Virus record (IMG/VR): IMGVR_UViG_3300044646_001246 | Source of the DNA: an uncultured virus (IMG/VR IMGVR_UViG_3300044646_001246) | Taxonomy: Duplodnaviria; Heunggongvirae; Uroviricota; Caudoviricetes | Direction: 5' to 3' (one strand) | Length of the DNA: 64,000 nucleotides | Part shown: positions 1 through 64,000 of the stretch, piece after piece | How positions within the stretch are numbered: position 1 is the stretch's first letter | Layout of the letters: each line of letters starts with the position of its first letter | Notes under the pieces: model-generated | What the model saw: only the letters and a program-made list of their open reading frames with translations | What the model was told of the DNA's origin: nothing | Databases searched by the model: none | Translations under genes and position numbers: made by a program

Positions 1-2
1 AG

Positions 3-1961
3 GTGTTCAACTCGCCGTACTTCTCGATCCTTCAACGAGAGAATATCTACCTGCGTGCCGCCACGCTTGACTCGGGGCTCGGGAAGCTCGCGTCGAAGAT
101 GAAGGCCAAGGAATTTATGAAAGTCATGGACGACCTGACGGTTGATCCGGAGATCATGAAAGACCTGAAGCTCGCTGGTTCGTACATGCAGAACATCCCG
201 GCACTTGAGAACGCAACGAAGCCGTTCCAGTCTGCCGGATCAATGTGGAAGGCAGGCGTGCTGACCCATCCCGGTCGGTACGTTCGCGATATGCTTTCCG
301 GCCTGATGCAGTTGGCCTATGGTGGTCGGTTCTCGCACTCGGCCGCCGATGCCGCACGCAATGTGATCTTCAATCAGCCGGTTGCTGAACTGCTGCACTA
401 CGACGGAATCAAAAGCTATCTGGACCGCATGGAACTCGAACACACACCAGAGAACGCCACCCGTGCGGCTCGGGTGATGTTTGGCAATTTCATGAATCAT
501 TCCGGCGGATCAATCTACCGGGACTACACAGACGCCACCGCTCCCGTCTCGACCGCATCACGCGGCATTGACTCCATCCTCGACGCGATGCCAGGGGATG
601 GCCGTGCCGGTGTCGTGGACATGGTGAAGGGGGCCGCTCAAACCGCCATCGGCAAGCAGGGCGACACAACCTTCAATCCGTTCGATATCGCTGGTGTCCA
701 GCACTTGTTCGACAAGACGGACACTGCCGGGAAAGTCATCGACAAGGCGGGCGACGTTCGCACGGAATCGAAGTTTGCCCCTGTTGTCGCTGGTGACATC
801 GTTGGCAAGCACACAAACGACGTGGTTCGTCTCGCCGGGTTCATTGAAGGACTTCGTCGAGGTGAAGCCCCTGTTGACGCATGGAAGGCTGTGGACTGGA
901 ACCAGTTGAACTACAACCCTCGCACGTTTGGCCCCATCGAGTCGAAACTTCTGAAGAAGATTTTCCCGTTCTACTCGTTCATGTCCCGCGAAACTGCATG
1001 GGTGGCCCACGAACTGTTAACCAATCCAACCGGCCGGCTCGGGAAGATCATCCAGTTGACCCGTCACTCACAGCCATCGAACGAATTCCTCCCGGACCAC
1101 ATCACGGAAGGTGTCGCGATTCCCCTCAGAGAACAGGAGGATGGAACGCAGAACTATCTGACGGGTATGGGGCTGATGTTCGAAGATCCAATTAAGATTC
1201 TCGGGAATGCCCTTTCAGGCGACCCGTCACAGTCTGCGCGTGATGTTCTCAGCCGGTCAAATCCGATTCTCAAGGGTGTCGCGGAACTCGGGCTCGGGCG
1301 TTCATCGTTTCAAGGTGGACCGCTCGGTGGTCGCGACATTGCCGACATGGACCCTGTTGGCGGGCGAATCCTGACGCAACTCGGGCTTCAAAAGGAACGT
1401 CCCGGCGGACAGGCTGCCCCTATGCTCGGTTCGCCAGGGCTTGAGTTTCTGCTATCCAATTCACCCGTGTCGCGCATTCTGTCATCGACCAAAACGCTAT
1501 TGGACGACCGCAAAAATGTGCTGGAGCGTGCGACGAATGTGCTGACGGGACTGCGGATCACCTCAGTGAGTCCGGAGCAGAAACAACGCGGGATTCGTGA
1601 ACTGACGAATGCCATCTCGAAGGAACTCGGGGCGAGACCGTTCACAACTTTTCACATCAGTGATGAATTGCTGGAGGATGCGAAAGAAAACGACCCGGAG
1701 AAGTACGCCACGCTTCTCCGGATCAGGCAGATGCGGAAGGAATGGGATGCTCAGCAGCGGATTAAGCGGAAGGAACGGTCAGGTGAGGTGACATCAGAAA
1801 CTCAGGCTACTAAGGATCTGAACCGAATCATGAAGCAGAACGGACTGAACCTATCCAAAGAACAGAAAGAGGAGAGGATCAGGAAAGCAATGTCTGCGAC
1901 AGAAGGGACAGACTCTTATTACTCGATATTGTCTGGAGAGATTCACCCATTTGCGATGTGA
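3..1961 (+). CDS. C-terminal part of a large phage protein, probably an internal virion/ejection or large polyvalent-type protein (5'-truncated)
   Basis: Long ORF open from the window edge; the 'LLKKIFPFYSF...P' segment resembles C-terminal regions of large internal virion proteins (recognition only). Confidence 0.5.
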   Translation: MFNSPYFSILQRENIYLRAATLDSGLGKLASKMKAKEFMKVMDDLTVDPEIMKDLKLAGSYMQNIPALENATKPFQSAGSMWKAGVLTHPGRYVRDMLSGLMQLAYGGRFSHSAADAARNVIFNQPVAELLHYDGIKSYLDRMELEHTPENATRAARVMFGNFMNHSGGSIYRDYTDATAPVSTASRGIDSILDAMPGDGRAGVVDMVKGAAQTAIGKQGDTTFNPFDIAGVQHLFDKTDTAGKVIDKAGDVRTESKFAPVVAGDIVGKHTNDVVRLAGFIEGLRRGEAPVDAWKAVDWNQLNYNPRTFGPIESKLLKKIFPFYSFMSRETAWVAHELLTNPTGRLGKIIQLTRHSQPSNEFLPDHITEGVAIPLREQEDGTQNYLTGMGLMFEDPIKILGNALSGDPSQSARDVLSRSNPILKGVAELGLGRSSFQGGPLGGRDIADMDPVGGRILTQLGLQKERPGGQAAPMLGSPGLEFLLSNSPVSRILSSTKTLLDDRKNVLERATNVLTGLRITSVSPEQKQRGIRELTNAISKELGARPFTTFHISDELLEDAKENDPEKYATLLRIRQMRKEWDAQQRIKRKERSGEVTSETQATKDLNRIMKQNGLNLSKEQKEERIRKAMSATEGTDSYYSILSGEIHPFAM

Positions 1962-2017
1962 CAAGGAACGGGAGACGGCCCAGTAGCCTTGGCCCGCACC
2001 GGACTGGCGAACATGGA

Positions 2018-2278
2018 TTATTCAGCGATCGTCCATGTGATTAGCACGGCTTCATCTCTGTCGCTCAGTTCAACTTTTAGGCTGTCTTTGCCCTCTTCGA
2101 TTGCCTCTTGGATCAGCTCGTATACATTTTCTGACTCGTCCTGATCACCAGCGAATACTGCCCCACAGTCGACAATCTCAACTGAATCATCGGACCATGT
2201 TCGCAGCTTGCCGTTGCCTGCATATACGTTGTCTACGCTGATTGAAATCGGTGATTCTATGAATGTTGCGTTGCTCAT
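2018..2278 (-). CDS. hypothetical acidic protein
   Basis: 86 aa; RBS GGAGA; ATGA overlap with upstream gene. Confidence 0.7.
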   Translation of the reverse strand: MSNATFIESPISISVDNVYAGNGKLRTWSDDSVEIVDCGAVFAGDQDESENVYELIQEAIEEGKDSLKVELSDRDEAVLITWTIAE

Positions 2279-2700
2279 CTCAATTTCTCCCCGAGGCTTG
2301 CGGCCTTCCGTTTCTTCTCACGCTTCCCCCTCAACGGCCACACGCACGTCCGGAGATCCAGCGTTAAACTTTCATACTCTTTCCCACGCCACCAGAACCG
2401 CACGTCGAAGTTGACGATCAGCTCCGGCTTACCCACCACAGGACCATACTCGACCCGCAGCGGTTTCAACACAATCGCCTTGTGACCCTTCACTTCCACG
2501 ACCACACTGGCCTTGTCATCGCCCTGCAAAAGATCGGGACCACGTTTATTCAGCCATGTCTCCAGTCGCCTCAGAATGCCCTCTGGAGTCGTGCTGCTGA
2601 TGTCATCCCCGTTGACAGTCGCCATCGGGGCTTCAGGTTTCCACGGTTCGTGCCAGTTCAGGAGAACTGTGGTGTAAGGACTGCCGGGGAATGGTGGCAT
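2275..2700 (-). CDS. hypothetical protein
   Basis: Start chosen at the TGATG overlap with the upstream stop. Confidence 0.6.
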   Translation of the reverse strand: MPPFPGSPYTTVLLNWHEPWKPEAPMATVNGDDISSTTPEGILRRLETWLNKRGPDLLQGDDKASVVVEVKGHKAIVLKPLRVEYGPVVGKPELIVNFDVRFWWRGKEYESLTLDLRTCVWPLRGKREKKRKAASLGEKLR

Positions 2701-3089
2701 CAGATTGCGTCCTCCGCAGCCGCCTTCCACTCAAAAGCCCGCAGCTCTCCTTCCACGACCGGATTCGAGTGATCACCAAACAGAAAACTGGTTTCACGAA
2801 ACTGAATTCGTCCCTTCACGAGTGACTCGAATTGGTAAACACCCCACAGCGTTCCGTCCATGAACAGATAGACCGGCATTGGCCGCATCCCATTGGCATG
2901 TGCCGCCCCATTCACGATCGCCACGCGGTTCTCAATACACCACTCGCCGAACAGATCCATCACGTCTGAGTGTGCTGCCCTGCCGATCCTGTGAGTATCC
3001 CCAGCGTGGAAAACGTGGTACTCGAATCGGTGAGCATTCCCCTGACGGATCATTTCCGCCTTTTGTTCTTTACTGAATCCTTTGAACAC
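2700..3089 (-). CDS. hypothetical protein
   Basis: GTG start after AAAAGG; packed in the minus-strand block. Confidence 0.6.
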   Translation of the reverse strand: MFKGFSKEQKAEMIRQGNAHRFEYHVFHAGDTHRIGRAAHSDVMDLFGEWCIENRVAIVNGAAHANGMRPMPVYLFMDGTLWGVYQFESLVKGRIQFRETSFLFGDHSNPVVEGELRAFEWKAAAEDAI

Positions 3090-3164
3090 ATGGTTGCCTT
3101 TTGTTGAATGAAGGATTGAACGTGAGTGGCCCGACATAAATGCTGGGCTTTCATAGTGTTTTAA

Positions 3165-3431
3165 TTACTCGATAACAATCTGCATGTAGCGAGGAAGTGT
3201 CCCTGACCACTCCCAGCGAACATGACCGCCATTAACCTGAACTGATTCTGCGAGTTCTTTGGTGCATGGCTGTGCAGTCATTGCCCCCAGCACATCAGCA
3301 CCATCCTCATGATTTAAGCCAAGCCAGTGACGAGCGTCCAGCATCGCAGACTCTTCACTGCTGCCTGTGCCCCAGATTACGTTCTCGCTGTCAATCACAG
3401 CAAACATCTCTGCTTCTGTTGTCTTGCTCAT
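3165..3431 (-). CDS. hypothetical protein
   Basis: ATG after GGGAGA RBS. Confidence 0.65.
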   Translation of the reverse strand: MSKTTEAEMFAVIDSENVIWGTGSSEESAMLDARHWLGLNHEDGADVLGAMTAQPCTKELAESVQVNGGHVRWEWSGTLPRYMQIVIE

Positions 3432-3517
3432 CTCGAATTCTCCCGCCTTGCATTGCCCATCGTCGCTCATAAATGAACACAACGGTCCCCCTCCGCAGAG
3501 AGGGAACCTTGTGGTCA

Positions 3518-4279
3518 CTACGCACCAGAACCGGCAAACATCTCAGCCATCATCGCCTCAAAGTCCAGCGTCGGCACTGTCACAGCCACAGCCGCCACTG
3601 GCTCAACGGGGATTGCCTCAGCCTCAGCCACATCCCGCATCATCACGCCTTTTTCCACTTCCGTCAGCACATCCCGGAAGTTCCATTTGCACGCCGTACA
3701 CAACGCCACCCACTCAGTCACATCAGCGCCGCTAAGCCCTTCCTGCTCAGCAATCGCCATCGCACGCTTCACCATTGGATCGGCGTAGTCGTCCACTTTC
3801 AAGTCAAACTTGATGCAACGACTGAGAAGAGGGTGAGCGTCGATGTCCTTGAACAGCTTATCCTTGCCGACATCAGTTGTCGTGAAGATCCACGTCACAT
3901 GGGCCGGAATACGCTCCAGCACCACCAGAAGCTGCCGAATCGAGTCCTGCCGCAGTCCGTGTGCTTCATTCACGAGCACAGCACGCCCTGACTTCTGACC
4001 CAGGCATCGCATTCGCAATTGCTTCTCAAGATCCCCAATGTCTTTCGGTGTCATCCCGCCAGCGTCGATCTCGATGAAGTTGTCTTCGTCGCATACATCG
4101 CCAGCAATCAGGTAGGCAATGGAAGTCTTGCCGATTCCGGATGGCCCGGAAAGCCAGAACGCCCGCCCACCGAGCGAACCCTTGTCACGCATTCGCAGGA
4201 GGGCTTTCTTCGTCTTGTCGTGCCCCACGATGTAGTTCCATTCGTGAGGTCTGTACTGTTCGTAAAGCATCTTGGTCAT
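3518..4279 (-). CDS. AAA+ ATPase, clamp-loader (DnaX/RFC/RarA)-like
   Basis: N-terminal YEQYRP...IVGH, Walker A GPSGIGKT, Walker B variant LVNEAH, sensor LSRC. Confidence 0.85.
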   Translation of the reverse strand: MTKMLYEQYRPHEWNYIVGHDKTKKALLRMRDKGSLGGRAFWLSGPSGIGKTSIAYLIAGDVCDEDNFIEIDAGGMTPKDIGDLEKQLRMRCLGQKSGRAVLVNEAHGLRQDSIRQLLVVLERIPAHVTWIFTTTDVGKDKLFKDIDAHPLLSRCIKFDLKVDDYADPMVKRAMAIAEQEGLSGADVTEWVALCTACKWNFRDVLTEVEKGVMMRDVAEAEAIPVEPVAAVAVTVPTLDFEAMMAEMFAGSGA

Positions 4280-4530
4280 GATGGTTCTCCTGTGGACTTG
4301 AGGATTGCTTCACTGTCTTTCCAGAGGGCATCAGCATCGCAGGTACATGGAAAGGCTTTCGGGGCGAGGCAGCGTGAAGAATGGCGAATGCTTTGTCGCA
4401 GCAACTTGCACATCGCAAACAGATTAGGCAATGCCTTGATCATCTCCACGCTAACACCCGACACCTCCGTCCCATCCTCGAAGAACAGCACGCCGCCTTC
4501 GAGACTCATGTGTGTTACTTTTCTTGCCAC
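4276..4530 (-). CDS. hypothetical protein
   Basis: RBS AAAGGTGG; ATGA overlap with the ATPase gene. Confidence 0.6.
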   Translation of the reverse strand: MARKVTHMSLEGGVLFFEDGTEVSGVSVEMIKALPNLFAMCKLLRQSIRHSSRCLAPKAFPCTCDADALWKDSEAILKSTGEPS

Positions 4531-4548
4531 ACGTCACCACCTTTCACA

Positions 4549-4604
4549 CCGAACGAGATTGTTCGATCGTGGCCCTCCGCAGAGAGCCACTGTCCAACCA
4601 TCTC
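4549..4604 (-). ncRNA. conserved two-hairpin leader RNA motif, copy 1 (cUGCGg hairpin plus CGAAC/GUUCG hairpin)
   Basis: Covaries with copies at 6401-6456 and 10902-10957. Confidence 0.6.
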
Positions 4605-4620
4605 GGCAGTTCTCAGCAAC

Positions 4621-4642
4621 ACAATCGCCGTCTTAGATCACT
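4621..4642 (-). repeat. dispersed 22-bp motif, minus-strand type TGATCTAAGCCGACGATTGT (other copies 6474-6495, 8654-8675, 10407-10428, 12593-12614, 12910-12931)
   Basis: Six aligned copies at gene boundaries, same orientation. Confidence 0.8.
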
Positions 4643-6384
4643 AAGCCAGCGAGCATGTCATCCAGAAAGCTGTCCATGTCCATCTTCAATTCCTCGCCAG
4701 TCTCACCAGCAGGTTCAGGTGATTCTTCAGCCTCAACCGCGTCAACCGCCTCCGTCTGAGTCAGCCTCAGCATCCCCGCATCCGGGCCGATCCTGAACGA
4801 AGACCCAAACATCTTCACCACTTGCTTCGCTTCCTCGCCAGTGACCTGCATTTCCTCGCAAGCCTCAGCCGGGTTACGAATCCACTTCAGCAGTCGTCCT
4901 GCTTCGACATTCACCGCGAGCATGAACTTTGGATCGAAGTGAAGGTGCATATTGCCGTTCTGGAACGCACGCACCGCCACCAACACCTTCCCATTGTTCA
5001 TCATCAGCCGATTCTGCTTATTGGACTTCCACTCGTAGTTGCTCGGCTTGTCCTTACACGGGAAGCCAAGGTTGTTGGCTACCGTCACAATGTCACTGAT
5101 CAACTCATGGGCTTGATCTGAAAGCCCTCTGTGCTTCTCTCGCTCCCATGAGTATGAACTTGTTCCGATGCCACCATGAGAAACGACCATTCGGTATTCG
5201 AGCTTGTAATGGCTCGCTGCGCCCGGCTCATCACCACCGAAGTGATATTTTTTGCCGTAACGCCAGCCTGTCTCAGTCCACAGTCGCTGATTGCTCTTGT
5301 ACTTCACCACATTGCTGTCGTTGCTCAGCGTTCGGAACAGGTCAATCAACTGAGCATCGAAGTAGTCATTCGCCCACTTCGACACCCAGATCAGAATCGA
5401 GTACACGTTGTTGGCCGTGAAGTCGATCGTCACTTTGTCACTCAGGGACTTCAGGAACGCCTGACGTTGCTTTGTCGCCAGCCGTTCCTTAATGGTCCCC
5501 ATCTCGTTGAACAACGCCTGCCAATAGCGATTCTTCAACCCTGTGATCTTTAACCTGATCGCACTGAGAACGTCTTTCTTCTCAATGCCCAATTCCTTCA
5601 ATACTTGGCGGTCGATCTTCAACGCGGCCTTGTAATTGGCCAGCATCTGAGCAAGTGCGTGGTCATAAGAATCAACCAGAGATTCAACCAGATTCTCATG
5701 GGCCTTGAACAGATCCTCGTTGACTTCCTCCTTGGGGATCTCAACGTCGAACACATCAAACTCAGGCATCATCTCTTCGAGCATGGAATTGAAGGCGTCT
5801 TCGTTCCTGCATGAGTATTCAATGCGGACGATTTCAACCTTTGCATTCGCACGCCGGTCAGCATTCGAAAAGTCAAACTCCCCAAGGGACTTCACATCGC
5901 CTGAGCGTTTCTCAATAGCCTGCCGAATCTCTTTCGAGTCTCGCCATCGGCGCGGCACAACCAGATAGATCAAATTCGTGGATGCCTCACGAACAACCTT
6001 CAACATCCACGCTTCAAATTCACTGTAAGGCGGATTACAGAAGATGGCCCCTACAGGCTTATCAACCAGCGTCTGCTGCTCAAAGTCGGTCCCGATGACC
6101 GTGATATCCTTGGGCATGTTAGACAGGTGGTAAATTGCCTTCTCAATCGCAAAGCACTGGACAGACAGGCGATCGCGGTGAGTCTTGAGTTTAGCCTGAA
6201 TGGCCGTCAACACTCGACCGTCCCCAGCACCAATGTCAAGCACTGATGTTGAGCATGAATAGCCGCCGTCCAGCTCACGCAGCATGTCTAACGACACCTT
6301 GCGAATGATCTCCTCCGTTGTCGGATACCACTCGAAGTCCTCATCGTTCTCCTTCAACGCCCTGACCGTTGCATGAACGCTCAT
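4633..6384 (-). CDS. SAM-dependent amino (N6/N4) DNA methyltransferase with DUF4942-like C-terminal region
   Basis: WYPT, VLDIGAGDG (motif I), NPPY (motif IV), C-terminal FQNGNMHLHF. Confidence 0.85.
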   Translation of the reverse strand: MSVHATVRALKENDEDFEWYPTTEEIIRKVSLDMLRELDGGYSCSTSVLDIGAGDGRVLTAIQAKLKTHRDRLSVQCFAIEKAIYHLSNMPKDITVIGTDFEQQTLVDKPVGAIFCNPPYSEFEAWMLKVVREASTNLIYLVVPRRWRDSKEIRQAIEKRSGDVKSLGEFDFSNADRRANAKVEIVRIEYSCRNEDAFNSMLEEMMPEFDVFDVEIPKEEVNEDLFKAHENLVESLVDSYDHALAQMLANYKAALKIDRQVLKELGIEKKDVLSAIRLKITGLKNRYWQALFNEMGTIKERLATKQRQAFLKSLSDKVTIDFTANNVYSILIWVSKWANDYFDAQLIDLFRTLSNDSNVVKYKSNQRLWTETGWRYGKKYHFGGDEPGAASHYKLEYRMVVSHGGIGTSSYSWEREKHRGLSDQAHELISDIVTVANNLGFPCKDKPSNYEWKSNKQNRLMMNNGKVLVAVRAFQNGNMHLHFDPKFMLAVNVEAGRLLKWIRNPAEACEEMQVTGEEAKQVVKMFGSSFRIGPDAGMLRLTQTEAVDAVEAEESPEPAGETGEELKMDMDSFLDDMLAGLVI

Positions 6385-6400
6385 TGATCACCCCGTTCAA

Positions 6401-6456
6401 CCAAGCGTGATTGCTTGATAGAACCCCGCCGCAGCGAGGTTCCTTCGAGAAATCAC
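6401..6456 (-). ncRNA. two-hairpin leader RNA motif, copy 2
   Basis: GAACCUCGC-UGCG-GCGGGGUUC then UCAAGC-AAUCAC-GCUUGG, just before the RBS. Confidence 0.6.
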
Positions 6457-6459
6457 AAG

Positions 6460-6475
6460 TTACCCTTACCGATAA
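6460..6475. promoter_or_regulatory. 16-bp palindromic operator TTAYCG-N4-CGRTAA (other copies 10973, 12768, 15012, 42975, 43313)
   Basis: Six intergenic copies; two lie inside sigma70-like promoters. Confidence 0.7.
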
Positions 6476-6493
6476 TGTCGTTCCGTTAGATCA

Positions 6494-6760
6494 CTAAGCG
6501 GTGGCTTCCTCATCGGCTTCCTCAGCCGCCAAGAAGTCGCAGGCATGTTCAACATGCTCATCGTACGTCAGCCCCTCATGGAAACCGGCAATCACTTCCA
6601 CGATCACCAGATCATATGCCGTTGACTGGATGGCATCCCTTATCGCATCTGTCGGTGTCTCGGCCTGATGATGCCCCATGAACCTTGCTCCCGTGTTCTC
6701 GAAGTAGCCGATCACCGTGTAGTCGTTCACTTGGAATCTCCCGCTTTTCACACCACTCAA
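6494..6760 (-). CDS. hypothetical protein
   Basis: 88-aa ORF in the packed block. Confidence 0.65.
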   Translation of the reverse strand: MSGVKSGRFQVNDYTVIGYFENTGARFMGHHQAETPTDAIRDAIQSTAYDLVIVEVIAGFHEGLTYDEHVEHACDFLAAEEADEEATA

Positions 6761-6762
6761 AG

Positions 6763-7029
6763 TTACCCTTCCACCCGCAGCCGACGCACACGGTCAGCAA
6801 CGCACTCATCGTCATCAGCAACACAGCGATCCGTCGCATAACCAAACTCCTCCAGAATGTCGTCAATCAGGGATGTCGATTCATTCTCAGCCTCGATCTC
6901 ACCGGCGAACGATTCCCTGATCTCGCTCGTCAGTGAGAACGTGGTCACACAGTTGTGGCAGATACGAGTGAAGTCGCCGATTTTGTCAGAGACGTTCTCG
7001 CTACTACATCGCGGGCATTGAACTGTCAT
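6763..7029 (-). CDS. small zinc-ribbon protein
   Basis: CPRC...CHNC. Confidence 0.65.
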   Translation of the reverse strand: MTVQCPRCSSENVSDKIGDFTRICHNCVTTFSLTSEIRESFAGEIEAENESTSLIDDILEEFGYATDRCVADDDECVADRVRRLRVEG

Positions 7030-7319
7030 CGGAACACCACCTCCCGAATCTCATCCGCAGTCATCCCCACAGCCTTCAGCACCTCCTCATTACGGACGAC
7101 ATGATCCCCGCAACTGTTGATCAGGTGATGCCATAGCCACGCCATTTCAACATCGTTCCGCTTCAGCAGATCCCGGTTGTCTACAGCCGCCTCAAGCACC
7201 AGTTCCTTAAACCGTTCCTCAGCCTTGACCAGTTCTCGCTGGGCCTTCGTCACGGCGTCTTGTGCCTGTTTCCACTTGTGCTGGAAGTTCTTTGCCCGTG
7301 TCATTGAGGGCGTGTCCAA
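7026..7319 (-). CDS. hypothetical coiled-coil protein
   Basis: RBS AAGGAG; ATGA overlap downstream. Confidence 0.65.
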   Translation of the reverse strand: MDTPSMTRAKNFQHKWKQAQDAVTKAQRELVKAEERFKELVLEAAVDNRDLLKRNDVEMAWLWHHLINSCGDHVVRNEEVLKAVGMTADEIREVVFR

Positions 7320-7337
7320 GGTGAGTCTCCTTTGTTT

Positions 7338-7410
7338 GCCGACTTGGGACGGCCTGCTGCCACTGTGACAACAGGTGCATTACACGGGTTTCCCCGTGCC
7401 CTCTGCATTA
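7338..7410 (-). ncRNA. twister ribozyme, circularly permuted (P1 closed, type-P5-like)
   Basis: UGCAGAGGG-[CACGGG gaaa CCCGUG]-U^AAUGCA-[P3]-GCC GUCCCAAGUC GGC matches the twister core. Confidence 0.85.
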
Positions 7411-7959
7411 CTGTTCAAGCTCAACAGAACCAGAACACACTCGCCTGCCATTCACTGCGACAGTCTGGTAGCCGATGACCACGTCGCGGTGTTTTAGTTC
7501 TTCCCACGAAACGTGAACGTCGTAGAAGCTGATACCAAATTGACTACTTGAAGCACTGCCAGCATGACCCTTCACCCACACTGACGGTTTTTTATTCAGA
7601 AGCAGATGGCAAAGTGTTTGCGTGTGTCCAGAATCGAGTCGAAGGTAGCGGCATCCACACAGGTACACAGGTTTGCAGTCACTGAAGGATTCTTTGTCGC
7701 CTGGCTTGTAGTCACAGCGAACATGCAAGTCTGTGCGAATCGTCACAATTCGTTCTTCATCGCCGATCTCGCCTTTAACGCATCGGGCAAATTCAAGCCT
7801 CCAATCAGTCGATGGACTTGCCGTTACGTCCCACGCTTCTCTGTAGCCAAGCGAGTCGTTTTGACGAATCACTCGCCGGAGAAACTTCTTTCCTTCGGGT
7901 GTTGAAAGATTGCAGATTGTGAAGGTGTTTGACATAATCTTCTCGGCTGTCAGTGTCAT
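7408..7959 (-). CDS. hypothetical protein flanked by two twister ribozymes
   Basis: ATG after AGGAG immediately downstream of the ribozyme. Confidence 0.7.
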   Translation of the reverse strand: MTLTAEKIMSNTFTICNLSTPEGKKFLRRVIRQNDSLGYREAWDVTASPSTDWRLEFARCVKGEIGDEERIVTIRTDLHVRCDYKPGDKESFSDCKPVYLCGCRYLRLDSGHTQTLCHLLLNKKPSVWVKGHAGSASSSQFGISFYDVHVSWEELKHRDVVIGYQTVAVNGRRVCSGSVELEQ

Positions 7960-7972
7960 GAGGGTGACTCCT

Positions 7973-8040
7973 ATCGGACTTGGGACCGATCCAGCACGTT
8001 GCTGGAGTGCATTACAGCCCAAAGGCTGCCCTCTGCATCA
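7973..8040 (-). ncRNA. twister ribozyme, second copy
   Basis: UGCAGAGGG-[CAGCC uuug GGCUG]-U^AAUGCA-[UCCAGCA/UGCUGGA]-AUCG GUCCCAAGUC CGAU; stems covary with copy 1. Confidence 0.85.
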
Positions 8041-8586
8041 AAACCCGATCACTTCACTGATGGCTCGCTCAAGCTCACGCTCATTGTGAAGCTGATCCTG
8101 ATAGGTGTCCCACTCCTGCTGTGTGGGATAGTTCGCGTCTGTTGCCTTGCGAAAGCCCTTGCCGTCATCAACATTCGACCACCCGGAACAGTAGTCGCCC
8201 AACTTCAACACGAGACACCATCGCTTGCCGAATCCCTCTGGAGGATTCCACGGCTGTGACATGCCTTCGCGTCTCACCATCTCTTTCGTTGAACCACAGA
8301 CGCAGGTCTTCGGCTGTTCGTCGAAGAAGCCCCGTGTCATCTTGCAGTCTTCACACTGGTAGCTCGGAGCGTAAACGTAGGCACGTTCCTCAGAAGCAAT
8401 CCAGCAATCCACAACCAATCCGGGATCGCCACCCGTGTATCGTGTCTGGAACTTGGCGTTGCAGTTGTCGCACCACACGGAAGTGTGATCGAGCGACGTG
8501 AAGTTGTTGCACTTGCAGATAGGGCACTTGAATGCGTCCCAACTGAACACATTGAAGTTGCCAACCTGCTCGATCTTCAGGGCCAT
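8038..8586 (-). CDS. Cys-rich zinc-finger protein
   Basis: CPIC, CDNC, CEDC, CVC motifs; RBS GGAGA. Confidence 0.7.
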   Translation of the reverse strand: MALKIEQVGNFNVFSWDAFKCPICKCNNFTSLDHTSVWCDNCNAKFQTRYTGGDPGLVVDCWIASEERAYVYAPSYQCEDCKMTRGFFDEQPKTCVCGSTKEMVRREGMSQPWNPPEGFGKRWCLVLKLGDYCSGWSNVDDGKGFRKATDANYPTQQEWDTYQDQLHNERELERAISEVIGF

Positions 8587-8615
8587 GTGCGAATCTCCAG
8601 AAGCCACAGGACAGA

Positions 8616-8647
8616 ACAAAAAACCCTGCCGACCACCGACAGGGTTC
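8616..8647 (-). terminator. intrinsic terminator-like hairpin
   Basis: AACCCUGUCG/CGGCAGGGUU stem followed by a U run on the minus strand. Confidence 0.55.
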
Positions 8648-8673
8648 ACCACAACAATCGTCGGCTTAGATCA

Positions 8674-9027
8674 TTAAACGACCTCGGTCTCCAACTCCTT
8701 AGCTTTCTTCGCCACCTTCGTCATCCACGGCTGCACCTGAATGTTCTCAAGCCAGTCCGCAACACTTGGAATCCAGCCGCAATCTTCCATCACATGCTGC
8801 TCGCCAATCGCCCTCACAGGAACGTACCGGCCAGTGCTGGTCTGAATCACCGTGCCGAACTTCTCCTGGCACTCGTAGATGCCAGCAGAGTGATGCCGTA
8901 ACGCCCGGTGGCGAAAATCAGCGTAGTGGGCTTTGCTGGCATCAAACCACTCGTGAATCGCCAGATAGTCTTCAGGCGACCCACCAAACTTCTGTGCGCT
9001 GCTTACTGAGTGATACCACGGGTTCAT
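8674..9027 (-). CDS. DUF6915-like phage protein
   Basis: HSVSSAQKFGG...IHEWFD...HRALRHH...EQHVMEDCG motif pattern. Confidence 0.75.
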   Translation of the reverse strand: MNPWYHSVSSAQKFGGSPEDYLAIHEWFDASKAHYADFRHRALRHHSAGIYECQEKFGTVIQTSTGRYVPVRAIGEQHVMEDCGWIPSVADWLENIQVQPWMTKVAKKAKELETEVV

Positions 9028-9344
9028 ACTTCCTCCTCGCTGGATGATGAGTTACACATCACCAGATCGTTGTAGTAGGCAGACCAACTGCAACTTCGCT
9101 CAGGCACGATGACTTCAAGCTGAAGTTCGCCGCCGTTGCCGTTGTAGTAGTCGAATCCCTTCTCCTCGAAAGCCTCATCAATCAGGTCCGTCACGTCTTC
9201 GCAGACTTCGATCTCATGACCATCCGCATCAATCACGGTTGGCTCATCAACGGTTCCTTCATCACCTGACCCGTAAGCAGTGACGTTCAATTTCACGGCA
9301 TTGAGTTCAGCGAGTTTGTCAACCAGTTTCTTCAACGCACTCAT
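9024..9344 (-). CDS. DUF6878-like acidic protein
   Basis: YGSGDEG and YNGNGG motifs; adjacent to the DUF6915-like gene. Confidence 0.65.
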   Translation of the reverse strand: MSALKKLVDKLAELNAVKLNVTAYGSGDEGTVDEPTVIDADGHEIEVCEDVTDLIDEAFEEKGFDYYNGNGGELQLEVIVPERSCSWSAYYNDLVMCNSSSSEEEV

Positions 9345-9367
9345 GCTCACCTCCACACCCACACACC

Positions 9368-9453
9368 ATCGACCTGCCATCATCAGCGCCGAGCGGTCAA
9401 CCTCGGACGGACCAGACGCCCACAGCCCTCACTGTGAACGTCTGGTTTCGGCT
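9368..9453 (-). ncRNA. type II hammerhead ribozyme with loop I/3'-tail pseudoknot
   Basis: GCC-GAAA-stem III (ACCAGACG/CGUCUGGU)-GUC^-stem I-CUGAUGA-u-GGC; loop GUUGACC pairs with GGUCGAU. Confidence 0.8.
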
Positions 9454-9491
9454 CAGCCACGTCGGGAGTTACGTGGCTGTTCCTTGGGGGA

Positions 9492-10046
9492 TCAACTCAA
9501 AGCCTCGACCATCGCAGCCGCAGCTTTCTTGCCTGCTTCAATCGCCTCATCCAGCAACTGATTGGCAACCTCACTCAGATACCCGTTGTCGTCATCGTTC
9601 AATGCAATTCCACCGAGACAAGCGGCGTAGTCTTTAACCTCAACGCCACCCTTCGACACACACAGGACGATGCTGCACCACGTCCATCCGTCGTTGCACC
9701 ATTCCTTCAGATGATCGAAGTCACGCTGCACAGCACGTTCAGCACGCTCACCCGCAGTTCCCTCACCATAAGGCGGGGCGTCCCATCCATCACGCTTTGC
9801 GATCTTGATTGCTTCCTGCCAATCATAGAACCGGCAAGAACCACGATCTTCGACAAGGATCTTTTCGCCCGGACGCTTAGAGTCCTTTGGTCGCCACTCA
9901 GACACAGGGCCATGACCGTCATGCTCTTTCCAAGGTGGCCCCATGTCATCATCACGCTCGATCCGAGCAACGACTGTGAAGCCATCCTTTTCGCATGTGA
10001 TCGTTTCGCCCTCACAGGCATAGTCATCAAACTTTTCTGTGAACAA
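9492..10046 (-). CDS. hypothetical phage protein
   Basis: 184 aa; RBS AAAGGCGG. Confidence 0.75.
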   Translation of the reverse strand: MFTEKFDDYACEGETITCEKDGFTVVARIERDDDMGPPWKEHDGHGPVSEWRPKDSKRPGEKILVEDRGSCRFYDWQEAIKIAKRDGWDAPPYGEGTAGERAERAVQRDFDHLKEWCNDGWTWCSIVLCVSKGGVEVKDYAACLGGIALNDDDNGYLSEVANQLLDEAIEAGKKAAAAMVEALS

Positions 10047-10069
10047 GAGTCACCGCCTTTCGTGTGTGA

Positions 10070-10165
10070 TCACAATCCGCCAACAACATCAAAGTCGGGC
10101 GGTTCATCAAAGTCCCATCCCGCAGTTGGTCCATCACCATCGCCGTCATCATGCTCACTCACCAT
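10070..10165 (-). CDS. 31-aa acidic small ORF (MVSEHDDGDGDGPTAGWDFDEPPDFDVVGGL)
   Basis: Fills the gap, overlaps the upstream stop, RBS GGAGA. Confidence 0.45.
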   Translation of the reverse strand: MVSEHDDGDGDGPTAGWDFDEPPDFDVVGGL

Positions 10166-10356
10166 TTCGCATCTCCCATCCCATAAGCCTCAGCAAACTT
10201 CATTTCCCTCACACCCTCAGCCGCCACACTGTCCTTGTGGTACGCCTTCCGTGCCTTCGGGAAGTACACACACTCATCGCCCTTCTCAATCGCCTTGCCC
10301 GTCTCAGGGCACACGCTCTTGAATCTCGCCTTCAGAAAGTACGGATCACCTCGCAT
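10159..10356 (-). CDS. hypothetical protein
   Basis: RBS GGAGG; 65 aa. Confidence 0.7.
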   Translation of the reverse strand: MRGDPYFLKARFKSVCPETGKAIEKGDECVYFPKARKAYHKDSVAAEGVREMKFAEAYGMGDAKW

Positions 10357-10455
10357 CGCACAGCCCTCCGAAGTCAGTTGGAAACCAAATCATCACCACC
10401 AACCAAACAATCGTCGTCTCTGATCACTATCACGCACGCTCGATTAGCCACCCGC

Positions 10456-10575
10456 CTATCTTGTCATCAGAAAGTATTGCCAAGAACCACCTACCCATGA
10501 GCGAAACAGACCGCCGTTCGCCACTCCTCCACGAGCATAGTATTCACGCTTCGTGATCCTGATTGCTTTTGCCAA
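10456..10575 (-). CDS. 39-aa small ORF (MAKAIRITKREYYARGGVANGGLFRSWVGGSWQYFLMTR)
   Basis: RBS GGAGGTG before TTG; below the ORF-track cutoff. Confidence 0.6.
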   Translation of the reverse strand: MAKAIRITKREYYARGGVANGGLFRSWVGGSWQYFLMTR

Positions 10576-10590
10576 TGCTCACCTCCGATC

Positions 10591-10884
10591 TCACTTGCCG
10601 CCAATAGAACGCCACAGATGCTTAACAACCTTGCCCGCTTCTGATCCTTCAACGTCCTGACAGTTGTGCGGTCTCAACTCATCATGTCTCGCGGTGAACT
10701 CAGGCTTTCCCCATCCGCTCTCAACACGACGGCAGAAGAAACCATGATTCGCCACACCAAGCACATACACGCGTTGAGCGGCATTCGGCTTAGTCTCGAA
10801 GTCGCCCGTCGTGAACAACGCAGTCACCCAGTTCATTCGCCCGTCTTGGATTTTCTCCAAGGTCTGTTCATAAGCTGCTGCCAT
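10591..10884 (-). CDS. hypothetical protein
   Basis: ATG after GGAGGG. Confidence 0.65.
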   Translation of the reverse strand: MAAAYEQTLEKIQDGRMNWVTALFTTGDFETKPNAAQRVYVLGVANHGFFCRRVESGWGKPEFTARHDELRPHNCQDVEGSEAGKVVKHLWRSIGGK

Positions 10885-10901
10885 CCTCACACCCTCCCAC
10901 A

Positions 10902-10957
10902 CCAAGCGAAATTGCTTGAACGAGGACCGCCGCAGCGGCCCTCTATCGAGCAATCAC
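10902..10957 (-). ncRNA. two-hairpin leader RNA motif, copy 3
   Basis: GAGGGCCGC-UGCG-GCGGUCCUC then UCAAGC-AAUUUC-GCUUGG. Confidence 0.6.
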
Positions 10958-10991
10958 ACCACTCCACACACATTATCGCTACCGATAACCT

Positions 10992-12536
10992 CTACCCAGC
11001 CATACCCAGCAGCTTCCCTGCCGCCTTATCAATCGCCACACGCTCATTAGCCCAGCCACACTCCTGACTGACTCTGGTCAAACCACACACCATGCCCCAC
11101 ACGCTCTCAGGAACAAACTTGTTGCCCCTGAGCCTCGCTTCCTTCACTGACCAATCCCACGCACTCTCAATCGCCGTCTTCGTCAGGCCCAAAGACTTGT
11201 TCTTGAACAGCTTGTCAACGACCGCGTCTTTGCCGTCAGCGATCTTCATCCCGATCGCACTCATGATGACAGCACGTTCCTTGTCGGTCCCATTGGCTGC
11301 ATATCGCTGTAACGCTCGCTGAAGATCGCCAATCCACCTCGTGTTCGCCCGGCCCCTATGCACAAGCCGAACTTCAGTCACCTCACTCGCACCCCACACA
11401 ATGTGATTGCCACACACTGCGTCGTACAGGAACGTGGTCAGCGAGAAAGCCATATCGCCCACCTCGCTATTGCTGACGAAGAAGCCGCGATTCATCACGC
11501 TCCCGCCGATCTCTGTGCCGCCCTCAAGAACCATGAAAGCGAAGCAGTCACGATCACTGGCATACAATCCCGCAGGAGCAATCAGGTCGCCAACTTTCAC
11601 CGTCAGCCCACCGGCAACGCCGTCTTTGTTGTTCTTCAGCACGTCATCCTCAGTGGCTTTCCGTGCCCGAGGATCGTCAAAGTTCGCAGGTCTCGCTGGA
11701 GGCACACGCCATCCACGACTCTCGAACTCCTGAAGCCTTCCCACAACATCGCTATTCCAGATCCGGCTATACCCGCCGCTCAAGAAAGCCCCCACACGCT
11801 GGTCACTGGCTTCCTTCCTCACAAGCACGTTGCCGCTTCCCCCCAACACATCCCGATCCTTCTTTCGCAGCCCTGACTCAAGGCACTTGGCCGCCAGTTC
11901 ACCATCCAACTCCCGCAAGTAACCCGCAGGAGCCCCAGCAGTCTGACACAACTGCCCAAACGAGTAATGCGTAAACTTTGCCGGTCCATTCAGCCCGCCT
12001 CCCATGAGCAGCATATCGCCACGATCATTCACGACCTGGACACGCCCCAGATCCACACGCACCTCAGAACTCGCCGCCTTCCACTGCCCACACTGAGCAG
12101 CCATCTCGCCAACCGTCCAGAATCGCTCATCCGCAGGGCGAATGGCCCACTGACGACTCGCGGCAGTCAAATCAACCTTGCCTTGACCATTCGAACTCAC
12201 AGCACGCTGTGTAACGGTCACATTCACGCCGGACGGTACAAAACCCATCCCAGCACCAATCTTCGCGTCCTGCGTCACAGCAGGAGGAGCCACAACCACA
12301 ACAGCAGGAGCCACAGCCACTGAAGCCGCAGGAACCACAATCACCGCAGGAGCAACTTCCCCCGCATCCTCAGCATCATCCGCCTCAACTTTCCCCCATC
12401 CCACAGGCACGGCATCGGCGTAATCATCAGCATCAATCACGCCCACAGAAGCCGCGGTTTCCCCCATGCCCTTCAGCATGTCGTCCATCAACGCGTCCAT
12501 GTCCAAATCACTCAATCGCACGCCGTTCATAAGCAA
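10992..12536 (-). CDS. DUF932-like protein with low-complexity N-terminal extension
   Basis: NSEVG...F...VCGNH...H motifs and 'FGQLC...P.GYL'. Confidence 0.75.
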   Translation of the reverse strand: MLMNGVRLSDLDMDALMDDMLKGMGETAASVGVIDADDYADAVPVGWGKVEADDAEDAGEVAPAVIVVPAASVAVAPAVVVVAPPAVTQDAKIGAGMGFVPSGVNVTVTQRAVSSNGQGKVDLTAASRQWAIRPADERFWTVGEMAAQCGQWKAASSEVRVDLGRVQVVNDRGDMLLMGGGLNGPAKFTHYSFGQLCQTAGAPAGYLRELDGELAAKCLESGLRKKDRDVLGGSGNVLVRKEASDQRVGAFLSGGYSRIWNSDVVGRLQEFESRGWRVPPARPANFDDPRARKATEDDVLKNNKDGVAGGLTVKVGDLIAPAGLYASDRDCFAFMVLEGGTEIGGSVMNRGFFVSNSEVGDMAFSLTTFLYDAVCGNHIVWGASEVTEVRLVHRGRANTRWIGDLQRALQRYAANGTDKERAVIMSAIGMKIADGKDAVVDKLFKNKSLGLTKTAIESAWDWSVKEARLRGNKFVPESVWGMVCGLTRVSQECGWANERVAIDKAAGKLLGMAG

Positions 12537-12941
12537 TCCCCATCACAAAGCCACAGAACCAAGCCAGCAGCACCGAGCCACCAACCGACAACACAATCGT
12601 CGGCTTAGATCATTAACACGCCCACACACGCGATCAGCACCGCGCAACTCACCATCCCCATCACATCCCACCCCCATCACACGCCCGCGCGTACCCGAAA
12701 CACACACCCACACACGCATGTCGCGCTTTCTACGCTCCAATCGCGAAGCTCAGCCCGCCGTTTATTTTTACCGCTAACGGTAAGAATGACAAGAATCACG
12801 GCAGTTTTTCTGCCCTCCGCGACGTTATTGTCTGCAGTCCCGCCGTCATCGACGACGACGGGACCACCGAGAACCCTCCCTGCCAACCGATGGCAGGACT
12901 CGGAACCAAACAATCGTCGATTCAGATCAGGAAGTGAAACA

Positions 12942-13469
12942 ATGCCAACCGCAACAAAACGGAAAACGGGAGTCCTCACCCCGCTGCAACGCAGTGTTCT
13001 CGATGAATACTGGCAGGACATCTGCAGCATGATCTCCGCAACTTGCCACGCGAAAAACGCGGGACATCTCATCGACGAAGTCTTGGACGATGCAATCGCT
13101 CGAACAATTGCAGCTGTGGTCTCAAACGGACTCACGGAATCATCTGACATCGTTTCCCGCTCACGTTCCTGTGCCCTCGATGCCATTCGCACTATCATTC
13201 GACAACGCAATAACCGAACGCGCCACACTGCAGAACTCCGCGCTGAGATGACATCCCGCCACAATGGCGAGTCCCTGCCAACCGCTCGACTTGAGTTCTC
13301 CGCGCCGATCAGTCCTGACTTTCCACGTCGGACAATTGCACGGCGCAATTTCAGGCCGGAACTATTTCAGGCGGCAGTGACGATCACCACCGACAAGCTG
13401 GAAGACGGGACTATGTTCGCAGTCCCGACCCTGCAGTTCGCCTCATACGGCGCGGAGTTCTCGGAATAG
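12942..13469 (+). CDS. hypothetical protein
   Basis: ATG after AGGAAG; divergent from the early block. Confidence 0.6.
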   Translation: MPTATKRKTGVLTPLQRSVLDEYWQDICSMISATCHAKNAGHLIDEVLDDAIARTIAAVVSNGLTESSDIVSRSRSCALDAIRTIIRQRNNRTRHTAELRAEMTSRHNGESLPTARLEFSAPISPDFPRRTIARRNFRPELFQAAVTITTDKLEDGTMFAVPTLQFASYGAEFSE

Positions 13470-13565
13470 TCCCGCTCGCTCACGTTTACCCGTTCCCCTG
13501 GCATTGTGCTGGGGGATTCTTTCCCGCTCGTTTCAGTTCACATCACATCTCAAGGAATTCAGACC

Positions 13566-14078
13566 ATGAACACAAAGACAAGCACCACCGCCGCTATCGT
13601 TCCAACCGTTCCATCCCTCGAACAATTCACGTTGTCACTCACCACCCGCGCAGCCAAAGATCCTGCAGCACTCGCCATGCTCTGTGACATTACCGGCCGC
13701 GCTCGTTTGGCAGGATATACCGAACTCCTGCAGTCTTTCGCCACTCGAACAAAGACCACACTCGCCACAATCCTGACGGGGGTTTCCGAAGACGATATCG
13801 AAGCACTCAAGAAAACCCTCCCGAAAGATTCCCCGCAACGCGCTGCCATCGTCGAAGCTCTCAAGTCCATCCCCACCGCGCCGACGACCGCCATCGTTCC
13901 TGCAGGTTCAAAACAGTACAAAGACGGGACATCAAACGCAGAGACTCAATTGACCGTCACACTCAAGGGAACATCGTTCCGGGAGAACCATGGCGCGGCA
14001 TGGTGGCGCGCGTTCCTGACGGTAATTGAAGACGATCAGACAATTCAGACGATCAGAGAATTCATCGCGCAGCAATAA
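13566..14078 (+). CDS. hypothetical protein
   Basis: ATG after AAGGA. Confidence 0.7.
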   Translation: MNTKTSTTAAIVPTVPSLEQFTLSLTTRAAKDPAALAMLCDITGRARLAGYTELLQSFATRTKTTLATILTGVSEDDIEALKKTLPKDSPQRAAIVEALKSIPTAPTTAIVPAGSKQYKDGTSNAETQLTVTLKGTSFRENHGAAWWRAFLTVIEDDQTIQTIREFIAQQ

Positions 14079-14213
14079 CGCCACCACCGCTCACCCGTTC
14101 CCCGCTCGCATCGTGTGAGCGGGGATTTCTTCGTTTACGCTCACCATCGAAGCCATTGTCAGCATTCACCATGCTCGCACTGGCTTTTTTTATGCGCGCA
14201 CAGTTCTCCAGCG

Positions 14214-14810
14214 CGCACCAGCTCACCACCACCACCGCTCACCACCACTGGCATCATCTGCAGTCCTGCAGGGATCTCATTCGAGCAACAACGCAACACC
14301 ACCGCTCGACCGCCGCAACGATGCCACCGCTCGACCGCTCGACCTCACAATCCTTTTCCCTTCATTGTCAGCATAACCACAGGACCGGACGCAAGGTCTC
14401 ACCACCACCACCACCACCACCACCACCACCACCACCAACGAAGCACCGCCCAGCACACCACCCCAACAACCCACGAACGCACCAGCTCACCACCACCACC
14501 GCTCACCACCACCACCACCACCACCATCGAAGCACAGCCCAGCACAGCACAGCAACAACGCAGGAACGCAGCATTCCCCCACAACAACGCAGGAACGCAG
14601 GAACGCAGGGAGGGGTGGGTTATTAGTGTACAAAAATTCACTATTGTAGCCTAGGCTACAACTTTCCCGAAAATCGTCTACGCATGCTGACGGCGCAAAG
14701 TCCATCACCGCAACGACTTACGCTGTAGTGAGGACATATGCACACCCGAACACTATACCCGGTTTGCGTCATGATGGGCAGGATGGGCAGGATGGGCAGG
14801 GGGTGGGCCT
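14214..14810. repeat. low-complexity tract: 35-bp direct repeat (14214-14248, 14478-14512), (CAC)12 at 14400-14435, AACGCAGG tandems, (GATGGGCAG)3
   Basis: Read directly from the sequence. Confidence 0.9.
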
Positions 14811-15001
14811 TTGCCCTCGGCGATGTGGTTATATACTTAGCTCTAGTGGACGAAATTTTCCGCAATTTTCGAAATCCACCCCTTGCTATTTCCTTCGACT
14901 CCTCCACCTCACCTCCACCTTCCTTTTTGTTGTTCTTCGCTTGTTGCTTTGTTGCTGTTTTTGGTTTTGCGTCCTCTCTGAAATATCTGTCGCTTTGCCT
15001 G

Positions 15002-15030
15002 TTGACAATTATTTTCGGTAGCGGTAACTT
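15002..15030 (+). promoter_or_regulatory. sigma70-like promoter of the recombinase with an operator in its spacer
   Basis: TTGACA-17-TAACTT; operator at 15012-15027. Confidence 0.6.
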
Positions 15031-15123
15031 TTGTCGGCGGTGGCAAGTTTGGTTTCCGTAACCAGATGGAGCGATAGCCAATTCATGGATTGATTCACGA
15101 AACAATTGTTTGTGAGTCATGTA

Positions 15124-16350
15124 ATGTCTGTAGTTCAGTTGAGTGATTTTCAGTTTTGCTTTGATATCGGTTCAGTCAGTCCAATCCCTCATGGGCTGTT
15201 TCAGGAGCCACAAGATCAGGTCGTTGAAGTTGTGAAGGTTGTGAAACCGGAAGTGGTTGAGGCGAGAAGTTTGGTTGAATTGTACGGCGATTTATTGGCG
15301 GCCAGTGATTTGGAGAAACGGGTGTCAGTGAAGACGATCAGAGATAACCGATCTACACTCGACAAGTTCGAGGTGTGGGGAAACTCTCAGCATCGAGTTG
15401 TTGCTGGCCGACCGCTGAGCTTGCTTGAGCAGCCAAAGATTTTGCGGAGCTATGCGGAGTTCCTGCGGGCTCAGCCGAAAGGGAATTCGTCGGCGATGGC
15501 GAGCAAAGCCTGCAGTGCAATCGGCAAGCTGGCCGGGGCGTGTGTTCGGGCAGGAATGCTGAAGCAGAAGCCTGAGACGGTGAGCAAATCAACAATCAAC
15601 CTCATGAGACCGCTGAGCGAGGAGCAGAGACGAGTTAAGGCCGTTCCTGTGACAGTCGCTGAGTTGCAGGCAATGCTGTCAGTGGTAGACGGGTGTAAGT
15701 GGCCGCGACTGGGGAGCGTGAAGCCGTCCGTGTTCTGGCAGACTAACTTGCTGTCGCATTATGTTTACGGGTTTCGTTCGCAAGATTGGTTCGCTGCCCG
15801 ATCGTCTGAAAAGCAGGGTCTGCGGTGGTCGGGCGTGATCACAGAAAGCCAATGCCCATACCTTGATGATTTGCACAATGAGGCCGGGTGGGCTTTGTAT
15901 TTGGTCCACAAGACCGCCAACAAGGATGAGGCTGCTGATCGTCCGTCTGACGTGTTGGTGCCTTTGTCCTGGAAGATGCGAGAACTGATCGAGCAGTTCC
16001 GCGGGCTGGATACGGAGAGAGTGTTTCCGATGAAGAACAATTCACGGACCTATTCGGAAGAGTTCTCGAAACTATTGGAACGTGCTGGATTGTCGGATGA
16101 GATCAGACGCAAGGAGAAAAAGCCAATCATCCGCCTGAGTTTAGGTCAGCGGAAGGTGGCGAGCTTTCGCAAGGGATCGTCAGCATTGTGGGCGAAGTAT
16201 GTCAGCCGCGCGGCATCGAGCTACATGCTTCACCATGCAGTCAGCGAGGAAGGCGTTGCGAAAATGACCGCTGAATCGTACTTGCAGAGTGAAGAGATCC
16301 TGAGAGACATTGTCGCGAAGATTGAGACGTTGCCGGTGTGGTCGCTTTGA
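15124..16350 (+). CDS. tyrosine recombinase associated with the cassette array
   Basis: Helical N-terminal core-binding-like region; candidate catalytic R (YGFRSQD), K (HKT), SFRK, LHH, Y (AESY). Confidence 0.75.
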   Translation: MSVVQLSDFQFCFDIGSVSPIPHGLFQEPQDQVVEVVKVVKPEVVEARSLVELYGDLLAASDLEKRVSVKTIRDNRSTLDKFEVWGNSQHRVVAGRPLSLLEQPKILRSYAEFLRAQPKGNSSAMASKACSAIGKLAGACVRAGMLKQKPETVSKSTINLMRPLSEEQRRVKAVPVTVAELQAMLSVVDGCKWPRLGSVKPSVFWQTNLLSHYVYGFRSQDWFAARSSEKQGLRWSGVITESQCPYLDDLHNEAGWALYLVHKTANKDEAADRPSDVLVPLSWKMRELIEQFRGLDTERVFPMKNNSRTYSEEFSKLLERAGLSDEIRRKEKKPIIRLSLGQRKVASFRKGSSALWAKYVSRAASSYMLHHAVSEEGVAKMTAESYLQSEEILRDIVAKIETLPVWSL

Positions 16351-16446
16351 TATCGAAGTGGAACATCCGCTGTTCATGGCGGCATGAAGAAAACATTGAG
16401 GTTGTGGCTTAAAAGTGGTATCGCTGTTGTTTTGGGGAGATCGGAA

Positions 16447-16650
16447 ATGAAATACAAGATTAAGACGATTGATGAGGCGGAACAGTTTCGACCTTACGAG
16501 GTCACGCTGCTAATCGAGTCACGAGAAGAACACGAGATGTTCCACGACAAGATTGCGTGTCAAATCGCAAAGACTAGCCAGTTTATTGGTGACGTGTATG
16601 AGGCTGGCAAGAAAACGATCATCAACAGCGGAAGTGTCCCGCTGAAGTAA
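16447..16650 (+). CDS. cassette 1 hypothetical protein
   Basis: RBS GGGGAG; 67 aa; ends in site 16649. Confidence 0.7.
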   Translation: MKYKIKTIDEAEQFRPYEVTLLIESREEHEMFHDKIACQIAKTSQFIGDVYEAGKKTIINSGSVPLK

Positions 16651-16707
16651 ACGCGGTAATTGCATCCGCTGTTGGTCAAAAATCTGAGATATTTGTAGTT
16701 TCGTGTA

Positions 16708-16736
16708 TTGACACGAAAGCGATTGGCCGATACACT
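16708..16736 (+). promoter_or_regulatory. sigma70 promoter inside cassette 2, overlapped by palindrome TTTCGTGT-ATTG-ACACGAAA
   Basis: TTGACA-17-TACACT. Confidence 0.75.
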
Positions 16737-16781
16737 TGGTGTCAGTGGTGTGGAAGACAACGCAAGCCAAGGAGCAGAACG

Positions 16782-17045
16782 ATGATGACACAAGATCCAA
16801 TTACAATGTCAGTCGCTGATGCAATCGGAATGACAGTCGAGCAGGCAGAGTTGCAGCCAAAGACGGCCGCTAGACGTGCCGCTGCTGTTCTGCGAAATAA
16901 TGGGTTTGAGCGACGGGCATGTCATTTAGCGTGGGAGCGTGGCAGCCGGTGGTACAAATCTGGAAGCACTATTCCGCTTCCGGATCTATGTGCTACCTCG
17001 ATTCTTGGTGTCGCACTGTTGTCTGGCGACATTTCGGAGAAGTGA
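16782..17045 (+). CDS. cassette 2 gene A, hypothetical
   Basis: RBS AAGGAG. Confidence 0.7.
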   Translation: MMTQDPITMSVADAIGMTVEQAELQPKTAARRAAAVLRNNGFERRACHLAWERGSRWYKSGSTIPLPDLCATSILGVALLSGDISEK

Positions 17046-17050
17046 TCGAC

Positions 17051-17233
17051 ATGGCAAGACCGGCAAAGCCAAAAGGCACACACACTAGGACGACAGTGCG
17101 GCAACTAGGGCGAGTCGATGATGAGACATGGAATTTAATTCAGCAAGCAGTTGTGGCGTCAGGTGAGACGTTCACGGCGTGGGCTGTTGAAGCACTTGTT
17201 CGCAAAGCAAAGCGACAGTCAAAGAAGAAATGA
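17051..17233 (+). CDS. cassette 2 gene B, ribbon-helix-helix-like DNA-binding protein
   Basis: MARPAK...VRQLGRVDDETWNLIQQAV...FTAWAVEAL pattern. Confidence 0.6.
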   Translation: MARPAKPKGTHTRTTVRQLGRVDDETWNLIQQAVVASGETFTAWAVEALVRKAKRQSKKK

Positions 17234-17276
17234 GCAGCGGAACTTGTATGCTCTGTTGGTGCGAAAGGATGATCGA

Positions 17277-17567
17277 GTGACGAACGACGAAATCAAATCA
17301 GAACTCATAAAATTGGCAGCAGAATGTTTTCGGGCTGACCTGATGCCACCATTATTTGTGACCGACTGGGATTTGCCGAAATCGACGCCCAAGCGAGCCA
17401 GAGACGAAATCCAAGGGCACATGGCACAGGTTCGGCTGACCGCCAGTGGTTGGGGTCGGCGGTTGAAAGCTCTGGCCGATAAGCTACCGAAGTCGGATGC
17501 GGAACTAGGTCTGAAGCCGTACGGCGAATCGATAGCGAACTATCAGGCCGAAAATCGTAGGCAATGA
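17277..17567 (+). CDS. cassette 3 hypothetical protein
   Basis: GTG after AAAGGA, between sites 17233 and 17567. Confidence 0.65.
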   Translation: MTNDEIKSELIKLAAECFRADLMPPLFVTDWDLPKSTPKRARDEIQGHMAQVRLTASGWGRRLKALADKLPKSDAELGLKPYGESIANYQAENRRQ

Positions 17568-17600
17568 GGAGCGGAATTCCGTTCCAATAACAGGTGAACC

Positions 17601-17792
17601 ATGACAGTCGAAGAAAGAAAAACGAGCAGGCCAGATTCTCGCTGGAAGGCTGAACTGCTGAATCTTTACCGATCAGCGGAACGTCTTCGCGAGGAAATTC
17701 CGGAAGCGGCAAACATGGAATATCAGACTGGTATCATGATGGCCTGCGCAGCGATATGGCATCGAGTGACTGGCGAGGCGTTGGTGAAGTAG
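17601..17792 (+). CDS. cassette 4 hypothetical protein
   Basis: RBS AGGTG; between sites 17567 and 17791. Confidence 0.65.
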   Translation: MTVEERKTSRPDSRWKAELLNLYRSAERLREEIPEAANMEYQTGIMMACAAIWHRVTGEALVK

Positions 17793-17837
17793 GATCGGAT
17801 CGTGGTTTCTGTGTTGACGCTTTTGCGGGAGTTTTGA

Positions 17838-18107
17838 GTGATGGGACAGTACACACCGGGACCGTGGCGAGTCGGAGGCGTAGAGGATTTGCGGCACGGT
17901 CGAGGCAGGCAAATCGCAGCGGACGACGCGAAAATTTGCGTTGTGTATGGCGTCAGGGATTCTGATGTAAAAGCAAATGCCAGACTGATTGCAGCGGCAC
18001 CCGAAATGCTGGAGGCTCTCAAAATGGTTCTTCAGCATGGGCGAATCGACGACAGCGAAAACAGGATGGCAATGGTTGCCAGTGCAATCACAAAGGCGGA
18101 ACAGTAA
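17838..18107 (+). CDS. cassette 5, common phage small-protein family (TPGPW...ANARLIAAAP)
   Basis: Recognisable motif; between sites 17791 and 18106. Confidence 0.75.
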   Translation: MMGQYTPGPWRVGGVEDLRHGRGRQIAADDAKICVVYGVRDSDVKANARLIAAAPEMLEALKMVLQHGRIDDSENRMAMVASAITKAEQ

Positions 18108-18429
18108 CAGCGGTCTGGTACTCCGGTGTTGATTTGGAAGCAGCACGCAGGAACTGGCCTGCGCAAAGTCGGCCCAAGGAAATGCCCGCAAAGATGACAC
18201 CTTTGAGGGGGCTGGTTTCCTGAGTGTGTTTTGGTTGATGAGGATCGGAATAACTGTCCTCTGCTGAGTTGCGCAGTTGCCAATGGAGCAACCGAGTCGT
18301 GAGAGTGCCAGCGTGGCGCGAGGCTATACTCAATCGACCGCCCCTGCCGCCAGAGCCATAAGCGGGGACCAAAGGCGTTTCAGAACAACCAGCGGACTAC
18401 CATACCGATAGCACAGAGACCACCACACA

Positions 18430-19923
18430 ATGACCACTTTCATCTACGTCCGCGTCTCGACCAAAGAGCAGCATCACGACGGCGCGTCCCTTCCCGTGCA
18501 AATCCGCCAGTGTCTTTCCTACTGCCGCATCAACCATCTCGCCCTTCATCCATCCGCCACGAATGTAGACACTCCCGGCGTCTTTGCTGATCCGGGCGTC
18601 TCGGCATGGAAAGTTCCTCTCTTTCAGCGGCCGGGGTTCTCTGCCCTGTGGCATCACGTCCAGCCCGGCGACACGATCGTCTTCATGTCATTCGATCGGG
18701 CGTTCAGGTCCACGCAGGACTTCTTCAACACATGGAACGTGATGAAGCAGAAGTCAGTCGTGCCGATGTTTGTTCGCGATGACATCCGCCTCGACACTGC
18801 TGCCGGCACGATGTGGGCGACCGTTGTGGCGGCATTCGCTCAGTATCAGTCGGACATTCTGTCAGAGCGAATCAGGGAGGCTTTTGCCATCCGACGCGCG
18901 GCGGGAATCACAAAGACTCCTAAACTGCCGAAGCGAACGGAAGTCTTTGAAGCCACAGAAGACATCCGCAAGATCTGCTCTGTCCGCAGTCACAAGCCCA
19001 GCACAAAGAAACTCGGTCGGGTGTTCGGGTATTGCCGTGTATCAACGGACGATCAGGATTCAGCCCCACAGGTGATCTCAGTTCGAGAGGGGATTGAACA
19101 TCGACTCGAGGAAGGCTACACGGACGGCGGCACATTCGTCGACAACGGCGTCTCGGCCTACTACATGAACTTCCGGGACCGTCCTGCAGGGAAGCAGATC
19201 TGGGATCAACTCCAGCCCGGGGATCTCATCATCGTCACTCGCCTCGACCGCATCTTCCGCTCGACCGTCGACATGGGATCCACCCTGAAAGAATTCGACC
19301 GCATGGGGGTGGCGTTCACGGATCGTCATTCGCACATCAACACATCCACACTCGGCGGCCGGACAATGGCAAACTTCCTCGCCGTCATGGCACAGTGGGA
19401 ATCTGAATCCATTTCATGGCGCGTCAAGTTGGCAATGGAGCAGTTGCAGGAAGTCCGCGGGCCATGGGCACCTAACTTGCTTCCACTGTGGGTCCGGATG
19501 GTCCCGTACAAAGTCGGCAACGAAACCCGCAACCGCATTGAGGTGATCCCGGAAGTCGTGCGGGACATGAGCCAGATCCGCGAGTTGTGGGATGCAGGGC
19601 TCACGCAGAACGAAGTCTCAGACATCATGCAGCGACAGCATGAGGCCGAGTTCGGATTCCCTCGCCCGATCCCGCGATGCGGGTTTGGAAGTCGCCGGTG
19701 CATCGAGCAGAAGCTCAGAAGCCGATCACAGTACGAGGAACTGAAGCAGGTCCGGACATACTGCGATCGGTTTGGGATTGGGTTGGACGACAAGATCGAT
19801 CGGCGGTATTCGCTGAACGAGCGGTTTTATTCGCTGGTTGAGGCGACGGGTGAGGAAGGGATGTTGACGCGGTATTTGAAAGCGAATGGTAGTGGGGAGA
19901 TTTTCACTGCAACATCTCCTTGA
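18430..19923 (+). CDS. serine recombinase with two tandem resolvase catalytic domains
   Basis: YVRVST...D.GVS...RP...DR.FRS and YCRVST...DNGVS...RP...LDRIFRS. Confidence 0.85.
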   Translation: MTTFIYVRVSTKEQHHDGASLPVQIRQCLSYCRINHLALHPSATNVDTPGVFADPGVSAWKVPLFQRPGFSALWHHVQPGDTIVFMSFDRAFRSTQDFFNTWNVMKQKSVVPMFVRDDIRLDTAAGTMWATVVAAFAQYQSDILSERIREAFAIRRAAGITKTPKLPKRTEVFEATEDIRKICSVRSHKPSTKKLGRVFGYCRVSTDDQDSAPQVISVREGIEHRLEEGYTDGGTFVDNGVSAYYMNFRDRPAGKQIWDQLQPGDLIIVTRLDRIFRSTVDMGSTLKEFDRMGVAFTDRHSHINTSTLGGRTMANFLAVMAQWESESISWRVKLAMEQLQEVRGPWAPNLLPLWVRMVPYKVGNETRNRIEVIPEVVRDMSQIRELWDAGLTQNEVSDIMQRQHEAEFGFPRPIPRCGFGSRRCIEQKLRSRSQYEELKQVRTYCDRFGIGLDDKIDRRYSLNERFYSLVEATGEEGMLTRYLKANGSGEIFTATSP

Positions 19924-20092
19924 TCTCACTCTCATCCACATACCACTGACCGCCGACTTTCTTCGCCCGCTTCAACACCTCAGTCCTGCACCATCGAGTG
20001 ATCTTGTCCTCCGTGCAGTCGAAGCCAGCATCCCTGAGCATGAGGGCCGCTGCGCGAGTTGTGATGCGTTTGACTTTCTTGTCATTCACCAT
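19904..20092 (-). CDS. small HTH (excisionase/HTH_17-like) protein
   Basis: TTRAAA...ITRWCR...AKKVGGQWYVD. Confidence 0.75.
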   Translation of the reverse strand: MVNDKKVKRITTRAAALMLRDAGFDCTEDKITRWCRTEVLKRAKKVGGQWYVDESEIKEMLQ

Positions 20093-20261
20093 TGATTTTT
20101 ACCTCTATCGAAAACATCCTCAGCCACTCCTCGAACCATCTACCCTTTCGACGAAAACTTCAACCCCTTCACTCCAGCCATTCCCGTCATCTTCTTGAAG
20201 TTCTTCAACGCCGTCACGCCTTGTCTTCCTCCTCCCGTTGAATGTCCTTAACACTTGTGGC

Positions 20262-21461
20262 ATGAGCGGGACATCAACACAATCACTTGCATCGATTATC
20301 GATTCAAATGCTTCGGGCACTCCCCAGGCATCAGCACCAGCGACGGCAATTCCGTCACTGCAACAAGCGATCGATTCAACATCGAGTGCCAGTGGCTCTG
20401 TTGTTGCCCCGCAGCCTGTGGGCACCACCTCTGCCCCGGCGGTTGACTCAGCCCCAGCCGCCGGGGCAACGCCAAGCTATACTCCAGTTACCGAGACTTC
20501 TCAGCAGCAACAGCAGGCTATCCTTCGTCAACTCCTGACTCAGCGTGGATTCAATATCCCATCTGAGTTCTCGAACGACGATCAGATTGCCGACCTGATT
20601 GCCGCTCAGTTGGATTCAGCGTCGACGATCGAGTCTTCGCCTGAGTTCCAGCAGTTCAAGGCATGGCAGGCACAGCAAGGCCAGTCGAATGCAGCAGGCA
20701 CGCCCGCCCCCGCAGTGCAAAGCAATCCCGCTCAAACTGCAAAAACCGAGGAAATCCCCGAATCCAAGATCCTGTCAGCCATCACTGACGGGTACGTGAC
20801 ATTCGACGCAGCCGCCAGGAAGTGGGTTCCAACCTACGCACAGTTCGCCTTACACGCAGACGCGATTAACAGCCGCGCCGAGAAGACGCAGCAAACGAAA
20901 ATCAACCTCGCGACTGATCCGCAGGACTTCATTCGTCAGCAGATTCAGGACGCGGTCAACACCCTGAAACCTCAGTCGGAAGTCAACGAACTCAAGCAGA
21001 TCTTAGAAGAGATCAAGCAAGAACGAGTCAACGCCCAATGGGCACAGGTTGATTCATGGATTGACCAGAATCGCCCGAAGCTGTTCTCTGCCGACAACAA
21101 ACCAACGCCATACGGCAATCTCTACGTTCAGTTTGAATCCGCAATCACATCAGCCGATCCTTCATTCGCCAATCGACCTCTGGAGCGACACAACGAGGTT
21201 CTCAAGCGAATTGCCATTGCCGAGCAGGCTTTCCGGCCAGCACAGCAGGCAAGTCCTCAGCAGGGGCAAGCTAATCCAGCCGCTCCCGCGCAACGTCCCT
21301 CGTTCCTTGATGGGGCAGCCCGTCGAAACGGAACGAATCGCCTTTCTGAATACACGGGGCCGGCCAACAACGCCGTGTCTGCGCAAGTTCCTCTTGGTCC
21401 CGGGGGTCTGCCGTCACTGAACGGCATCATCAACCAGATGACTTCCTTGACCTCCAATTGA
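20262..21461 (+). CDS. probable capsid scaffolding protein
   Basis: Q/A/P-rich helical protein immediately before the capsid gene. Confidence 0.55.
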   Translation: MSGTSTQSLASIIDSNASGTPQASAPATAIPSLQQAIDSTSSASGSVVAPQPVGTTSAPAVDSAPAAGATPSYTPVTETSQQQQQAILRQLLTQRGFNIPSEFSNDDQIADLIAAQLDSASTIESSPEFQQFKAWQAQQGQSNAAGTPAPAVQSNPAQTAKTEEIPESKILSAITDGYVTFDAAARKWVPTYAQFALHADAINSRAEKTQQTKINLATDPQDFIRQQIQDAVNTLKPQSEVNELKQILEEIKQERVNAQWAQVDSWIDQNRPKLFSADNKPTPYGNLYVQFESAITSADPSFANRPLERHNEVLKRIAIAEQAFRPAQQASPQQGQANPAAPAQRPSFLDGAARRNGTNRLSEYTGPANNAVSAQVPLGPGGLPSLNGIINQMTSLTSN

Positions 21462-21520
21462 TCCCGTCGCTCCTCTGACCACTGACTGATCCAATTCAGT
21501 TCTGACAAAGGCGAACAGCC

Positions 21521-22687
21521 ATGCCAAGTTTTCTTCAGGCCGATGCCGACATTCACATTAACAACATCCGAACTGCCGCGCCGCAGTACATGTCGGGCTT
21601 TGCAGATCTGACCATTCGTGGTCACATCCTGTTCAACCTGATGCGTGAATACGGGATGTTTGAATTCAACGCCACATCTGCATCGACGATCTATCAGATG
21701 CAGGTTCGAGAGCCTGAAGTTCGCACGTCGAACGACACGACTCGCAAGGTCTTCCAGAACAGCAACGTGTTCGAACAGTGCCAGGTGGGTATCCGCTGGT
21801 ACGAAGCGACCGACATGCTGTCCGAGATCCAGTGGAAGGAGAATCAGGGCAAGACTCAACTGGTCAACCTGTACGACTCCAAGATGAAGAATCTTGGAAC
21901 GGCCATGACTCGCCGTCTGCAGGAATGGTCATACCGAGACGGGAACGCCGCTCCGTATACGGACGGGTTTCAGGGGTTCGAAAGCTGTCTTGCTGCCGCA
22001 TCCGGCACAGTGGCCGCCGACAAGATTGCTCTGCCTGACGACTCGTATGCCGGGCACAACACCGATCTGGCTAACTTTGGCGGTACATGGTCAGACGACC
22101 TTCCATCTGGCGACAGATACAACGCCGGTCTCAGCAACGACTGGCCAATGGGTTCCGGCACATCGAACTATGACGCGTTCAGCCCTCTGCTGCTGAACTG
22201 GTCTTCAACCTCATGGGGTTCAGGTTCAGGCCTGTGGGAAGACAACGTCGAAGAAGTTCTCCGTGAAGGTTCTGCGATCATGCAGGGCAAGAACGGGTTC
22301 ATGAACACATCAGACGTGCCAGTAGTTTACCTGATGGCACCAAACCTGTACGTGAAAGCCAAGAACTTCTACAGCCAGCGTTTTCGCATGATGGCTCCGT
22401 ACCGCGAAAATGAAGTCGGCTTCCCATCAACCGGCACCATCAGCATTGATGGTGTGGTTTTGAAGTCTGACTGGGCTTGCCCTGCGAACGTGTTCTACGG
22501 TCTATGCCCGCAGCACATGGAAATGTTCTGGATGATCTGCCGCAACGCATCTGGCGAGAACCCGATGATCGATGTGGACGGCCCAATCTGGGACACGCCA
22601 ACAGCCTCATACCTGATGCGAGTTGCAGCCGGTGGAAACCTCCGAATGCAGCCGAAGTTCATGATGAAGGGTGAAGACTACGCATAA
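21521..22687 (+). CDS. major capsid protein
   Basis: 388 aa; 'QLVNLYDSKMKNLGTAM...YRDG' backbone-helix pattern; position. Confidence 0.7.
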   Translation: MPSFLQADADIHINNIRTAAPQYMSGFADLTIRGHILFNLMREYGMFEFNATSASTIYQMQVREPEVRTSNDTTRKVFQNSNVFEQCQVGIRWYEATDMLSEIQWKENQGKTQLVNLYDSKMKNLGTAMTRRLQEWSYRDGNAAPYTDGFQGFESCLAAASGTVAADKIALPDDSYAGHNTDLANFGGTWSDDLPSGDRYNAGLSNDWPMGSGTSNYDAFSPLLLNWSSTSWGSGSGLWEDNVEEVLREGSAIMQGKNGFMNTSDVPVVYLMAPNLYVKAKNFYSQRFRMMAPYRENEVGFPSTGTISIDGVVLKSDWACPANVFYGLCPQHMEMFWMICRNASGENPMIDVDGPIWDTPTASYLMRVAAGGNLRMQPKFMMKGEDYA

Positions 22688-22779
22688 GCCAGTTGGCTTC
22701 ATCTTTCACCTGATCTGTTACCTCGCACTTTGATTCACCTGCTCAACAAGTTTATTCGCTCCTCAAGGAGAGGGTCACC

Positions 22780-23289
22780 ATGACCGCAAATTTCCTGCTC
22801 GATCAGTACCGTGGCCAGAAGAATGTTGTTCCGGCCACTGCCCTCAAGATCGGTGAGTCCGGGTTCATTGAAGACGTGACGCGATCCGGCGGCAAGTCTT
22901 ACTACAACTCTGGCAATCTGATCGAGGTGATGATCTGCAAAGCTACGGCTACGCTTTCATCCGCTGCGGGCAAAGGTGTCGTATTCGACAACCATGCCTC
23001 AGCATGGGGTAACGTGGGGGCGTTCAGTTCCACTGTGGCTGTTGACGGAATTGTCGATCCGGAGCTGACTGGAAACCTTGCATCTGGCGACACATTCTTG
23101 GTCTATCGCAAGGGGCCAATGAACATCATCTGTGGCGGGTCGGTCACTGCTGGTGACGGGCTCAAGGGTACGACTGGCGGCAAGTTTATTACAGCCACTG
23201 AAATGGCTCCATCTCGCCGTGGTCGACTCATGGTTTCCGGTGCAGACACCGAGATCCGCCGGGCAATCATGGACTTCACGATTCCTTAA
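22780..23289 (+). CDS. probable capsid decoration/cement protein
   Basis: Small beta-rich protein after the MCP. Confidence 0.5.
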   Translation: MTANFLLDQYRGQKNVVPATALKIGESGFIEDVTRSGGKSYYNSGNLIEVMICKATATLSSAAGKGVVFDNHASAWGNVGAFSSTVAVDGIVDPELTGNLASGDTFLVYRKGPMNIICGGSVTAGDGLKGTTGGKFITATEMAPSRRGRLMVSGADTEIRRAIMDFTIP

Positions 23290-23340
23290 TCACGAGCCTC
23301 ACCCGGTCCCCGGGTCCGTGGCATTTCAAGGCGTTCAATC

Positions 23341-23448
23341 ATGTCATCCTCTGGAGCAACCACGAACGGACAACTTCCCAAAACACCTGCGACGCCAATT
23401 CGGAGTGATGACCGACTGGCAAAGGCTTGCAACTCGCACTGTAAGTAA
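23341..23448 (+). CDS. 35-aa small ORF
   Basis: Fills the gap; weak RBS AAGG. Confidence 0.35.
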   Translation: MSSSGATTNGQLPKTPATPIRSDDRLAKACNSHCK

Positions 23449-23475
23449 GAAGTAACCCGTTCACACGAGTGAACA

Positions 23476-24174
23476 ATGAGCGACGATTTCACAGTAACAC
23501 TGGAGAGCCTTCGGGTCGGCACGGGCAACTTGTTTGCCTGCATCCGATGCGGGGTTCCGAAGAAACGAGACGAGTTCATTGGCGATAGTATCGCCTGCCG
23601 AATGTGCGCAGGGAAGATGCTCGCCAACGCTCAAGCTCAGGTTACTGGTGAAGATCTTCGCAAGACACGTTTCGATCTGGCCCGGGAGGAATTGCAGGAT
23701 TCACAGACTCCGGCGATTCCTAACGGGGTCAGAAAAGCTCACGAGATCCTTGGCGGCAAGTCATCATCTGAACTTCTCGCTGAGTCTATCGTTGAACTGA
23801 GAACCGGCAAGGATGCGGAAGGCAAGGACACATTCTTGCCAAAAGACGGCAAGTTGTTTGTCCGAATGCTGGAGACTCTTCAGCGTGCGGAAATCAAGCA
23901 TGACGACTTCCTGAAGTCTCAGCCGCCTGCAACGAACATCACATACGAGGAAGCCACTCGGCTTTCAATCGACACGATCATTCAGGAGATGATCCGAGAT
24001 CGAAAGCTCAGGCTGGAAGTTCTCAGTATCCTGTACCAGCGGTGTCCTGGTCTTATCGACGATGTTATGGAAGTGGCGAGTGTAACGGTTATCAACCCTT
24101 CACCTGTTGGGCCGGTCCAGTCAGTTAAACCACCTGTCGAACCATCAGATCTGGAGAATGGGGGTGTCATATGA
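23476..24174 (+). CDS. possible terminase small subunit with N-terminal Zn finger
   Basis: ATGA-coupled to the large terminase; CIRC/CRMC. Confidence 0.45.
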   Translation: MSDDFTVTLESLRVGTGNLFACIRCGVPKKRDEFIGDSIACRMCAGKMLANAQAQVTGEDLRKTRFDLAREELQDSQTPAIPNGVRKAHEILGGKSSSELLAESIVELRTGKDAEGKDTFLPKDGKLFVRMLETLQRAEIKHDDFLKSQPPATNITYEEATRLSIDTIIQEMIRDRKLRLEVLSILYQRCPGLIDDVMEVASVTVINPSPVGPVQSVKPPVEPSDLENGGVI

Positions 24175-25940
24175 CAAGCTCAAACTCCACATCAAAACTG
24201 GAAGCACTGACAGCACTCAAGTCCCGCCGTATGGACGGGCTCCGCATGCTTCGCTTCACGCGAGAGCAAGCCGAAATCCTCAAAGACCCCTGCTCAGAAA
24301 TCATGCTCACCGGTTCGAACCGTGGTGGCAAGACTCTTCTCTCAGCAGCGAGGTTTGCCGCGATTGCCCGCGATATCCCACTGATGACAATGGATGGCGA
24401 TTTGATTGATTGCCGCCTACCTCACCAGAAAGACCGCGCCCTTCTCATGTGGGTGATTGGGGATTACCTCAAACACATCGGACAGACGATCTATCGCGTT
24501 CTGTTTCGCCCCGGCCTGTTCAAGATGGTCCTCGACGAACAGACCGGATGGTGGCGGGCATGGAATCCAGTCATGTTCCCGGCGGATCGGGACATTCCTC
24601 GACACAAGCAGATGCCAGCCCCGCCGCTGATTCCCGGATTCTCACTCGAGAAAGACATTGACAAGAACTCGGACATTCTGGACGTGGCCTGGTATCACGC
24701 CAATTTGAACCAGTTCGAATCTGTCACGCTGAAGAACGGCACACAGATTCTGGCTTACGCGAACAGTTCAGAAGTCAAGCAGGGCGATCCTGTTGACGAG
24801 ATCTGGATCGACGAGCAACTGGTGTTCGATGAGTATTACGACGAATACGTGATGCGACTGCTGGACAATGCCGGCCGCCTGCTGTGGTCCACAATCCCAC
24901 GCGATGCCTCAGCCGCTTACGGTCAGGTTGAAGAACGATCTATCCATCAGGAAGAGGAAGTCGGCCGCGGTGAGCGAACGCCTGAAGAAGTCACCACCCG
25001 CCTACACCGCGTAACACTCGCTAAGAACCCATTCATCTCTGAAGAACAGAAGGCAGTGGCAAACGAGCGATTGTCAGGCGACCGCGCACAGCTCGTGCGT
25101 ATTCAGGGTATGCGATCTGACCGAATCATTGCCGTCTACGGGGAATTCAATCCAGACTTCCACTGCGTCAAATACAACGACGATCTGATGAACGATCGTG
25201 TCACTGAAGCACTGGAGAAAAACAACTGGGCTCCTCCGGCCAACTGGACGCGGGAACTGATCATCGACCCGGGAACCGCGAAGCCAGCAGTATTGTTCGG
25301 CACAGTCCCGCCACCTGAAATGTGGGATCATGGCGAACCGTACTTCATCATCTACGGCGAGATCTACATTCGTCGTCTGGATGCGTATGGCATTGCCGCC
25401 AAGATCGCGGAGATGGAAATCGATCCAACATTCGAACGAATGATCATCGACAACCAGATGGCACGCCAGAAGCCTGCAGGGTTTTCAAAGACTGTCGGCC
25501 AACAGTACGCCGACGCGTTCAAGCCGAAAGAGATTCAGGCAGTCCAAACTGGCTACTCGTTTCTGCCGGGGGATCCTGATTTCCAGCAGAGGTCAACGAA
25601 GGTTCGAACAGCATTGCGAATGCGACCATGTGGCCGTCCGCAACTTCGAATCATCACTCAGCGATGCCCCGACACTGTCAGGCAGATGTTGCGAAACGTC
25701 CGCAAGACTGACAAGCAGGGGAATCCGCTGGAGGAACCGGCAAAGCATCAGCAAGACGACTTGCGTGTCTGCGTCGAATACTGGCTCAGTCGTCATCCCA
25801 CATGGGTTGAACCGCCTGACAGCATTGACAGATCCAAAGAGCCCGGGCTTCGAGCTTGGGAGAAGTGGATCAAGGAGCAGGATGAAAGACTTGGTAAGAG
25901 CAGGACTGATGGATCGATTGCCATTGGGATTGCTGGGTAG
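24171..25940 (+). CDS. terL: terminase large subunit
   Basis: GSNRGGKT Walker A, IWIDE Walker B, nuclease IIDPG and DD.R motifs. Confidence 0.9.
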   Translation: MTSSNSTSKLEALTALKSRRMDGLRMLRFTREQAEILKDPCSEIMLTGSNRGGKTLLSAARFAAIARDIPLMTMDGDLIDCRLPHQKDRALLMWVIGDYLKHIGQTIYRVLFRPGLFKMVLDEQTGWWRAWNPVMFPADRDIPRHKQMPAPPLIPGFSLEKDIDKNSDILDVAWYHANLNQFESVTLKNGTQILAYANSSEVKQGDPVDEIWIDEQLVFDEYYDEYVMRLLDNAGRLLWSTIPRDASAAYGQVEERSIHQEEEVGRGERTPEEVTTRLHRVTLAKNPFISEEQKAVANERLSGDRAQLVRIQGMRSDRIIAVYGEFNPDFHCVKYNDDLMNDRVTEALEKNNWAPPANWTRELIIDPGTAKPAVLFGTVPPPEMWDHGEPYFIIYGEIYIRRLDAYGIAAKIAEMEIDPTFERMIIDNQMARQKPAGFSKTVGQQYADAFKPKEIQAVQTGYSFLPGDPDFQQRSTKVRTALRMRPCGRPQLRIITQRCPDTVRQMLRNVRKTDKQGNPLEEPAKHQQDDLRVCVEYWLSRHPTWVEPPDSIDRSKEPGLRAWEKWIKEQDERLGKSRTDGSIAIGIAG

Positions 25941-25958
25941 TTTTAAGAAAGAGCGACA

Positions 25959-26270
25959 ATGTCCGAGATCAAATACCGGCTCGAAGAAATCGTTGATGAA
26001 TCCTTCACGCCACGCGCGGGGGATCGAGTGTTCTGGTTTCCTACAGGGGATCCAAAAGATAAGCCACACGCCGCTGTTGTGAACGTGGATTCCAATGCAC
26101 AACGCGTAGTGAGTCTGAGCATCTTCTACAACGGTGTGGTCGACAAGACCGCAGTCAAACACATGAGCGTGAACGCGACTCAGATTGACCGCCGGTCCAA
26201 TGGCGGCTGGGCGTGGAATCGCGAGTTCAAGCCAGCACCTGTGGCCACTGAAGAAAAGAAAAAGAAGTAA
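25959..26270 (+). CDS. hypothetical protein
   Basis: 103-aa ORF in the operon. Confidence 0.7.
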   Translation: MSEIKYRLEEIVDESFTPRAGDRVFWFPTGDPKDKPHAAVVNVDSNAQRVVSLSIFYNGVVDKTAVKHMSVNATQIDRRSNGGWAWNREFKPAPVATEEKKKK

Positions 26271-26273
26271 CCC

Positions 26274-28595
26274 GTGTACAAGAACCCACTTGACCTAACC
26301 TCACAGTTCTACCGACCGCTCGTCAATATCTGGATCGAGCGTCTGAGTGCTGCGCGTACGGCCAAGGGGCGGTTCACGAAGGTGGCTGAACAATGCACCG
26401 AGTTCTATGAAGCCGGTGCTGGGTTCATGTGGGAAGAGAAGTTCAAGCGGGACTATTTCGCCGGGAAACTTCCATCTCCGAAATTCAAGATCACCATTGC
26501 AAAGCTGTACGAGTTCGTGGCGATCTATGGTCCTCACCTGTTCTGGCAGTACGCTCGCCGCAAGGTGATCACTCAGCGTCAGATGAAACTTCGCCCTGAG
26601 ATGTTCGGAGATCCTAATGATCCAACCGTTCAGCAAGTCTACGCTCAGGTTTTTCAGCAGGACACGATCGAACAGGCGATGTCCTCTTTTGCCAATGAGA
26701 TGATGGGGGGTTATCTCGACTGGTCACAGCGGGAGCAGCCTCACGGCGGATTGGCAATCAATGGGCAACTGGCAGTCACTGAAGCTCTCGTGAAGGGCAT
26801 GGGATGCCTGTGGCCGGACGTGTATTCGTTCCCGGGCTCACAGCAGAAGTTCACACGCTTGCGGTACAAGACCGTCAATAACTTCTATGTGGACCCGGAC
26901 TGCAAAGATCCAATGCTCGAGACGGCAGGCTACATCACTCTCCGTCACGTCAACCCGATCTGGCAGGTCGAGAAGAAGTTCAACTTGCCAAAGGGCACGC
27001 TGGCCGGCAAGGGCAACATCTCCTCGATGGAGCAAGTCAGCCGGAACAACCAGAAGAAACAGCCAGGCGAATCAGCCAAGGGCACGCACGATCAGATCGA
27101 GTGGTGGGAAATCTGGTCAAAGTGTGGTGTTGGCCCACGGGCTGCGTCCATGTCTCACCAGATGATTGACGAGTTTGACGACACTGTCGGCGACTACGCA
27201 TACCTGTGTATCGCCAATGGAGTCCCATTCCCTCTCAATGCTCCACCTGACAAGTTCTTCGGTGAAAACTCCGCATCGATCGAAGACGTGAAAAGCATGT
27301 TCGAATGGCGATACGCGGACTACGGCGAGATCTTCCCATGTTGGAAGGATGGTCGCTGGCCGGTTTCGCTGCTGTCGTTCAACAAACTGCCAAACACGCC
27401 ATGGCCACTGGCTCCAGCCGCACCCGGACTGGGCGAACTGATTGCCTTAAACATTCTCACGTCGACGTACGTCGATCAGGCGTGGTCAGACCGCAAACAA
27501 CTCATTGGGTATCTCAAGTCGGCATTGGGTGATGTTAAGCAAGCGCTGGAGTCTGAGAACTCTGTGGAAGTCGTGGCAATCAACGACAATGTGCAGCGAT
27601 CCATCGCCGACACAATCCAGTATCTCAACACGCCCGGCCGTGCTAACAACTTGCTCGATGCGATCGAGATGCTGTCCCGGAACTTTGACAAGCGGGTAGG
27701 CTTGTCTGAGCTTCAGTATGGCATGTCGTCAACTCAGATCCGCGTGGCATCCGATGTCCGCACCCGAACTGAATCTGCTAACATCCGCCCTGAGAAGATG
27801 TCAAAGGACGTGGCGGCATGGATGTCTGACGCAGCTCAGATGGAAATGTTTTCGGCCATCCTGTACGTCGACGGCATGAGTCTGACACACTTGCTCGGCG
27901 GCTACGGCGCTTCGCAGTGGGATGCCCTGATCAAAGGGATGCCGATCGAACAAGCAATGCGGGAAATGAAGGCGACCGTTGAGGCGTCTGAAATCCGCCG
28001 GCCGAACCACGAACGCGATACTGCGAACATGCAGGCATTGCAGCAGTACATCACGCCGCTTCTAATGCAGTACGCTCAGCAGACGACGAACAGTGAACCG
28101 CTCAAGGAATTCTTTGTCACCATCGGCGAAGCGATCGAATCTCCAGCAATGGCGAAGATTGCTGGCATGGTAGGACCATGGCAGCCGCCGACAGACGAAC
28201 AGTCTCAGCAGTTGATGCAGGCCGCACAGCAGGCGGAAGTCGAGAACGTCCAGTCAGACTCAGCACAGAAGCAGGCCGCAGCCAAGAAACTGCAGGCAGA
28301 AGCCGTCGCCACTATCGCCGAGATGGGTGCCGATGGTGGAGAAGGCGAGGGCGAGAACGCTGCGGCCGAGAAAGCCAAGGAAGTCGCCATCGAAGAAGTC
28401 AAGTTCCGCCAAGGGCTCCAGCACAAACAGCAGGAGCATGATCAGAAAATGATCAGCAATCAGGAACTGCTGGTTCAGAAACTTCTGTTCAATGAGGCAG
28501 AGGCGAGCCTGAAGCAGCAGACAATGAAAGAACAAGGAGCGATCAAGAATGCGCAAGCGAAACGCAAGTCAGCATTCTCCAAGTCCAGCACTTGA
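26274..28595 (+). CDS. portal protein
   Basis: 773 aa after terL, with a C-terminal Q-rich coiled coil as in P22-type portals. Confidence 0.75.
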   Translation: MYKNPLDLTSQFYRPLVNIWIERLSAARTAKGRFTKVAEQCTEFYEAGAGFMWEEKFKRDYFAGKLPSPKFKITIAKLYEFVAIYGPHLFWQYARRKVITQRQMKLRPEMFGDPNDPTVQQVYAQVFQQDTIEQAMSSFANEMMGGYLDWSQREQPHGGLAINGQLAVTEALVKGMGCLWPDVYSFPGSQQKFTRLRYKTVNNFYVDPDCKDPMLETAGYITLRHVNPIWQVEKKFNLPKGTLAGKGNISSMEQVSRNNQKKQPGESAKGTHDQIEWWEIWSKCGVGPRAASMSHQMIDEFDDTVGDYAYLCIANGVPFPLNAPPDKFFGENSASIEDVKSMFEWRYADYGEIFPCWKDGRWPVSLLSFNKLPNTPWPLAPAAPGLGELIALNILTSTYVDQAWSDRKQLIGYLKSALGDVKQALESENSVEVVAINDNVQRSIADTIQYLNTPGRANNLLDAIEMLSRNFDKRVGLSELQYGMSSTQIRVASDVRTRTESANIRPEKMSKDVAAWMSDAAQMEMFSAILYVDGMSLTHLLGGYGASQWDALIKGMPIEQAMREMKATVEASEIRRPNHERDTANMQALQQYITPLLMQYAQQTTNSEPLKEFFVTIGEAIESPAMAKIAGMVGPWQPPTDEQSQQLMQAAQQAEVENVQSDSAQKQAAAKKLQAEAVATIAEMGADGGEGEGENAAAEKAKEVAIEEVKFRQGLQHKQQEHDQKMISNQELLVQKLLFNEAEASLKQQTMKEQGAIKNAQAKRKSAFSKSST

Positions 28596-29214
28596 AGAAC
28601 TGAACAACATCCCGCAGGAAATCATCACATGGCACGAACGTGGCTTGTGCACACGCGCGGGCCGGGTTCCCGTGCTGGATCATTACCTCAACTGTCTCAA
28701 AGCGAATGAGGGCAATGAGCGAATCGCAGTTCAAATCGTGTCTTATGCTGTGGGTGAGTCTTCAATGGGGGTTGGCATCACGGACAGTGTGTTTATCCAA
28801 GACCAGAACCGTCACGGTCGATCCATTCTCGATCGACACAACGGTGATGCCCGGGCCGTCGAACGACTTCGGAAAGCACTTGCCAAGAACGGCTACGCCC
28901 TTAAATCAGATGATCATTACATCTCAACCGCCGCACAAAAGTTCGGAGATCCTGCGGCAATCCTGAATCACACCAATGGTCTGAGCGGGTTTAAGCAACG
29001 CCTTGAATCCCGCAATCAGCACATGGAGGGTGAAGTCAACATTAAGCCTCGCGAGAACGGAATCGAGCAAAAAGTAAAGCACCGGCTGAACCCGGTTATC
29101 GTCGAACGGATTCGGCAACGAAAGATTAAAGAGAACCCCGATCTTGCCCGCAAAGATCAGCGTGAACTTCGCGAGGCGATCATTGACCAGCATGGATTAA
29201 AGACCAAGTCATGA
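28549..29214 (+). CDS. hypothetical protein
   Basis: ORF in the operon; start uncertain. Confidence 0.6.
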   Translation: MRKRNASQHSPSPALEELNNIPQEIITWHERGLCTRAGRVPVLDHYLNCLKANEGNERIAVQIVSYAVGESSMGVGITDSVFIQDQNRHGRSILDRHNGDARAVERLRKALAKNGYALKSDDHYISTAAQKFGDPAAILNHTNGLSGFKQRLESRNQHMEGEVNIKPRENGIEQKVKHRLNPVIVERIRQRKIKENPDLARKDQRELREAIIDQHGLKTKS

Positions 29215-29459
29215 GCGACAACAAAGGGCCACTGTCACCCGAAGAAATGACACAGATTGACCATGGGATTTCCGGGACCATCCGACAGCCAGTGCAGTCT
29301 CCCCGGTTTCTCAAGGATCTCCTAAACCGATTGAACACTGCACTGGGAACGATTCAGGAACTCGAGCAGCGGGTGGCGAGTCTGGAATCCAAATCACCAG
29401 CAAAACCCGAATCAAAAACGCAGACACCCACGAAACCTAAAAGCTCTGACGACATCTGA
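29211..29459 (+). CDS. hypothetical protein
   Basis: ATGA overlap. Confidence 0.65.
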   Translation: MSDNKGPLSPEEMTQIDHGISGTIRQPVQSPRFLKDLLNRLNTALGTIQELEQRVASLESKSPAKPESKTQTPTKPKSSDDI

Positions 29460-29470
29460 AAGACACAGCC

Positions 29471-30619
29471 GTGTACCTGACTTACCGCGATGCCATTGAT
29501 CACCTGATTGACGTTTACAGCCTTGATGGCAAGGACGTTCAGACGGTCGTGCGCAGACTTCGCCGGTCAGTTCAGGAAGCCTGCAACAAGCTCCCGGCCA
29601 TGCACGACTGGGAGTTTTTGCAGAAAACCGGCATGCTGACCACCTCACCCCAGTATTCCACTGGGACTGTGGCCTACACATCATCCACCAGATTCCTGAC
29701 TCTCACGAGCGGGACATGGCCGGATGATGCAGAGTTTGGTGATGTGATCATTTCCAACAAGCGATTCATGGTCGCACGCAGGAATAGCAGCACAGTCCTG
29801 ACACTGGACGATGCTCAGTGTCCGGATGATGACATTGCTTCCGGGACATCGTACAAGTGGATCCGACAGCGGTACACGCTTCCATACTTCGTGGGTGACA
29901 TCCGAGAAGTCACGGACATTCAGCTTCTCAGCCTCATCCGCCGTATTCAGGTTGATGACAACTTCTGGTATTCGGAAGCGTGGAATATCACCGGCAGTCC
30001 TTCAGCTTGGTCAATGTTTCCATCACGCCGCCGCCCGGGGCAATGGGAATTCTGGCTGTCGTCTGTCCCGAACGACGTACGTCAATACCGGTATCTGTAC
30101 CAGACTCGCTGGGCGTCGAATGAGGTTGAGGAGCTATCCACTGGAACCGTCTCAGTCACTGGCGATGTTGCGACGTTCTCGACCAGCGTTCTCACGTCCG
30201 CGTGCGCGGGTGCCGTGCTGCGAATCTCATCAACCGCATCGGCCCCAACAAGCCAGTTCGGCCGGTACAACAGTACGACGAAGGTTGTGGACTTCAACCC
30301 ACCAGCAACAGAACACATCATCACGCAGGTCAACAGCGGGACGGAAGCCCTGCTAAATATCCCCGTGGCATCCGCCGTAACCACAAAGGGATACACGGTC
30401 AGCAGTCACATCAACCTGAACACGGAAGGGATGCTGGAGTTCTTCTATCGCCTTTGTGAGTACCAGTACGAAATCATCTCACGCGGGGATAAGAAGAACG
30501 TCGCGTTTCAGAACGGGCTGATGATTGAAGCCTTGAAGTCGGCCATGGCGGCAGACGCTCGCAACCTCGAAAGCGGACGCGCGAAGATTATTGATCCGCG
30601 TCCGATCATCAGGGAGTAA
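29471..30619 (+). CDS. head-tail adaptor-like protein
   Basis: N-terminal helices ending HDWEFL, two inserted 'TGTV' beta domains, YTLP motif. Confidence 0.55.
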   Translation: MYLTYRDAIDHLIDVYSLDGKDVQTVVRRLRRSVQEACNKLPAMHDWEFLQKTGMLTTSPQYSTGTVAYTSSTRFLTLTSGTWPDDAEFGDVIISNKRFMVARRNSSTVLTLDDAQCPDDDIASGTSYKWIRQRYTLPYFVGDIREVTDIQLLSLIRRIQVDDNFWYSEAWNITGSPSAWSMFPSRRRPGQWEFWLSSVPNDVRQYRYLYQTRWASNEVEELSTGTVSVTGDVATFSTSVLTSACAGAVLRISSTASAPTSQFGRYNSTTKVVDFNPPATEHIITQVNSGTEALLNIPVASAVTTKGYTVSSHINLNTEGMLEFFYRLCEYQYEIISRGDKKNVAFQNGLMIEALKSAMAADARNLESGRAKIIDPRPIIRE

Positions 30620-30623
30620 GCCT

Positions 30624-31178
30624 ATGTCAAGCCTTGAGTTCGTGGCCTACAGAACCACACGCGACTTTCTCCGGAAGATGGCAGAGGACAATGTCTTCCA
30701 AGCGGTTGGAAGTGACAACATCCGAGGCATTTGCTCGGAAGCCGTCATAGGCCGGTTTGCTCAGCGAAAGCCAGAGGAACGTGGCCAGAGCGATCGAGGG
30801 GAAACCAACCTCGTTTTACCTGGCATCCTCGTCACATGGATCAATCACAACCGCCCTGAGTCAGCCGGCGAGATCGACTACGACGATGGCATTATCACCA
30901 TGCTCATCCAGTTGGTCGACATATTTGACCGCAATGAAGACAACGATAGTTCGATTGAATCCTACATGCGATGGCTCACTGACATCCGTGAAGGGCTCCA
31001 ATCAAACCCATACCGAAATCTTGATCAGCACTTGGGCGACATTTATCTCGTGCATGTGAAAGAAACTGTTGCTCCTGAGTATCGATCCTATGTCGTCGAT
31101 GAAGCTCGGCTTGTCCTGACGCTTCTTCTGTTTACCCGAACACGTCGGGATATTGGAGTTAAGAACCATGACGCTTGA
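30624..31178 (+). CDS. probable tail completion/terminator protein
   Basis: Size and position before the tube-like gene. Confidence 0.4.
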   Translation: MSSLEFVAYRTTRDFLRKMAEDNVFQAVGSDNIRGICSEAVIGRFAQRKPEERGQSDRGETNLVLPGILVTWINHNRPESAGEIDYDDGIITMLIQLVDIFDRNEDNDSSIESYMRWLTDIREGLQSNPYRNLDQHLGDIYLVHVKETVAPEYRSYVVDEARLVLTLLLFTRTRRDIGVKNHDA

Positions 31179-32082
31179 AGCCATTACAGTCGGTCGTGAA
31201 GCCCGGATGATGTTGGGCAGTGATACATACTGCTTCGGAAAATTTCAAAACGACACCACTCGTGAGATCGTGGAAGATCCGGACGTGATCTGCGGAGACA
31301 TTGACGCCCCAATCAATCGCGTCCGCAAGGGGCGAAAAATTGTCCGTGGCATCATTGAACTTGATCCCACCTATTCTCAGTTGGTTGCGTTGTTGCCGTG
31401 GCTCGGAGTTACTACTGTCAGTAGCGGGGTTTACAACCTTGGGGCTGCTGATGTTCCGCTGGAAAAGAACTGCAAATTTGATCTTGGCGGCGCTCAGCAC
31501 GACTGGTCGAACTGTATCGTTCTTGGGTATGCGTTCCGTGGATCCAAAGGTGGACGACCCGTATCGATGCAAATCAACATCGAAGGCGAAGATGAAACGG
31601 AAGCCGGATCTTCATTCTCCGATAATCCATTGGCAATCAATAAGGTGTTTTCGTTCACTGATATTGCCACACGTCAGCTCGACAACGCGGGCGGGACGCT
31701 CACCTCTCGCCCAATTGACAGGTTTCTAATTCAAGTTGACAACCGCATGGTTTCAGAATGGAACTCATCCATCACCCGCACAGGGGCCGAGATCGGAGAC
31801 CGGCAAGCGGTGTTTGCCACCAGCGTGCCTTATACGACAACTCACAAAGATCTGTACTGGACTTACCGGGACAGTGAAGGATCAGTTGAGGCAAAACTGA
31901 AACTCACAAACTCTAACGGCAACATTGAGTTTTTCATGCCGCATACAGTTCCAATCACTAAAGGACCGTCAGTGATTGGTAAATTTGACCAGATCAGGAC
32001 GCCGGTCACGCTAGCAATGCGACGTGGGGACAATGCTGGAACTCGTGTCTCACCGATGACCATGACACTCACAGGACCGTAA
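31168..32082 (+). CDS. probable tail tube protein
   Basis: 304 aa, beta-rich, tail-module position. Confidence 0.55.
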   Translation: MTLEAITVGREARMMLGSDTYCFGKFQNDTTREIVEDPDVICGDIDAPINRVRKGRKIVRGIIELDPTYSQLVALLPWLGVTTVSSGVYNLGAADVPLEKNCKFDLGGAQHDWSNCIVLGYAFRGSKGGRPVSMQINIEGEDETEAGSSFSDNPLAINKVFSFTDIATRQLDNAGGTLTSRPIDRFLIQVDNRMVSEWNSSITRTGAEIGDRQAVFATSVPYTTTHKDLYWTYRDSEGSVEAKLKLTNSNGNIEFFMPHTVPITKGPSVIGKFDQIRTPVTLAMRRGDNAGTRVSPMTMTLTGP

Positions 32083-32084
32083 CA

Positions 32085-32723
32085 GTGCTGAATGACGGCT
32101 ACACTGAATCGCTGGACATATTCCTGATCCGGCGATTCATTTCTTCAGAGCGAAAACACTTCGATGAACTTCTCAAACAAGATCGACTTCAAACGGCAAG
32201 GGAGTTCCTTGCCAGCCACATTTCCGATCCAGACGGCAAAAGAGTCCCGCTCACCCTTATTCCACAGGATGTTGCAACTGCGGTCCTTTCTAACTCAACA
32301 GAACATTCAGATCTCGCAAACTTACAGACGGGAATGCGGCTAATGCTGAATGATCCGCTTCTTGCAATTCGCCCGTGCGAACTGTGCAGGAAGTGGTGGT
32401 TTGATCAGGACACTGGCCTAATTGTTCAGATCGGTAAACAAAACCTTGAGAGACCAGATCATGCCCTAACAGCGTGCGAAACAACCAGAGGATGCGGACG
32501 TGGGACACCTGATTCACTTCTCGCATTCAACGAAAGAAACCAGAAGGCTTTTGATCACTGGATGAATTGGCGACACGTTGGGTGCCCGGCTCCGCAAGAC
32601 GCGATCATTCGCCGCAACTGGATGTGGTTTGAGACATTGAAAGAGAATCATGGACTTCGCGAAACTCGTTCAAGACTACTTCAATCAAAAGACCGAGGGC
32701 GACCCGTCCTTCATGGTCTCTGA
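32085..32723 (+). CDS. possible tail assembly chaperone (Cys-containing)
   Basis: Follows the tube gene; PCELC...CETTRGC. Confidence 0.4.
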   Translation: MLNDGYTESLDIFLIRRFISSERKHFDELLKQDRLQTAREFLASHISDPDGKRVPLTLIPQDVATAVLSNSTEHSDLANLQTGMRLMLNDPLLAIRPCELCRKWWFDQDTGLIVQIGKQNLERPDHALTACETTRGCGRGTPDSLLAFNERNQKAFDHWMNWRHVGCPAPQDAIIRRNWMWFETLKENHGLRETRSRLLQSKDRGRPVLHGL

Positions 32724-33423
32724 GGAGTCGTTGGCGTTTGTCGACCTGATGCGGAAGGACGACATGGATCGTCGCGCGTCGGCTGTCAGGGAGCAGACAA
32801 ACGCAAGCGAACGAGGCGAGCAAGATCAGGAATCAGTCACAGAAGAAGCGAACAACAGGCCATCATCTGATTCAGGGGATGATGCTGATCCATCCACCGC
32901 AATTTTTGAAAGATCACAGGAAGTCATCACGTCGCCTGCAGTGCCCGTATCTGAAGTCGCTCTCGGAACGGATCCACTGCAGGCGACTATTTCTGACAAT
33001 GACCCGGCTCAGCCGGCTGAAGTTTTTCAGGAGTCGGAACAATCTCCAGAATCTTCAATCGACCAGACTCTCCCACCGGAAGCTAACACTGCATCACCAC
33101 ATGAAGTGTTCACGGAAGACGGGCAGCAGGCCGCAACAAACGAGCAACTTCGACAAGAAGGGGCTCAGGTCACAGAAATCCCAAACCTCAGTGGCGATAC
33201 AACCATCATCGCCCCAGAGGGAATGCCTGATTTTGACCAGATGCTAAAACGATTCGACGGCGACTACCGGCCGCCAAGCGATCCGATTGGCGACGACTTG
33301 GAATTCCCGGAGATTGACGAGGAGCCACCAACAGAAGAATTGCAAAGCACGTCTGAGTATGCTGAATCGATGATGACAGGATTCTCAGAATCACTTGAGC
33401 AGTTCGAGCGGAGGGCATCATGA
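32650..33423 (+). CDS. acidic, probably disordered protein
   Basis: D/E/P/S-rich, 257 aa. Confidence 0.6.
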   Translation: MDFAKLVQDYFNQKTEGDPSFMVSEESLAFVDLMRKDDMDRRASAVREQTNASERGEQDQESVTEEANNRPSSDSGDDADPSTAIFERSQEVITSPAVPVSEVALGTDPLQATISDNDPAQPAEVFQESEQSPESSIDQTLPPEANTASPHEVFTEDGQQAATNEQLRQEGAQVTEIPNLSGDTTIIAPEGMPDFDQMLKRFDGDYRPPSDPIGDDLEFPEIDEEPPTEELQSTSEYAESMMTGFSESLEQFERRAS

Positions 33424-34157
33424 TTCTCAAGTGGGGATCTTACACACACTCGCTAAATGAAGTTGGCATCCGCATTTCAAGACGATCAATCTTCGACACA
33501 TTCGGTCGCCGCATGGGAGAAGTTGAAGATTGGAATATCCTTGGTGCTGTTCTTCAGAATTCTCAAGCCAACATCACAGCCGCCCTTAGTTCTCTGGAAA
33601 CTGCCTACAACACAAGTCATCAGGATTTAATTCTTTATCTGGCAGACGGCACGACAGAGACAAAGCACAAGCTCCTGAACAGTGAATGCTTCGGGGGAAC
33701 TAACTGCACAGGATTCGGCTACATCGACGGTCCTTGGAAGATGCGAACTGAGTATGCCAACCGCCGCACATTCTGGGCGTCCGTCCGCGGTGAGCGCCGT
33801 GTCGGCACAGGGCTGTACGCGTGGAAGGAATCCATGACCGTCAAAGGTACCGGTGGAGCAAAGTGGCGATTCATGCCGCAGCTTCTTGGAGTCCCGATCG
33901 CACAAACACTTCAGACTGATACGACGTACTACTACGTTCAGGAGGGAATGGCCGTTGGGCGAGAAACCTACATTGCGCCGCCAGGACCAGTCTACCCCGG
34001 AATTGAACACATGGAGATGCGAGAAGTTCGGTACATCACACCGAAGGACATTCGGTATCCGAACAAGTACGAGCTGTACACGACCACTTGGCGATATGTC
34101 ATGGAAGCCACGAACAACATGGGCTTCTCAGCCTTTACTTCTCCTGTGGTGACTTAA
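33420..34157 (+). CDS. tail structural protein
   Basis: ATGA-coupled, beta-rich. Confidence 0.5.
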   Translation: MILKWGSYTHSLNEVGIRISRRSIFDTFGRRMGEVEDWNILGAVLQNSQANITAALSSLETAYNTSHQDLILYLADGTTETKHKLLNSECFGGTNCTGFGYIDGPWKMRTEYANRRTFWASVRGERRVGTGLYAWKESMTVKGTGGAKWRFMPQLLGVPIAQTLQTDTTYYYVQEGMAVGRETYIAPPGPVYPGIEHMEMREVRYITPKDIRYPNKYELYTTTWRYVMEATNNMGFSAFTSPVVT

Positions 34158-35824
34158 TGGTAATCCCCCCGCAAGGTCTGGTTTCACTGCCGGGCATTAA
34201 CGCCCCCAAAGGAGCGGTCTACACGCAGACGCTTGGAGTGCATCCAGACCGCATCGCCATCCGGGCCATTCCGCAATTGACACCCCTGCCAACCTACGGA
34301 ACGATCACCTTCACGTTCAATGGTGGCGTGTTAAATTTGCCAGGCTGTTACTTTGATGAAGCCCGCATCTATGCCAGTGCGGCCGATGGGTTCTATCTGT
34401 CCGCCATTTACCTCGACCGCCGGGAACGGTGGCGATTCGCCCCGCCGATCTCAGGTTATTACAACATCTACCGCGCGGGTACGCAAGTTGTCACTAAGAA
34501 GAAACATCTCCGCGACTTAGCCACACTGCTGCTGAACCAGATGGGCGAGGCATCCCCGGATGTTTCATCTCTCAGTACGTCGATATACCCAGAAGTTCGA
34601 TGGGACTGCGAGCCTTGCGTGGATGCACTGGACAAGCTTCTTCGCGAATGGGGGTTCAGCCTCAGTCTCGGGTTCAACAGCGAGAACGTGAAGATTGTCC
34701 AGATGGGTGTTGGCTCATCCGCTAGCATCACATATGCCATGATGGCAAGTTCGACTGTCGATCCGAAGGTTCGCCCTCAATACATCCGCACTTGCTTCGG
34801 ACCATCCATCGCACAGGCACGGTTCAAGCTTGAGCCCATAGCAGCAGAAGTTGACGGGACGTGGGTTGCTGCAGACTCTGCGTCGTACAAGCCGGCCGCT
34901 GGGTGGGAAAAAGAAAATCCTTACCGACTTCCAAATGTTGCAATTGCTTCATCCACAGCGACATACAACGTAGCCGTTGCAAGCGTTTATCGCGCGTACC
35001 GAATCGTGGCGTTCGCCAACAACACACTGGCAGTCCCTGACGGATCGGGAACTCTTTCGTCAATTCGGCAATGCCTGCCTCTCTATAACCGACTGCTCGA
35101 CGATGAGTCGATCCGATCGGATGGTTCTTCAATTCCATTTCGAATCTACGGCAAGAGGACCATCCCTGCCGAATACAATGGCCAGCCGGCCAAAGATGTT
35201 ACCACCACAAAGGATGACGAGATCGTTGGTGAGAAAGTTCACTTCGACGGCGAGACCGGCTTGGTGATTTTTGAAAACCCGCAGTATTACACGAACGCTG
35301 GAGATTACAAATTTGCGGACTTGTACCTCGAAGCTTCGTTCGGTATTGTTAACGCTACAGGTAATTATCCAACTCACTACGAGAAGGATGTTCTGTTTGA
35401 TGCGGCCGGTCTCGGCTATCACTCGGTGAAGTATCCGGAACTGGAAGCCCGGACAGTTATCACCTACACGACAAATCAAACAGTCTCTGGAAGTTCAACG
35501 AATCAGGCTGCACTGGATGCTGTGGCTGCACTGATCGCGTCCTCAGTGTCGGCGCAGTACACCACGACTGCCAGTCAAATGATTGTCTACTGTATGCCTA
35601 TCTTCATGTTGCGGTGTGATGGAATTATTCATCAGGTGCAACATGTGATTTCGGATGGCACGAAGCACGCCGGTTCTTATTCAACGGTTTCGCTGAACAT
35701 GGAATTTGACAGTTGCATCTCATCACGAGACGAACGAGCCTCGATCGCTCACGATCGGTTGGCGATGCTGTCCTCACGATCCAGACTGGCGCTGGACCGC
35801 CGAAAGGATCAGGCCGATGACTGA
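34157..35824 (+). CDS. tail hub/baseplate-like protein
   Basis: TAATG coupling; 555 aa; position. Confidence 0.5.
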   Translation: MVIPPQGLVSLPGINAPKGAVYTQTLGVHPDRIAIRAIPQLTPLPTYGTITFTFNGGVLNLPGCYFDEARIYASAADGFYLSAIYLDRRERWRFAPPISGYYNIYRAGTQVVTKKKHLRDLATLLLNQMGEASPDVSSLSTSIYPEVRWDCEPCVDALDKLLREWGFSLSLGFNSENVKIVQMGVGSSASITYAMMASSTVDPKVRPQYIRTCFGPSIAQARFKLEPIAAEVDGTWVAADSASYKPAAGWEKENPYRLPNVAIASSTATYNVAVASVYRAYRIVAFANNTLAVPDGSGTLSSIRQCLPLYNRLLDDESIRSDGSSIPFRIYGKRTIPAEYNGQPAKDVTTTKDDEIVGEKVHFDGETGLVIFENPQYYTNAGDYKFADLYLEASFGIVNATGNYPTHYEKDVLFDAAGLGYHSVKYPELEARTVITYTTNQTVSGSSTNQAALDAVAALIASSVSAQYTTTASQMIVYCMPIFMLRCDGIIHQVQHVISDGTKHAGSYSTVSLNMEFDSCISSRDERASIAHDRLAMLSSRSRLALDRRKDQADD

Positions 35825-36347
35825 TCGCATCAAGGCTCCGGGCAGGAGCCCGTTCGATAATTCACGGGTGATGAAGTGGAAGAACGTATCGGGCGAAGAG
35901 ATCCCGGCCTATGGTGTTGTGAAACTTCAGGATTACATTGAGGCGGATGATTACTTTGAGGCAGTGAAACCGGACGGTGAAGGGGCGTTACACTTCGTCA
36001 ATGGTCCTGTGGCTGTGGCTGTTGACGCGTATGGCGGGTCACAGACGTGGGATTTGTCTCGCATCGGGAAGACTAATGGGACGTTCGGTGATGTTGTCGG
36101 GCCTGTGTCCGGGTCGTGGGAGATGACGACTGAGGGGACTGGCTTTGTTGTGTTCAGCACGCCGGCGGATGGGGTTGCTGCGCTGCTGAAGGATGGCGGG
36201 GGTTCAGTTGAACTTTGCCACGGCTTGATTATTGAGCAATGCAATTCTGCGTGTTCGACGTACCGGGTTCAGCGTGTGCATCGGTATCTCCGCCCTGTCT
36301 GTGATAACGATGGATCTGGGAGCGGATCTGGCAGTGGAGGCCCGTAA
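35817..36347 (+). CDS. tail-tip protein with C-terminal GSGSGSGSG
   Basis: KNVSGEEIPAYGVV motif; position. Confidence 0.55.
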   Translation: MTDRIKAPGRSPFDNSRVMKWKNVSGEEIPAYGVVKLQDYIEADDYFEAVKPDGEGALHFVNGPVAVAVDAYGGSQTWDLSRIGKTNGTFGDVVGPVSGSWEMTTEGTGFVVFSTPADGVAALLKDGGGSVELCHGLIIEQCNSACSTYRVQRVHRYLRPVCDNDGSGSGSGSGGP

Positions 36348-37963
36348 TGAGCAGCGGAAGTGGCAGTGGATTTTTTGAGGATGAATGTGAAGTACGGATA
36401 GAACAGCCAGTCAGTCCGTATAAGGTGCAGGTTGGTCCGCCGTATAATCAAGACTTGCTAGGCCCGCCATTGCCACCAGTCGGGCTAAAGATGCTGCTTG
36501 CCCTGATCGACGGCAGACGGTGGCCGCTCCATAACTGCGGAGACACATCCACCGGAGTCAACGCAACGCCTTGGGGATTCATGGACAACGTAATCAATCG
36601 GTACACCCCGATTGACGGCAATTCAATTCCGGAATATCCGCTCGATCCGCCGACATATCCGGGTGTCGGAATCACTGCTTACGGATGCGAGATTGATTGC
36701 AACTACCTGATTACAGGTCCGCTTGGCGCTGAAGGAATTATCGCGAAGATCGATGACCAGTGGCAAATCTTGCGAGTCACTGGCAGTGCGAATACTGTGC
36801 CTCTGACCGGCCCGTCGAATCAGTGCAGATGCTGCGGAGGCAGCCGACGAAACCGCATCATGAAAGCTGAGATCGTCAGTGTCTACAGCGGAACAGGCTG
36901 CGGTTATTCGGTCGGAACACAATTCACATTGAATCCTGTCACGGCAAACAATGAACTGAATCCGCTTGGTATCAGCCTTTACTGCGAGCCTCAGCCGGAT
37001 TCACTGCTGGAAGATATTGAGGATTGGCGGGCGTTTGCTTGTGGTGTAGAGGCAGAGGTTCTTTCGATTGACTGCTGTGCTCCATATCAGGCATCAGGAT
37101 CTGGCAGCGGAAGTGGATCAGGGTCTGGAAGCGACTGCCGCTTCGAAGCAATGATCCGGACAGTAGCCGCCGAGGGATGCGATGCCTGCTCATACGATAT
37201 TCTGATTTGGGATGAGGTGGGCATACCATGTCAGTTATTCGACGATGAACCATTTGGAGAGCCGGTGTTGATGGAGGCGTGCGGCCTGCCAGATCTTCCG
37301 GCAGGCACTCGCGTCATTATGGCAAGAATTCCCGGAGGATTGCCGGGCACGGAAGCGCTTGACGGGCAGGAGCCGATCGAGTGGTTCGTCGTGCGAGCCT
37401 GCACGGATGCAGTGTGTGCTAATCCCTGCGATGAAGATCCGCCGGTTGGCCCAGCTTGTTGCGGGAAATTGTGCTCAGAGAATCCAGCAGCGGTCACAGC
37501 AACGATCACGGTATCGGGCGGAATCGAATGCGACGAACCTGTGGTGGTCGGATTGGTTCGACTCGGTCACGCCGAGTGCGATGGAGCATCCGATACGCGA
37601 TGGACATTACCAGCGCCAATCCCGGACGGCACGCTGTGCCCTGGGTCAACGGGCGGTAGCCCGGATTATCCGACATGGCTTGATATCGAAAACATGGAGT
37701 TGATTTGCGGAACTGGTGAAGACGTCTGCGGTGACGAATACGCAAGCGGCTCAGGTTCCGGCAGTGGTCTGACTGGACCTGAGTTCGGCCTGACAATTGG
37801 TGGTGGGCTGGAAGCTGGGCAGGTGACAGCAACACAGAACGTCAACGCATCATGTTGTAGTCCGCTTTACCTTGAGTTCACGGTTACTGGCATGTTTGCG
37901 ATGGTCGCCGGTGCAGGCGTAATCGATCATATGGTCACATTGACGATTGTGATAACAGCATGA
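36347..37963 (+). CDS. Cys-rich tail fibre/receptor-binding-like protein with SGSGSG linkers
   Basis: Many Cys and CC pairs; three GS tracts. Confidence 0.55.
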   Translation: MSSGSGSGFFEDECEVRIEQPVSPYKVQVGPPYNQDLLGPPLPPVGLKMLLALIDGRRWPLHNCGDTSTGVNATPWGFMDNVINRYTPIDGNSIPEYPLDPPTYPGVGITAYGCEIDCNYLITGPLGAEGIIAKIDDQWQILRVTGSANTVPLTGPSNQCRCCGGSRRNRIMKAEIVSVYSGTGCGYSVGTQFTLNPVTANNELNPLGISLYCEPQPDSLLEDIEDWRAFACGVEAEVLSIDCCAPYQASGSGSGSGSGSGSDCRFEAMIRTVAAEGCDACSYDILIWDEVGIPCQLFDDEPFGEPVLMEACGLPDLPAGTRVIMARIPGGLPGTEALDGQEPIEWFVVRACTDAVCANPCDEDPPVGPACCGKLCSENPAAVTATITVSGGIECDEPVVVGLVRLGHAECDGASDTRWTLPAPIPDGTLCPGSTGGSPDYPTWLDIENMELICGTGEDVCGDEYASGSGSGSGLTGPEFGLTIGGGLEAGQVTATQNVNASCCSPLYLEFTVTGMFAMVAGAGVIDHMVTLTIVITA

Positions 37964-39852
37964 ACACGTTTGACTGTTCACAACTGAAAGGTCATCTAAA
38001 AAGCATCTGCGACGGCACATACCGGAAGGCAGACGGGACGCCACATTCTGCAGCAGACCGGCTGGCGATTATCAGCAGACACCTTCGGCAGGACATGGCA
38101 ACTATTACGCTTCCGCATGTAGCCGAAGTGACGAAAATCGTCAGCGATATCGGTACGCGACTCCATGAGATTATCGAACGCGACGCAGGGGCTAAGATCG
38201 AATGTAGCGAGTGTCGGGATGAAGTGACAAAACTTAATCTGATGACTGCTGAAGAGGTGCAATCACAGCGTGAGTCAATCGCGACTGGCATTGTTGAGCG
38301 AGGCAAGAAGAAGGCTCCTAAATTTTGGCAGCGATGGGGGGCAAAGCTCGCTCCTGGAATTGCTACAATTCAGGCGTTAGCGTGGATCGACGAAGCATGT
38401 CAACCGCCGAAACTAAAGGAGCGGTCGTCGTATCCGCTGGAGTTTGTGACAGAAATAACGGTCGGCGTCCGTATCGCGAAACGCAAAACTCCACGATGGC
38501 AGGAAACAATTGCGAGCATCGTAGCGGCGGGGTTTCCTCATCCGATTCTATTTGCTGAACCGGACGCAGATGTTGCGGCGGATGTTGTTTGGCCGGAGAA
38601 GCTCGGGGCCGCAAAATCCTTCAAGGCGATGTGCGAGAAGATGGTTGAATCGTCATCCGAGTGGCTATTGCTGTGTGAAGATGATATCGCCGTATCGGCA
38701 CATACGGCAGATTTCATCCGCACGATGAACGTCACAGATGAGGTTCTGTCGCTCTACACAGCGGGACCACGTCAGTCGGCAAAGTCAGGCTGGAATAAAT
38801 GCGGATCTTCGTTTGTCGGTTCACTGGCTGTGTTAATGCGGCGTTCGGTTCTCCAGAAACTCATGCAGACGAAAGCATGGAAGAAATGGCCGAAACATGA
38901 TTGCGTTGACCGCATGATCCGTTCCGCGACGGCAGAACTCAGCATCGCGATCATGCTGCCGAATCCTTCACTGGTTCAGCACACTGGAGATACGCCAGCA
39001 ATCTACGAGAACCGGAAGATCGACGACATCCGTCAAGCAAAAGACTGGACGCCACAGGGGCAATTCAAACCGCCATCAGTAACGCTCATTACGCCGACAG
39101 GAGACCGACACGAAGCGTTCGCATTGTGCGAGCGGTGGATGTCACAGCAAAGCTACACTGGGCAGATTCAGTGGATCGTCATTGACGACGGCAAGCGTCC
39201 GACAACACCAACAATGAGGCAGCAATACCTTCGGAAGCCGCCGATGCATCAACATTCACTGTGCCGCAACTTGCGAACGGCAATTCCCCATGCAATCGGC
39301 GATCTGGTCTTCGTTATCGAGGATGATGATTATTACGCGCCGCACTATCTGAGCACAATGGTCGGGCGTTTACAGCATGCGGAACTGGTTGGTGAGTTTG
39401 GGGCAAAATACTATTACCTTCGACACCGCTCATGGCGGCATCGGCACGAATCAGAAAAGCATGCGAGCTTATGCCGAACGGGGATGAGACGGTCTGTCCT
39501 GCCATCTCTGATTGACTGCTGTCAAGGTAACCATCCGAGTATTGACCTGAGACTCTGGAAATCATTCACCGGAAGCAAATTGTCATGGGTTGACGCTGAA
39601 GGAACACAATCGCTATGCGTCGGTATGAAGGGCGTCGATGGCAGACAGTCGAGAGGCTGGAAACCATCACACAATGCGGTTGTGGATACAGATCTCCAAA
39701 CCCTTGAAAAATGGGTTGGGGATGACGCTGCGGAGATTTACCGAAGTATGATTTATCGCACCAGAAATGACGGATCACGATTCCCCGGAGGAGTCAGCCA
39801 GATCTCTGAATCTTCTTCACCGATCGCACCCGGAACGATAAATGTCTCATAG
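37960..39852 (+). CDS. protein with two GT-A (GT2-like) glycosyltransferase domains
   Basis: WLLLCEDD...PSLVQHTG; TLITPTGDR...WIVIDDG...VIEDDDYY. Confidence 0.8.
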   Translation: MNTFDCSQLKGHLKSICDGTYRKADGTPHSAADRLAIISRHLRQDMATITLPHVAEVTKIVSDIGTRLHEIIERDAGAKIECSECRDEVTKLNLMTAEEVQSQRESIATGIVERGKKKAPKFWQRWGAKLAPGIATIQALAWIDEACQPPKLKERSSYPLEFVTEITVGVRIAKRKTPRWQETIASIVAAGFPHPILFAEPDADVAADVVWPEKLGAAKSFKAMCEKMVESSSEWLLLCEDDIAVSAHTADFIRTMNVTDEVLSLYTAGPRQSAKSGWNKCGSSFVGSLAVLMRRSVLQKLMQTKAWKKWPKHDCVDRMIRSATAELSIAIMLPNPSLVQHTGDTPAIYENRKIDDIRQAKDWTPQGQFKPPSVTLITPTGDRHEAFALCERWMSQQSYTGQIQWIVIDDGKRPTTPTMRQQYLRKPPMHQHSLCRNLRTAIPHAIGDLVFVIEDDDYYAPHYLSTMVGRLQHAELVGEFGAKYYYLRHRSWRHRHESEKHASLCRTGMRRSVLPSLIDCCQGNHPSIDLRLWKSFTGSKLSWVDAEGTQSLCVGMKGVDGRQSRGWKPSHNAVVDTDLQTLEKWVGDDAAEIYRSMIYRTRNDGSRFPGGVSQISESSSPIAPGTINVS

Positions 39853-40049
39853 GGCTGCTGATACACTACGATCGTGTACGGTCGGGCGATTTGGCCGCGA
39901 TCAATTGATGCAGGCTCATCACCCTCATGGACAACTCGTTTTACGACACAGGGCAGCATTTCGTTTCGCACATGGATTCCGCGATACGAGTAACCGAACA
40001 AACCTGACAGCAATAAACACACAATGCCTAACGCAATTTTACCAGCCAT
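39753..40049 (-). CDS. small membrane-anchored protein, moron-like
   Basis: N-terminal hydrophobic helix, AGGAG RBS, AT-rich upstream region. Confidence 0.55.
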   Translation of the reverse strand: MAGKIALGIVCLLLSGLFGYSYRGIHVRNEMLPCVVKRVVHEGDEPASIDRGQIARPYTIVVYQQPYETFIVPGAIGEEDSEIWLTPPGNRDPSFLVR

Positions 40050-40192
40050 TTGAACACGCTCCTATTTCCAGGTTTTCAAATGTACGATTGAATGTCAAGA
40101 TTTAATTTCAAAATTATTAAATCCACTGAAATAAACTGCATCTTGAACCCCCCGTGCAATTCGACTATGCACCAGCAAAGGAGACCTGAGTC

Positions 40193-41818
40193 ATGCTATT
40201 GCCGTCACAAACGAAAACGAATCGATCCCTCGGAAACGCACAGTCCCGACTGTCTGCAATGCCTTCATCGCCCGCGTACGGGAACACTACGAATGTGAAT
40301 GGGGCACAGACGGCTATAACAAATCCGATTAGAAGACCTGGAATTCCCGGCGCAACTAATCGCGTGAATCCAGTCAGGGTCACTCCGGAATATATGAGTG
40401 CCATGGGGATTGAGCAAGAAGACCCAATGACTCTCACTGGCGGTCAAACAGAGGCTGGGGGGATGCCGCCACAAGTACCATTTAGTTCGGCGATGCAAGG
40501 AAATGGGCAAGCGTCATACCCCGGCGGCGATGCTCCCGGAATCGCGAGCTACTATCGGAACTCTGCACTGCAGGGATACCAAGGCGGGCAACAACAGCAG
40601 ATGTCAGCAATAGCCGGTGATGTTCGCGAAGCCACCCGAAACGCTCAGTACATGGAGGCAGAGCCACAGGCCACCTCTTCCACAGGTGCCAATCAGATCA
40701 TGGCGCGACAGCCGGCCGATCTGCAGAACGCTGTGACAGCACGCGTGGGGAACTCTTTCAATAATGTGGTTGGTGCTGTTAATGATCCGGATCGGTACAA
40801 CCCAACTGATCCCAGCATTCAGGCAAGACAGGAGGACAACGCTCAGCGTGCGTCAAGCGGCAGACCCATGGACCGAGACCGTGATGGTCGGGCATCTGCA
40901 TTGAGTGGTTTCATTGAATCTGGCGGTGTGCCTTGGTACGAACGCGAGAAGCAAGCACGCGACCAGATGGCAATGGAAGCTCGACAGAATGATCCAGAGT
41001 TCCAATCTGCAATGGCTGAACAGAGAAAAATGAAGGCCGAACGCGAGAAACTTCGTGACCGGTCGAACATGAATGTTCCACAGGAGGAACTGGATCGCCG
41101 AAAGGCGGCCGATGCTGCGAAGAAAGAACGAGCCGACAGGCATCAGGCATTCCGAGATCAAAACAACGGAATGAACTATCGCCAGTACGATCGGTTCCAG
41201 AAGGTGCGTCAGAGCATTTCACGAAAGGTTGCGACTGGCCGAATGGATCCAGTAACTGCTGAGTTAATGCTGGAGCAAGAAACCAACAAGGCGATGCGGC
41301 GGGCTCAAGGGAGAAGGTCGGCGATGGACGCCCCTGCAGCAGCGCCGGGTAGACCTCTTCCATTGGCTGAAGCCCCCGAGAAAGGGCCGAATAACATTCC
41401 GACTCAACCACCAGAAATTGCCGCTCAGAGCGTAAAGACGATGGCAGAGCAATCGCCTATTTTGAAGTCTCTGGGAATCACCGCCGAGTCTGATCTCAAC
41501 GCACTGCAGACTTCAGTTGCCGGAATGAAACTGGATCAGATGACTTCCACACAGAAGTACGAAGCGGCTCGACATCTTCATGAGTTTATGCTGAGCCAGT
41601 TGGAGTCTGGGAATCCGGCATACCAGATTGGCGAGAACGCTGGTCAGGACGGAAAGGATCCGCGAACTTCCCTGATTGGCCTTGATGCTCTGAAGACGGA
41701 CAACAAAGACCAGATGATTCAGTGGCTGCAAGATTTGCATAGGCAATCAAACAGTTCGAACAAGCCGGCAAATGAATCGCCGTTCGGAGACGCATTACCA
41801 ATTCGAACAGGAGCTTAA
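40193..41818 (+). CDS. probable internal virion/ejection protein
   Basis: Q/A/M/R-rich, low-complexity helical; RBS AAAGGAG. Confidence 0.45.
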   Translation: MLLPSQTKTNRSLGNAQSRLSAMPSSPAYGNTTNVNGAQTAITNPIRRPGIPGATNRVNPVRVTPEYMSAMGIEQEDPMTLTGGQTEAGGMPPQVPFSSAMQGNGQASYPGGDAPGIASYYRNSALQGYQGGQQQQMSAIAGDVREATRNAQYMEAEPQATSSTGANQIMARQPADLQNAVTARVGNSFNNVVGAVNDPDRYNPTDPSIQARQEDNAQRASSGRPMDRDRDGRASALSGFIESGGVPWYEREKQARDQMAMEARQNDPEFQSAMAEQRKMKAEREKLRDRSNMNVPQEELDRRKAADAAKKERADRHQAFRDQNNGMNYRQYDRFQKVRQSISRKVATGRMDPVTAELMLEQETNKAMRRAQGRRSAMDAPAAAPGRPLPLAEAPEKGPNNIPTQPPEIAAQSVKTMAEQSPILKSLGITAESDLNALQTSVAGMKLDQMTSTQKYEAARHLHEFMLSQLESGNPAYQIGENAGQDGKDPRTSLIGLDALKTDNKDQMIQWLQDLHRQSNSSNKPANESPFGDALPIRTGA

Positions 41819-42681
41819 CCCCTCCGCATCCTCTCAGCGGTCATCAATACCAGCTCCTTCGCCTGTGGATCCAACAGCCGGAACGAAGCGACCAGAGCTT
41901 CCTCCGGCTGTTTTCCGTTATCGCCCCCGAAGCATTCAGGAATCCTCACCCTCGGCGCGACTGGCGAAATGATATCCAGTGGGTCAACGTAATGCCCGAT
42001 CACCCCAAGCCGGCATCCATGGATGACTTGGCCAATGTGGAAGTCAGCTTGGCACCACGCTTTCAGACTCGCATCCCGGACGTGCGACGGCAGGATCCTC
42101 GCCACACCCGCCTCTTCACTCGCCCGCGTCAGTTCGCCCCGGACAATCACTTCTGACCAATCCTCATTGGCAGTGTAGGGCAGTTTAACCTTCTGCAGAT
42201 GAACCCCCATCCACGACATCACAGGCCACCTGTGCCGGTGCTTTGTCTTGTTCGCTTTCCACTCTAGCTTTTCAGGCCGGACAACTCGCTGCATCCTCAC
42301 AGTGTCGGCAAACCTGAGCGCCGTCCAGTAGGCAATAACCAGCCACTGTTTTGACCAGTCGGCCAAGTGCGGCCAGATCGCGTTCATGTCCTCATGGGAG
42401 ACCGGATGTGGATCTGGTTCCGGCGGCTGGATCTTGTCGATCTTCACATCCGATCCGCTCGCCCGAATCAAAGTCCGCAGATCCTTCAGCCCACACTTGA
42501 TTGTCCATGCGGCCAGTTTCTGCTGCTCGCTTCTCTGCCTCCATTCTTTCAGTGTGGCATCATTAACCTCACTCAGATCTCGATCTCCCATCATTCGGGC
42601 GAACCGGTTGGCAGAGTAGACCGGCGTTCGAGACAGGTTCCTGTCGGCCACGTACTGCTTAGCAAATGCTACGACGTTCAT
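41815..42681 (-). CDS. tyrosine integrase
   Basis: TALRFAD (R), NKT (K), SHVRD (H..R), IHG, GHY; adjacent to the attP candidate. Confidence 0.75.
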   Translation of the reverse strand: MNVVAFAKQYVADRNLSRTPVYSANRFARMMGDRDLSEVNDATLKEWRQRSEQQKLAAWTIKCGLKDLRTLIRASGSDVKIDKIQPPEPDPHPVSHEDMNAIWPHLADWSKQWLVIAYWTALRFADTVRMQRVVRPEKLEWKANKTKHRHRWPVMSWMGVHLQKVKLPYTANEDWSEVIVRGELTRASEEAGVARILPSHVRDASLKAWCQADFHIGQVIHGCRLGVIGHYVDPLDIISPVAPRVRIPECFGGDNGKQPEEALVASFRLLDPQAKELVLMTAERMRRG

Positions 42682-42833
42682 AGTTAATTCCCAGCGAGAA
42701 ACGCGACTCCGTCCGCTGGAAAAGTGACAGGTGGCACCCAAGGTTTTCGGGTAACTGACACACCTGAATTAAAAAAACATTAACGCATTACGAAAGGGTT
42801 TTCCCCACAACACGAGTGATCTTGCTTCACTTA

Positions 42834-42886
42834 CTTCAGGAGCTAGTGAGGTAAAACTCGTGCAGGTTCAACTCCTGTCTTGCGCA
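42834..42886 (+). other. attP core: 3' half of a tRNA-Leu(CAG) gene
   Basis: CTTCAGGAG anticodon loop, long variable arm GAG-gtaaaa-CTC, GCAGG-TTCAACT-CCTGT T arm, CTTGCGC-A acceptor strand; no 5' half upstream. Confidence 0.8.
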
Positions 42887-43015
42887 ATTGGCAGATGATC
42901 CTACCCGTCAGGGCGGATGCTCCGGTCAAACCATCCCGGGGTTTTCAACATCTGCCAATCTTCGTTTTTGATTATTTACGGTTGCGGTAACTTTCAACAA
43001 ACGTAAAATGAGGGG

Positions 43016-43306
43016 ATGACTGTGATATCAACCAAGCCAAGGCGTTACAACTTAAAAGCATCAGAGGTTCTCTGGTTGCTCGACAACAAGATTACGTCCG
43101 GTCGTCTTCGGCAGATCGCACGGGCAAACGACATCGGCTATCTCGAAGCCGACAGCATGACCGTCGATGGAAGTGAAGCGGAGAAGTTCACACGGTGGTA
43201 TTGCAGGGCTGACGTTCCAAAAATTATCGAAGCGTGCAAGAGTTTGAAAAAGGCTGAGCGTGCAGGCGAACTGGATCTTTCAGAAAAACTGAAGAAGATC
43301 GCTTGA
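43016..43306 (+). CDS. HTH-like DNA-binding protein (repressor or excisionase candidate)
   Basis: ITSGRLRQIAR...RWY; divergent from the integrase; operators on both sides. Confidence 0.5.
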   Translation: MTVISTKPRRYNLKASEVLWLLDNKITSGRLRQIARANDIGYLEADSMTVDGSEAEKFTRWYCRADVPKIIEACKSLKKAERAGELDLSEKLKKIA

Positions 43307-43331
43307 CGAAAATTACCGCTCTCGATAGATT
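43303..43331 (+). promoter_or_regulatory. sigma70-like promoter with operator 43313-43328
   Basis: TTGACG-17-TAGATT. Confidence 0.6.
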
Positions 43332-43456
43332 TCTCCGCAGTGAGCTAGTGAGGAAGGCTGGTGCTTGAAAACGCCAGTCTGCCTCTTTTAGAAAACAAAG
43401 ATGGTCCCTGCCGATCTCTGATGAATCGGATGTGCGGACTCCCACGGAGGTGCGGA

Positions 43457-43642
43457 GTGGTTGATTTCCTTTTGTTGGCGGCTGACGCTGAAGTGAAGGC
43501 TGGAGCCGGTGAGTGGTTCGCCTTCTCGATCATAGTTTCCCTTGGCTTGTTCATCTGCTGGCACCTGTTTTACGACAGCGACGTGCCACCATCTGATCAT
43601 GATTGCCACGACACCAACCCCGATCACGAAGTCTGGGTTTAG
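43457..43642 (+). CDS. small membrane protein
   Basis: GGAGG RBS; one hydrophobic helix. Confidence 0.5.
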   Translation: MVDFLLLAADAEVKAGAGEWFAFSIIVSLGLFICWHLFYDSDVPPSDHDCHDTNPDHEVWV

Positions 43643-43823
43643 ATTCATCACTGGCGGGTGATGGATGCACCCACGGCCTGATCCCCGGTGAACAATATGT
43701 TCGGCCAGTTGGTTCATTGCGATGCGGGGCACATCCCCTTCCGATGCCTCGTTAAAACAAATGCGTGAAGAAGGGGCCGGTGATCAGCGGGCTGATGGTT
43801 GTGGCAACCAGCGACTGATCGAC

Positions 43824-43900
43824 GAGAGAGTAGTTCAGTGGCAGAACTGCGCAAGGCTAATACCGAAGCGTAGACGCATGTTCGAATCATGCCTCTCTCA
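43824..43900 (+). tRNA. tRNA-like RNA with aberrant enlarged anticodon loop (identity unassignable)
   Basis: GAGAGAG/CTCTCTC-A acceptor, GTTC-AGTGGCA-GAAC D arm, GCATG-TTCGAAT-CATGC T arm. Confidence 0.75.
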
Positions 43901-44063
43901 CTAAGTCCCGCTAGAACCTGAGTCCAAAGGGCTGTGACACGGCCAGCCACGGGTTCTGGAGATGGGCTTAAACCGTCCGGTGAGTGTGGCCCCGTGCTGC
44001 CGGAACGAACGTGAACGGGGCCAATTTCAATTCCCACGGAATCCTCACTCAAGGAAGAGTCAC

Positions 44064-44285
44064 ATGCTTGTGCTTTCGCGCAAAAACAACGAGTTCATCG
44101 ACATTGACGGCGGCCGAATTCAGGTCTGCGTCGTTGAGATCCGCGGCGACAAAGTTCGCCTTGGCATCACAGCACCCATTGAGGTTGAAGTGAATCGCCG
44201 GGAAATTCAGGAGGACAAAGATCGTGAACGTGAATCTCTGCGCCTTCAGTCGGAGCCAGATACTTCATCAACAGATTTTGACTGA
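44064..44285 (+). CDS. csrA: carbon storage regulator CsrA/RsmA homologue
   Basis: MLVLSRK...VRLGITAP...V.RREI. Confidence 0.92.
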   Translation: MLVLSRKNNEFIDIDGGRIQVCVVEIRGDKVRLGITAPIEVEVNRREIQEDKDRERESLRLQSEPDTSSTDFD

Positions 44286-44469
44286 GTGTCCTCTTAATCT
44301 GAGACGGTCGCAGAAGGACGAGTGCCAGTGTCACAAGCGACTTTACAACGTGCCGCCCGCAGACCTTCGGGTTTCCTCCTGCACGTACCCATGCGACTGG
44401 CGCGGTAAACCTGTTTCTGTTTCTTCATCACATTTATCCTCAAACGAAAAACGAAAGATCTCCATCGAC

Positions 44470-45870
44470 ATGAGCGACAAACCAAACCCCGCCACGAAAC
44501 CCCTGTTCGGACTGATCGACGGTAAGCCGCTCGAATGTCCGGTCATCGGATTTAACGGCCCGCTTGGATCCGGCAAGACATTGGCAGCCCTCACACTCTG
44601 CCCTGAAGAAACCATTGAGATCGGGATTGAAGACTCCGGCGTGACATACGGAAGCCTTCCAATCAAGCACCGGTTTTCAATGTATAAAGAGGTTATCGCT
44701 ACCGGTAAGACCATGTATCCGAAGCCGATCGATTGCTTCGAATGGTTCCTCAGCATTTTAGATAAGGTGGCAAAAGACGAACTGAAAGCTCGAGTGATTG
44801 TGGTTGACCCGATCACTGACATCCAGAACGGACTGTTGGACTACATCGAAGCCCATGCTGCTGACTTCGGAAAGAGTCCCGCACAGTATGCCAAGGCGTC
44901 CGGTCTGTTGTGGGGAGATGCTAAGGCGTTCATGAAGATGACGCTCGGTCGCATCAGTCGCAAGGTTGAGTGCTTCATCTACACCTCGCACATGGGAACA
45001 GTGTGGCAAGGTGGGGCTCCAGTGTCGGGCAAGAGCAAGGTGAAGGGGATCGACACGTTTAAGGAGATCGCGAGCCTTGTCGTCCACCTGACACGCGACA
45101 TTGATCCTCAGACTGGCAAGCAGATTGCAGCGCCGATCGGAAGCATAGCACCACCACACGGCAAGAGTCGGTTCAGCCGATTCGTTGTGGATGCTGAAGG
45201 CAGTTACACACCGGTCCCGATTTTACCACCACGCATCGAGCCGTTTACTTGGCAGAAAGTTCGTGAGTACGTCGCCACACCACCGGACTACGCGAAGCTG
45301 AAGAAGCACGAAGTCGCTCGGCCGGAAGTGCTGACCGATGACGACAAGTTGCTGCTGGAAGCTGAAACCACCCGCATGAAGTTGGAGGAAGCTCAGATCC
45401 GTCAGGACTTGGCGGACAAGGCAGCGGCAGCAGCAGCGAGGAATAGTGGCGGGGCGGCGGTTCCGACTGCTGTGGCTGCGGCGATGGGAGCAAAGACTAC
45501 GACGGCAAGTGCGAAGACGGCCGAGAAGCCTGTTGACAAGCCTGTCGAGAAGGCAGCGACGACGGCACCTGTCGAAACCCCACCATTTGAAACGGGCAAC
45601 AGCACCAGCACTGGCTCCAGTGATCTGGCGAATGAATCCCTGATCGAGTTCCCGGCTGAACTGGTTCCTTGGGACCGTGAGAAGTGCGACCGCATCGTCC
45701 GTGAACAGATGGATGAAGCTGGCATGACGATGGATCAGAAGAAGAACGCCGTCAAGAAGCGAGGGGTTGAGAAGCTCGCTGACATGACGGACGCTCAGAT
45801 CGAGGAACTCCGCAAGGCATTGTGGAACGTGCTGACGAAGAGGGCGATGGAAGCCAAGGGAAAAAAGTAA
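44470..45870 (+). CDS. Sak4/AAA_24-like ATPase (ssDNA annealing)
   Basis: GPLGSGKT, IVVDPIT, YTSH, KSR motifs; SSB-like gene downstream. Confidence 0.7.
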   Translation: MSDKPNPATKPLFGLIDGKPLECPVIGFNGPLGSGKTLAALTLCPEETIEIGIEDSGVTYGSLPIKHRFSMYKEVIATGKTMYPKPIDCFEWFLSILDKVAKDELKARVIVVDPITDIQNGLLDYIEAHAADFGKSPAQYAKASGLLWGDAKAFMKMTLGRISRKVECFIYTSHMGTVWQGGAPVSGKSKVKGIDTFKEIASLVVHLTRDIDPQTGKQIAAPIGSIAPPHGKSRFSRFVVDAEGSYTPVPILPPRIEPFTWQKVREYVATPPDYAKLKKHEVARPEVLTDDDKLLLEAETTRMKLEEAQIRQDLADKAAAAAARNSGGAAVPTAVAAAMGAKTTTASAKTAEKPVDKPVEKAATTAPVETPPFETGNSTSTGSSDLANESLIEFPAELVPWDREKCDRIVREQMDEAGMTMDQKKNAVKKRGVEKLADMTDAQIEELRKALWNVLTKRAMEAKGKK

Positions 45871-46020
45871 CAACGGAATATCACCCGTTCGCATATCGGG
45901 TGGTGGCGAAATACGGAGAGGCGGCTGCGGTGGCTGCGTGTATGGCAGAGTTTGGCTTCCCTCTGCTGCTTGTTGATTGTGCTAAGGAAGCCGAAGCAAT
46001 TGAACGAAGGTTGAAACGAA

Positions 46021-46644
46021 ATGTCTGAATACGAGCCAGGACAAGACCCATTCTCAGTGAGCGGGTCAACATCAGAAGCCACGAAGGATGATGCCCACAA
46101 GGGCGGTGGCGGTGCCGGAGTTGCCAAGCCCGGCATGTACCATGTGATGGTTGAGTCTGTGGAATTCAACCCACAGGACAAGACGCCGAACGTGCGTGCG
46201 ATCATGAAGGTTCTGTCCGGAACTGAAGAGTCCGAGATCGACAAGCGAATTTATCATCGAATCTACTTTAAGAAGGCCGACACGGAAGAGAAGGAACAGA
46301 AGCGGTTTCTCGCACTGGTCACGTTCCTGTTTGAGTTCGGCGTGCTGGCTGAATCAGAAGCATTCGGCAAAGAGAACGTCGTTCTGACGAAGGCGATGTT
46401 CGAACGCCTCGAAGGCTGTCAGGCTGTCGTCAAAGTCCAGCTTGAGAAGGCGTCGGAGTACAAGGACAAGGAATCCGGCGAGATGAAGATGGGCAAGGAT
46501 TCCTACAAGATCCTGTGGAACAACGACGTGTGGAACATCCATCACGAGCATGTAAAGGACGTGCCGAAGGACTGGGCGATTGCAAACTACGCCCCGGCAC
46601 CACGGACGGCGGATCAGAACGCAGCGGATCTGGCGGATATTTAG
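46021..46644 (+). CDS. phage ssDNA-binding protein (DUF669-like)
   Basis: PGMYHVMVESVE OB-fold pattern; follows the Sak4-like gene. Confidence 0.55.
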   Translation: MSEYEPGQDPFSVSGSTSEATKDDAHKGGGGAGVAKPGMYHVMVESVEFNPQDKTPNVRAIMKVLSGTEESEIDKRIYHRIYFKKADTEEKEQKRFLALVTFLFEFGVLAESEAFGKENVVLTKAMFERLEGCQAVVKVQLEKASEYKDKESGEMKMGKDSYKILWNNDVWNIHHEHVKDVPKDWAIANYAPAPRTADQNAADLADI

Positions 46645-46690
46645 AGTTTACCTGTATGGGTAATCGCTGAAGTGTGTTCAACCTTTGTGT

Positions 46691-46748
46691 AAGCAGGGCG
46701 GGTGTTTGCGTTTGCCCGGTAAGGCCGCCCGTCCTGCTTTTTCTTTTC
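46691..46748 (+). terminator. intrinsic terminator-like hairpin
   Basis: AAGCAGGGCGGG/CCCGTCCTGCTT plus T tract. Confidence 0.6.
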
Positions 46749-46767
46749 ACTCGAAAGAAATCTTTCC

Positions 46768-47832
46768 ATGACCAGTCCATTTGAAACATCCGGATCAACC
46801 AAAGAGTTCACGTCTGCGGACGATTTGTTGCGGGAGTTGTGCGGCGATGATGAAGCGGAAGCCATTATTCGAAATGAAACCGAGGAACGCGCTGCGGTCG
46901 TTGAGGCGATTGAGGCAAGTGAAGCGGCGAAGACGATCGAGAATCTGGAATCTGATTCGGTGGTGGAGTCAGCCGGGGTGGGTGCTGATCGGCGAGCAGT
47001 GGCATCTGGGGAGTCTTTCGATCCATTCGAATCCACCGACGAATACCTCACTGCCCACCGAGGACAGTTCTTCATCTTCGACATCGAGACCTTTCCCGAC
47101 GAGTCCAGATTCCCCCGTCCAACCGTGACAAGCCGCGAGCGCCGCGAATGGGATCTTGCAAAACTCCAGTCGCAGAACGCCGAGATCATCGTGAAGGATC
47201 TGAAGACCGGTCTGATGCAGGAAGATCAACTGGCTGAACTTCTGCAATTGGAGAACACCAGTAAGAAGCCCCGATCCACCGTTGCCAAAGAGATCATGAA
47301 GGCAATCGAGGATCTGGACAGCGACATGAAGGACTGGCAGACGGACGGCTCGCTCGATCCATGGAAAGGCAAGATCGTTGCGTTCTCATGGTCATTCCTT
47401 GGCGAAGAGACGGTCCACACGCTGACCGCACAGAACGCGGATGAGGAACGATTCATCCTCGCCACATTCTGGGCACTGCAGTCTGTCGGCACACGCGTCG
47501 GCTACAACATTAAGGCATTCGACGATCAGTTCATTGTGGTTCGGTCGATGCTGCTGGGCGTGGAGCCATCGTGCCAGATGGAGACCGGGCGATACTCGAA
47601 GCAGTCAAAGGACATCATGCAGTTGCTGTTCCCTGACATGCAGCGTGCGAAGAAGTGCAAAGACGTTGCCGCGATGTTGGGGATCCCAGTTCCGGCCGGC
47701 GACATTGAAGGCAGTCATGTGTTCGGGTTGGTTGAGAGTGGCGACTGGGACACGCTGAGTAAGTACAGCAACAGCGATGTGGTTGTTGAGAAGGCGATGT
47801 TCCGGGTTGTGAAGAAGTATCTGCATATTTGA
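46768..47832 (+). CDS. DnaQ/PolB-like 3'-5' exonuclease
   Basis: FDIET, GYNIKAFD, Y...DV motifs. Confidence 0.85.
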   Translation: MTSPFETSGSTKEFTSADDLLRELCGDDEAEAIIRNETEERAAVVEAIEASEAAKTIENLESDSVVESAGVGADRRAVASGESFDPFESTDEYLTAHRGQFFIFDIETFPDESRFPRPTVTSRERREWDLAKLQSQNAEIIVKDLKTGLMQEDQLAELLQLENTSKKPRSTVAKEIMKAIEDLDSDMKDWQTDGSLDPWKGKIVAFSWSFLGEETVHTLTAQNADEERFILATFWALQSVGTRVGYNIKAFDDQFIVVRSMLLGVEPSCQMETGRYSKQSKDIMQLLFPDMQRAKKCKDVAAMLGIPVPAGDIEGSHVFGLVESGDWDTLSKYSNSDVVVEKAMFRVVKKYLHI

Positions 47833-47844
47833 GGGAAGGGTGGT

Positions 47845-48111
47845 GTGGTTGTGTGGTTAGAAATACTTTGGTTTGTGATTCAGGTGGCAATCGTTTGGTG
47901 GTTGGCATGGGAGGCGTTTAAGAACAGTGAGCGTGCGAATGCTCTTGCTAAGTTGGCCAAAGACACGATGGACAACAACGACGATCTGATTGCGGCCAAT
48001 ATGGAACTGCTCGAACAGTTGCAGAAGTACGAGAAGCATCCGTCGCCATTCGAAAAGCCGTTTACGAATGCACACTCAGGGATGGGAGTGAAGGATAATG
48101 TCCAAGGGTAA
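47845..48111 (+). CDS. membrane-anchored coiled-coil protein
   Basis: N-terminal TM helix. Confidence 0.6.
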   Translation: MVVWLEILWFVIQVAIVWWLAWEAFKNSERANALAKLAKDTMDNNDDLIAANMELLEQLQKYEKHPSPFEKPFTNAHSGMGVKDNVQG

Positions 48112-49084
48112 AGCCGCAGCCGCAGAACGCGATGCTTCCAGACGATCTGAAGAACTCACAGGAGTCTTTGAATCCGTCCGATGGCAGAACGAAGATGGCA
48201 CGTACATCATCGGCACGCTGCAATCCGGCCAATCTGTCAAAGGCAATGCACGCGCGGGCTCATTCATTCGGGGCTGCGAGTACACCTTCGGCGGGTTCTG
48301 GGACAGCGGCAACGGAAAGTTCGGCCCGACATTCGTTTTTAAGACCTGTCAGCCGAAAGCCCCGGTCACGCGTGAGGCTGTTGTTGCCTACCTCATGCGA
48401 CACTTGGCGGGCACTGGCTGTGGTATCGGTGAAGTCGGCATCAAGAAGATCATCACTCAGTATGGTCCCGACAAAGCGATTGACACGATCAAGAATCACC
48501 CGAAGGACATCGGCAGTTTCCTCGGGCTGGATCTGCAGAAAGCCATCGACGCGTCGAACACGATGAAGCGGATCGAGAAGTTTGAAACGACTCGCATCCA
48601 GCTCACTCAGTTATTCGAGGGGCGTGGCTTTCCTCAATCCACAGTGGAAGCCTGCATTGACACGTTCGGCGTGAATGCAGTTGACGCGATCAAGCGAGAT
48701 CCCTTCACCATGTTGGTTCGTGGGTTTCACGGGTGCGGTTTCCTGCGAGTGAACGCACTGTATGAGGCACTGAATCTTCCGAAGGCCCGGCTGAAACGCC
48801 AAGTCATCTGCATGTGGCACATGCTCACAGAGGGTAATGGCTCAGTGTGGTATGACGCAGAGTGGGTTGGCGGAAGACTCGCGTCCATGATATCCAGCGA
48901 CGTGAAGTTTGTGCGGGCAGTGAAGCTCGGCGTGCGTGCCAAGTGGCTATCAACCTTCAAATGCCCAAAGACTCGGCGGGTATGGTTGGCCAGTCGTGAG
49001 CATGCGGCGGTCGAGAATGAACTGGTTTTGACGTTGGCAGGATTCATTGATCGAGCGAGTTTACCTTTAGCGGTAGAGGTGTAA
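48098..49084 (+). CDS. N-terminal half of a RecD2-like helicase (OB and HhH-like domains)
   Basis: G.W...KFG..F, GIGEVG..KI, DPF...GCGF motifs; no Walker A. Confidence 0.75.
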   Translation: MSKGKAAAAERDASRRSEELTGVFESVRWQNEDGTYIIGTLQSGQSVKGNARAGSFIRGCEYTFGGFWDSGNGKFGPTFVFKTCQPKAPVTREAVVAYLMRHLAGTGCGIGEVGIKKIITQYGPDKAIDTIKNHPKDIGSFLGLDLQKAIDASNTMKRIEKFETTRIQLTQLFEGRGFPQSTVEACIDTFGVNAVDAIKRDPFTMLVRGFHGCGFLRVNALYEALNLPKARLKRQVICMWHMLTEGNGSVWYDAEWVGGRLASMISSDVKFVRAVKLGVRAKWLSTFKCPKTRRVWLASREHAAVENELVLTLAGFIDRASLPLAVEV

Positions 49085-49085
49085 C

Positions 49086-49580
49086 GTGATCATGGCTATG
49101 GAAAAGAAACCGAAACGCAGTCACAAAAAGGGAATGAGTGGCGGCGGCGAACGCAAGAAGAGAAAGCTCGAGTCATTCCCTGCCACTGGCAACACCAACC
49201 GCAGCCGAAAGCCCTGTCAGTCGGATGGCATGTTCATCATTCGTCTTATGCGAGCTGTGCGGATTGCCGTGTGTGCGATGCGAAAGATGAAGCACGCACA
49301 AGGCATGGGGCTGACTGATCTGTACGAGAAGTTCTCGGAGGTCAAGCAGCAGTGGGTGGATGATGTTGTCTTCTATCGAATCTGGCCGATGTTTGAGATG
49401 GATCAGCCGCTGAACATCCACGTCAAAGACATGATGCTGGTTGATGCTGAGATGCTGAAAGAGTTCAGCAAGCAGATCGGATTCGTCGCGACGAAGATTG
49501 AGTTTGATCGGTTCATGGTGGCAAAAGACAACTACAAGTTTTACTACGAGATGGACGGCGACCATGCAGACATTGGTTAA
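49086..49580 (+). CDS. hypothetical protein between the RecD2 halves
   Basis: 164 aa; basic N-terminus. Confidence 0.6.
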   Translation: MIMAMEKKPKRSHKKGMSGGGERKKRKLESFPATGNTNRSRKPCQSDGMFIIRLMRAVRIAVCAMRKMKHAQGMGLTDLYEKFSEVKQQWVDDVVFYRIWPMFEMDQPLNIHVKDMMLVDAEMLKEFSKQIGFVATKIEFDRFMVAKDNYKFYYEMDGDHADIG

Positions 49581-50898
49581 TCCGGTGGTAAGTGTTGCGA
49601 CCGCTGCGACTCTGGAGAAACGGATCGTTCTTACAGAAGAACAGGAAGCTGCGGCCGATGTGCTGAAGAAGAATCAGATTGCGTTACTGACTGGCGGCCC
49701 CGGGGTTGGCAAGACAACAGTGTTCTCGCAAGTCGCCAAGGCATTTGATCCATACACCACATACTGCTGTGCCCCAACAGGACGCGCAGCGCAGCGAATG
49801 TCAGAAGCACTGGCTGAGTCTCGCCTGAGTCTGACCGCCACCACAATCCATTCGCTGCTCGGTCCCGATCGTAACGGCCACGACAAGAAGGGGTGGGGGT
49901 TTAAGCACAACAAGCAGAATCGTCTGCCTGCTAAGACGGTCATCGCTGACGAATGTTCGATGGTGGATAACGCCACGTTTAATTCACTCGTGACGGCATT
50001 ACCTGACGATTGCCGACTGGTGATTATTGGCGACCCTGATCAGTTACCACCCGTGGGCGTCGGCGCTGCACTGCGTGACATGATCAACTCAGGAGTGATT
50101 CCGCACGCAAAGTTGACGAAGGTTCACAGGTTCGCCGGCCGAATCGCCCACGTCTGCCAGATGATTAAAGAGGGCAAGCGATGGCAGGCTTCACCAGCAC
50201 TGGACGAAAACCCAAACGCTGGAGAGTTCGGGCCTGAGAACCTGAAGCACATGGAGCGGAAGACGGCGGGTGAGTGCATCGAGGCGATGGAGCAGGTCAT
50301 CAACGCACTGGTGAAGAACCGCGGCTATAACCCGCTGGACGACATCCAGATCCTGTGCAGCCGGAATGACCAGGGGCCACTGAACCGCGTTGTGTTAAAC
50401 GAACGCCTGCAGAAGATGCTGAACCCCGAAGGCGAGAGTCTTGAGGGCGTACCCTTCCGTGTCGGCGACAAGATCATGTGCCTACAGAACGGCTACCGTG
50501 AATCATTCGCAAGTGACGGGGCTGAGAAACTCGGACAGGTCTACGTCGCAAACGGCGAGATCGGCATCGTCACTCAGATTAGCAAAAAGGATGTGCTGTG
50601 CAAGATTAACGGCACGTTCATTAAGTTCCCGCGAGGTGCATGGGACGGGCAGTTGACGTTGAGCTACGCCATCACGGTTTGGAAAGCTCAGGGTGGCGGG
50701 TTTCCTGCGTGCATCCACATGATTGACGAAGGCCGGAACGTGGACAGAAGTCTTGTCTACACCAGTTTGAGCCGAAGCAAGAGGCTGTGCTTCACGATCG
50801 GCAAGAAGATGGTGCTGGACAAGCAGTGTGAGACGGTGTTGTTGGAAGATCGGAAGACGTTGCTGAGTGAGCGATTGAGAGAAAGGGCGATGGTGTAG
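49564..50898 (+). CDS. RecD2-like SF1 helicase core
   Basis: GGPGVGKTT, APTGRAA, DECSMVD, GDPDQLPPVG, YAITVWKAQG. Confidence 0.9.
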   Translation: MQTLVNPVVSVATAATLEKRIVLTEEQEAAADVLKKNQIALLTGGPGVGKTTVFSQVAKAFDPYTTYCCAPTGRAAQRMSEALAESRLSLTATTIHSLLGPDRNGHDKKGWGFKHNKQNRLPAKTVIADECSMVDNATFNSLVTALPDDCRLVIIGDPDQLPPVGVGAALRDMINSGVIPHAKLTKVHRFAGRIAHVCQMIKEGKRWQASPALDENPNAGEFGPENLKHMERKTAGECIEAMEQVINALVKNRGYNPLDDIQILCSRNDQGPLNRVVLNERLQKMLNPEGESLEGVPFRVGDKIMCLQNGYRESFASDGAEKLGQVYVANGEIGIVTQISKKDVLCKINGTFIKFPRGAWDGQLTLSYAITVWKAQGGGFPACIHMIDEGRNVDRSLVYTSLSRSKRLCFTIGKKMVLDKQCETVLLEDRKTLLSERLRERAMV

Positions 50899-51120
50899 GT
50901 GATGAAGAATTGCGGGACGTGTTATTTCTGGATGGGTAAAACAGGGCGTTGTCATCGCCATGCGCCAAGGCCATCGACGCCAAACGAACTGCTCGATAAG
51001 CCGCCTGGACTGGGTGAAATCGATAATCTATGGGACGAGTCGTCTGTTGTTTGGCCAATCACAGAAGAGTTTGATTGGTGCGGGGAATACAAGGAGGGGC
51101 GCGATGGTGTTTCTAATTGA
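50899..51120 (+). CDS. small Cys-rich phage protein
   Basis: CGTC...C.RHAP...WP....DWCGEY. Confidence 0.7.
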   Translation: MMKNCGTCYFWMGKTGRCHRHAPRPSTPNELLDKPPGLGEIDNLWDESSVVWPITEEFDWCGEYKEGRDGVSN

Positions 51121-51274
51121 TTCATACACCTTCGCTCATAAGTCCCGGCAGAGCGATGGCAGGTGCTTGGTTTACAACCGAGTGGGTTTAGTTGGCCGGG
51201 TGATTCAGGGCGGCAGTGAGATGTTGTATTTCAGGCGTGGCTGTTACGCGTGGGAGATTTGGAATGGCGAGTAA
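51104..51274 (+). CDS. hypothetical protein
   Basis: AAGGAGG RBS; 56 aa. Confidence 0.5.
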   Translation: MVFLIDSYTFAHKSRQSDGRCLVYNRVGLVGRVIQGGSEMLYFRRGCYAWEIWNGE

Positions 51275-51773
51275 ACCCACACCCGACTTCGCCGCCTGTG
51301 ACTTCACCGTCATTGTCGACACCAGCGAACAAACGCCCTTCACCTTCCGTGAGATCGAACGCCTCAAACGCTACGGCGGCGGGACTTTGATCATCCCCAC
51401 GAAAAAAAAATCCCTATACACCGGGGACTACTCGATCGAGGGAATGGAGGATCAAGTCACCATCGAACGCAAAGAGATGGGCGACTTCTTCCATTGCTGC
51501 GGTGGTGATCGTGAACGGTTCGCCGGTCCCGGCGGCCAGTTGGATCGGCTGAACCAAATGAAGTTCGGCTGCGTGGTGGTGGAGGCTGAGTGGTCGGCAA
51601 TCATGCGAGGCGACCGCAACAGCAAGATGAGCCCGGACAGCATTCACGGCAGCGTGATTGCCTGGCAGCAGGATGAGTACCCCAACGTGAAGTGGTGGTT
51701 CTGTATGCGTAGGCATGCGGAAGTGACGACGTTTCGGATTTTGGATAGGTGGTGGAGGAAGAATGGGATCTGA
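51264..51773 (+). CDS. ERCC4/XPF-family nuclease
   Basis: VDTSEQ, TGDYS, IERK motifs. Confidence 0.85.
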   Translation: MASKPTPDFAACDFTVIVDTSEQTPFTFREIERLKRYGGGTLIIPTKKKSLYTGDYSIEGMEDQVTIERKEMGDFFHCCGGDRERFAGPGGQLDRLNQMKFGCVVVEAEWSAIMRGDRNSKMSPDSIHGSVIAWQQDEYPNVKWWFCMRRHAEVTTFRILDRWWRKNGI

Positions 51774-51840
51774 CGATTGGTAGTTGCGGTTTGCTGTTGT
51801 CTTTCTTCATCACATGAACACGTAAAAGAACCTTCCTCAC

Positions 51841-54705
51841 ATGTCCAAGATCGACGCATGGCGACAACTTCGAGAAGAGACTCTTGCAAACCTCGACATC
51901 CGCAGAGCCTACGAAGAGTTCGGCGTAAAGTTCACAGGCAAGATATCTGCGTCCAACTGGGCAGAGTGTCATGCTTTCGGCAGGGAAGACAAATCCCCAT
52001 CAGCCGCAGTGAACCTGACAACGGGCGTCTACAAAGACTTCGCGGGTGATCGGGCTTCAATCTTCGACTTCATGGTGGCGCACAACATCGCTCCATCATG
52101 GCAGGAGGCACAGGAGGAACTCGCCAAGAAGTGCGGGCTTGCCAAGAAGATCCCAAAGAAGGCCAAAGCCAAACGCACGCAGGATGTGTTGGGGTTCACG
52201 AACACATTCAACCTCGCATCCGTGGTCCCGCTGGCACGGCAGTACGGCATCGAACCACAAACGATCGCCATCACCGGCGCTCGGATGGCTCGGTATCCTG
52301 CATCATCACAGGAACCTCAGATCGTCTGTGCGTTCCCGATCTACTCCCCGATCTCGATGCTCGATTCGCCACCGGACTCCTACGTCCTGCAGTCTGGATC
52401 AGGACAACCGATCATGGTCTATCAGGGACCGGACGTTCCTGCGAAACCTGAGAAGCGGATTGTTGTCGGCACAACCGGGATCCTGAACAAGTTCGCACTC
52501 GAGAACTGGGCGGGGGCTGAGCGGATCTACAAGGTTGAAGGCTTGTCGGATATGCTGGTCCTGCAAAACTTCATCCCGGATGAGTACCGCACAAAACATC
52601 TGGTGATCACGAACGCCTGCGGATGTGATGACGGTGCCCCGGCATGGGAACTGGCGAACCACTGTGTCGGCAAAGAGATCATCATCATCCACGATGCCGA
52701 CGTTCCCGGGCAGTTTGGGAATGGCAAGGACCAATCTGGCGGCGCTCAGCGGTGGGTCAAAGCCCTGAAGGCCACTGCCAAGGTGCTGAAGAATGTCCAG
52801 CTTCCCTACGAGATCCAGTCGAAGCATGGCAAGGATCTTCGGAACTGGATTGCTGAGGAAGGCCGGAAGTATTCAGATCTGTTGGAGTTGGTCACATCTA
52901 CGCGCGATGAAATCACCAACACAACAGAGACCGGCACCGGCGGCACAACACTTCGCACGCCCACACAACAGATCCTTGACCGCTTGAGTCTGATTGTCCT
53001 CGGCCACATGGAAGGACGCACGCCTGCAATTGTGGTTTTCCACCAGAAACTTACTCGCCGCTTTGAGATTACCGATATCGATAAGTACACCTACAACAAG
53101 ATGCTGACGACGATCGGTGATGATGCGAAGAACGATATTGACCCGGCAGCAGAACCATCAAAAGCAAAGATCGGAGTAAGTCAATTAAAAGAAGCGATCG
53201 CATATGAAGCAAGTGGCCGCCGGATTTCACGAGCATCTGCCATCGGGCTCGGCATCTGGGAGATCAATCACAAGTTGATCTTCGTCGGGTCCGGCCAGTG
53301 GTTGGCGATGAATGGCGACCTGCGAACTCGGAAGGATCCTGAGATAGACGACAAACTTGTCGACTTTGGGGAAGGCAAGGAATCGTGGTACAACGAAGAA
53401 GAAATCCGGCGTTATCTTCCACACGCGACTGACAAGGCATGGCGAACTGAGGTCATGAGTGAATTCGCCGGATGGTTTGAACTCTGGGACAACTGGAGTG
53501 AAGACAAGGAGGAAAACCGCATGAAGTCGTACCTCATCGCATCACTGGCGATGTGTTCATGGCTTCAGACAATCTGGTCGTGGCGACCTTGGGTTGCGAT
53601 TATTGGGGAAACGAACTCCGGCAAAACTACGTTCTTCAAGTTCATGTCGAAGTATTTCGGCCAGCAGATGGCAGTGAATGTCGGCAATGCCACAGAAGCT
53701 GGACTGCGGCAGATGCTGGGAACAAGCTCCAGAATAATGCTGCTGGATGAATTCGAGGCGTCGAAGGAACGCCAGAAGATTCTGGACTGGCTAAAAAACT
53801 CCGGCGCGGGCGGGTCATCAGTCCGCGGGACACCTGGGCAGAAGTCCGTTTCCTCAACCATAAGTGTGATCCCATGGTTCGGGGCGACTGAAGCCGGCAT
53901 GAAGAACGAGACTGAGCGAAACCGGTATGTCCTGTTCAATATGGCATCTCGAATTGACAAGCCGTTCTTCGAACTGCCATCGGATGAACACGTAGACGAT
54001 ATGCGGTGTAAGACGCTGGCGATTCTACTGCGGGTGTGGGCAAGGGCTAAGGAGATCCACCATTACCTGAAGTCGAACTGCAATATCGACGGGATCTATT
54101 CACGGTACACGGAAAGCTATTCTCTGCCATGTGCCATGTGGTCGGCTGTTGTCGGACACACGAACGAGGAAGCGAAAGAGCTTTTCAACTACGCCATCAT
54201 GCCGATGCTGGAAGGGATTCTGTTCAACACGGAATCAGAACACGCCACGTTGGTGAATGACATCTCGTCTGCCAAGGTGTACGTCGGTCGCGGGGACACC
54301 AGAGTGGTGAATGAACTGCTGACATCCGCCAGTTACGACGCGGGCGGGGCGAATTCTGAAACACCTGAGAAAATCCTGTCTCGCGTCGGCATCCGGAAGA
54401 TGAAGGGCAGCGAGTTTCGCAAAGCCGGAATCGGTCCTGACGATCGGTACATCTTCATCGCGCATCGGATTGTGGCCAAAGAACTGTTGAAGGGTGATGC
54501 GATTGGAGAAAAGGGCATCGACCAGTTGCTGCTGCGAATCACCGGATCGTTTCACACGAAGCAACGGTTGAGCGGCGGAAGCATGCGAGGGATCGCGATT
54601 CCATGGACGGCAATGTTTTCCAAGGAAGATCAAGCGGCGGCGGCTGAAGGCGGCGATTCGTTTGTCCCGCCTGAGCATCGGTCGATTTCGAGTGATGTGT
54701 TTTAG
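51841..54705 (+). CDS. primase-helicase (Zn-binding-like, TOPRIM and P-loop domains)
   Basis: C..F..ED..PS, VEGLSD, HDAD..G, GETNSGKT, LLDEFE. Confidence 0.85.
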   Translation: MSKIDAWRQLREETLANLDIRRAYEEFGVKFTGKISASNWAECHAFGREDKSPSAAVNLTTGVYKDFAGDRASIFDFMVAHNIAPSWQEAQEELAKKCGLAKKIPKKAKAKRTQDVLGFTNTFNLASVVPLARQYGIEPQTIAITGARMARYPASSQEPQIVCAFPIYSPISMLDSPPDSYVLQSGSGQPIMVYQGPDVPAKPEKRIVVGTTGILNKFALENWAGAERIYKVEGLSDMLVLQNFIPDEYRTKHLVITNACGCDDGAPAWELANHCVGKEIIIIHDADVPGQFGNGKDQSGGAQRWVKALKATAKVLKNVQLPYEIQSKHGKDLRNWIAEEGRKYSDLLELVTSTRDEITNTTETGTGGTTLRTPTQQILDRLSLIVLGHMEGRTPAIVVFHQKLTRRFEITDIDKYTYNKMLTTIGDDAKNDIDPAAEPSKAKIGVSQLKEAIAYEASGRRISRASAIGLGIWEINHKLIFVGSGQWLAMNGDLRTRKDPEIDDKLVDFGEGKESWYNEEEIRRYLPHATDKAWRTEVMSEFAGWFELWDNWSEDKEENRMKSYLIASLAMCSWLQTIWSWRPWVAIIGETNSGKTTFFKFMSKYFGQQMAVNVGNATEAGLRQMLGTSSRIMLLDEFEASKERQKILDWLKNSGAGGSSVRGTPGQKSVSSTISVIPWFGATEAGMKNETERNRYVLFNMASRIDKPFFELPSDEHVDDMRCKTLAILLRVWARAKEIHHYLKSNCNIDGIYSRYTESYSLPCAMWSAVVGHTNEEAKELFNYAIMPMLEGILFNTESEHATLVNDISSAKVYVGRGDTRVVNELLTSASYDAGGANSETPEKILSRVGIRKMKGSEFRKAGIGPDDRYIFIAHRIVAKELLKGDAIGEKGIDQLLLRITGSFHTKQRLSGGSMRGIAIPWTAMFSKEDQAAAAEGGDSFVPPEHRSISSDVF

Positions 54706-54720
54706 AAAGGGTGGTGGGTT

Positions 54721-55293
54721 ATGGTGAATGAACAGAAGCAGCCACAGGCTGGCGAATGGTGGGAGATGGGGGAGTCAGGCGCAGAAGGCTTGCGAGTTTT
54801 TATCGTGGGGATTCCTCATGATGGTGTGGATTTCGTTTGTCAGGAGGAAGATGGAGAGCCACACATCAGGCATTTGAACGGGTGGCGACACTTGCCGGAC
54901 TGCACTGGATGGGACTCGGAATCAGATTCAGTGGAATCCCCTCACGACTGGGTAACACAGGATCGAGTGCCTCCACGTTCAGGTGTTGATGAAATCAGTT
55001 GGTCTGGATGGCTCACAGGTCATTGGATTCCCGCTCAAGGAATTTGGGCTGACCATATGCTTCATGGCAAGGCGAGAACAGAGGGTACTCTTTTTGTTCG
55101 CTGTCGCCGCAAAGATCTCCCACCGATCCCACCAGTCAAGATCCCCGTCCGCCTATGGGTTTCCGAACGCATTACATACGAACCCGGCAGCGACTGGCCG
55201 GTCAGGTGCGGAGAGAACCCGCCGTCCGGACAAGGTTCGTGGGTCGAGATCCATCCTTCACCAGACGGGTTCTTTGTCACCAAGCAGTCTTGA
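54721..55293 (+). CDS. hypothetical Trp-rich protein
   Basis: 190-aa ORF. Confidence 0.65.
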   Translation: MVNEQKQPQAGEWWEMGESGAEGLRVFIVGIPHDGVDFVCQEEDGEPHIRHLNGWRHLPDCTGWDSESDSVESPHDWVTQDRVPPRSGVDEISWSGWLTGHWIPAQGIWADHMLHGKARTEGTLFVRCRRKDLPPIPPVKIPVRLWVSERITYEPGSDWPVRCGENPPSGQGSWVEIHPSPDGFFVTKQS

Positions 55294-55315
55294 ACTGTCC
55301 GCAACTCATCACCCG

Positions 55316-55347
55316 AAGCCAGCCGTACAAATCGTGCTGGCTTTTTT
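55316..55347 (+). terminator. intrinsic terminator
   Basis: AAGCCAGC/GCTGGCTT plus T run. Confidence 0.65.
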
Positions 55348-55475
55348 AACGCCCTGCGAACTCCACACGCTTCAATACAGGCGATTCTAATCACAAGACG
55401 ACAATTCACCCGTCCTTCACCATCAAGGCTTTCTAATGACCTGCTATGAGAACCCAAATGCCGTGCCAAAGTTTT

Positions 55476-55823
55476 CTGTTCCAGCGCGGAACAGACTGGA
55501 ACAGATTTTGGAACAGGATTTTGCAGAGCCGAAACGCCTTAAACACAGAAGAAGAAGAAGAAGAACAACCAAAAATAAATAATAATAATAATACTGTTCC
55601 ACTGTTCCACTAAATAATCGAGAGACACATTAGCAGAAGAACAAAAAATAGAACAAACAATAGCACCTGTACATACGCTATGTTTTGTTATTACGTTTTT
55701 GTCTTTTTGTTCTGATATATGTCTCTATATCTTTCGAGAAGTGTGGAACAGCGTTTTTGGAGTGTAAGTCTTTTGGTGTCAATATCTTATGTGTTCCAAG
55801 CCACTGGAACCGGCGCGGAACAG
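55476..55823. repeat. candidate replication origin with eight GGAACAG/CTGTTCC repeats around an AT-rich core
   Basis: Copies at 55476, 55488, 55498, 55510, 55594, 55602, 55745, 55817. Confidence 0.6.
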
Positions 55824-55863
55824 AATTGTTTTAACTGAACACGCTGACAGCACTGAGGTAAAA

Positions 55864-56175
55864 ATGGACACGACTAGAGAATATAGGAACTCTTTCCACG
55901 TCCGGTTGAAGCCAGCCCCTGCCTTGACACTGAACACATCAACAGCAGTTGCCGACCGACTGGAGGTCTCGCCGTCCGTTGGCCCGTCTGCCGGGACGTA
56001 CCGTCGCGTGTCGGCGGAATTCATCGCCACACTCGCCGCTGAGATTGCCGCCGAGCCGGCCGGGTCTGATCGTCTCGCCCGACTGCAGGAGATCTTGACC
56101 GCCGCTCAATCCACACCCGGCGTGGACGATGTCGATCTGGGAAATTTTCCGACACTCGATCTGAGTTGGTATTGA
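55864..56175 (+). CDS. hypothetical protein
   Basis: GAGGT RBS. Confidence 0.5.
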   Translation: MDTTREYRNSFHVRLKPAPALTLNTSTAVADRLEVSPSVGPSAGTYRRVSAEFIATLAAEIAAEPAGSDRLARLQEILTAAQSTPGVDDVDLGNFPTLDLSWY

Positions 56176-56260
56176 ACATTTCATCGAACCTGCGCCTCCT
56201 GCACTCTCACGAAAGTTTTCGCATACGAAAGTTTTGTTTGGGCACGCGGGAGCGACAACC

Positions 56261-56632
56261 ATGCCATCACCAGCAGAAACCTTGAAGACTCAATTAGCCG
56301 CAGCGGATATCACATATCTTGCCACGCAGCTAAACGCCACGCTGGACATCCCGTGGGTGCCTGAGTCCTTCGAGCAGAAGTGGATCGAGTGGGTTTTAGC
56401 CAAAGCCATCTTGGTCATCCCAGAAGATCTTATCGCGTTTATCGTTGATGCTGCTGATGGTCTTACAGAGCCAGAGATTGCCGAGTACGAGGTCACAATC
56501 ACAAACCTCGTGAACAAGCTCGTCGATCTGCCAGTGCTGTCCGAGTCCATGGAAGCCGCCATCATCCGGCCTGTGGTCAATCAATTGCTTTCATTCGCGG
56601 TTCAGGGCAAGGCTTTAACGCTGGCACCGTAG
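56261..56632 (+). CDS. hypothetical protein with internal duplication (LDIPWVPESFE / VDLPVLSESME)
   Basis: GGGAG RBS. Confidence 0.7.
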   Translation: MPSPAETLKTQLAAADITYLATQLNATLDIPWVPESFEQKWIEWVLAKAILVIPEDLIAFIVDAADGLTEPEIAEYEVTITNLVNKLVDLPVLSESMEAAIIRPVVNQLLSFAVQGKALTLAP

Positions 56633-56683
56633 CCAATGGGGTCACGCCCGGAGTAGTTCATTTCCGTAAAGGGGAATCAAGTC

Positions 56684-57148
56684 ATGCCAGGTCGAATCAC
56701 ATTAGCAACTCGTTCGTTTCTGAAAAAACAGGCTGCACTTTGGGATGTTCTCTACGCCCAGTTCGGCTACCTGAACACGATGTTCACGGAGCTTTTCCCG
56801 AACATTCAGGCAGTTACTGCCACCGCTGACGGGCTGACGACCGGGTTGATCACCGCCGGAAAGAACTTCATCACTGTCACCAGTGCGAATGCCGCTCACC
56901 AGATCACACTGCCCGCTTCATCTGTCGGGACCGTTATTCGGATTCTGGTTGGCGCGACTGCCTGTGAACTCATCTGTGCAACTGCTGGCGACAAGATCAA
57001 CGACGTTGTTTGTGGAGCCACGAACGAGGCGTTGCTCACAGCGACCAACCTTTACACCTGTGAACTGGTCGCCACGAATACTTGGATTTTAACTGGACTC
57101 ACGAAACTTGGTGCCGTCCAAACAGCAATTGTTCCTGACGCACGATAA
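56684..57148 (+). CDS. probable virion structural protein
   Basis: T/A-rich beta protein; ITLPA motif. Confidence 0.55.
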   Translation: MPGRITLATRSFLKKQAALWDVLYAQFGYLNTMFTELFPNIQAVTATADGLTTGLITAGKNFITVTSANAAHQITLPASSVGTVIRILVGATACELICATAGDKINDVVCGATNEALLTATNLYTCELVATNTWILTGLTKLGAVQTAIVPDAR

Positions 57149-57263
57149 GACCAAACGTAATCCGCGAGAGCGTTGGCAGGGTTCTGCATTTCCCGCTCTA
57201 AACCGAGACCAAGATCGGTGCCAATCCGCGGCTTGGAATTACCTGTAGCGATAAGGCCGAGCA

Positions 57264-57758
57264 ATGACGAGTCAAATCACAGATGATATGGTTATTCGGG
57301 GTCATTTGTCTGCAACGACAATGACGATTCCAAATAACACCGTTACGTCTGACGCTGTCCAGTCTGCGGCAAACATCAATGCCGATAAACTGGAGTCACG
57401 GATTTATGCCTCACATGCTCAGGCGAACTCAGCCGCCACTGCCGAGACGCGAACACTCTTCGTTGCTCGGCGTGTCGGCATCGTGAACCACATCTACGTC
57501 GGCTCGATCGCGAAAGCCATTGGGGATTCGACGGTTACAGTGGACGTGAAGAAGAACGGCACGTCCATTCTTTCCTCAACGGTCACACTCAACAGCAGCA
57601 ACACCGCACGCATCGCTGTGGCGGCCACAATCGACGGAACGCAGGACGATCTGGTGGCGGCTGACTGGCTGGAGGTTGTCATCACCATCAGTGCTGGCAC
57701 TGGCACATTGCCAACTGGTGTTTTTGTTCAAGCCGAAATCGATCAGAACGGCGTTTGA
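57264..57758 (+). CDS. probable virion structural protein
   Basis: VTVDVKKNGTSIL motif; similar to 61067-61462. Confidence 0.55.
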   Translation: MTSQITDDMVIRGHLSATTMTIPNNTVTSDAVQSAANINADKLESRIYASHAQANSAATAETRTLFVARRVGIVNHIYVGSIAKAIGDSTVTVDVKKNGTSILSSTVTLNSSNTARIAVAATIDGTQDDLVAADWLEVVITISAGTGTLPTGVFVQAEIDQNGV

Positions 57759-57801
57759 TTTTCATTCATCACACAGGTCACAGGCAGGAGCGACAGGGTA
57801 T

Positions 57802-58170
57802 ATGGCCACATCCGAACAAGCATCAATGAGGATCGCGAACAGAGTTGTTGGATTGGGAGTTAAGTTCGGCTTTGAACTGCTCCCGTTCATCCTTCCGCTG
57901 GTCTCACGCCTATTCGGTTGCCTCACTGACAACGACGAAGTGACACCATCCACAGCTCAGGAGAGAATTCAAACTCTCCATGAGAAGGATCCGGCCCGCC
58001 TCCTTCGCCGGACAACCAAGGCAGTCCACCGGCACGCCCGCAAGGAAGGCCGACGACTCACTGACGATCAGGCTGAGGTAATTGCAAAAGCCACCATCGA
58101 CGAGGCTTGTGAATGCGACGACAGGGAATGTTGTGCAGTCTTCGCCTCTATGCTGGGAGATGTTCAGTAA
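57802..58170 (+). CDS. hypothetical protein
   Basis: AGGAG RBS. Confidence 0.65.
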   Translation: MATSEQASMRIANRVVGLGVKFGFELLPFILPLVSRLFGCLTDNDEVTPSTAQERIQTLHEKDPARLLRRTTKAVHRHARKEGRRLTDDQAEVIAKATIDEACECDDRECCAVFASMLGDVQ

Positions 58171-59069
58171 TGCGGACACTCACCCACATCATCGCGTTCA
58201 TTGCCATTCTGCTCATCGCAGGCCAATCCTCGCACGCGCAGACGTTGGAAAAACTACAGTCGGTCCCTGATGCGGTCAGCACAAAGCCTGCACCATCACC
58301 CGCCGCCCCGCCAAAGATTGTCTTCCCAACGATCCCGATTCTGGACGAACAGGATATTCCACCAGAGGATCATCCGTCGCCACCACCTCAGCCGTACAAG
58401 CCGAAGTTTATCTCTGAACTCTCAGAGGAAACTTGGCTCGTGATTGAATCACCTGAACCACTACTCGTCACCAGTTCGCCTCTTGGTCACGTCGCCATTC
58501 AGCCGGAAGTCGGTCCTGTTCGTGTGCGTGGTAAGTTTGCGGACGGCACCGGTAAGGTTGAGACTCGAGTCTTCAAGTCGGCCAATCTGTACTTCATCAA
58601 CGCGGTCTTACCGGGCAAAGTGGAGATTCTGATCTACCATAGTCAGTTGACTGAAGAGAAGGACATCCCGCGGTACACACTAAACGTGATGGGCGTGACT
58701 CCAAACCCGCCGCCGAAACCAGATCCGCCAAAACCCGAACCAGATCCGATGCCTGATCCGGCTTCTGATCATCTAATGATTGAGATCGTAGAAGATCCTC
58801 TCAATCGCAATCCAGACACGGCAATTGTTCTATCAGCGATTGCTGAGTGGAACGCACTGAAGGACAAGGGCCACGACTGGAGGATTTACTCAATTCGCAC
58901 ATCTGAGCCCCTCGGAAAAGAGGCAATTGAAAGTGCTAAAGATGTGCCACAGCCGGCCATGGTCATACGCGACAAGTCAACCCGCAAAGTCCTGCGTGTT
59001 ATTCCACTGCCGCTCACGATGGCAGACGTGAAACGCGTGTTGTCTGAACTGACTGGAAATCTGCCATGA
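58170..59069 (+). CDS. secreted Pro-rich protein with possible thioredoxin-like C-terminal domain
   Basis: Signal peptide ...SSHA-Q; PxP linkers. Confidence 0.65.
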   Translation: MRTLTHIIAFIAILLIAGQSSHAQTLEKLQSVPDAVSTKPAPSPAAPPKIVFPTIPILDEQDIPPEDHPSPPPQPYKPKFISELSEETWLVIESPEPLLVTSSPLGHVAIQPEVGPVRVRGKFADGTGKVETRVFKSANLYFINAVLPGKVEILIYHSQLTEEKDIPRYTLNVMGVTPNPPPKPDPPKPEPDPMPDPASDHLMIEIVEDPLNRNPDTAIVLSAIAEWNALKDKGHDWRIYSIRTSEPLGKEAIESAKDVPQPAMVIRDKSTRKVLRVIPLPLTMADVKRVLSELTGNLP

Positions 59070-59893
59070 GCGAACCATTTTCAAACGACGACATCGACAT
59101 TGATGAAATCGTGGACGACAACGGTGAAATCCGTCGTCTCGGTTCGCTCGCGCCGCCAACAGGATTTGTTTCTTCCTTTCAAGTGTGGGAGCAGGAGAAA
59201 CCAGTTTGGGACGACAAGGATATTCGCCGGGTGATCACTGATTCATCTCGCACACCTCGTCGTATCCTGTTCGACTTCAAGAAATGGATACAGAACCAGT
59301 TCTCGAAAGGATCGTGCAACGGATATGCAGCCGCTGGTTCTCTATCCAAGGCTCGATTCCTGCGTGGAATTAACGACTACCTGATTTTGTCTGGTGCGTT
59401 CGTCTACTCGCTGATCAATGGCGGGCGAGACAATGGGTCAGCACTGGAAGACGGGTTGCGTGTCATTCAGACACATGGGGCACCGCCAGAATCATTGGTG
59501 CCATGGGATAAGATTTACCCGAATCTCCAGCCAGCAAATGCAAAAGCGGAAGCCCTGAAGCATCTCGGTCTTGATTGCTACGCGGCTCAGACAATGCAGG
59601 GTTTTCGGACAGGGATCGCTGCGGGATACACCGGAATCATTGCAGTCCATGCCGGCCGAAACTTTCAAAAATTGAATCAGAATGGCATTGCTGGAGTGGA
59701 TTCGGGACGCGGCAACCATGCAATCCATTGCGATGACTTAGTGTTTAAGGGTGGCACAGAACTCTTCGATGCCGTGAATTCATGGGGAGCAAGTTACGGC
59801 GAGAACGGTCGCGCGTATCTTCACCAGGACTCATTCGCTCAAACATTCGGTGTCCACACGTTTTATCTGATCGGGTCCACTGAGGAGTCATAG
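59066..59893 (+). CDS. papain-like C1 cysteine peptidase
   Basis: Q...GSCNG, NHAI, NSWG..YG..G. Confidence 0.88.
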   Translation: MSEPFSNDDIDIDEIVDDNGEIRRLGSLAPPTGFVSSFQVWEQEKPVWDDKDIRRVITDSSRTPRRILFDFKKWIQNQFSKGSCNGYAAAGSLSKARFLRGINDYLILSGAFVYSLINGGRDNGSALEDGLRVIQTHGAPPESLVPWDKIYPNLQPANAKAEALKHLGLDCYAAQTMQGFRTGIAAGYTGIIAVHAGRNFQKLNQNGIAGVDSGRGNHAIHCDDLVFKGGTELFDAVNSWGASYGENGRAYLHQDSFAQTFGVHTFYLIGSTEES

Positions 59894-59895
59894 GC

Positions 59896-60312
59896 ATGTG
59901 GATTCTGCTTCTCGTTATTACGTTTCAGCCGCCGCTGATCTTTCAGCCCACGGGTATCTACGCTCAGGCACAGCAGGATCAAGCGGCAGTCAAAGAGGAA
60001 CTTTCTTCACCATACAACCTGATCTTTTTCACTGCGAGCTACTGTGGCCCCTGCCGGCAATACAAAGACTCAGGTAAGTTCGACGAACTGAAAGTTTCTT
60101 TATCTCAGCATGGCATACGCGTGCGAGAAGTAGATGTTCAGGAGAACCCTGATTTCTACAAAGGACAAATCCCAAAGTTTTGGCTTTGCAAAGAAGATAA
60201 AGACGGCCGAAATTTCCGTGCCGCTGAGTGGCCTGCAGGCGACCTAATAACACCACAGCGAGCATTGGATAAAATCAACGAGCAGATTAAGGAATCACCC
60301 GATGTCGAATAA
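59896..60312 (+). CDS. secreted thioredoxin-like protein
   Basis: FTASYCGPC; N-terminal hydrophobic segment. Confidence 0.8.
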   Translation: MWILLLVITFQPPLIFQPTGIYAQAQQDQAAVKEELSSPYNLIFFTASYCGPCRQYKDSGKFDELKVSLSQHGIRVREVDVQENPDFYKGQIPKFWLCKEDKDGRNFRAAEWPAGDLITPQRALDKINEQIKESPDVE

Positions 60313-60679
60313 CCCAGCAGAAAAAACCTACCTAGTTGCCACTCCAAAAGGTGGCGCGTCATCCTATCGTTCGATTGACCTTGGCGTGACAGGACTCATC
60401 GCTAAGGCGACACCGGGAAAGCTCATTAGTATTCATGCACACAACGTGAATGCCGCTACGCGATTCCTGAAGATCTACAATAAGGCGACAGCTCCAACAG
60501 AGGCTGACACGCCCAAGCTAACCATCCCTTTACCCACAGGTAACAGCACGTTCTTTCTTGGTGATTCAGGGGTGAACTTTACGGCTGGTATTTCTGTCCG
60601 AGCAACAACAGGACTTGCCGACAACGACACGGGGGCACCGACAGCAAGTCAGACAATTGTCAATTTGACGTATGCGTGA
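60302..60679 (+). CDS. probable virion structural protein
   Basis: KATPGKL...NVNAATRFLKIYNKATAP beta-rich pattern. Confidence 0.55.
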   Translation: MSNNPAEKTYLVATPKGGASSYRSIDLGVTGLIAKATPGKLISIHAHNVNAATRFLKIYNKATAPTEADTPKLTIPLPTGNSTFFLGDSGVNFTAGISVRATTGLADNDTGAPTASQTIVNLTYA

Positions 60680-60713
60680 TTTTTAAGTTGTTTGGGCAAC
60701 AGGAATCAGACCA

Positions 60714-60935
60714 GTGAACATATCAGCAGAAGTCATTCTTGGAATCATCACAACGCTAGGTGCGGTGTTGTCCGGCGCGGTAGGAAAGATGTGGGTCTGG
60801 TTTAACGCGGAACTTCGCGAGTGCAAGGACGACCGAAAGCACTTGCATGATCGGATTCAGGTCATGCACGAAAACATTGCTGAAATCAGCACAACAGTGG
60901 GACGGCTTGAAGGCCGATTGAGTGACGACAAATGA
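60714..60935 (+). CDS. small TM plus coiled-coil protein (holin-like)
   Basis: One TM helix then a charged helix. Confidence 0.45.
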   Translation: MNISAEVILGIITTLGAVLSGAVGKMWVWFNAELRECKDDRKHLHDRIQVMHENIAEISTTVGRLEGRLSDDK

Positions 60936-61066
60936 AAAAGACTGTGAATGGCCTTGCGGTGGTGCTGAGTTGGGTTTGGGACGCAACAGGCGGGCTGGTT
61001 TATTCAGTTTGGAAGCAGTTGCAGTAAACGCGGACTCGTTGATCCGCTGTTGATTTGGAAAACATC

Positions 61067-61462
61067 ATGAGTCGTGACCAGATACTGCCAATCCCCGAAA
61101 AAATCTACCTGCAGGTCGCCCTGTCAGGTAATGGGCAGGCGATCGCGTCTGGTGCAAAAAAAGGCGTAGTTCCTGTCCCAGTTGCGGGCACGATTACAGC
61201 GTTCCGGGTGGATTGCGATCCAGCAAATGAGCCATCAGCAGCGGCGGTACAAGTCGACCTAAACACGATCAATCGAAGCACTGGAACGGCTACAAGCATC
61301 CTGAGTTCTGTCGCCTCAATCGCCACAGGGGCCAACGTCTCGACGGGTGGTGCAATCAACGGAACGCAGACGGTTACAGCATCTGACATGCTGACGCTGG
61401 ACATTGACCAAGGCAGCGACGGCAAAGAGCTGATCGCAACAATCGAACTGACTCCAAGCTGA
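61067..61462 (+). CDS. probable virion structural protein
   Basis: PVAGTIT...LTLDIDQ beta-sandwich pattern. Confidence 0.55.
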   Translation: MSRDQILPIPEKIYLQVALSGNGQAIASGAKKGVVPVPVAGTITAFRVDCDPANEPSAAAVQVDLNTINRSTGTATSILSSVASIATGANVSTGGAINGTQTVTASDMLTLDIDQGSDGKELIATIELTPS

Positions 61463-61472
61463 GGACACTGAA

Positions 61473-62045
61473 ATGGCTCTGAATACTACAACCGGAATTG
61501 ATCCTGTCGTTGACCGCTTCGTCATTTGGCGAGCGTCAACGCAGCAATATACCAACATGAACGCAACATGGCCCCGAACAGACGGCGGTCAGATCGTTGG
61601 TGCAAATCCTGATTTCGAATACTACAAGAAGGTCGACTCGGCTCAGCCAGACGTTGACCATCGCTACACGATCACGTCGGAATTCGGGAAGACTGCAATC
61701 ACCCCGACGCCTGCGGTTGGATTACCACAGGGCACTTACTCTGCTCAGTATTCGCTTGTGAAGCGAGAACTTCCGGAACTGCTGGCACAGATCGAAACCG
61801 AGTATCAGCGGCAAGTGCGACTGCAGTTTCCTGAAACGGAAAACCCATCGACCATTGTCAACGTGGGCGGAATTCTGATTAAGCAGCAATCCGGGGCTGT
61901 GCTGACTGAGACGGAAACGGCAACACTCGCAGCTTTCGTCGCCGTCCGAGACAGGATCGTGTTGTTGGCCGTGCGACGGCAAGAACTGATTGACGCAGCA
62001 ACTGCCGATGCAGATTACGACCTAACCGTGTGGCCGGTGCTGTAG
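61473..62045 (+). CDS. hypothetical protein
   Basis: GAGGA RBS. Confidence 0.65.
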   Translation: MALNTTTGIDPVVDRFVIWRASTQQYTNMNATWPRTDGGQIVGANPDFEYYKKVDSAQPDVDHRYTITSEFGKTAITPTPAVGLPQGTYSAQYSLVKRELPELLAQIETEYQRQVRLQFPETENPSTIVNVGGILIKQQSGAVLTETETATLAAFVAVRDRIVLLAVRRQELIDAATADADYDLTVWPVL

Positions 62046-62887
62046 TGACTCCCGGCTTCGCAAAGCCACGATCAAAGATGCCGTGGCTACCTTATGGGGA
62101 ACAAGATCGAGTGATTATCAACGCTCATAATTTTACGCCTGCATTTAACCCCGCAGTAAACGGCAAAACGCCAGTCGCTGCATGGGTAGAATCTCGCGAT
62201 CCGGAGACAACAAGCTCAACGGTCATCACGGATCTCGTCGGCTCAAACGACGGCACCATGACGAACATGGACCCGGCCACTGATCGAGTTTCGGATACAG
62301 GGGCCGGAGGTGTCAGAGCGTTGGATTTCGACGGATCGAATGACTACGTAACAGTGCCACACAATTCGGTGCTAAATCCCGGCTTATCAGCGTTTTCCAT
62401 TTCATGCTGGATCAAACCGCCGAATTCGAACCAGTTCGGGCCGATCATTCAGAAGCGAAATTCTGACGGAGGAATTGGTCAGGTGTACGCACTAGCTGTC
62501 GCTGGTGACGCATTTAATCAGCTTGTGGGGAAAAAAGTTAGTATGACGCTGCTCTGGAGCGGCGTGTCAATCGTGAGGTCATTTCGAACGGCAGATGATG
62601 TGGCTGATGGAAACTGGCATCACGTTGTCGGCATCTGGACAGGATCGGCAATCCAGATTTGGGTTGATGGTGTAAACAAATCACTTGTTTCAGAGTTTTC
62701 TGCGGGAACCCCATCTACTGCGATGAGTCCGAGTGGAGCTTTTCGGCTTGGCGTCAACACAACATCAAGCGGATCGTATTACACGGGCCGTCAAGATGAC
62801 GTACGACTGTTTCACGGATATGAGTTGGATTCTACTGATATCGCTGCGTTATACGCTTCTGGAGCGGGTCGAGGGGTGCAAGCATGA
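62030..62887 (+). CDS. LamG/concanavalin A-like domain protein
   Basis: ALDFDGSNDYV, FSISCWIK, WHHVVG, IWVDG, DDVRLF; start uncertain. Confidence 0.85.
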   Translation: MAGAVVTPGFAKPRSKMPWLPYGEQDRVIINAHNFTPAFNPAVNGKTPVAAWVESRDPETTSSTVITDLVGSNDGTMTNMDPATDRVSDTGAGGVRALDFDGSNDYVTVPHNSVLNPGLSAFSISCWIKPPNSNQFGPIIQKRNSDGGIGQVYALAVAGDAFNQLVGKKVSMTLLWSGVSIVRSFRTADDVADGNWHHVVGIWTGSAIQIWVDGVNKSLVSEFSAGTPSTAMSPSGAFRLGVNTTSSGSYYTGRQDDVRLFHGYELDSTDIAALYASGAGRGVQA

Positions 62888-64000
62888 CGACACAGACAGC
62901 AGTTCTCGCGGCACCAACCGGCCTTACATTGACAGCGAAATTGTTCACGCTGGCGGCTCCAGACACGACGGCCTTTACAGCGGATTCTGTCACGGAGCGG
63001 ACGAACGCCAAAGGGCAGTACGTTGCGTCATTCGGTGAGGCGTCTGCAATCAGCGGCGATCACACATTGATTCTGTTTTCAGGGACGCGGCCAGTTGCGA
63101 TCGGATATCGCACATTTGCCGGGACAGATGCGGAGGTTGCGACGGAAACACCACCAACAGTGGAACTGGACTCCGCTGCTACTGCCGCACTGGTAGACCT
63201 GATCTGGGACGAGCCATTAACAGGTGCCACGCATAATGTCGCAACGTCATCTGGTAAGCGGCTGCGTCAGTCAACAGCATTTCAGCAAATCGACTCGACT
63301 GTCATTGATGCGTCTGCGACCACAACTACGTTCGTCACTGGCCTGACTTCAGCCGTCGATGATTTTTATAATGATTCGATGCTCGTCTTCACTGATGGGG
63401 CACTGGCCGGTCAGGTTCGTTCGATAGTAGACTATGTGGGAGCCACAAAGACGATCGTGCTGGAGGAACCTCTGACATCGGCTCCGGTCAACGGAGTGGC
63501 GTTTACCATCGTGTCGCTGCATATCCATCCGGTGAGTCAGATCCAGAGTGGGTTAGCGACGAGTGCTGCATTGGCTGCAGCTAAAACTATTTTAGACAAG
63601 GTTGATACCGGATTGGTCGTCGACGGTGCTGTCTACCAGTTTACTGCCAATATGCTGGAGCTGGGGCCGAGCGGAGGCGGTGGATCAAGCGTTAATGTAT
63701 TGCCAGCGACTGGCATTGTTGCAGATCGATCGGCCGGAGTGACATTAACGCCGGTGGTGGGGGAAACAATTAGCCAGTCGATCACGCTATACCGCATTGA
63801 TGGTACGACGCCGGTCAGTTTAAGCGGAAAGACATTGGCCATTGTGTTTGAAACACTGGCTGGCGTTGATGTGGCTACCGTTGCAAGTGGCAATATCACA
63901 ATCAGTGGTGCAAGTAGTAATGTGGTCACCTTTGCTTATCCATCAGCAGTTACAGCATCAGAGCGTACATTGCGGTTTGCGATCAGGGATGCAACAGCAC
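62884..64000 (+). CDS. T/A-rich structural protein, 3'-truncated by the window (absent from the ORF track)
   Basis: ATGA overlap; reads MTTQTAVLAAPTGLTL...LIWDEPLTG...DDFYND and appears open to the end. Confidence 0.75.
   Translation, partial: MTTQTAVLAAPTGLTLTAKLFTLAAPDTTAFTADSVTERTNAKGQYVASFGEASAISGDHTLILFSGTRPVAIGYRTFAGTDAEVATETPPTVELDSAATAALVDLIWDEPLTGATHNVATSSGKRLRQSTAFQQIDSTVIDASATTTTFVTGLTSAVDDFYNDSMLVFTDGALAGQVRSIVDYVGATKTIVLEEPLTSAPVNGVAFTIVSLHIHPVSQIQSGLATSAALAAAKTILDKVDTGLVVDGAVYQFTANMLELGPSGGGGSSVNVLPATGIVADRSAGVTLTPVVGETISQSITLYRIDGTTPVSLSGKTLAIVFETLAGVDVATVASGNITISGASSNVVTFAYPSAVTASERTLRFAIRDATA

What the first reader, a model, noticed from the sequence alone, without database searches (positions are those of the whole stretch)
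3484..10957. Repeated covarying two-hairpin leader RNA with alternative folds
Seen on the minus strand just 5' of the RBS of three genes (4549-4604, 6401-6456, 10902-10957; first hairpin only at 3484-3508). Each has an 8-9 bp stem of different sequence closed by cUGCGg, then UCRARC-AAUYWC-GYUYGG with compensatory CAAGC/GCUUG versus CGAAC/GUUCG. An upstream arm (GUGAUUGCUCGA, GUGAUUUCUCGA, GAGAUGGUUGGA) can pair with the second hairpin's 5' side and loop, giving two exclusive folds. Inference: a cis-regulatory switch, protein-binding site or RNase processing site. I do not recognise it as a known family.
Basis: partly seen in the sequence, partly recalled or inferred. Interest (0 to 1): 0.7.

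Follow-up and report, generated by a model that had tools for sequence, protein, structure and literature searches.

The report
Refolding RNA hairpin between phage genes
An uncultured phage places a conserved, previously uncatalogued RNA hairpin in front of several of its genes; it most likely marks where the host enzyme RNase III cuts the long messenger RNA, after which the freed end refolds into a small protective hairpin, but no cut has been shown.

Summary
Real. Three full copies lie on the minus strand of a phage operon that also holds two twister-P5 ribozymes and a probable hammerhead. The fourth site is a full-length sibling with a different lower stem, not a lone hairpin. Homologues occur in five other phage-like lineages (one binned with a Planctomycetaceae genome), and looser variants in a podovirus. 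Across 14 copies both exclusive helices covary; one held-out copy changes a base together with both of its alternative partners. G·U outnumbers A·C 14:1, so the sense RNA is under selection. Intact copies favour the 23-bp imperfect stem; the 3' hairpin forms once the 5' part is removed. Neither fold covers the Shine-Dalgarno, so a translational switch is unsupported. Best reading (0.5): an RNase III processing site with built-in post-cleavage refolding. One of 40 registers fits the E. coli proximal-box rules, but it carries an antideterminant pair. Rivals: protein-bound element, new ribozyme. The 3' hairpin also recurs alone near transcript starts in unrelated phages. No Rfam match. The scan earlier noted analogous elements in other phages, none matching in sequence.

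The parts
10902..10957 (-). Copy A, full element (5' arm 10957-10946, cUGCGg hairpin 10943-10922, 3' arm 10919-10908, tail 10907-10902); predicted cut between 10919 and 10918 (inferred)
6401..6456 (-). Copy B, full element; predicted cut between 6418 and 6417 (inferred); leads the methyltransferase-like DUF4942 gene
4549..4604 (-). Copy C, full element; predicted cut between 4566 and 4565 (inferred); the downstream gene differs in the 94%-identical strain L212
3463..3520 (-). Copy D, sibling type: same geometry, different lower stem, own tail hairpin; begins on the stop codon of the AAA gene
7974..8037 (-). Twister-P5 ribozyme in the same stop-to-RBS slot
   Evidence: 44.5 bits, over the gathering score of 37.6
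7338..7407 (-). Twister-P5 ribozyme in the same stop-to-RBS slot
   Evidence: 49.3 bits
9368..9453 (-). Probable type II hammerhead ribozyme
   Evidence: 32.7 bits, E 0.0019, below the gathering score of 37
10992..12536 (-). First gene of the operon, weak DUF932 match; ends 35 nt before copy A
   Evidence: E 2e-4, below cut-off; phrog_1362
10591..10884 (-). Small unknown gene downstream of copy A
   Evidence: no family
4633..6384 (-). DUF4942 gene with weak methyltransferase match, downstream of copy B and upstream of copy C
4276..4530 (-). Small unknown gene downstream of copy C
3518..4279 (-). Clamp-loader-like AAA ATPase gene, upstream of copy D
3165..3431 (-). Small unknown gene downstream of copy D (start read from the sequence)
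4621..4640 (-). One of five copies of a second, separate 20-nt repeat (others begin at 12929, 12612, 10426, 8673); function unexplained

Best explanation
A processing signal for host RNase III in a polycistronic phage transcript, with a built-in release step. Shown: the element is a sense-strand RNA structure with two exclusive folds that sits between a stop codon and the next Shine-Dalgarno. Inferred: (1) the 23-step imperfect hairpin forms first during transcription; (2) RNase III cuts the 3' strand just below the 2x2 internal loop, most likely between column U39 and C40; (3) the tail then displaces the 5' arm, freeing the downstream mRNA from the upstream piece and folding a 4-6 bp hairpin at its new 5' end, a few bases before the Shine-Dalgarno; (4) the upstream piece keeps the GC-rich cUGCGg hairpin at its 3' end. 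Both products are thereby end-protected. The element would do the same job as the twister and hammerhead ribozymes at other junctions of the operon.
For: Long fold favoured in 14 of 14 intact copies, P(9-42) 0.67-1.00; the 3' fragment alone folds hairpin 2 with P 1.00 in 14 of 14. Both helices covary: long fold 10 of 21 pairs with double changes, hairpin 2 four of 6. Held-out copy L262:4060-4003 changes column 42 with both partners, 9 and 53. G·U 14 versus A·C 1 among 112 upper-stem cells. About two helical turns with an internal loop is the described E. coli substrate form, and such loops can limit cutting to one strand and leave a protective 3' hairpin (PMC1540722, Introduction). Of 40 registers tested only the cut after column 39 gives A-U/U-A at +3 (13 of 14) and G paired at +4 (13 of 14); with the sibling type added 15 of 18 and 17 of 18, and U·G at +9 or +10 in 10 of 18. 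RNase III is found in 19 of 21 and RNase E/G in 18 of 21 genomes around the Planctomycetaceae bin. A gene led by twister-P5 in the window is led by the sibling hairpin in L144. The 3' hairpin alone follows promoter-like sites in 4 of 59 and precedes a strong Shine-Dalgarno plus ATG in 9 of 59 distinct viral hits, against 0.43% and 2.3% of random positions.
Against: No cleavage data. In the chosen register the +1 pair is C-G in 14 of 14 main copies, a catalytic antideterminant for E. coli RNase III (7- to 14-fold, PMC1540722), and +2 is never the preferred A-U (0 of 14). Nine of the 13 pairs counted at +4 are G·U, not G-C. The distal-box fit depends on where the box is placed: at +10/+11 it does not fit. 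The sibling type alone also fits two other registers. E. coli RNase III needs no tetraloop sequence (PMC1540722), yet cUGCGg and the 9-bp stem length are the same in 18 of 18 copies (most were found by patterns that required them). The invariant loop bases A45, A46, U47, C50 are not explained by RNase III. The rules are from E. coli, the host here is only loosely tied to Planctomycetaceae, and the 14 copies come from six lineages.
Confidence: 0.5

Rival explanations
1. A protein-bound RNA element that is not cut: a host or phage protein (or RNase III binding without cleaving) recognises the cUGCGg-capped stem or the AAUYHC loop and shifts the fold, affecting mRNA stability, antitermination or translation of the next gene.
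For: Invariant tetraloop and stem length in 18 of 18 copies; invariant loop bases kept when the stem of hairpin 2 changes; C-G at +1 is the kind of pair that uncouples binding from cutting (PMC1540722); the two folds are within 3 kcal/mol in 9 of 14 copies; the lone hairpin leads a tRNA cluster in L295; the phage encodes a CsrA.
Against: Neither fold pairs the Shine-Dalgarno, and its predicted accessibility rises by more than 0.1 in 5, falls in 2 and is unchanged in 8 of 15 copies. No GGA loop for CsrA (recalled binding rule). No candidate binding protein identified. Four copies before four consecutive genes in 1.6 kb suit processing better than antitermination.
Confidence: 0.22
2. A new small self-cleaving ribozyme. 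The active form would keep the top two lower-stem pairs and hairpin 2, with columns 2-5 pairing into the hairpin-2 loop as a pseudoknot.
For: Same slot as twister-P5 and hammerhead in the window, twister-P5 in L144 and a hammerhead-shaped fold in the podovirus operon. The consensus fold keeps 11-40, 12-39 and hairpin 2. Pairs 2-49 and 3-48 covary while 6-45 and 7-44 are broken in 10 of 14, as a pseudoknot would need.
Against: No match to any ribozyme family at E up to 10. Nearly all invariant bases are paired in one fold or the other, and the 2x2 loop varies freely, so no conserved unpaired core is evident. The joint change at 9, 42 and 53 is simplest as alternative Watson-Crick pairing. The sibling type keeps the geometry with a different lower-stem sequence. 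Hairpin 2 occurs without the upstream arm in other phages.
Confidence: 0.13
3. Mainly a cassette-boundary repeat: the copies supply an RBS module and homology for gene gain and loss, and the folds only stabilise RNA passively.
For: Strain L212 diverges right after copy C and lacks window 6741-6502. Two copies in L210 are identical except for their first base, with shared downstream bases.
Against: Upper stems differ at most positions with compensatory changes, which works against recombination between copies and shows selection on structure. It does not explain two exclusive folds.
Confidence: 0.1
4. A DNA-level element (cruciform, operator, single-strand recombination or priming site).
For: Inverted arms at fixed spacing; DNA folding energies are similar on both strands; operon genes resemble leading-region cargo (DUF932, DUF4942, RadC-like in L144 and L262).
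Against: G·U/G·T 14 versus A·C 1 and a UNCG loop on the sense strand; RNA folding favours the sense strand in 14 of 15 copies; fixed position before the Shine-Dalgarno; no sigma-70 promoter overlaps the copies.
Confidence: 0.05

Closest known systems
RNase III processing hairpins of phage early mRNA, T7 R1.1 type (determinants from PMC1540722; T7 and SP82 early-region context recalled)
   Same: Intergenic, about two helical turns, internal loop, tetraloop cap, placed between genes of one polycistronic phage operon; A-U/U-A at +3 and G at +4 in one register.
   Different: A 3' tail that forms an exclusive second hairpin, with covariation for both folds; invariant cUGCGg loop; conserved bases lie in the lower stem; C-G at +1. 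No cleavage shown.
Self-cleaving ribozymes between phage genes (twister-P5 RF02684, hammerhead type II RF02276) and RAGATH-type motifs
   Same: Same operon and same stop-to-RBS slot; a gene led by a twister here is led by the sibling hairpin in L144.
   Different: No sequence or structure match to any Rfam family; no evident unpaired catalytic core.
5'-terminal stem-loop mRNA stabilisers (listed as protective features in PMC7509114)
   Same: The predicted cut product starts with a 4-6 bp hairpin; the same hairpin follows promoter-like sites in some unrelated phages.
   Different: Here it is masked in the precursor and has a conserved loop sequence.
PeSL-type repeated regulatory cassettes of T4-like phages (name taken from earlier scan note e1-5815783; not read)
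   Same: Repeated structured module before the RBS; gene content changes at the repeats.
   Different: No promoter within the element; copies diverge by compensatory change.

Membership tests
Bacterial RNase III processing site | Helix of about two turns, with 11 bp on the determining side of the cut | tested here: met
   12 + 2 + 9 steps; 88% of cells paired over 21 pairs; 11 steps of lower stem 3' of the proposed cut
Bacterial RNase III processing site | A-U or U-A at proximal-box position 2 (+3) | tested here: met
   13 of 14 main, 15 of 18 with siblings, register after column 39
Bacterial RNase III processing site | G-C at proximal-box position 1 (+4) | tested here: inconclusive
   G on the cut strand in 13 of 14, but paired with C in 4 and with U in 9
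Bacterial RNase III processing site | No G-C/C-G pair next to the scissile bond (+1); A-U preferred at +2 | tested here: not met
   +1 is C-G in 14 of 14 main copies (U-A in 4 of 4 siblings); A-U at +2 in 0 of 18. This is an E. coli preference of 7- to 14-fold, not an absolute rule.
Bacterial RNase III processing site | U-A/U·G distal box | tested here: inconclusive
   U·G at +9 or +10 in 10 of 18; placing the box at +9/+10 rests on recall of R1.1; at +10/+11 the pairs are mostly C-G or unpaired
Bacterial RNase III processing site | Enzyme present in the likely host group | tested here: met
   TIGR02191 in 19 of 21 genomes around the Planctomycetaceae bin; the host link itself is indirect
Bacterial RNase III processing site | Cleavage by RNase III, 5' phosphate product | not testable with these tools
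   needs an in vitro assay or end mapping
Known self-cleaving ribozyme families in Rfam | Covariance-model match | tested here: not met
   no match over the copies at gathering score or E up to 10, nor in homologous loci at E up to 1
New self-cleaving ribozyme | Occurs with known ribozymes between small phage genes | tested here: met
   by fold only in the podovirus (not found by Rfam)
New self-cleaving ribozyme | Conserved unpaired core nucleotides | tested here: inconclusive
   invariant columns are paired in one fold or are loop bases; a pseudoknot form cannot be excluded
New self-cleaving ribozyme | Protein-free cleavage | not testable with these tools
   needs in vitro transcription
Translational RNA switch | One fold sequesters the Shine-Dalgarno | tested here: not met
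   Shine-Dalgarno starts 2-18 nt after column 54; no consistent accessibility change
Intrinsic terminator | U-run after the hairpin | tested here: not met
   copies A-C not listed by the scan; copy D passes its loose rule without a true U-run

The most novel reading that the evidence does not exclude
The element is a cleavage-triggered RNA device of a new kind: either a new self-cleaving ribozyme class, or a precursor that, once cut, unmasks a small hairpin with a conserved AAUUCC-type loop that unrelated phages also place at transcript 5' ends and that an unknown conserved host factor reads.
Probability: 0.2. Interest if true: 0.85.

Novelty: new variant of a known kind. Interest (0 to 1): 0.58.

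Why it matters
It is an uncatalogued phage RNA family with rare covariation support for two exclusive folds, short enough to test in a day. If RNase III cuts it, it shows a natural solution to a known problem of single cuts (the two products stay paired) and a phage that mixes enzyme-cut sites and ribozymes at the junctions of one operon. If it cuts itself, it is a new ribozyme class. Either way the recurring 5' hairpin in unrelated phages is a lead for a general phage mRNA end module and a compact part for building polycistronic constructs.

Tried and rejected
Rfam: no match to the element. HDV-like, pistol, twister-sister, hatchet and hairpin topologies were compared by eye from recalled consensus features and did not fit; no call tests this beyond Rfam. 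Integron attC: core-site-like bases flank copy B only (read), rejected. T-loop mimic: not consistent across copies, rejected. Host chromosomal repeat: model R1 matched 1 of 151 genomes of the family, the bin holding the phage-like contig; a pattern matched 7 of 401 in the phylum, of which six lacked the paired arms. Protein-based locus search with the AAA gene: nothing confirmed. Cultured phages: no meaningful match among 154 short hits. First attempt to class lone-hairpin hits as coding or intergenic failed, because the motif has no stop codon in any frame. Sequencing runs: no RNA holder was listed, so no reads were laid. No whole genome is held for the window. Literature: 0 papers for four exact motif strings, 0; Fremin et al. 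(PMC10690425) had 0 hits in the readable supplements, but its zip and PDF files could not be read, so the motif may be among their 10,006 candidates.
Full report
Observation. In the 58-column numbering used here, columns 1-12 are the 5' arm, 13-14 and 37-38 a 2x2 internal loop, 15-23 with 28-36 the upper stem closed by UGCG, 39-50 the 3' arm and 51-56 the tail. Three cUGCGg stems of 9 or more pairs compare with a mean of 0.01 in 100 shuffles; folding z-scores are -5.6 to -6.2. The fourth site (3520-3463) has the same geometry with another lower-stem sequence and a tail hairpin of its own.

Setting. The window is phage-like: integrase, resolvase, scaffold, RecD-like helicase, primase and exonuclease matches. 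The copies lie in a minus-strand run of small genes from about 12,600 to 2,000, each between a stop codon and the next Shine-Dalgarno. Other junctions of the run hold two twister-P5 ribozymes and a probable hammerhead, below the gathering score. Rfam has nothing for the element itself.

Homologues. Viral scans gave one further record of one of these lineages (2 of 18 stretches; 2 of 91 distinct matches). The genome scan gave the same copies on one contig of a Planctomycetaceae bin (2 of 14 stretches). The alignment has 14 copies from six lineages: window with its 94%-identical strain L212, the L262/L167/L269 element, L251, L144, L210/L224 and L236. L210 has four copies before four consecutive genes in 1.6 kb. 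L144 shares six proteins with the window at 42-68% identity or lies syntenic with it (five tblastn hits), has twister-P5 matches and three sibling-type copies. A 48-kb podovirus-like record has two looser variants with other loops and stem lengths (25 bits), so the tetraloop is not universal. The model matched 1 of 151 family genomes: the element is not a host repeat in those searched. The host link is indirect: a bin assignment and a tRNA-plus-CsrA arrangement shared with that contig (56% identity over 46 residues).

Structure. In the long fold 10 of 21 pairs show double changes, including all eight variable upper-stem pairs; 88% of cells pair, against 29-54% when partners are slid. In hairpin 2, four of 6 pairs show double changes, from few events. 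The tool's shuffle control ignores relatedness, so these are not probabilities. The best single datum is copy L262:4060-4003, found by model R1 and not used to build it (50 bits): column 42 changes from A to G, and both partners change with it (9 and 53, U to C), while the loop AAUUUC is kept. Upper-stem wobbles are G·U in 14 and A·C in 1 of 112 cells, pointing to the sense strand. The lower stem is kept imperfect: 6-45 and 7-44 are broken in 10 of 14, and 10-41 in the other 4 less one fully paired copy.

Energetics. The long fold wins in 14 of 14 intact copies by 0.9-11 kcal/mol, and the fragment starting at column 39 folds hairpin 2 with probability 1.00 in 14 of 14. The long fold also forms first during transcription (inference from order). 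The Shine-Dalgarno begins 2-18 nt after column 54 and is in neither fold; removing the 5' part raises its predicted accessibility by more than 0.1 in 5, lowers it in 2 and leaves it in 8 of 15 copies. So the second fold looks like a product state, not a ribosome switch.

RNase III test. From PMC1540722 (Introduction, Results part 1 of 2, section 14, Discussion part 1 of 2, figure legends part 1 of 2, passages): substrates have about two turns; internal loops can limit cutting to one strand; counting 3' of the cut, +3 must be A-U or U-A, +4 prefers G-C, +2 prefers A-U, G-C or C-G at +1 slows cutting 7- to 14-fold without blocking binding; the distal box is U-A/U·G; the tetraloop sequence is not needed. 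PMC11780869 (passages) reports similar preferences in Bacillus subtilis. I scored 40 registers on both strands. Only a cut after column 39 meets +3 (13 of 14) and +4 (G in 13 of 14). With the four siblings the counts are 15 of 18 and 17 of 18, with U·G at +9 or +10 in 10 of 18. Against it: +1 is C-G in 14 of 14 main copies, +2 is never A-U, most +4 pairs are G·U, the siblings alone fit two other registers, and the +9/+10 placement of the distal box rests on my recall of R1.1. The fit is suggestive, not proof. RNase III is present in 19 of 21 and RNase E/G in 18 of 21 genomes around the bin. A cut after column 39 would leave hairpin 2 within one base of the new 5' end.

The lone hairpin. Scans for the 14-base core with a preceding C returned 31 and 59 stretches; many are coding and are chance. 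Among 59 distinct hits, 9 precede a strong Shine-Dalgarno plus ATG (antisense 3; random positions 2.3%) and 4 follow a promoter-like site at 8-12 nt (antisense 0; random 0.43%). The criteria were set after seeing the hits, two of the 9 are the podovirus variants, and an earlier classification was uninformative. One hit leads a tRNA cluster (L295); none of 18 such loci has an Rfam match at the hairpin. This suggests, without proving, that hairpin 2 is a module with its own role at RNA 5' ends, and it leaves the conserved loop unexplained.

Slot evidence. The gene at 7319-7026 follows a twister here; its homologue in L144 follows a sibling hairpin. Strain L212 lacks 6741-6502 and diverges just after copy C. 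The elements thus mark cassette junctions as well, but their divergent stems argue against recombination homology as the main role.

Verdict. A real, uncatalogued phage RNA family with two selected folds. Most likely an RNase III site with post-cleavage refolding (0.5); otherwise a protein-bound element (0.22), a new ribozyme (0.13), a cassette repeat (0.1) or a DNA site (0.05). It works like a T7 R1.1-type site on present evidence, but one E. coli feature is not met and no cut is shown, so it is not filed as a member. Not found in print; PMC10690425 (listing and readable supplements) could hold it in files I could not read. PMC7509114 was seen as passages, PMC11061315 as a listing only. Sequence look-ups in this scan's notes found no look-alike; word look-ups returned analogous elements in other phages, which I did not test and do not count as support.

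Noticed in passing
window 12929, 12612, 10426, 8673, 4640 (minus strand); L144 7331, 6640, 4071; L212 224, 2062: A second 20-nt repeat, consensus TGATCTWAG-N-CG-N-CGAT, mostly at or just after stop codons; possibly an operator, a phage promoter element or a small RNA hairpin. Unexplained.
   Followed up: partly
window 7974-8037, 7338-7407, 9368-9453 (minus strand): Two twister-P5 ribozymes and a probable type II hammerhead with a loop-loop contact, all directly before ribosome-binding sites.
   Followed up: partly
window 43824-43900 and 44070-44264; L262 415-73: A tRNA followed by a phage-encoded CsrA-family gene (PF02599, E 5e-15); the same arrangement is in the related Planctomycetaceae-binned contig.
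   Followed up: partly
L262 5720-4880 and 1970-1440; L144 2451-1250 (minus strand): A third repeated intergenic hairpin (about 9-10 bp, loop region CTC...GTGAG) before RBSs, six copies in L262 and four in L144 by eye; no Rfam match.
   Followed up: no
L312 2034-2098: Hammerhead-shaped three-way fold with CUGAUGA, GAAA and GUC core positions, z -3.6, missed by Rfam; one stem has the same GCGAAU loop as the neighbouring motif variant.
   Followed up: partly
L284, L295, L319, L320, L330, L337, L355, L325, L368 (at the scan match): The hairpin GAGC-AAUUCC-GCUC near promoter-like sites, before Shine-Dalgarno sequences, ahead of a tRNA cluster, capping a terminator-like stem, or masked by a longer upstream stem, in unrelated viral contigs.
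   Followed up: partly
window 12786-13469 (+): A 227-residue ORF divergent from the operon with no Pfam or PHROG match; it contains one copy of the second repeat and may be a regulator (guess).
   Followed up: no
window 14100-14700: A low-complexity GGT-rich tract and short tandem repeats in the non-coding stretch between the operon and the integrase-like gene.
   Followed up: no
window 15106-16350 and 18430-19923 (+): A tyrosine-integrase-like gene and a serine recombinase with two resolvase domains in the same phage.
   Followed up: no

Follow-up and report, generated by a model that had tools for sequence, protein, structure and literature searches.

A pseudoknotted type II hammerhead ribozyme with one extra core uridine in a ribozyme-bearing gene cluster of an uncultured tailed phage

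Introduction

Type II hammerhead ribozymes in which loop I forms a pseudoknot with the 3′ tail, arranged in clusters that flank prophage genes, are described in the accessible part of Perreault 2011 (PMC3088659). According to the same text, a triple of A. tumefaciens hammerheads gave the in vitro products expected if all three cut and was active in E. coli, while 4 of 18 consensus hammerheads failed to cut. A role in transcript processing is proposed there; the available sections of PMC6765202 and PMC6155905 call this role unproven. Additionally, three predicted type II hammerheads are reported as active in D. vulgaris cells in the accessible part of PMC8782182, and a string search of its supplement returned none of their sequences. 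Mixed clusters of twister and hammerhead ribozymes near phage genes are reviewed in the available text of PMC6765202.

The CChMVd hammerhead carries an extra A between A9 and G10.1. As far as the accessible part of PMC3705267 goes, which summarises De la Pena and Flores 2001, replacing this A by U made cleavage in trans 3-4 fold faster, and replacing it by C or G was harmful. The PK hammerhead (PDB 8YDC) has a different build, and a chemistry involving G12 and the G8 2′-OH is given for it in the available part of Zhan et al. 2024 (PMC11300833).

Here, we describe a hammerhead found in a stretch of 64,000 nucleotides from an uncultured virus of the Caudoviricetes (IMG/VR IMGVR_UViG_3300044646_001246), called the window below, and compare it with these systems.

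Results

Anatomy and identification of the element

The minus strand of the window at 9453-9368 is a pseudoknotted type II hammerhead with one extra U in its core (Table 1). A first-pass annotation made from the letters alone had proposed this label. The positions it gave for the named elements agree with sequence and folding, and the label itself is borne out by the anatomy, the Rfam alignment and the covariation of relatives.

The core consists of C3-U4-G5-A6-N7-G8-A9 and G12-A13-A14 (GAA at 9449-9447), with an NUH triplet at the cleavage site; we take GAAA at 9449-9446 to be G12, A13, A14 and A15.1 of the hammerhead nomenclature. In the minimum-energy fold of the isolated element three stems surround this core, loops close stems I and III, and stem II is open, which is the type II layout. 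The G10.1-C11.1 pair is G9378-C9450, displaced by one base from A9. Stem III has a pair probability of about 1.0 in all contexts folded, and that of stem II is 0.64 in folding calculations without a pseudoknot term.

Table 1. Features of the hammerhead and of its surroundings in the window
Feature	Position	Strand	Basis and remarks
Upstream gene, 184 aa, function not assigned	9492-10046	minus	phrog_11104, E 1.2e-34
9-bp hairpin abutting the ribozyme 5′ end	9454-9479	minus	folding
Type II hammerhead ribozyme, complete element	9453-9368	minus	Rfam RF02276, descriptor, minimum-energy fold
Stem II, 5′ strand GCC	9452-9450	minus	sequence; pairs with GGC 9378-9376
Core GAAA	9449-9446	minus	sequence
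Stem III hairpin	9446-9411	minus	16 pairs including G-U and A15.1-U16.1 (A9446-U9411)
GUC cleavage triplet	9412-9410	minus	sequence and Rfam alignment; predicted cut 9410/9409
Stem I hairpin	9409-9402 with 9393-9387	minus	7 pairs, bulged U9407
Loop I, 8 nt	9401-9394	minus	sequence, folding
Core CUGAUGA (C3-A9)	9386-9380	minus	sequence
Extra U between A9 and G10.1	9379	minus	sequence
Stem II, 3′ strand GGC, then A	9378-9376, A 9375	minus	sequence
3′ tail, pseudoknot partner of loop I	9374-9368	minus	duplex -7.4 kcal/mol, register, covariation
Downstream gene, 106 aa, DUF6878-like	9024-9344	minus	GGAGG ribosome site before start 9344
DUF6915 gene, 117 aa	8674-9027	minus	PF21866, E 7.3e-48; overlaps the preceding gene's stop
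Terminator-like hairpin and U run after DUF6915	8613-8647	minus	consensus scan
Twister-P5 ribozyme	8037-7974	minus	RF02684, 44.5 bits; begins at the stop codon of the 8652-8038 ORF
Twister-P5 ribozyme	7407-7338	minus	RF02684, 49.3 bits; begins at the stop codon of the ORF ending at 7408

An Rfam scan, which the first-pass annotation had proposed as a check, aligned the full length of the Hammerhead_II model (RF02276) to exactly 9453-9368, with a score of 32.7 bits that stays below the gathering score of 37, a curation cut-off that stands for no structural feature. For this reason the element is absent from a scan at the gathering threshold. The shortfall is probably due to the long stem III (16 pairs) and to the bulge in stem I. 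The match has an E-value of 0.0092 when the whole window is searched with 4227 families, where it ranks fourth in the window, and of 1.3e-4 when the search is confined to 901 nt.

A generic type II descriptor matched 9453-9368 and nothing else within the 64-kb window. That a motif this short was hit by chance is hardly credible. Dinucleotide shuffles of the window did yield a loose descriptor match in 4 of 200, but none of the 200 equalled the stem quality of the element; besides, the site is intergenic, lies near two other ribozymes and has the pseudoknot typical of the family, though the descriptor does not require one. Folded by itself, the 86-nt piece also has the hammerhead as its minimum-energy structure (z -2.76; 1 of 200 shuffles did as well). 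Neither Rfam nor the type II descriptor detected further hammerheads in the window, and a model built from 51 extra-U sequences, the window's included, gave elsewhere in the window short, partial matches of at most 18.8 bits.

The pseudoknot

Between loop I and the tail that follows stem II, more than the four pairs that mark the type II pseudoknot can form: up to 7 are possible in the family's register, which lies 8 nt before the core in the window as in 56 of the 70 relatives listed. The pairing itself is supported by compensatory variation. When metagenomes were scanned with the tail fixed and the loop left free, the loop read GACC in 70 of the 72 distinct strings with a GGUC tail among the matches listed, and GACU, the G-U version, in the other 2. 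In 69 of the metagenome strings listed, the distance from the GACC complement to the core was 8 or 9 bases. In the control, a GACC loop was present in just 10 of 219 ribozymes with other tails. Among the genome matches listed, the four tail bases pair in register in 106 of 128 strings; 300 swaps of their tails gave 42 on average and never more than 54.

Pairing was also followed in an unrefined alignment of 51 rows, made up of the window's hammerhead and 50 extra-U relatives kept after dereplication. There, the paired share of cells is 79%, while shuffles reach 60% and slid registers 32-44%. Two-sided changes occur at all 6 pseudoknot pairs; counted over the pseudoknot cells of this unrefined alignment, pairing stands at 65.5%. 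Stems I and III covary as well, and stem II, being fixed by the search pattern, is uninformative here.

The first-pass annotation had drawn the pairing with 7 bp. The complementarity is present, with 7 as its upper bound: the longest possible helix measures 5 bp in 52 of the 70 relatives listed, 6 in 10, 4 in 7 and 7 in 1. A 7-bp pseudoknot, possible on paper, is disfavoured because it would leave no linker base 5′ in the loop, and 5-6 bp are likelier for the window.

Folding in longer transcripts

Folding of longer RNAs provides counter-evidence. If the folded piece is extended into the downstream leader, or on the other side as far as the upstream stop, other nested folds are better by 5-7 kcal/mol and the probability of stem II goes to 0; this calculation does not score the pseudoknot, whose contribution may reach about 7 kcal/mol minus the loop costs. 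This might mean that the hammerhead is genuine but slow or conditional in its natural transcript, with the G/U-rich downstream leader, ribosome site included, competing with stem I and the pseudoknot; cutting would then depend on translation or on the speed of transcription and would work as a switch. We think this unlikely. Alternative folds do win by 5.1-7.1 kcal/mol in 4 of the 6 contexts that contain the whole ribozyme, 3 of these 4 by pairing ribozyme strands with the downstream leader, but the pseudoknot is absent from those energies, and transcription finishes the ribozyme 23 nt ahead of the start codon, so that the ribozyme can fold first. Moreover, with the 9-bp upstream hairpin alone added, the hammerhead is still the minimum-energy fold. 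This hairpin may shield stem II from mispairing with upstream RNA.

Abundance and optional nature of the extra U

The first-pass annotation regarded a 3-bp stem II with an insertion as a variant, which implies rarity. This part of it does not stand, as the form is abundant in phages and in bacteria of several phyla. We searched viral contigs with a pattern in which the GCC/GGC stem II, GUC and the core were fixed and A, C or U (G was excluded) followed A9. At least 116 loci were found, with 108 distinct strings among the matches listed; the extra base is U in 104 of these, C in 2 and A in 2. The same pattern without the extra base occurs at no fewer than 138 loci (150 strings among the matches listed). 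Extra-U patterns were also present at 126 or more metagenome loci and at 124 or more genome loci; judging by the titles of 80 of these at least 124 genome matches, the carriers include Clostridia, Planctomycetota, Streptomyces and Alphaproteobacteria. The samples are rich in related gut phages and indicate abundance, not frequencies. Abundance in all three collections rules out rarity of the extra-base form. Of 20 extra-U viral loci chosen from the at least 116, 15 pass the Rfam gathering score at the site of the pattern match (with up to 66.9 bits), 3 score 31-36 bits and 2 are unlisted at E 0.05.

The extra-U form is not new either. An oligonucleotide directed against A. tumefaciens HH3, given in the available supplement of PMC3088659, is complementary, by eye, to the third hammerhead of locus L515 (L515:1959-2026), and the other two hammerheads of this locus match the HH1 and HH2 oligonucleotides. 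L515 HH3 has a 3-bp ACC/GGU stem II, an extra U and a loop-tail pseudoknot, and scores 32.2 bits, under the Rfam cut-off; the accessible text of PMC3088659 makes no mention of this U. One extra base after A9 is known from CChMVd and HH3 to be compatible with activity. Our literature search, which took in few subscription papers, found no paper that presents the extra-U form as a subtype widespread among phages, and PMC544870 held nothing relevant to the A9 insertion.

For seven ribozymes that lack the U, a partner with the extra U was identified at 0.85-0.98 similarity. Since near-identical ribozymes occur with and without it, the extra U is optional. To compare the two forms we used 227 parses that passed a stem filter, dereplicated at 0.8 or 0.7. 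At 0.8, a pseudoknot of at least 4 pairs was present in 37 of 50 ribozymes with the extra U and in 45 of 106 without an insert (Fisher p 2.8e-4, with kin that are not independent); at 0.7, in 24 of 35 and 29 of 72, respectively (p 0.0075, with the same dependence among kin). A stem II longer than 3 pairs was seen in 8 of 50 extra-U ribozymes compared with 48 of 106 without insert. Because of this dependence among kin, we treat a tie between the U and the pseudoknotted build as a lead only. Many pseudoknotted ribozymes have no extra U, and a type I hammerhead (at locus L514) does have one.

A bolder reading would make the extra U a selected, U-specific tuner in hammerheads that combine a pseudoknot with a 3-bp stem II; it would then act as a one-base rate dial that sets the levels of neighbouring phage genes. 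It draws on the predominance of U among the strings listed, on the pseudoknot enrichment and on gain or loss of the U between near-identical ribozymes, and it holds in addition that most gaps of the window's gene cluster would carry an RNA processing signal (one hammerhead, two twisters and three matching hairpins). We put it forward tentatively and consider it doubtful.

The extra U also creates AUGAUG in frame with the next gene of the window. A start codon within the core was considered and rejected, because in relatives AUGAUG is in frame in 13 of 31 and open in 9 of 31, which is chance level, and because homologues of the 106-aa protein begin at the later Met, that of 9344.

Gene neighbourhood

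The hammerhead is indeed upstream of the gene pair that the first-pass annotation had named as DUF6878/DUF6915-like and placed about 25 nt away; the measured gap to the start at 9344 is 23 nt. The DUF6915 assignment is direct, through PF21866. The DUF6878 assignment is indirect: the window's 106-aa protein has no Pfam match, and PF21798 (DUF6878) is matched by 6 of 6 of its homologues with E-values of up to 1 (best 3.1e-5). The literature search found no paper on DUF6915 or DUF6878. The terminator-like site behind the pair comes from a scan that returned 14 sites in the region against 11.1 expected and is weak on its own.

The stop codon of the upstream gene lies 39 nt before stem II, not flush with it as in most relatives. 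In the same frame, a further stop codon has its last base at 9453, directly against stem II, which is the usual arrangement among relatives. Among the 33 of 50 extra-U relatives with enough flank (17 had too little), an ORF of at least 50 codons ends -3 to +6 nt from stem II in 23, compared with 225 of 6600 for random placement. A ribosome site and an ATG 17-58 nt later are found in 31 of the 36 relatives with enough flank on that side (14 were without). Another ribozyme is present within 1.5 kb at 6 of the 20 extra-U loci scanned.

No close relative of the locus was reached through nine DUF6915 loci, none of which had a ribozyme match (0/9), or through the upstream 184-aa protein, for which no relatives were confirmed in viral contigs. 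The missing conserved orthologue, together with the low Rfam score and the stem I bulge, could point to an inactive relic left by the decay of a mobile or ancestral ribozyme. However, the core is unchanged, stems and pseudoknot are all intact and in the family's register, and L515 HH3 has an equally low Rfam score; we therefore regard decay as improbable.

Two twister-P5 ribozymes downstream

The first-pass annotation described the hammerhead of this locus and missed two twister-P5 ribozymes downstream of it. Both exceed the RF02684 gathering score of 37.6 over the full model, and both end ahead of a ribosome site. They lie 1.3 and 2.0 kb downstream of the hammerhead on the same strand and flank the ORF ending at 7408. 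We consider these neighbours the best clue to the function of the hammerhead.

Two twisters around one ORF could also suggest that the ribozymes make ends for ligation, yielding circular or re-joined single-gene RNAs such as the 632-nt piece between them, which would carry 5′-OH and cyclic-phosphate ends if the twisters cut where we presume. This is very improbable. The 3′ piece of the hammerhead ends at a terminator-like site and not at a second ribozyme, no RNA ligase family is present among the window proteins scanned, and circular RNAs were sought and none found according to the accessible part of Perreault 2011 (PMC3088659).

Ribozymes were seen side by side at other loci as well. At L514 a twister-P5 (1692-1749) and the type I extra-U hammerhead (about 2001-2058), which is absent from the Rfam listing, flank one small ORF. 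L002 has a twister-sister (1220-1303), an extra-U type II hammerhead (1493-1560) and a RAGATH-5 (2564-2615) within 1.4 kb on one strand. Two single viral contigs, represented by loci L133-L135 and L189-L192, hold 8 and 5 type II hammerheads, respectively, within about 4.3 kb.

Phage context and other RNA-like signals

The hammerhead is located in a minus-strand gene run that extends from a DUF932-like ORF to an AAA protein and includes DUF6915 and a DUF4942 methyltransferase-like gene; we infer that this run is an early region. The window seems to cover the greater part of a tailed-phage contig; the longest contig that contains the 106-aa downstream protein measures 64,236 bases. Its genes also include an integrase, a serine recombinase, a helicase, a nuclease and a primase-like gene. 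A terminase candidate (24171-25940) and a major capsid protein candidate (21521-22687) are language-model look-alikes resting on that one line of evidence; neither has a Pfam or PHROGs match, and a tblastn search of GenBank phages with the terminase candidate gave no match. The serine recombinase, with two resolvase domains (18430-19923, plus strand), and a weak integrase match (15106-16350, plus strand) suggest that the phage is temperate. A tRNA gene (43824-43900, plus strand) adjoins an ORF (43962-44285) with a CsrA domain (E 1.8e-17); CsrA is an mRNA-binding regulator, here in a phage that carries ribozymes. Low-complexity CAC/ACC repeats occupy 14077-14610, between gene blocks.

Three long imperfect hairpins were noticed on the minus strand (10901-10958, 6400-6457 and 4548-4605), with a shorter look-alike at 3486-3505. 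The stem sequences of the three differ, whereas the C-UGCG-G cap is the same and the internal loops are alike; z is about -5 to -6, and each hairpin sits shortly ahead of a gene start. They have no Rfam match, and one consensus pattern gave 0 matches in viral contigs. They may serve as sites of RNase III-type processing, or else represent a motif that has yet to be described.

Additionally, a 20-base motif occurs in five minus-strand copies (4621-4640, 8654-8673, 10407-10426, 12593-12612 and 12910-12929), against 0.02 expected for a pattern that was derived from those same copies. Two copies begin at the stop codon of a gene, and one is just before a terminator-like site. The motif is possibly a promoter, operator or antitermination signal.

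Discussion

Taken together, it is likely that the element is an active type II hammerhead which, from an intergenic gap of a minus-strand gene cluster of a tailed phage, cuts a multi-gene transcript into blocks. The parts of this reading differ in strength. That the window copy cleaves is very likely; its activity is supported because the same architecture is present in A. tumefaciens HH3, a member of the triple reported as active in the accessible part of PMC3088659. That mRNA processing is the purpose of the hammerhead seems to us the better bet, with less assurance.

The following course of events is conceivable. Stems III and I would fold as hairpins during RNA synthesis, and the 3-bp stem II would close the junction. 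The 3′ tail would pair with loop I over about 5-6 bp and so keep stems I and II alongside each other. Cleavage after GUC, at 9410/9409, would then be carried out by the standard core, with G12 as the base and the G8 2′-OH as the acid; the extra U would be a tolerated, optional bulge outside the active site that possibly enhances the rate. The cut would part the upstream gene from an RNA of about 800 nt with two genes (DUF6878-like and DUF6915), a length predicted because a terminator-like site follows DUF6915. This RNA would carry a 5′-OH end at 9409 and a structured leader. Hammerhead and twisters together would split the transcript into blocks, each with its own stability and translation.

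The window hammerhead is one more copy of a large known family. Natural pairs distinguished by nothing but the extra U permit a clean test of its effect on the rate, and the cluster, which bears on the purpose of phage ribozyme clusters in general, predicts exact RNA ends: a 5′-OH at 9409 and twister cuts that we take to lie near 8014/8013 and 7382/7381. Cultured hosts of the same subtype would be better test beds, because the phage of the window is uncultured.

Of the described systems, PDB 8YDC shares a hammerhead core and a pseudoknot with the window element. As far as the available part of PMC11300833 goes, its pseudoknot replaces helix II, whereas the window retains helix II and has the pseudoknot as an added contact; this rules out the PK-hammerhead (pistol-like) subclass. 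The plus-strand hammerhead of CChMVd has one extra base at the same core position and is active with U there. It differs in being a viroid ribozyme with loop-loop contacts, a natural A and a role in rolling-circle replication.

Like the clusters reviewed in PMC6765202, the window combines different ribozymes on one strand (two twister-P5 and one hammerhead within 2.1 kb); the genes flanked in the window, in contrast, are uncharacterised. With the hammerheads of RF02276 it has in common the open-stem-II permutation, the full core, a short stem II and the pseudoknot between loop I and the tail, as well as an intergenic phage location in a cluster of ribozymes around small genes of no assigned function. 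It departs from them in its stem III of 16 pairs, its stem I bulge and the one base more after A9.

A. tumefaciens HH3 shares the extra U, the 3-bp stem II, the pseudoknot, a similar Rfam score (32.2 versus 32.7 bits) and the setting in a ribozyme cluster. It has an ACC/GGU stem II and no spacer A before the tail, and its neighbours are two hammerheads and ardA, while those of the window hammerhead are twisters and DUF6878/DUF6915.

What the first reader, a model, noticed from the sequence alone, without database searches (positions are those of the whole stretch)
15002..18412. Integron-like gene-cassette array: tyrosine recombinase plus 25-bp AACAGCGGA-N7-TCCGCTGTT sites at gene ends
Seen, directly after the recombinase (15124-16350), as left arm/spacer/right arm: 16350 ATATCGAAG/TGGAACA/TCCGCTGTT; 16649 AAACGCGGT/AATTGCA/TCCGCTGTT; 17233 AGCAGCGGA/ACTTGTA/TGCTCTGTT; 17567 AGGAGCGGA/ATTCCGT/TCCAATAAC; 17791 AGGATCGGA/TCGTGGT/TTCTGTGTT; 18106 AACAGCGGT/CTGGTAC/TCCGGTGTT; 18241 AGGATCGGA/ATAACTG/TCCTCTGCT. 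The first six overlap a gene's stop codon, starting with the recombinase's own. Units between sites are 135-584 bp, mostly RBS plus one co-oriented ORF. Established: inverted arms around a 6-8 bp spacer is the tyrosine-recombinase core-site layout, and stop-codon-abutting sites ending in GTT recall integron attC. These sites are much shorter than attC, the enzyme is co-oriented and not recognisably IntI, and every spacer differs. Inference: a phage-borne cassette capture/shuffling system, possibly not needing spacer homology, that I do not recognise as described.
Basis: partly seen in the sequence, partly recalled or inferred. Interest (0 to 1): 0.95.

Follow-up and report, generated by a model that had tools for sequence, protein, structure and literature searches.

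The report
Barcoded gene-swapping joints in lake phages
A row of short mirrored DNA sites marks the exact points where lake phages swap small accessory genes, each joint carrying its own conserved 7-8 letter tag, but the neighbouring recombinase gene is absent from most phages that have the same joints.

Summary
All seven sites exist. An eighth lies at 18388 and two more at 61026 and 63156. A matrix built only from relatives finds 10 sites in the window against 0.63 expected.

The gene at 15124-16350 has a tyrosine-recombinase fold. In about 45 related viral and metagenome contigs the same 9-7/8-9 sites recur. Their spacers keep a fixed order (344 concordant observations, 1 discordant), while the genes between them are mostly unrelated. 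Ends of shared DNA segments fall on the sites (110 of 162), also in independent lake metagenomes. The arms do not co-vary, so the sites are not hairpins. They are not promoter-terminator units.

The integron reading is only partly supported. The sites are short and double-stranded in type, the slots are ordered, and one site lies in frame inside a gene. Only 4 of 26 arrays sampled through a site carry the recombinase. Two complete or near-complete array phages have no tyrosine recombinase.

Best reading: dedicated joints for cassette replacement. The catalyst is unresolved: this recombinase acting in cis or trans, or short-homology recombination.

The parts
15124..16350 (+). Divergent tyrosine recombinase (408 aa), first gene of the operon. 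Its stop codon overlaps site 1.
   Evidence: No Pfam or NCBIfam hit; phrog_1 integrase at 4e-6. AF2 model pLDDT 78.9. Foldseek top hits are lambda Int core+catalytic domains (1z19, E 1.8e-5), Cre, XerH and Tn1549 Int. R218, K263, R349, H370/H371 and Y386 are invariant in 26 sequences.
16349..16374 (+). Site 1, 8-nt spacer (label gtggaaca), left boundary of the array.
   Evidence: 18.5 bits. Homology of all close relatives ends at 16376-16379. L014 and L171 share the array from inside this site onward, while their upstream DNA is unrelated.
16447..16650 (+). Cassette ORF (67 aa), no family match.
   Evidence: The slot is empty (8 bp) in L020, L025, L026 and L167. Metagenome contigs skip it (joint 16374>16647).
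16649..16673 (+). Site 2 (spacer label aattgca).
   Evidence: Fifteen occurrences of this spacer over 15 loci, with many different flanks.
16782..17233 (+). Two-gene cassette: an 87-aa ORF and a 60-aa RHH-like ORF (17051-17233), with a promoter-like site at 16708-16736.
   Evidence: weak TacA1, below cut-off; weak YlcI/YnfO.
17233..17257 (+). Site 3 (acttgta).
17277..17567 (+). Cassette ORF (96 aa), no family match.
17567..17591 (+). Site 4 (attccgt), degenerate right arm in the window.
   Evidence: Below 11 bits. Orthologous sites with the same spacer in L003, L007 and 12 further loci.
17601..17792 (+). Cassette ORF (63 aa), shared with L007/L020/L026 (85% nt) and L022.
17791..17815 (+). Site 5 (tcgtggt).
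17841..18107 (+). Cassette ORF (88 aa), phrog_1273, shared with L021.
18106..18130 (+). Site 6 (ctggtac).
18131..18240 (.). Non-coding unit, 76% identical in L007/L020.
   Evidence: No Rfam match and no excess fold.
18241..18265 (+). Site 7 (ataactg).
18266..18387 (.). Non-coding unit, 100% identical to L181 together with both flanking spacers. The arms outside it differ.
18388..18412 (+).
   Evidence: 16.3 bits. Same spacer in L181. In run X2 the same left arm continues with another slot's spacer and a promoter instead (loose end at 18395).
61026..61051 (+). Distant site (ctcgttga), orthologue of the tcgttga slot that lies 3-4 kb after the array in other phages.
   Evidence: The upstream gene 60696-61026 is 71% identical (aa) to L026 19223-19585.
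63156..63180 (+). Distant site (actggac), in frame inside ORF 62884-63999. N- and C-terminal parts are re-assorted at it among 9 loci.

Best explanation
The 25-26-bp sites have two imperfect inverted 9-bp arms with an invariant inner core (CGGA on the left, its complement on the right) around a 7-8-nt spacer. I read them as dedicated recombination joints of a hypervariable accessory-gene operon that several unrelated lake-phage lineages share.

Each joint has its own spacer, and the spacers stand in one fixed order. Co-infecting phages replace whatever lies between two joints: one or two small genes, nothing, or a 2.6-kb helicase-methylase block. The arms travel with the adjacent gene, and the spacer is common to both partners. 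One joint lies in frame inside a probable tail-fibre gene and re-assorts its two halves.

Shown: the sites, their order, the hypervariable content, and the concentration of homology breakpoints on the sites, including recent exchanges in natural populations.

Inferred: the joints are double-stranded core-type sites of a tyrosine recombinase of the family encoded at 15124-16350. It would cut at the two spacer edges and need matching spacers, so that a pair of different joints gives ordered cassette exchange, a natural counterpart of recombinase-mediated cassette exchange. It would act in cis where present, as in this window, and in trans on the many arrays that lack it.

Confidence in the sites as crossover points is about 0.85. 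Confidence in the whole statement, including the catalyst, is given below.
For: Site layout and enrichment.

The arms are not a hairpin. There are 5.47 Watson-Crick pairs of 9 against 5.78 when arms are permuted, and 1000 of 1000 permutations reach the observed value. There is no promoter or terminator excess and no Rfam match.

Spacer order is 344 concordant to 1 discordant over 106 spacer-type pairs. Of 520 same-spacer pairs between loci, 469 have neither flank alike.

Slot contents are mostly unrelated. Protein similarity is found in 12 of 210 locus pairs for one slot and 2 of 120 for another.

Breakpoints fall on the sites. 110 of 162 ends of segments at least 90% identical lie within a site +/-6 nt, which is 8.9% of array length (p 1.6e-75). 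This is seen at nucleotide level. In four lake-metagenome runs all 6 joints, and all 23 loose ends shown (25 more were not displayed), sit at or within a few nt of the sites. Some contigs have 0 differences on one side, such as 16281-16670 and 16655-16995.

Arrays are shared by backbones with no other similarity, so exchange needs crossovers at the sites themselves.

The in-frame joint at 63156 has re-assorted flanks in 9 loci, which a transcriptional element would not explain.

Link to the recombinase: it has the fold. The first site overlaps its stop codon in the close relatives. Three divergent subfamilies carry a perfect or near-perfect site of the same design inside their own gene (L023 8122, L037/L038, L022 8152).
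Against: Only 4 of 26 arrays sampled through a site pattern have the recombinase within about 10 kb. Five arrays from another pattern have none on their contigs.

G008 (100% complete, direct terminal repeats) and G006 (97% complete) have arrays but neither this family nor PF00589. The positive control G010 rings.

In the recombinase-less arrays examined the first gene is a small protein, a CopG-like protein in 10 of 16, so the recombinase may be just one alternative cargo.

Spacer length varies between 7 and 8 nt, even within one slot.

The same gene and left arm occur joined to different spacers.

52 of 162 segment ends lie off the sites. A 99%-identical helicase-methylase block sits in slot 1 in L181 and slot 2 in L026. 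Its breaks fall at the ribosome-binding leader and just before the left arm, so the site was not carried along. That points to short-homology recombination.

A typical array phage (G004) encodes an AAA_24/Sak4-like protein plus DUF669.

L041, a 60%-identical recombinase, has no site in 9.7 kb downstream.

The His of the usual HxxR motif appears to be Ala346 (by inspection). No activity was tested.
Confidence: 0.4

Rival explanations
1. The sites are conserved junction motifs with some other primary role, such as binding of an unidentified phage or host protein. Cassette replacement is a by-product of short-homology recombination, by phage single-strand-annealing or Sak4-type proteins or by template switching, at the only sequences the variable operons share. 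This is the logic of PeSL shuffling in T4-type phages. The tyrosine recombinase is merely one of the alternative first genes, for example an integrase.
For: Most arrays lack the recombinase, including complete genomes. G004 has AAA_24 + DUF669. Some breaks fall at another short conserved motif, the leader AAAACATTGGRG, and inter-slot moves do not carry the site. 32% of segment ends are off-site. Spacer length is not fixed. PeSL precedent: abstract of PMC2839356.
Against: No function is evident. The sites are not a hairpin, not a promoter or terminator, and one lies in frame inside a coding region. Perfect identity between partners is only about 11-25 bp, yet exchanges between backbones with no other homology are frequent and recent. 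This model does not explain why spacers stay identical while arms are only 74% alike. It also does not explain why divergent recombinases carry perfect sites inside their own genes.
Confidence: 0.35
2. The sites are operators of a dimeric repressor, for instance the CopG-like first-gene product, which blocks transcription through the accessory operon, comparable to the stoperators of mycobacteriophage L5 (recalled, not looked up). Their position at gene ends makes them coincide with mosaic boundaries.
For: The arms are conserved as sequence, not as pairs. The half-site centres are about one helical turn apart. An RHH protein is the first gene in 10 of 16 recombinase-less arrays, and an RHH-like ORF sits in the window's array.
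Against: No RHH homologue was detected in most recombinase-bearing loci (BLAST only). Slot-specific conserved spacers and the in-frame site at 63156 are unexplained. Breakpoints fall on the sites far more often than gene ends alone would predict.
Confidence: 0.1
3. A host-encoded tyrosine recombinase (Xer-like or other) acts on the sites. This would explain why unrelated phages, presumably of one host, share them. The phage-borne family would be a captured or parallel version.
For: Arrays occur in three unrelated backbones and in complete phages without any recombinase. The site layout fits a tyrosine recombinase.
Against: The host is unknown. The sites do not resemble dif as I recall it. Only 2 loci were found in 185,579 species genomes, both in short MAG contigs.
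Confidence: 0.1

Closest known systems
PeSL (promoter-early stem-loop) cassettes of T4-type phages (Arbiol et al. 2010, PMC2839356, abstract read; Comeau et al. 2014, PMC4122927, search listing only)
   Same: A short conserved motif repeated between small non-essential genes of a hyperplastic region. Insertions, deletions and replacements between related phages have their ends in the motif.
   Different: Here there is no sigma-70 promoter and no stem-loop terminator. Each joint has a unique, conserved spacer in a fixed order. The joints are shared by unrelated phage backbones. One joint lies in frame in a gene. A tyrosine recombinase accompanies some arrays.
Integrons and attC arrays without integrase (CALINs), including integron parts reported in phages (Qi et al. 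2023, PMC9892861, abstract read)
   Same: A tyrosine recombinase next to a one-directional row of mostly single-gene units. Sites sit at the 3' ends of genes. Many arrays lack the enzyme.
   Different: The sites are 25-26 bp, not the 57-141-bp folded single-strand attC (size recalled), and show no arm covariation. The enzyme is co-oriented and not recognised by integrase models. Slot order is fixed. No attI or Pc was identified.
Simple tyrosine-recombinase sites with heterospecific spacers (Cre/lox and FLP/FRT variants used for recombinase-mediated cassette exchange; engineered; the listing shows only engineered uses)
   Same: Inverted arms around an asymmetric 7-8-bp spacer. Different spacers at the two ends of a unit would give ordered replacement without deletion.
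   Different: The arms are 9 bp and degenerate. The system is natural, with about 20 slots. Spacer length varies. The enzyme-site relation is not shown.
Boundary or linker sequences of lambdoid phages (modular theory; recalled, not looked up)
   Same: Short conserved sequences at module boundaries, proposed as foci for exchange.
   Different: Here the motif is explicit, repeated and statistically tied to breakpoints.

Membership tests
Tyrosine recombinase superfamily | Two-domain fold (core-binding plus catalytic domain) | tested here: met
   AF2 model pLDDT 78.9. Foldseek probability 1.00 to lambda Int 75-356, Cre, XerH, XerA and Tn1549 Int, with TM 0.43-0.61.
Tyrosine recombinase superfamily | Catalytic R-K-H-R-H/W-Y set | tested here: inconclusive
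   R218, K263, R349, H370/H371 and Y386 are invariant in 26 sequences. The residues were assigned by inspection. The position three residues before R349 is an invariant Ala, not His.
Tyrosine recombinase superfamily | Sequence match to PF00589 or a curated integrase model | tested here: not met
   No Pfam or NCBIfam hit. No PDB sequence hit with the profile. Among 30 distant relatives, 6 hit Phage_int_SAM_5 and 1 hits PF00589 below cut-off.
Integron | attC sites: long imperfect palindromes that fold as single strands | tested here: not met
   The sites are 25-26 bp. Arm-arm pairing is below that of permuted arms.
Integron | IntI-type integrase, divergently oriented, with attI and Pc | tested here: not met
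   The enzyme is co-oriented with the cassettes and is not recognised by integrase models. The IntI-specific insertion was not examined. IntegronFinder was not available.
Integron | Cassette order varies by excision and re-insertion at attI | tested here: not met
   Spacer order is 344:1 concordant. Gene content varies within fixed slots.
PeSL-type regulatory cassettes | Strong sigma-70 promoter plus stem-loop terminator | tested here: not met
   Promoter-like sites: 4 against 2.6 expected. Terminator-like sites: 3 against 4.2 expected, none on the + strand. No hairpin covariation.
PeSL-type regulatory cassettes | Indel and replacement ends lie in the motif | tested here: met
PeSL-type regulatory cassettes | Mini-circles formed between neighbouring motifs | not testable with these tools
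   Only contigs, not raw reads, were available for the runs laid.
Cre/lox-like simple site-specific recombination system | Inverted binding arms around an asymmetric 6-8-bp spacer, next to the enzyme's gene | tested here: met
   for the window. However, 22 of 26 arrays sampled via a site lack the gene.
Cre/lox-like simple site-specific recombination system | The enzyme binds and recombines the sites; spacer identity is required | not testable with these tools
   Needs a bench assay.

The most novel reading that the evidence does not exclude
This would be a natural, multi-slot recombinase-mediated cassette-exchange system. A tyrosine recombinase, carried by a minority of phages and acting in trans on the rest, or a host enzyme, swaps accessory genes and even tail-fibre halves between otherwise unrelated co-infecting lake phages. 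It acts at about twenty ordered joints whose 7-8-nt spacers serve as slot addresses that keep exchanges in register.
Probability: 0.35. Interest if true: 0.95.

Novelty: new variant of a known kind. Interest (0 to 1): 0.8.

Why it matters
Phage mosaicism is usually put down to rare illegitimate or short-homology events filtered by selection. Here the joints are explicit and position-tagged, are shared across unrelated phage backbones, and are demonstrably used in natural lake populations. That makes the mechanism of modular exchange directly testable.

If the joints are substrates of the recombinase, this would be a natural heterospecific cassette-exchange system. It would offer a set of about twenty orthogonal short sites for engineering.

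The cargo includes DNA methyltransferases and an SNF2 helicase, which suggests rapid turnover of anti-restriction genes.

Tried and rejected
RNA/DNA hairpin or intrinsic terminator: rejected. The arms pair less well than permuted arms, there is no terminator excess, and T-richness after the right arm is unremarkable (mean 2.4 T in 10 nt).

Known RNA family or structured RNA in the non-coding units: no Rfam match at or near threshold. Fold z-score is -0.33.

Classical integron: rejected (see membership tests).

Whole genome of the window: none is held.

GenBank phage relatives: tblastn finds no match for the recombinase or for ORF 24171-25940.

First site-pattern scan: 74 of the 80 fetched loci were chance matches. 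The tblastn gave no hits at all; I re-ran it with positive controls.

Window scan for a promoter motif seen after the last slot in relatives: only a chance-level match.

The leader motif AAAACATTGGRG is common in relatives but occurs once in the window's array and is not enriched in the window.

Covariation of arm sequence with recombinase subfamily: suggestive only. The L023 and L037/L038 arms differ, but L021/L022, at 46% identity, use the common arms.

Earlier notes of this scan by place and by sequence: nothing found.

Literature searches found no description of such arrays. One search found the PeSL papers.

Parts of the stretch that the runs' contigs did not cover were not interpreted.


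Full report
**1. The observation**

The region 15002-18412 contains a 408-aa ORF (15124-16350) followed by small co-oriented ORFs. The consensus with 3 or fewer mismatches matches 4 times in the window against 0.05 expected.

To avoid circularity I built a half-site matrix from 22 sites of related loci only, taken by coordinates. In the window it finds 10 sites of 14 bits or more against 0.63 in shuffles. These are seven in the array, including a new one at 18388-18412 just before the serine-recombinase gene, plus 38417 (probably chance, inside an ORF), 61026 and 63156.

The first site fits better with an 8-nt spacer. The 17567 site is weak in the window, but orthologous sites in relatives vouch for it. 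The first six sites overlap stop codons. Over 44 loci, 129 of 246 distinct sites overlap a stop codon, 51 have one 1-12 nt upstream and 66 have none. The opposite-strand control gives 34 of 246.

**2. The enzyme**

The ORF has no Pfam or NCBIfam match and only a weak PHROG integrase match. Its relatives (154 at E<=1e-3; the 120 listed are all unnamed and without Pfam domains) form a small family. An exhaustive search found 127 representatives among 1.84 billion proteins.

A model built on 26 sequences (pLDDT 78.9) matches lambda Int, Cre, XerH and Tn1549 Int. R218, K263, R349, H370/H371 and Y386 are invariant. The His of the usual HxxR motif seems to be Ala; this is by inspection. It is therefore a divergent tyrosine recombinase by fold, with activity untested.

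**3. Relatives**

Recombinase homologues were found in 11+3 viral loci, 2 MAG contigs and 22 metagenome loci.

DNA similarity to the window ends at 16376-16379, right after site 1. It resumes only for single units bounded by sites. Most recombinase-bearing loci with enough downstream sequence carry rows of the same sites; L041 and L037/L038 show no such row in the sequence held.

The spacers recur between loci and stand in one order:
- gtggaaca, aattgca, acttgta, attccgt, tgtcgatg, gttggtg, atgttgg, ... gcacact, tgagcgt, atcgtgt, tcgtggt, ctggtac, gtgacgct, ataactg, taaccat, ncggaac
- then, 3-4 kb and a further 2 kb on, tcgttga and actggac.

Over 106 spacer-type pairs there are 344 concordant observations and 1 discordant (29 loci). 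L027 and L020 were dropped as duplicates of L026.

The contents of a slot are mostly unrelated. For aattgca>acttgta, 21 loci hold 18 distinct contents of 266-2608 bp, and protein similarity is found in 12 of 210 locus pairs. For acttgta>attccgt it is 2 of 120. Some slots are empty (8 bp). Cargo includes an SNF2 helicase and N6/N4 and C5 DNA methyltransferases.

**4. Breakpoints**

At nucleotide level, homology between loci starts or stops at the spacer edges. The arm goes with the adjacent gene, and the spacer is shared by both partners. The unit 18266-18387 with both flanking spacers is 100% identical to L181, while the arms outside differ. L014 (recombinase) and L171 (RHH first gene) share more than 5.6 kb of array at 97.5-99.8% from inside site 1 onward, with unrelated DNA upstream.

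In 35 arrays, 110 of 162 ends of segments at least 90% identical lie within a site +/-6 nt, which is 8.9% of array length (p 1.6e-75). The other 52 lie elsewhere.

In four lake-water metagenome runs, laid as contigs with the likely source run left out, all six joints run from site to site. All 23 loose ends shown sit at or within a few nt of the sites; 25 more were not displayed. Some contigs are identical to the window on one side and different on the other. The joints have short sides (20-30 nt) and were laid at 90% likeness. They therefore show relatives with other slot contents rather than deletions in this genome.

**5. What the sites are not**

Arms of one site pair less well than arms paired at random (5.47 against 5.78 of 9; 1000 of 1000 permutations reach the observed value; 138 distinct sites). 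No hairpin, RNA or DNA, is under selection. There is no promoter or terminator excess, no Rfam family, and no excess structure in the non-coding units.

**6. The recombinase is not an obligate partner**

I sampled arrays through a site rather than through the enzyme. A 17-mer of the acttgta slot returned 32 viral loci, 26 with three or more sites. Only 4 of the 26 have the recombinase within about 10 kb. Some contigs in this sample are near-duplicates of each other (L167, L168, L182).

Five arrays from an earlier pattern have none on their whole contigs. In the recombinase-less arrays examined the first gene is a small protein, in 10 of 16 a CopG-like one; some loci gave no clear ORF. In the two loci read in full (L069, L107) it follows an iteron-like region and a promoter.

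G008 (39 kb, terminal repeats, 100% complete) and G006 (97% complete) have arrays but neither this family nor PF00589. The positive control G010 rings. G004 has a classical integrase elsewhere and an AAA_24/DUF669 pair.

The window's backbone is unrelated to G004 (one 35-aa match). L014, L015, L018 and L026 sit on G004-like backbones, and L021-L024 on others. The array is thus a module shared by at least three phage types.

**7. For and against a recombinase mechanism**

For:
- The 9-7/8-9 layout fits.
- Spacers stay identical while arms are about 74% alike.
- Both spacers travel with a unit.
- Exchange occurs between genomes with no other homology.
- The joint at 63156 lies in frame inside ORF 62884-63999, and three downstream types combine with several upstream types in 9 loci.
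- Three divergent recombinase subfamilies carry a perfect or near-perfect site inside their own gene, in the same protein loop.

Against:
- The points in section 6.
- Spacers of 7 or 8 nt occur within one slot.
- The same gene and left arm are joined to different spacers.
- A 99%-identical helicase-methylase block lies in slot 1 in L181 and slot 2 in L026. Its breaks fall at the ribosome-binding leader and just before the left arm, which looks like short-homology recombination.
- L041 has no sites nearby.

**8. Verdict**

The sites are real, conserved, position-tagged joints at which lake phages replace accessory genes. I hold that part at about 0.85.

Who catalyses the exchange is open. My estimates are about 0.4 for a spacer-matching tyrosine recombinase (this family in cis or trans), 0.35 for short-homology recombination at motifs kept for another reason, and the rest for an operator role or a host enzyme.

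It is not an integron. The nearest described things are PeSL shuffling in T4-type phages (PMC2839356, abstract) and, by design, engineered heterospecific cassette exchange. Searches found no description of such arrays. Supplements were not consulted.

Notes from other sessions of this scan report comparable joints in other phages. They are unchecked and were not used as evidence.

Noticed in passing
window 18430-19923: A 497-aa serine recombinase with two tandem resolvase catalytic domains (two Pfam stretches, residues about 1-160 and 198-339). It starts 18 nt after the last array site. A small HTH_17 ORF lies on the opposite strand at 19904-20092.
   Followed up: partly
window 18388-18412 versus 61026-63180: In other phages the tcgttga and actggac joints lie 3-4 kb and about 6 kb after the array. 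In the window they are 42.6 kb away, with the serine recombinase, virion genes and a replication module between. In run X2 the same left arm at 18395 continues with the next slot and a promoter instead. The block from 18413 on may therefore have been joined in at a site.
   Followed up: partly
L023 8122; L037 4263 / L038 1618; L022 8152: Divergent members of the recombinase family carry a perfect or near-perfect 9-7-9 site inside their own coding sequence. All are in phase 1, in the variable loop after the conserved F.xW helix.
   Followed up: partly
window 63156-63180 (ORF 62884-63999): The site is read in frame in a probable tail-fibre-like protein that follows a LamG-domain virion protein. 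Upstream and downstream halves are re-assorted among 9 loci.
   Followed up: partly
window 14060-14650 and 55430-55830: Low-complexity CACCAC-type repeats lie upstream of the recombinase operon. A separate AT-rich region with repeated GGAACAG units follows the primase-like gene (51841-54705) and looks like an origin with iterons. Relatives have GGGAAAGAAG or GGGACAGAAGG iterons between the primase gene and the array.
   Followed up: no
L069 9356-9526, L107 9431-9597 and 14 other loci: Recombinase-less arrays start with a small basic protein, in 10 of 16 a CopG-like one, in the place the recombinase takes in the window.
   Followed up: partly
relatives, about 8-12 nt before start codons (e.g. 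L020, L026, L014); window 16390-16401: A second conserved motif, AAAACATTGGRG, precedes many cassette start codons. It is probably a ribosome-binding leader and serves as an alternative breakpoint.
   Followed up: partly
L026 11309-15196; L181; G008 (L198 11872-14498): Larger cassettes carry an SNF2-type helicase with an N6/N4 methyltransferase, and a C5 cytosine methyltransferase. This is likely anti-restriction cargo.
   Followed up: no
window 1-14000 and 46000-55300: The window's backbone has no relative among GenBank phages for two proteins tried. It encodes DUF932, an AAA ATPase and a DUF4942 methyltransferase on the minus strand, and an exonuclease, a Dda/RecD-like helicase, an ERCC4 nuclease and a primase on the plus strand.
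   Followed up: no
G004:C1:19604-20722: A typical array phage without the divergent recombinase does carry a classical PF00589 integrase, far from the array.
   Followed up: no
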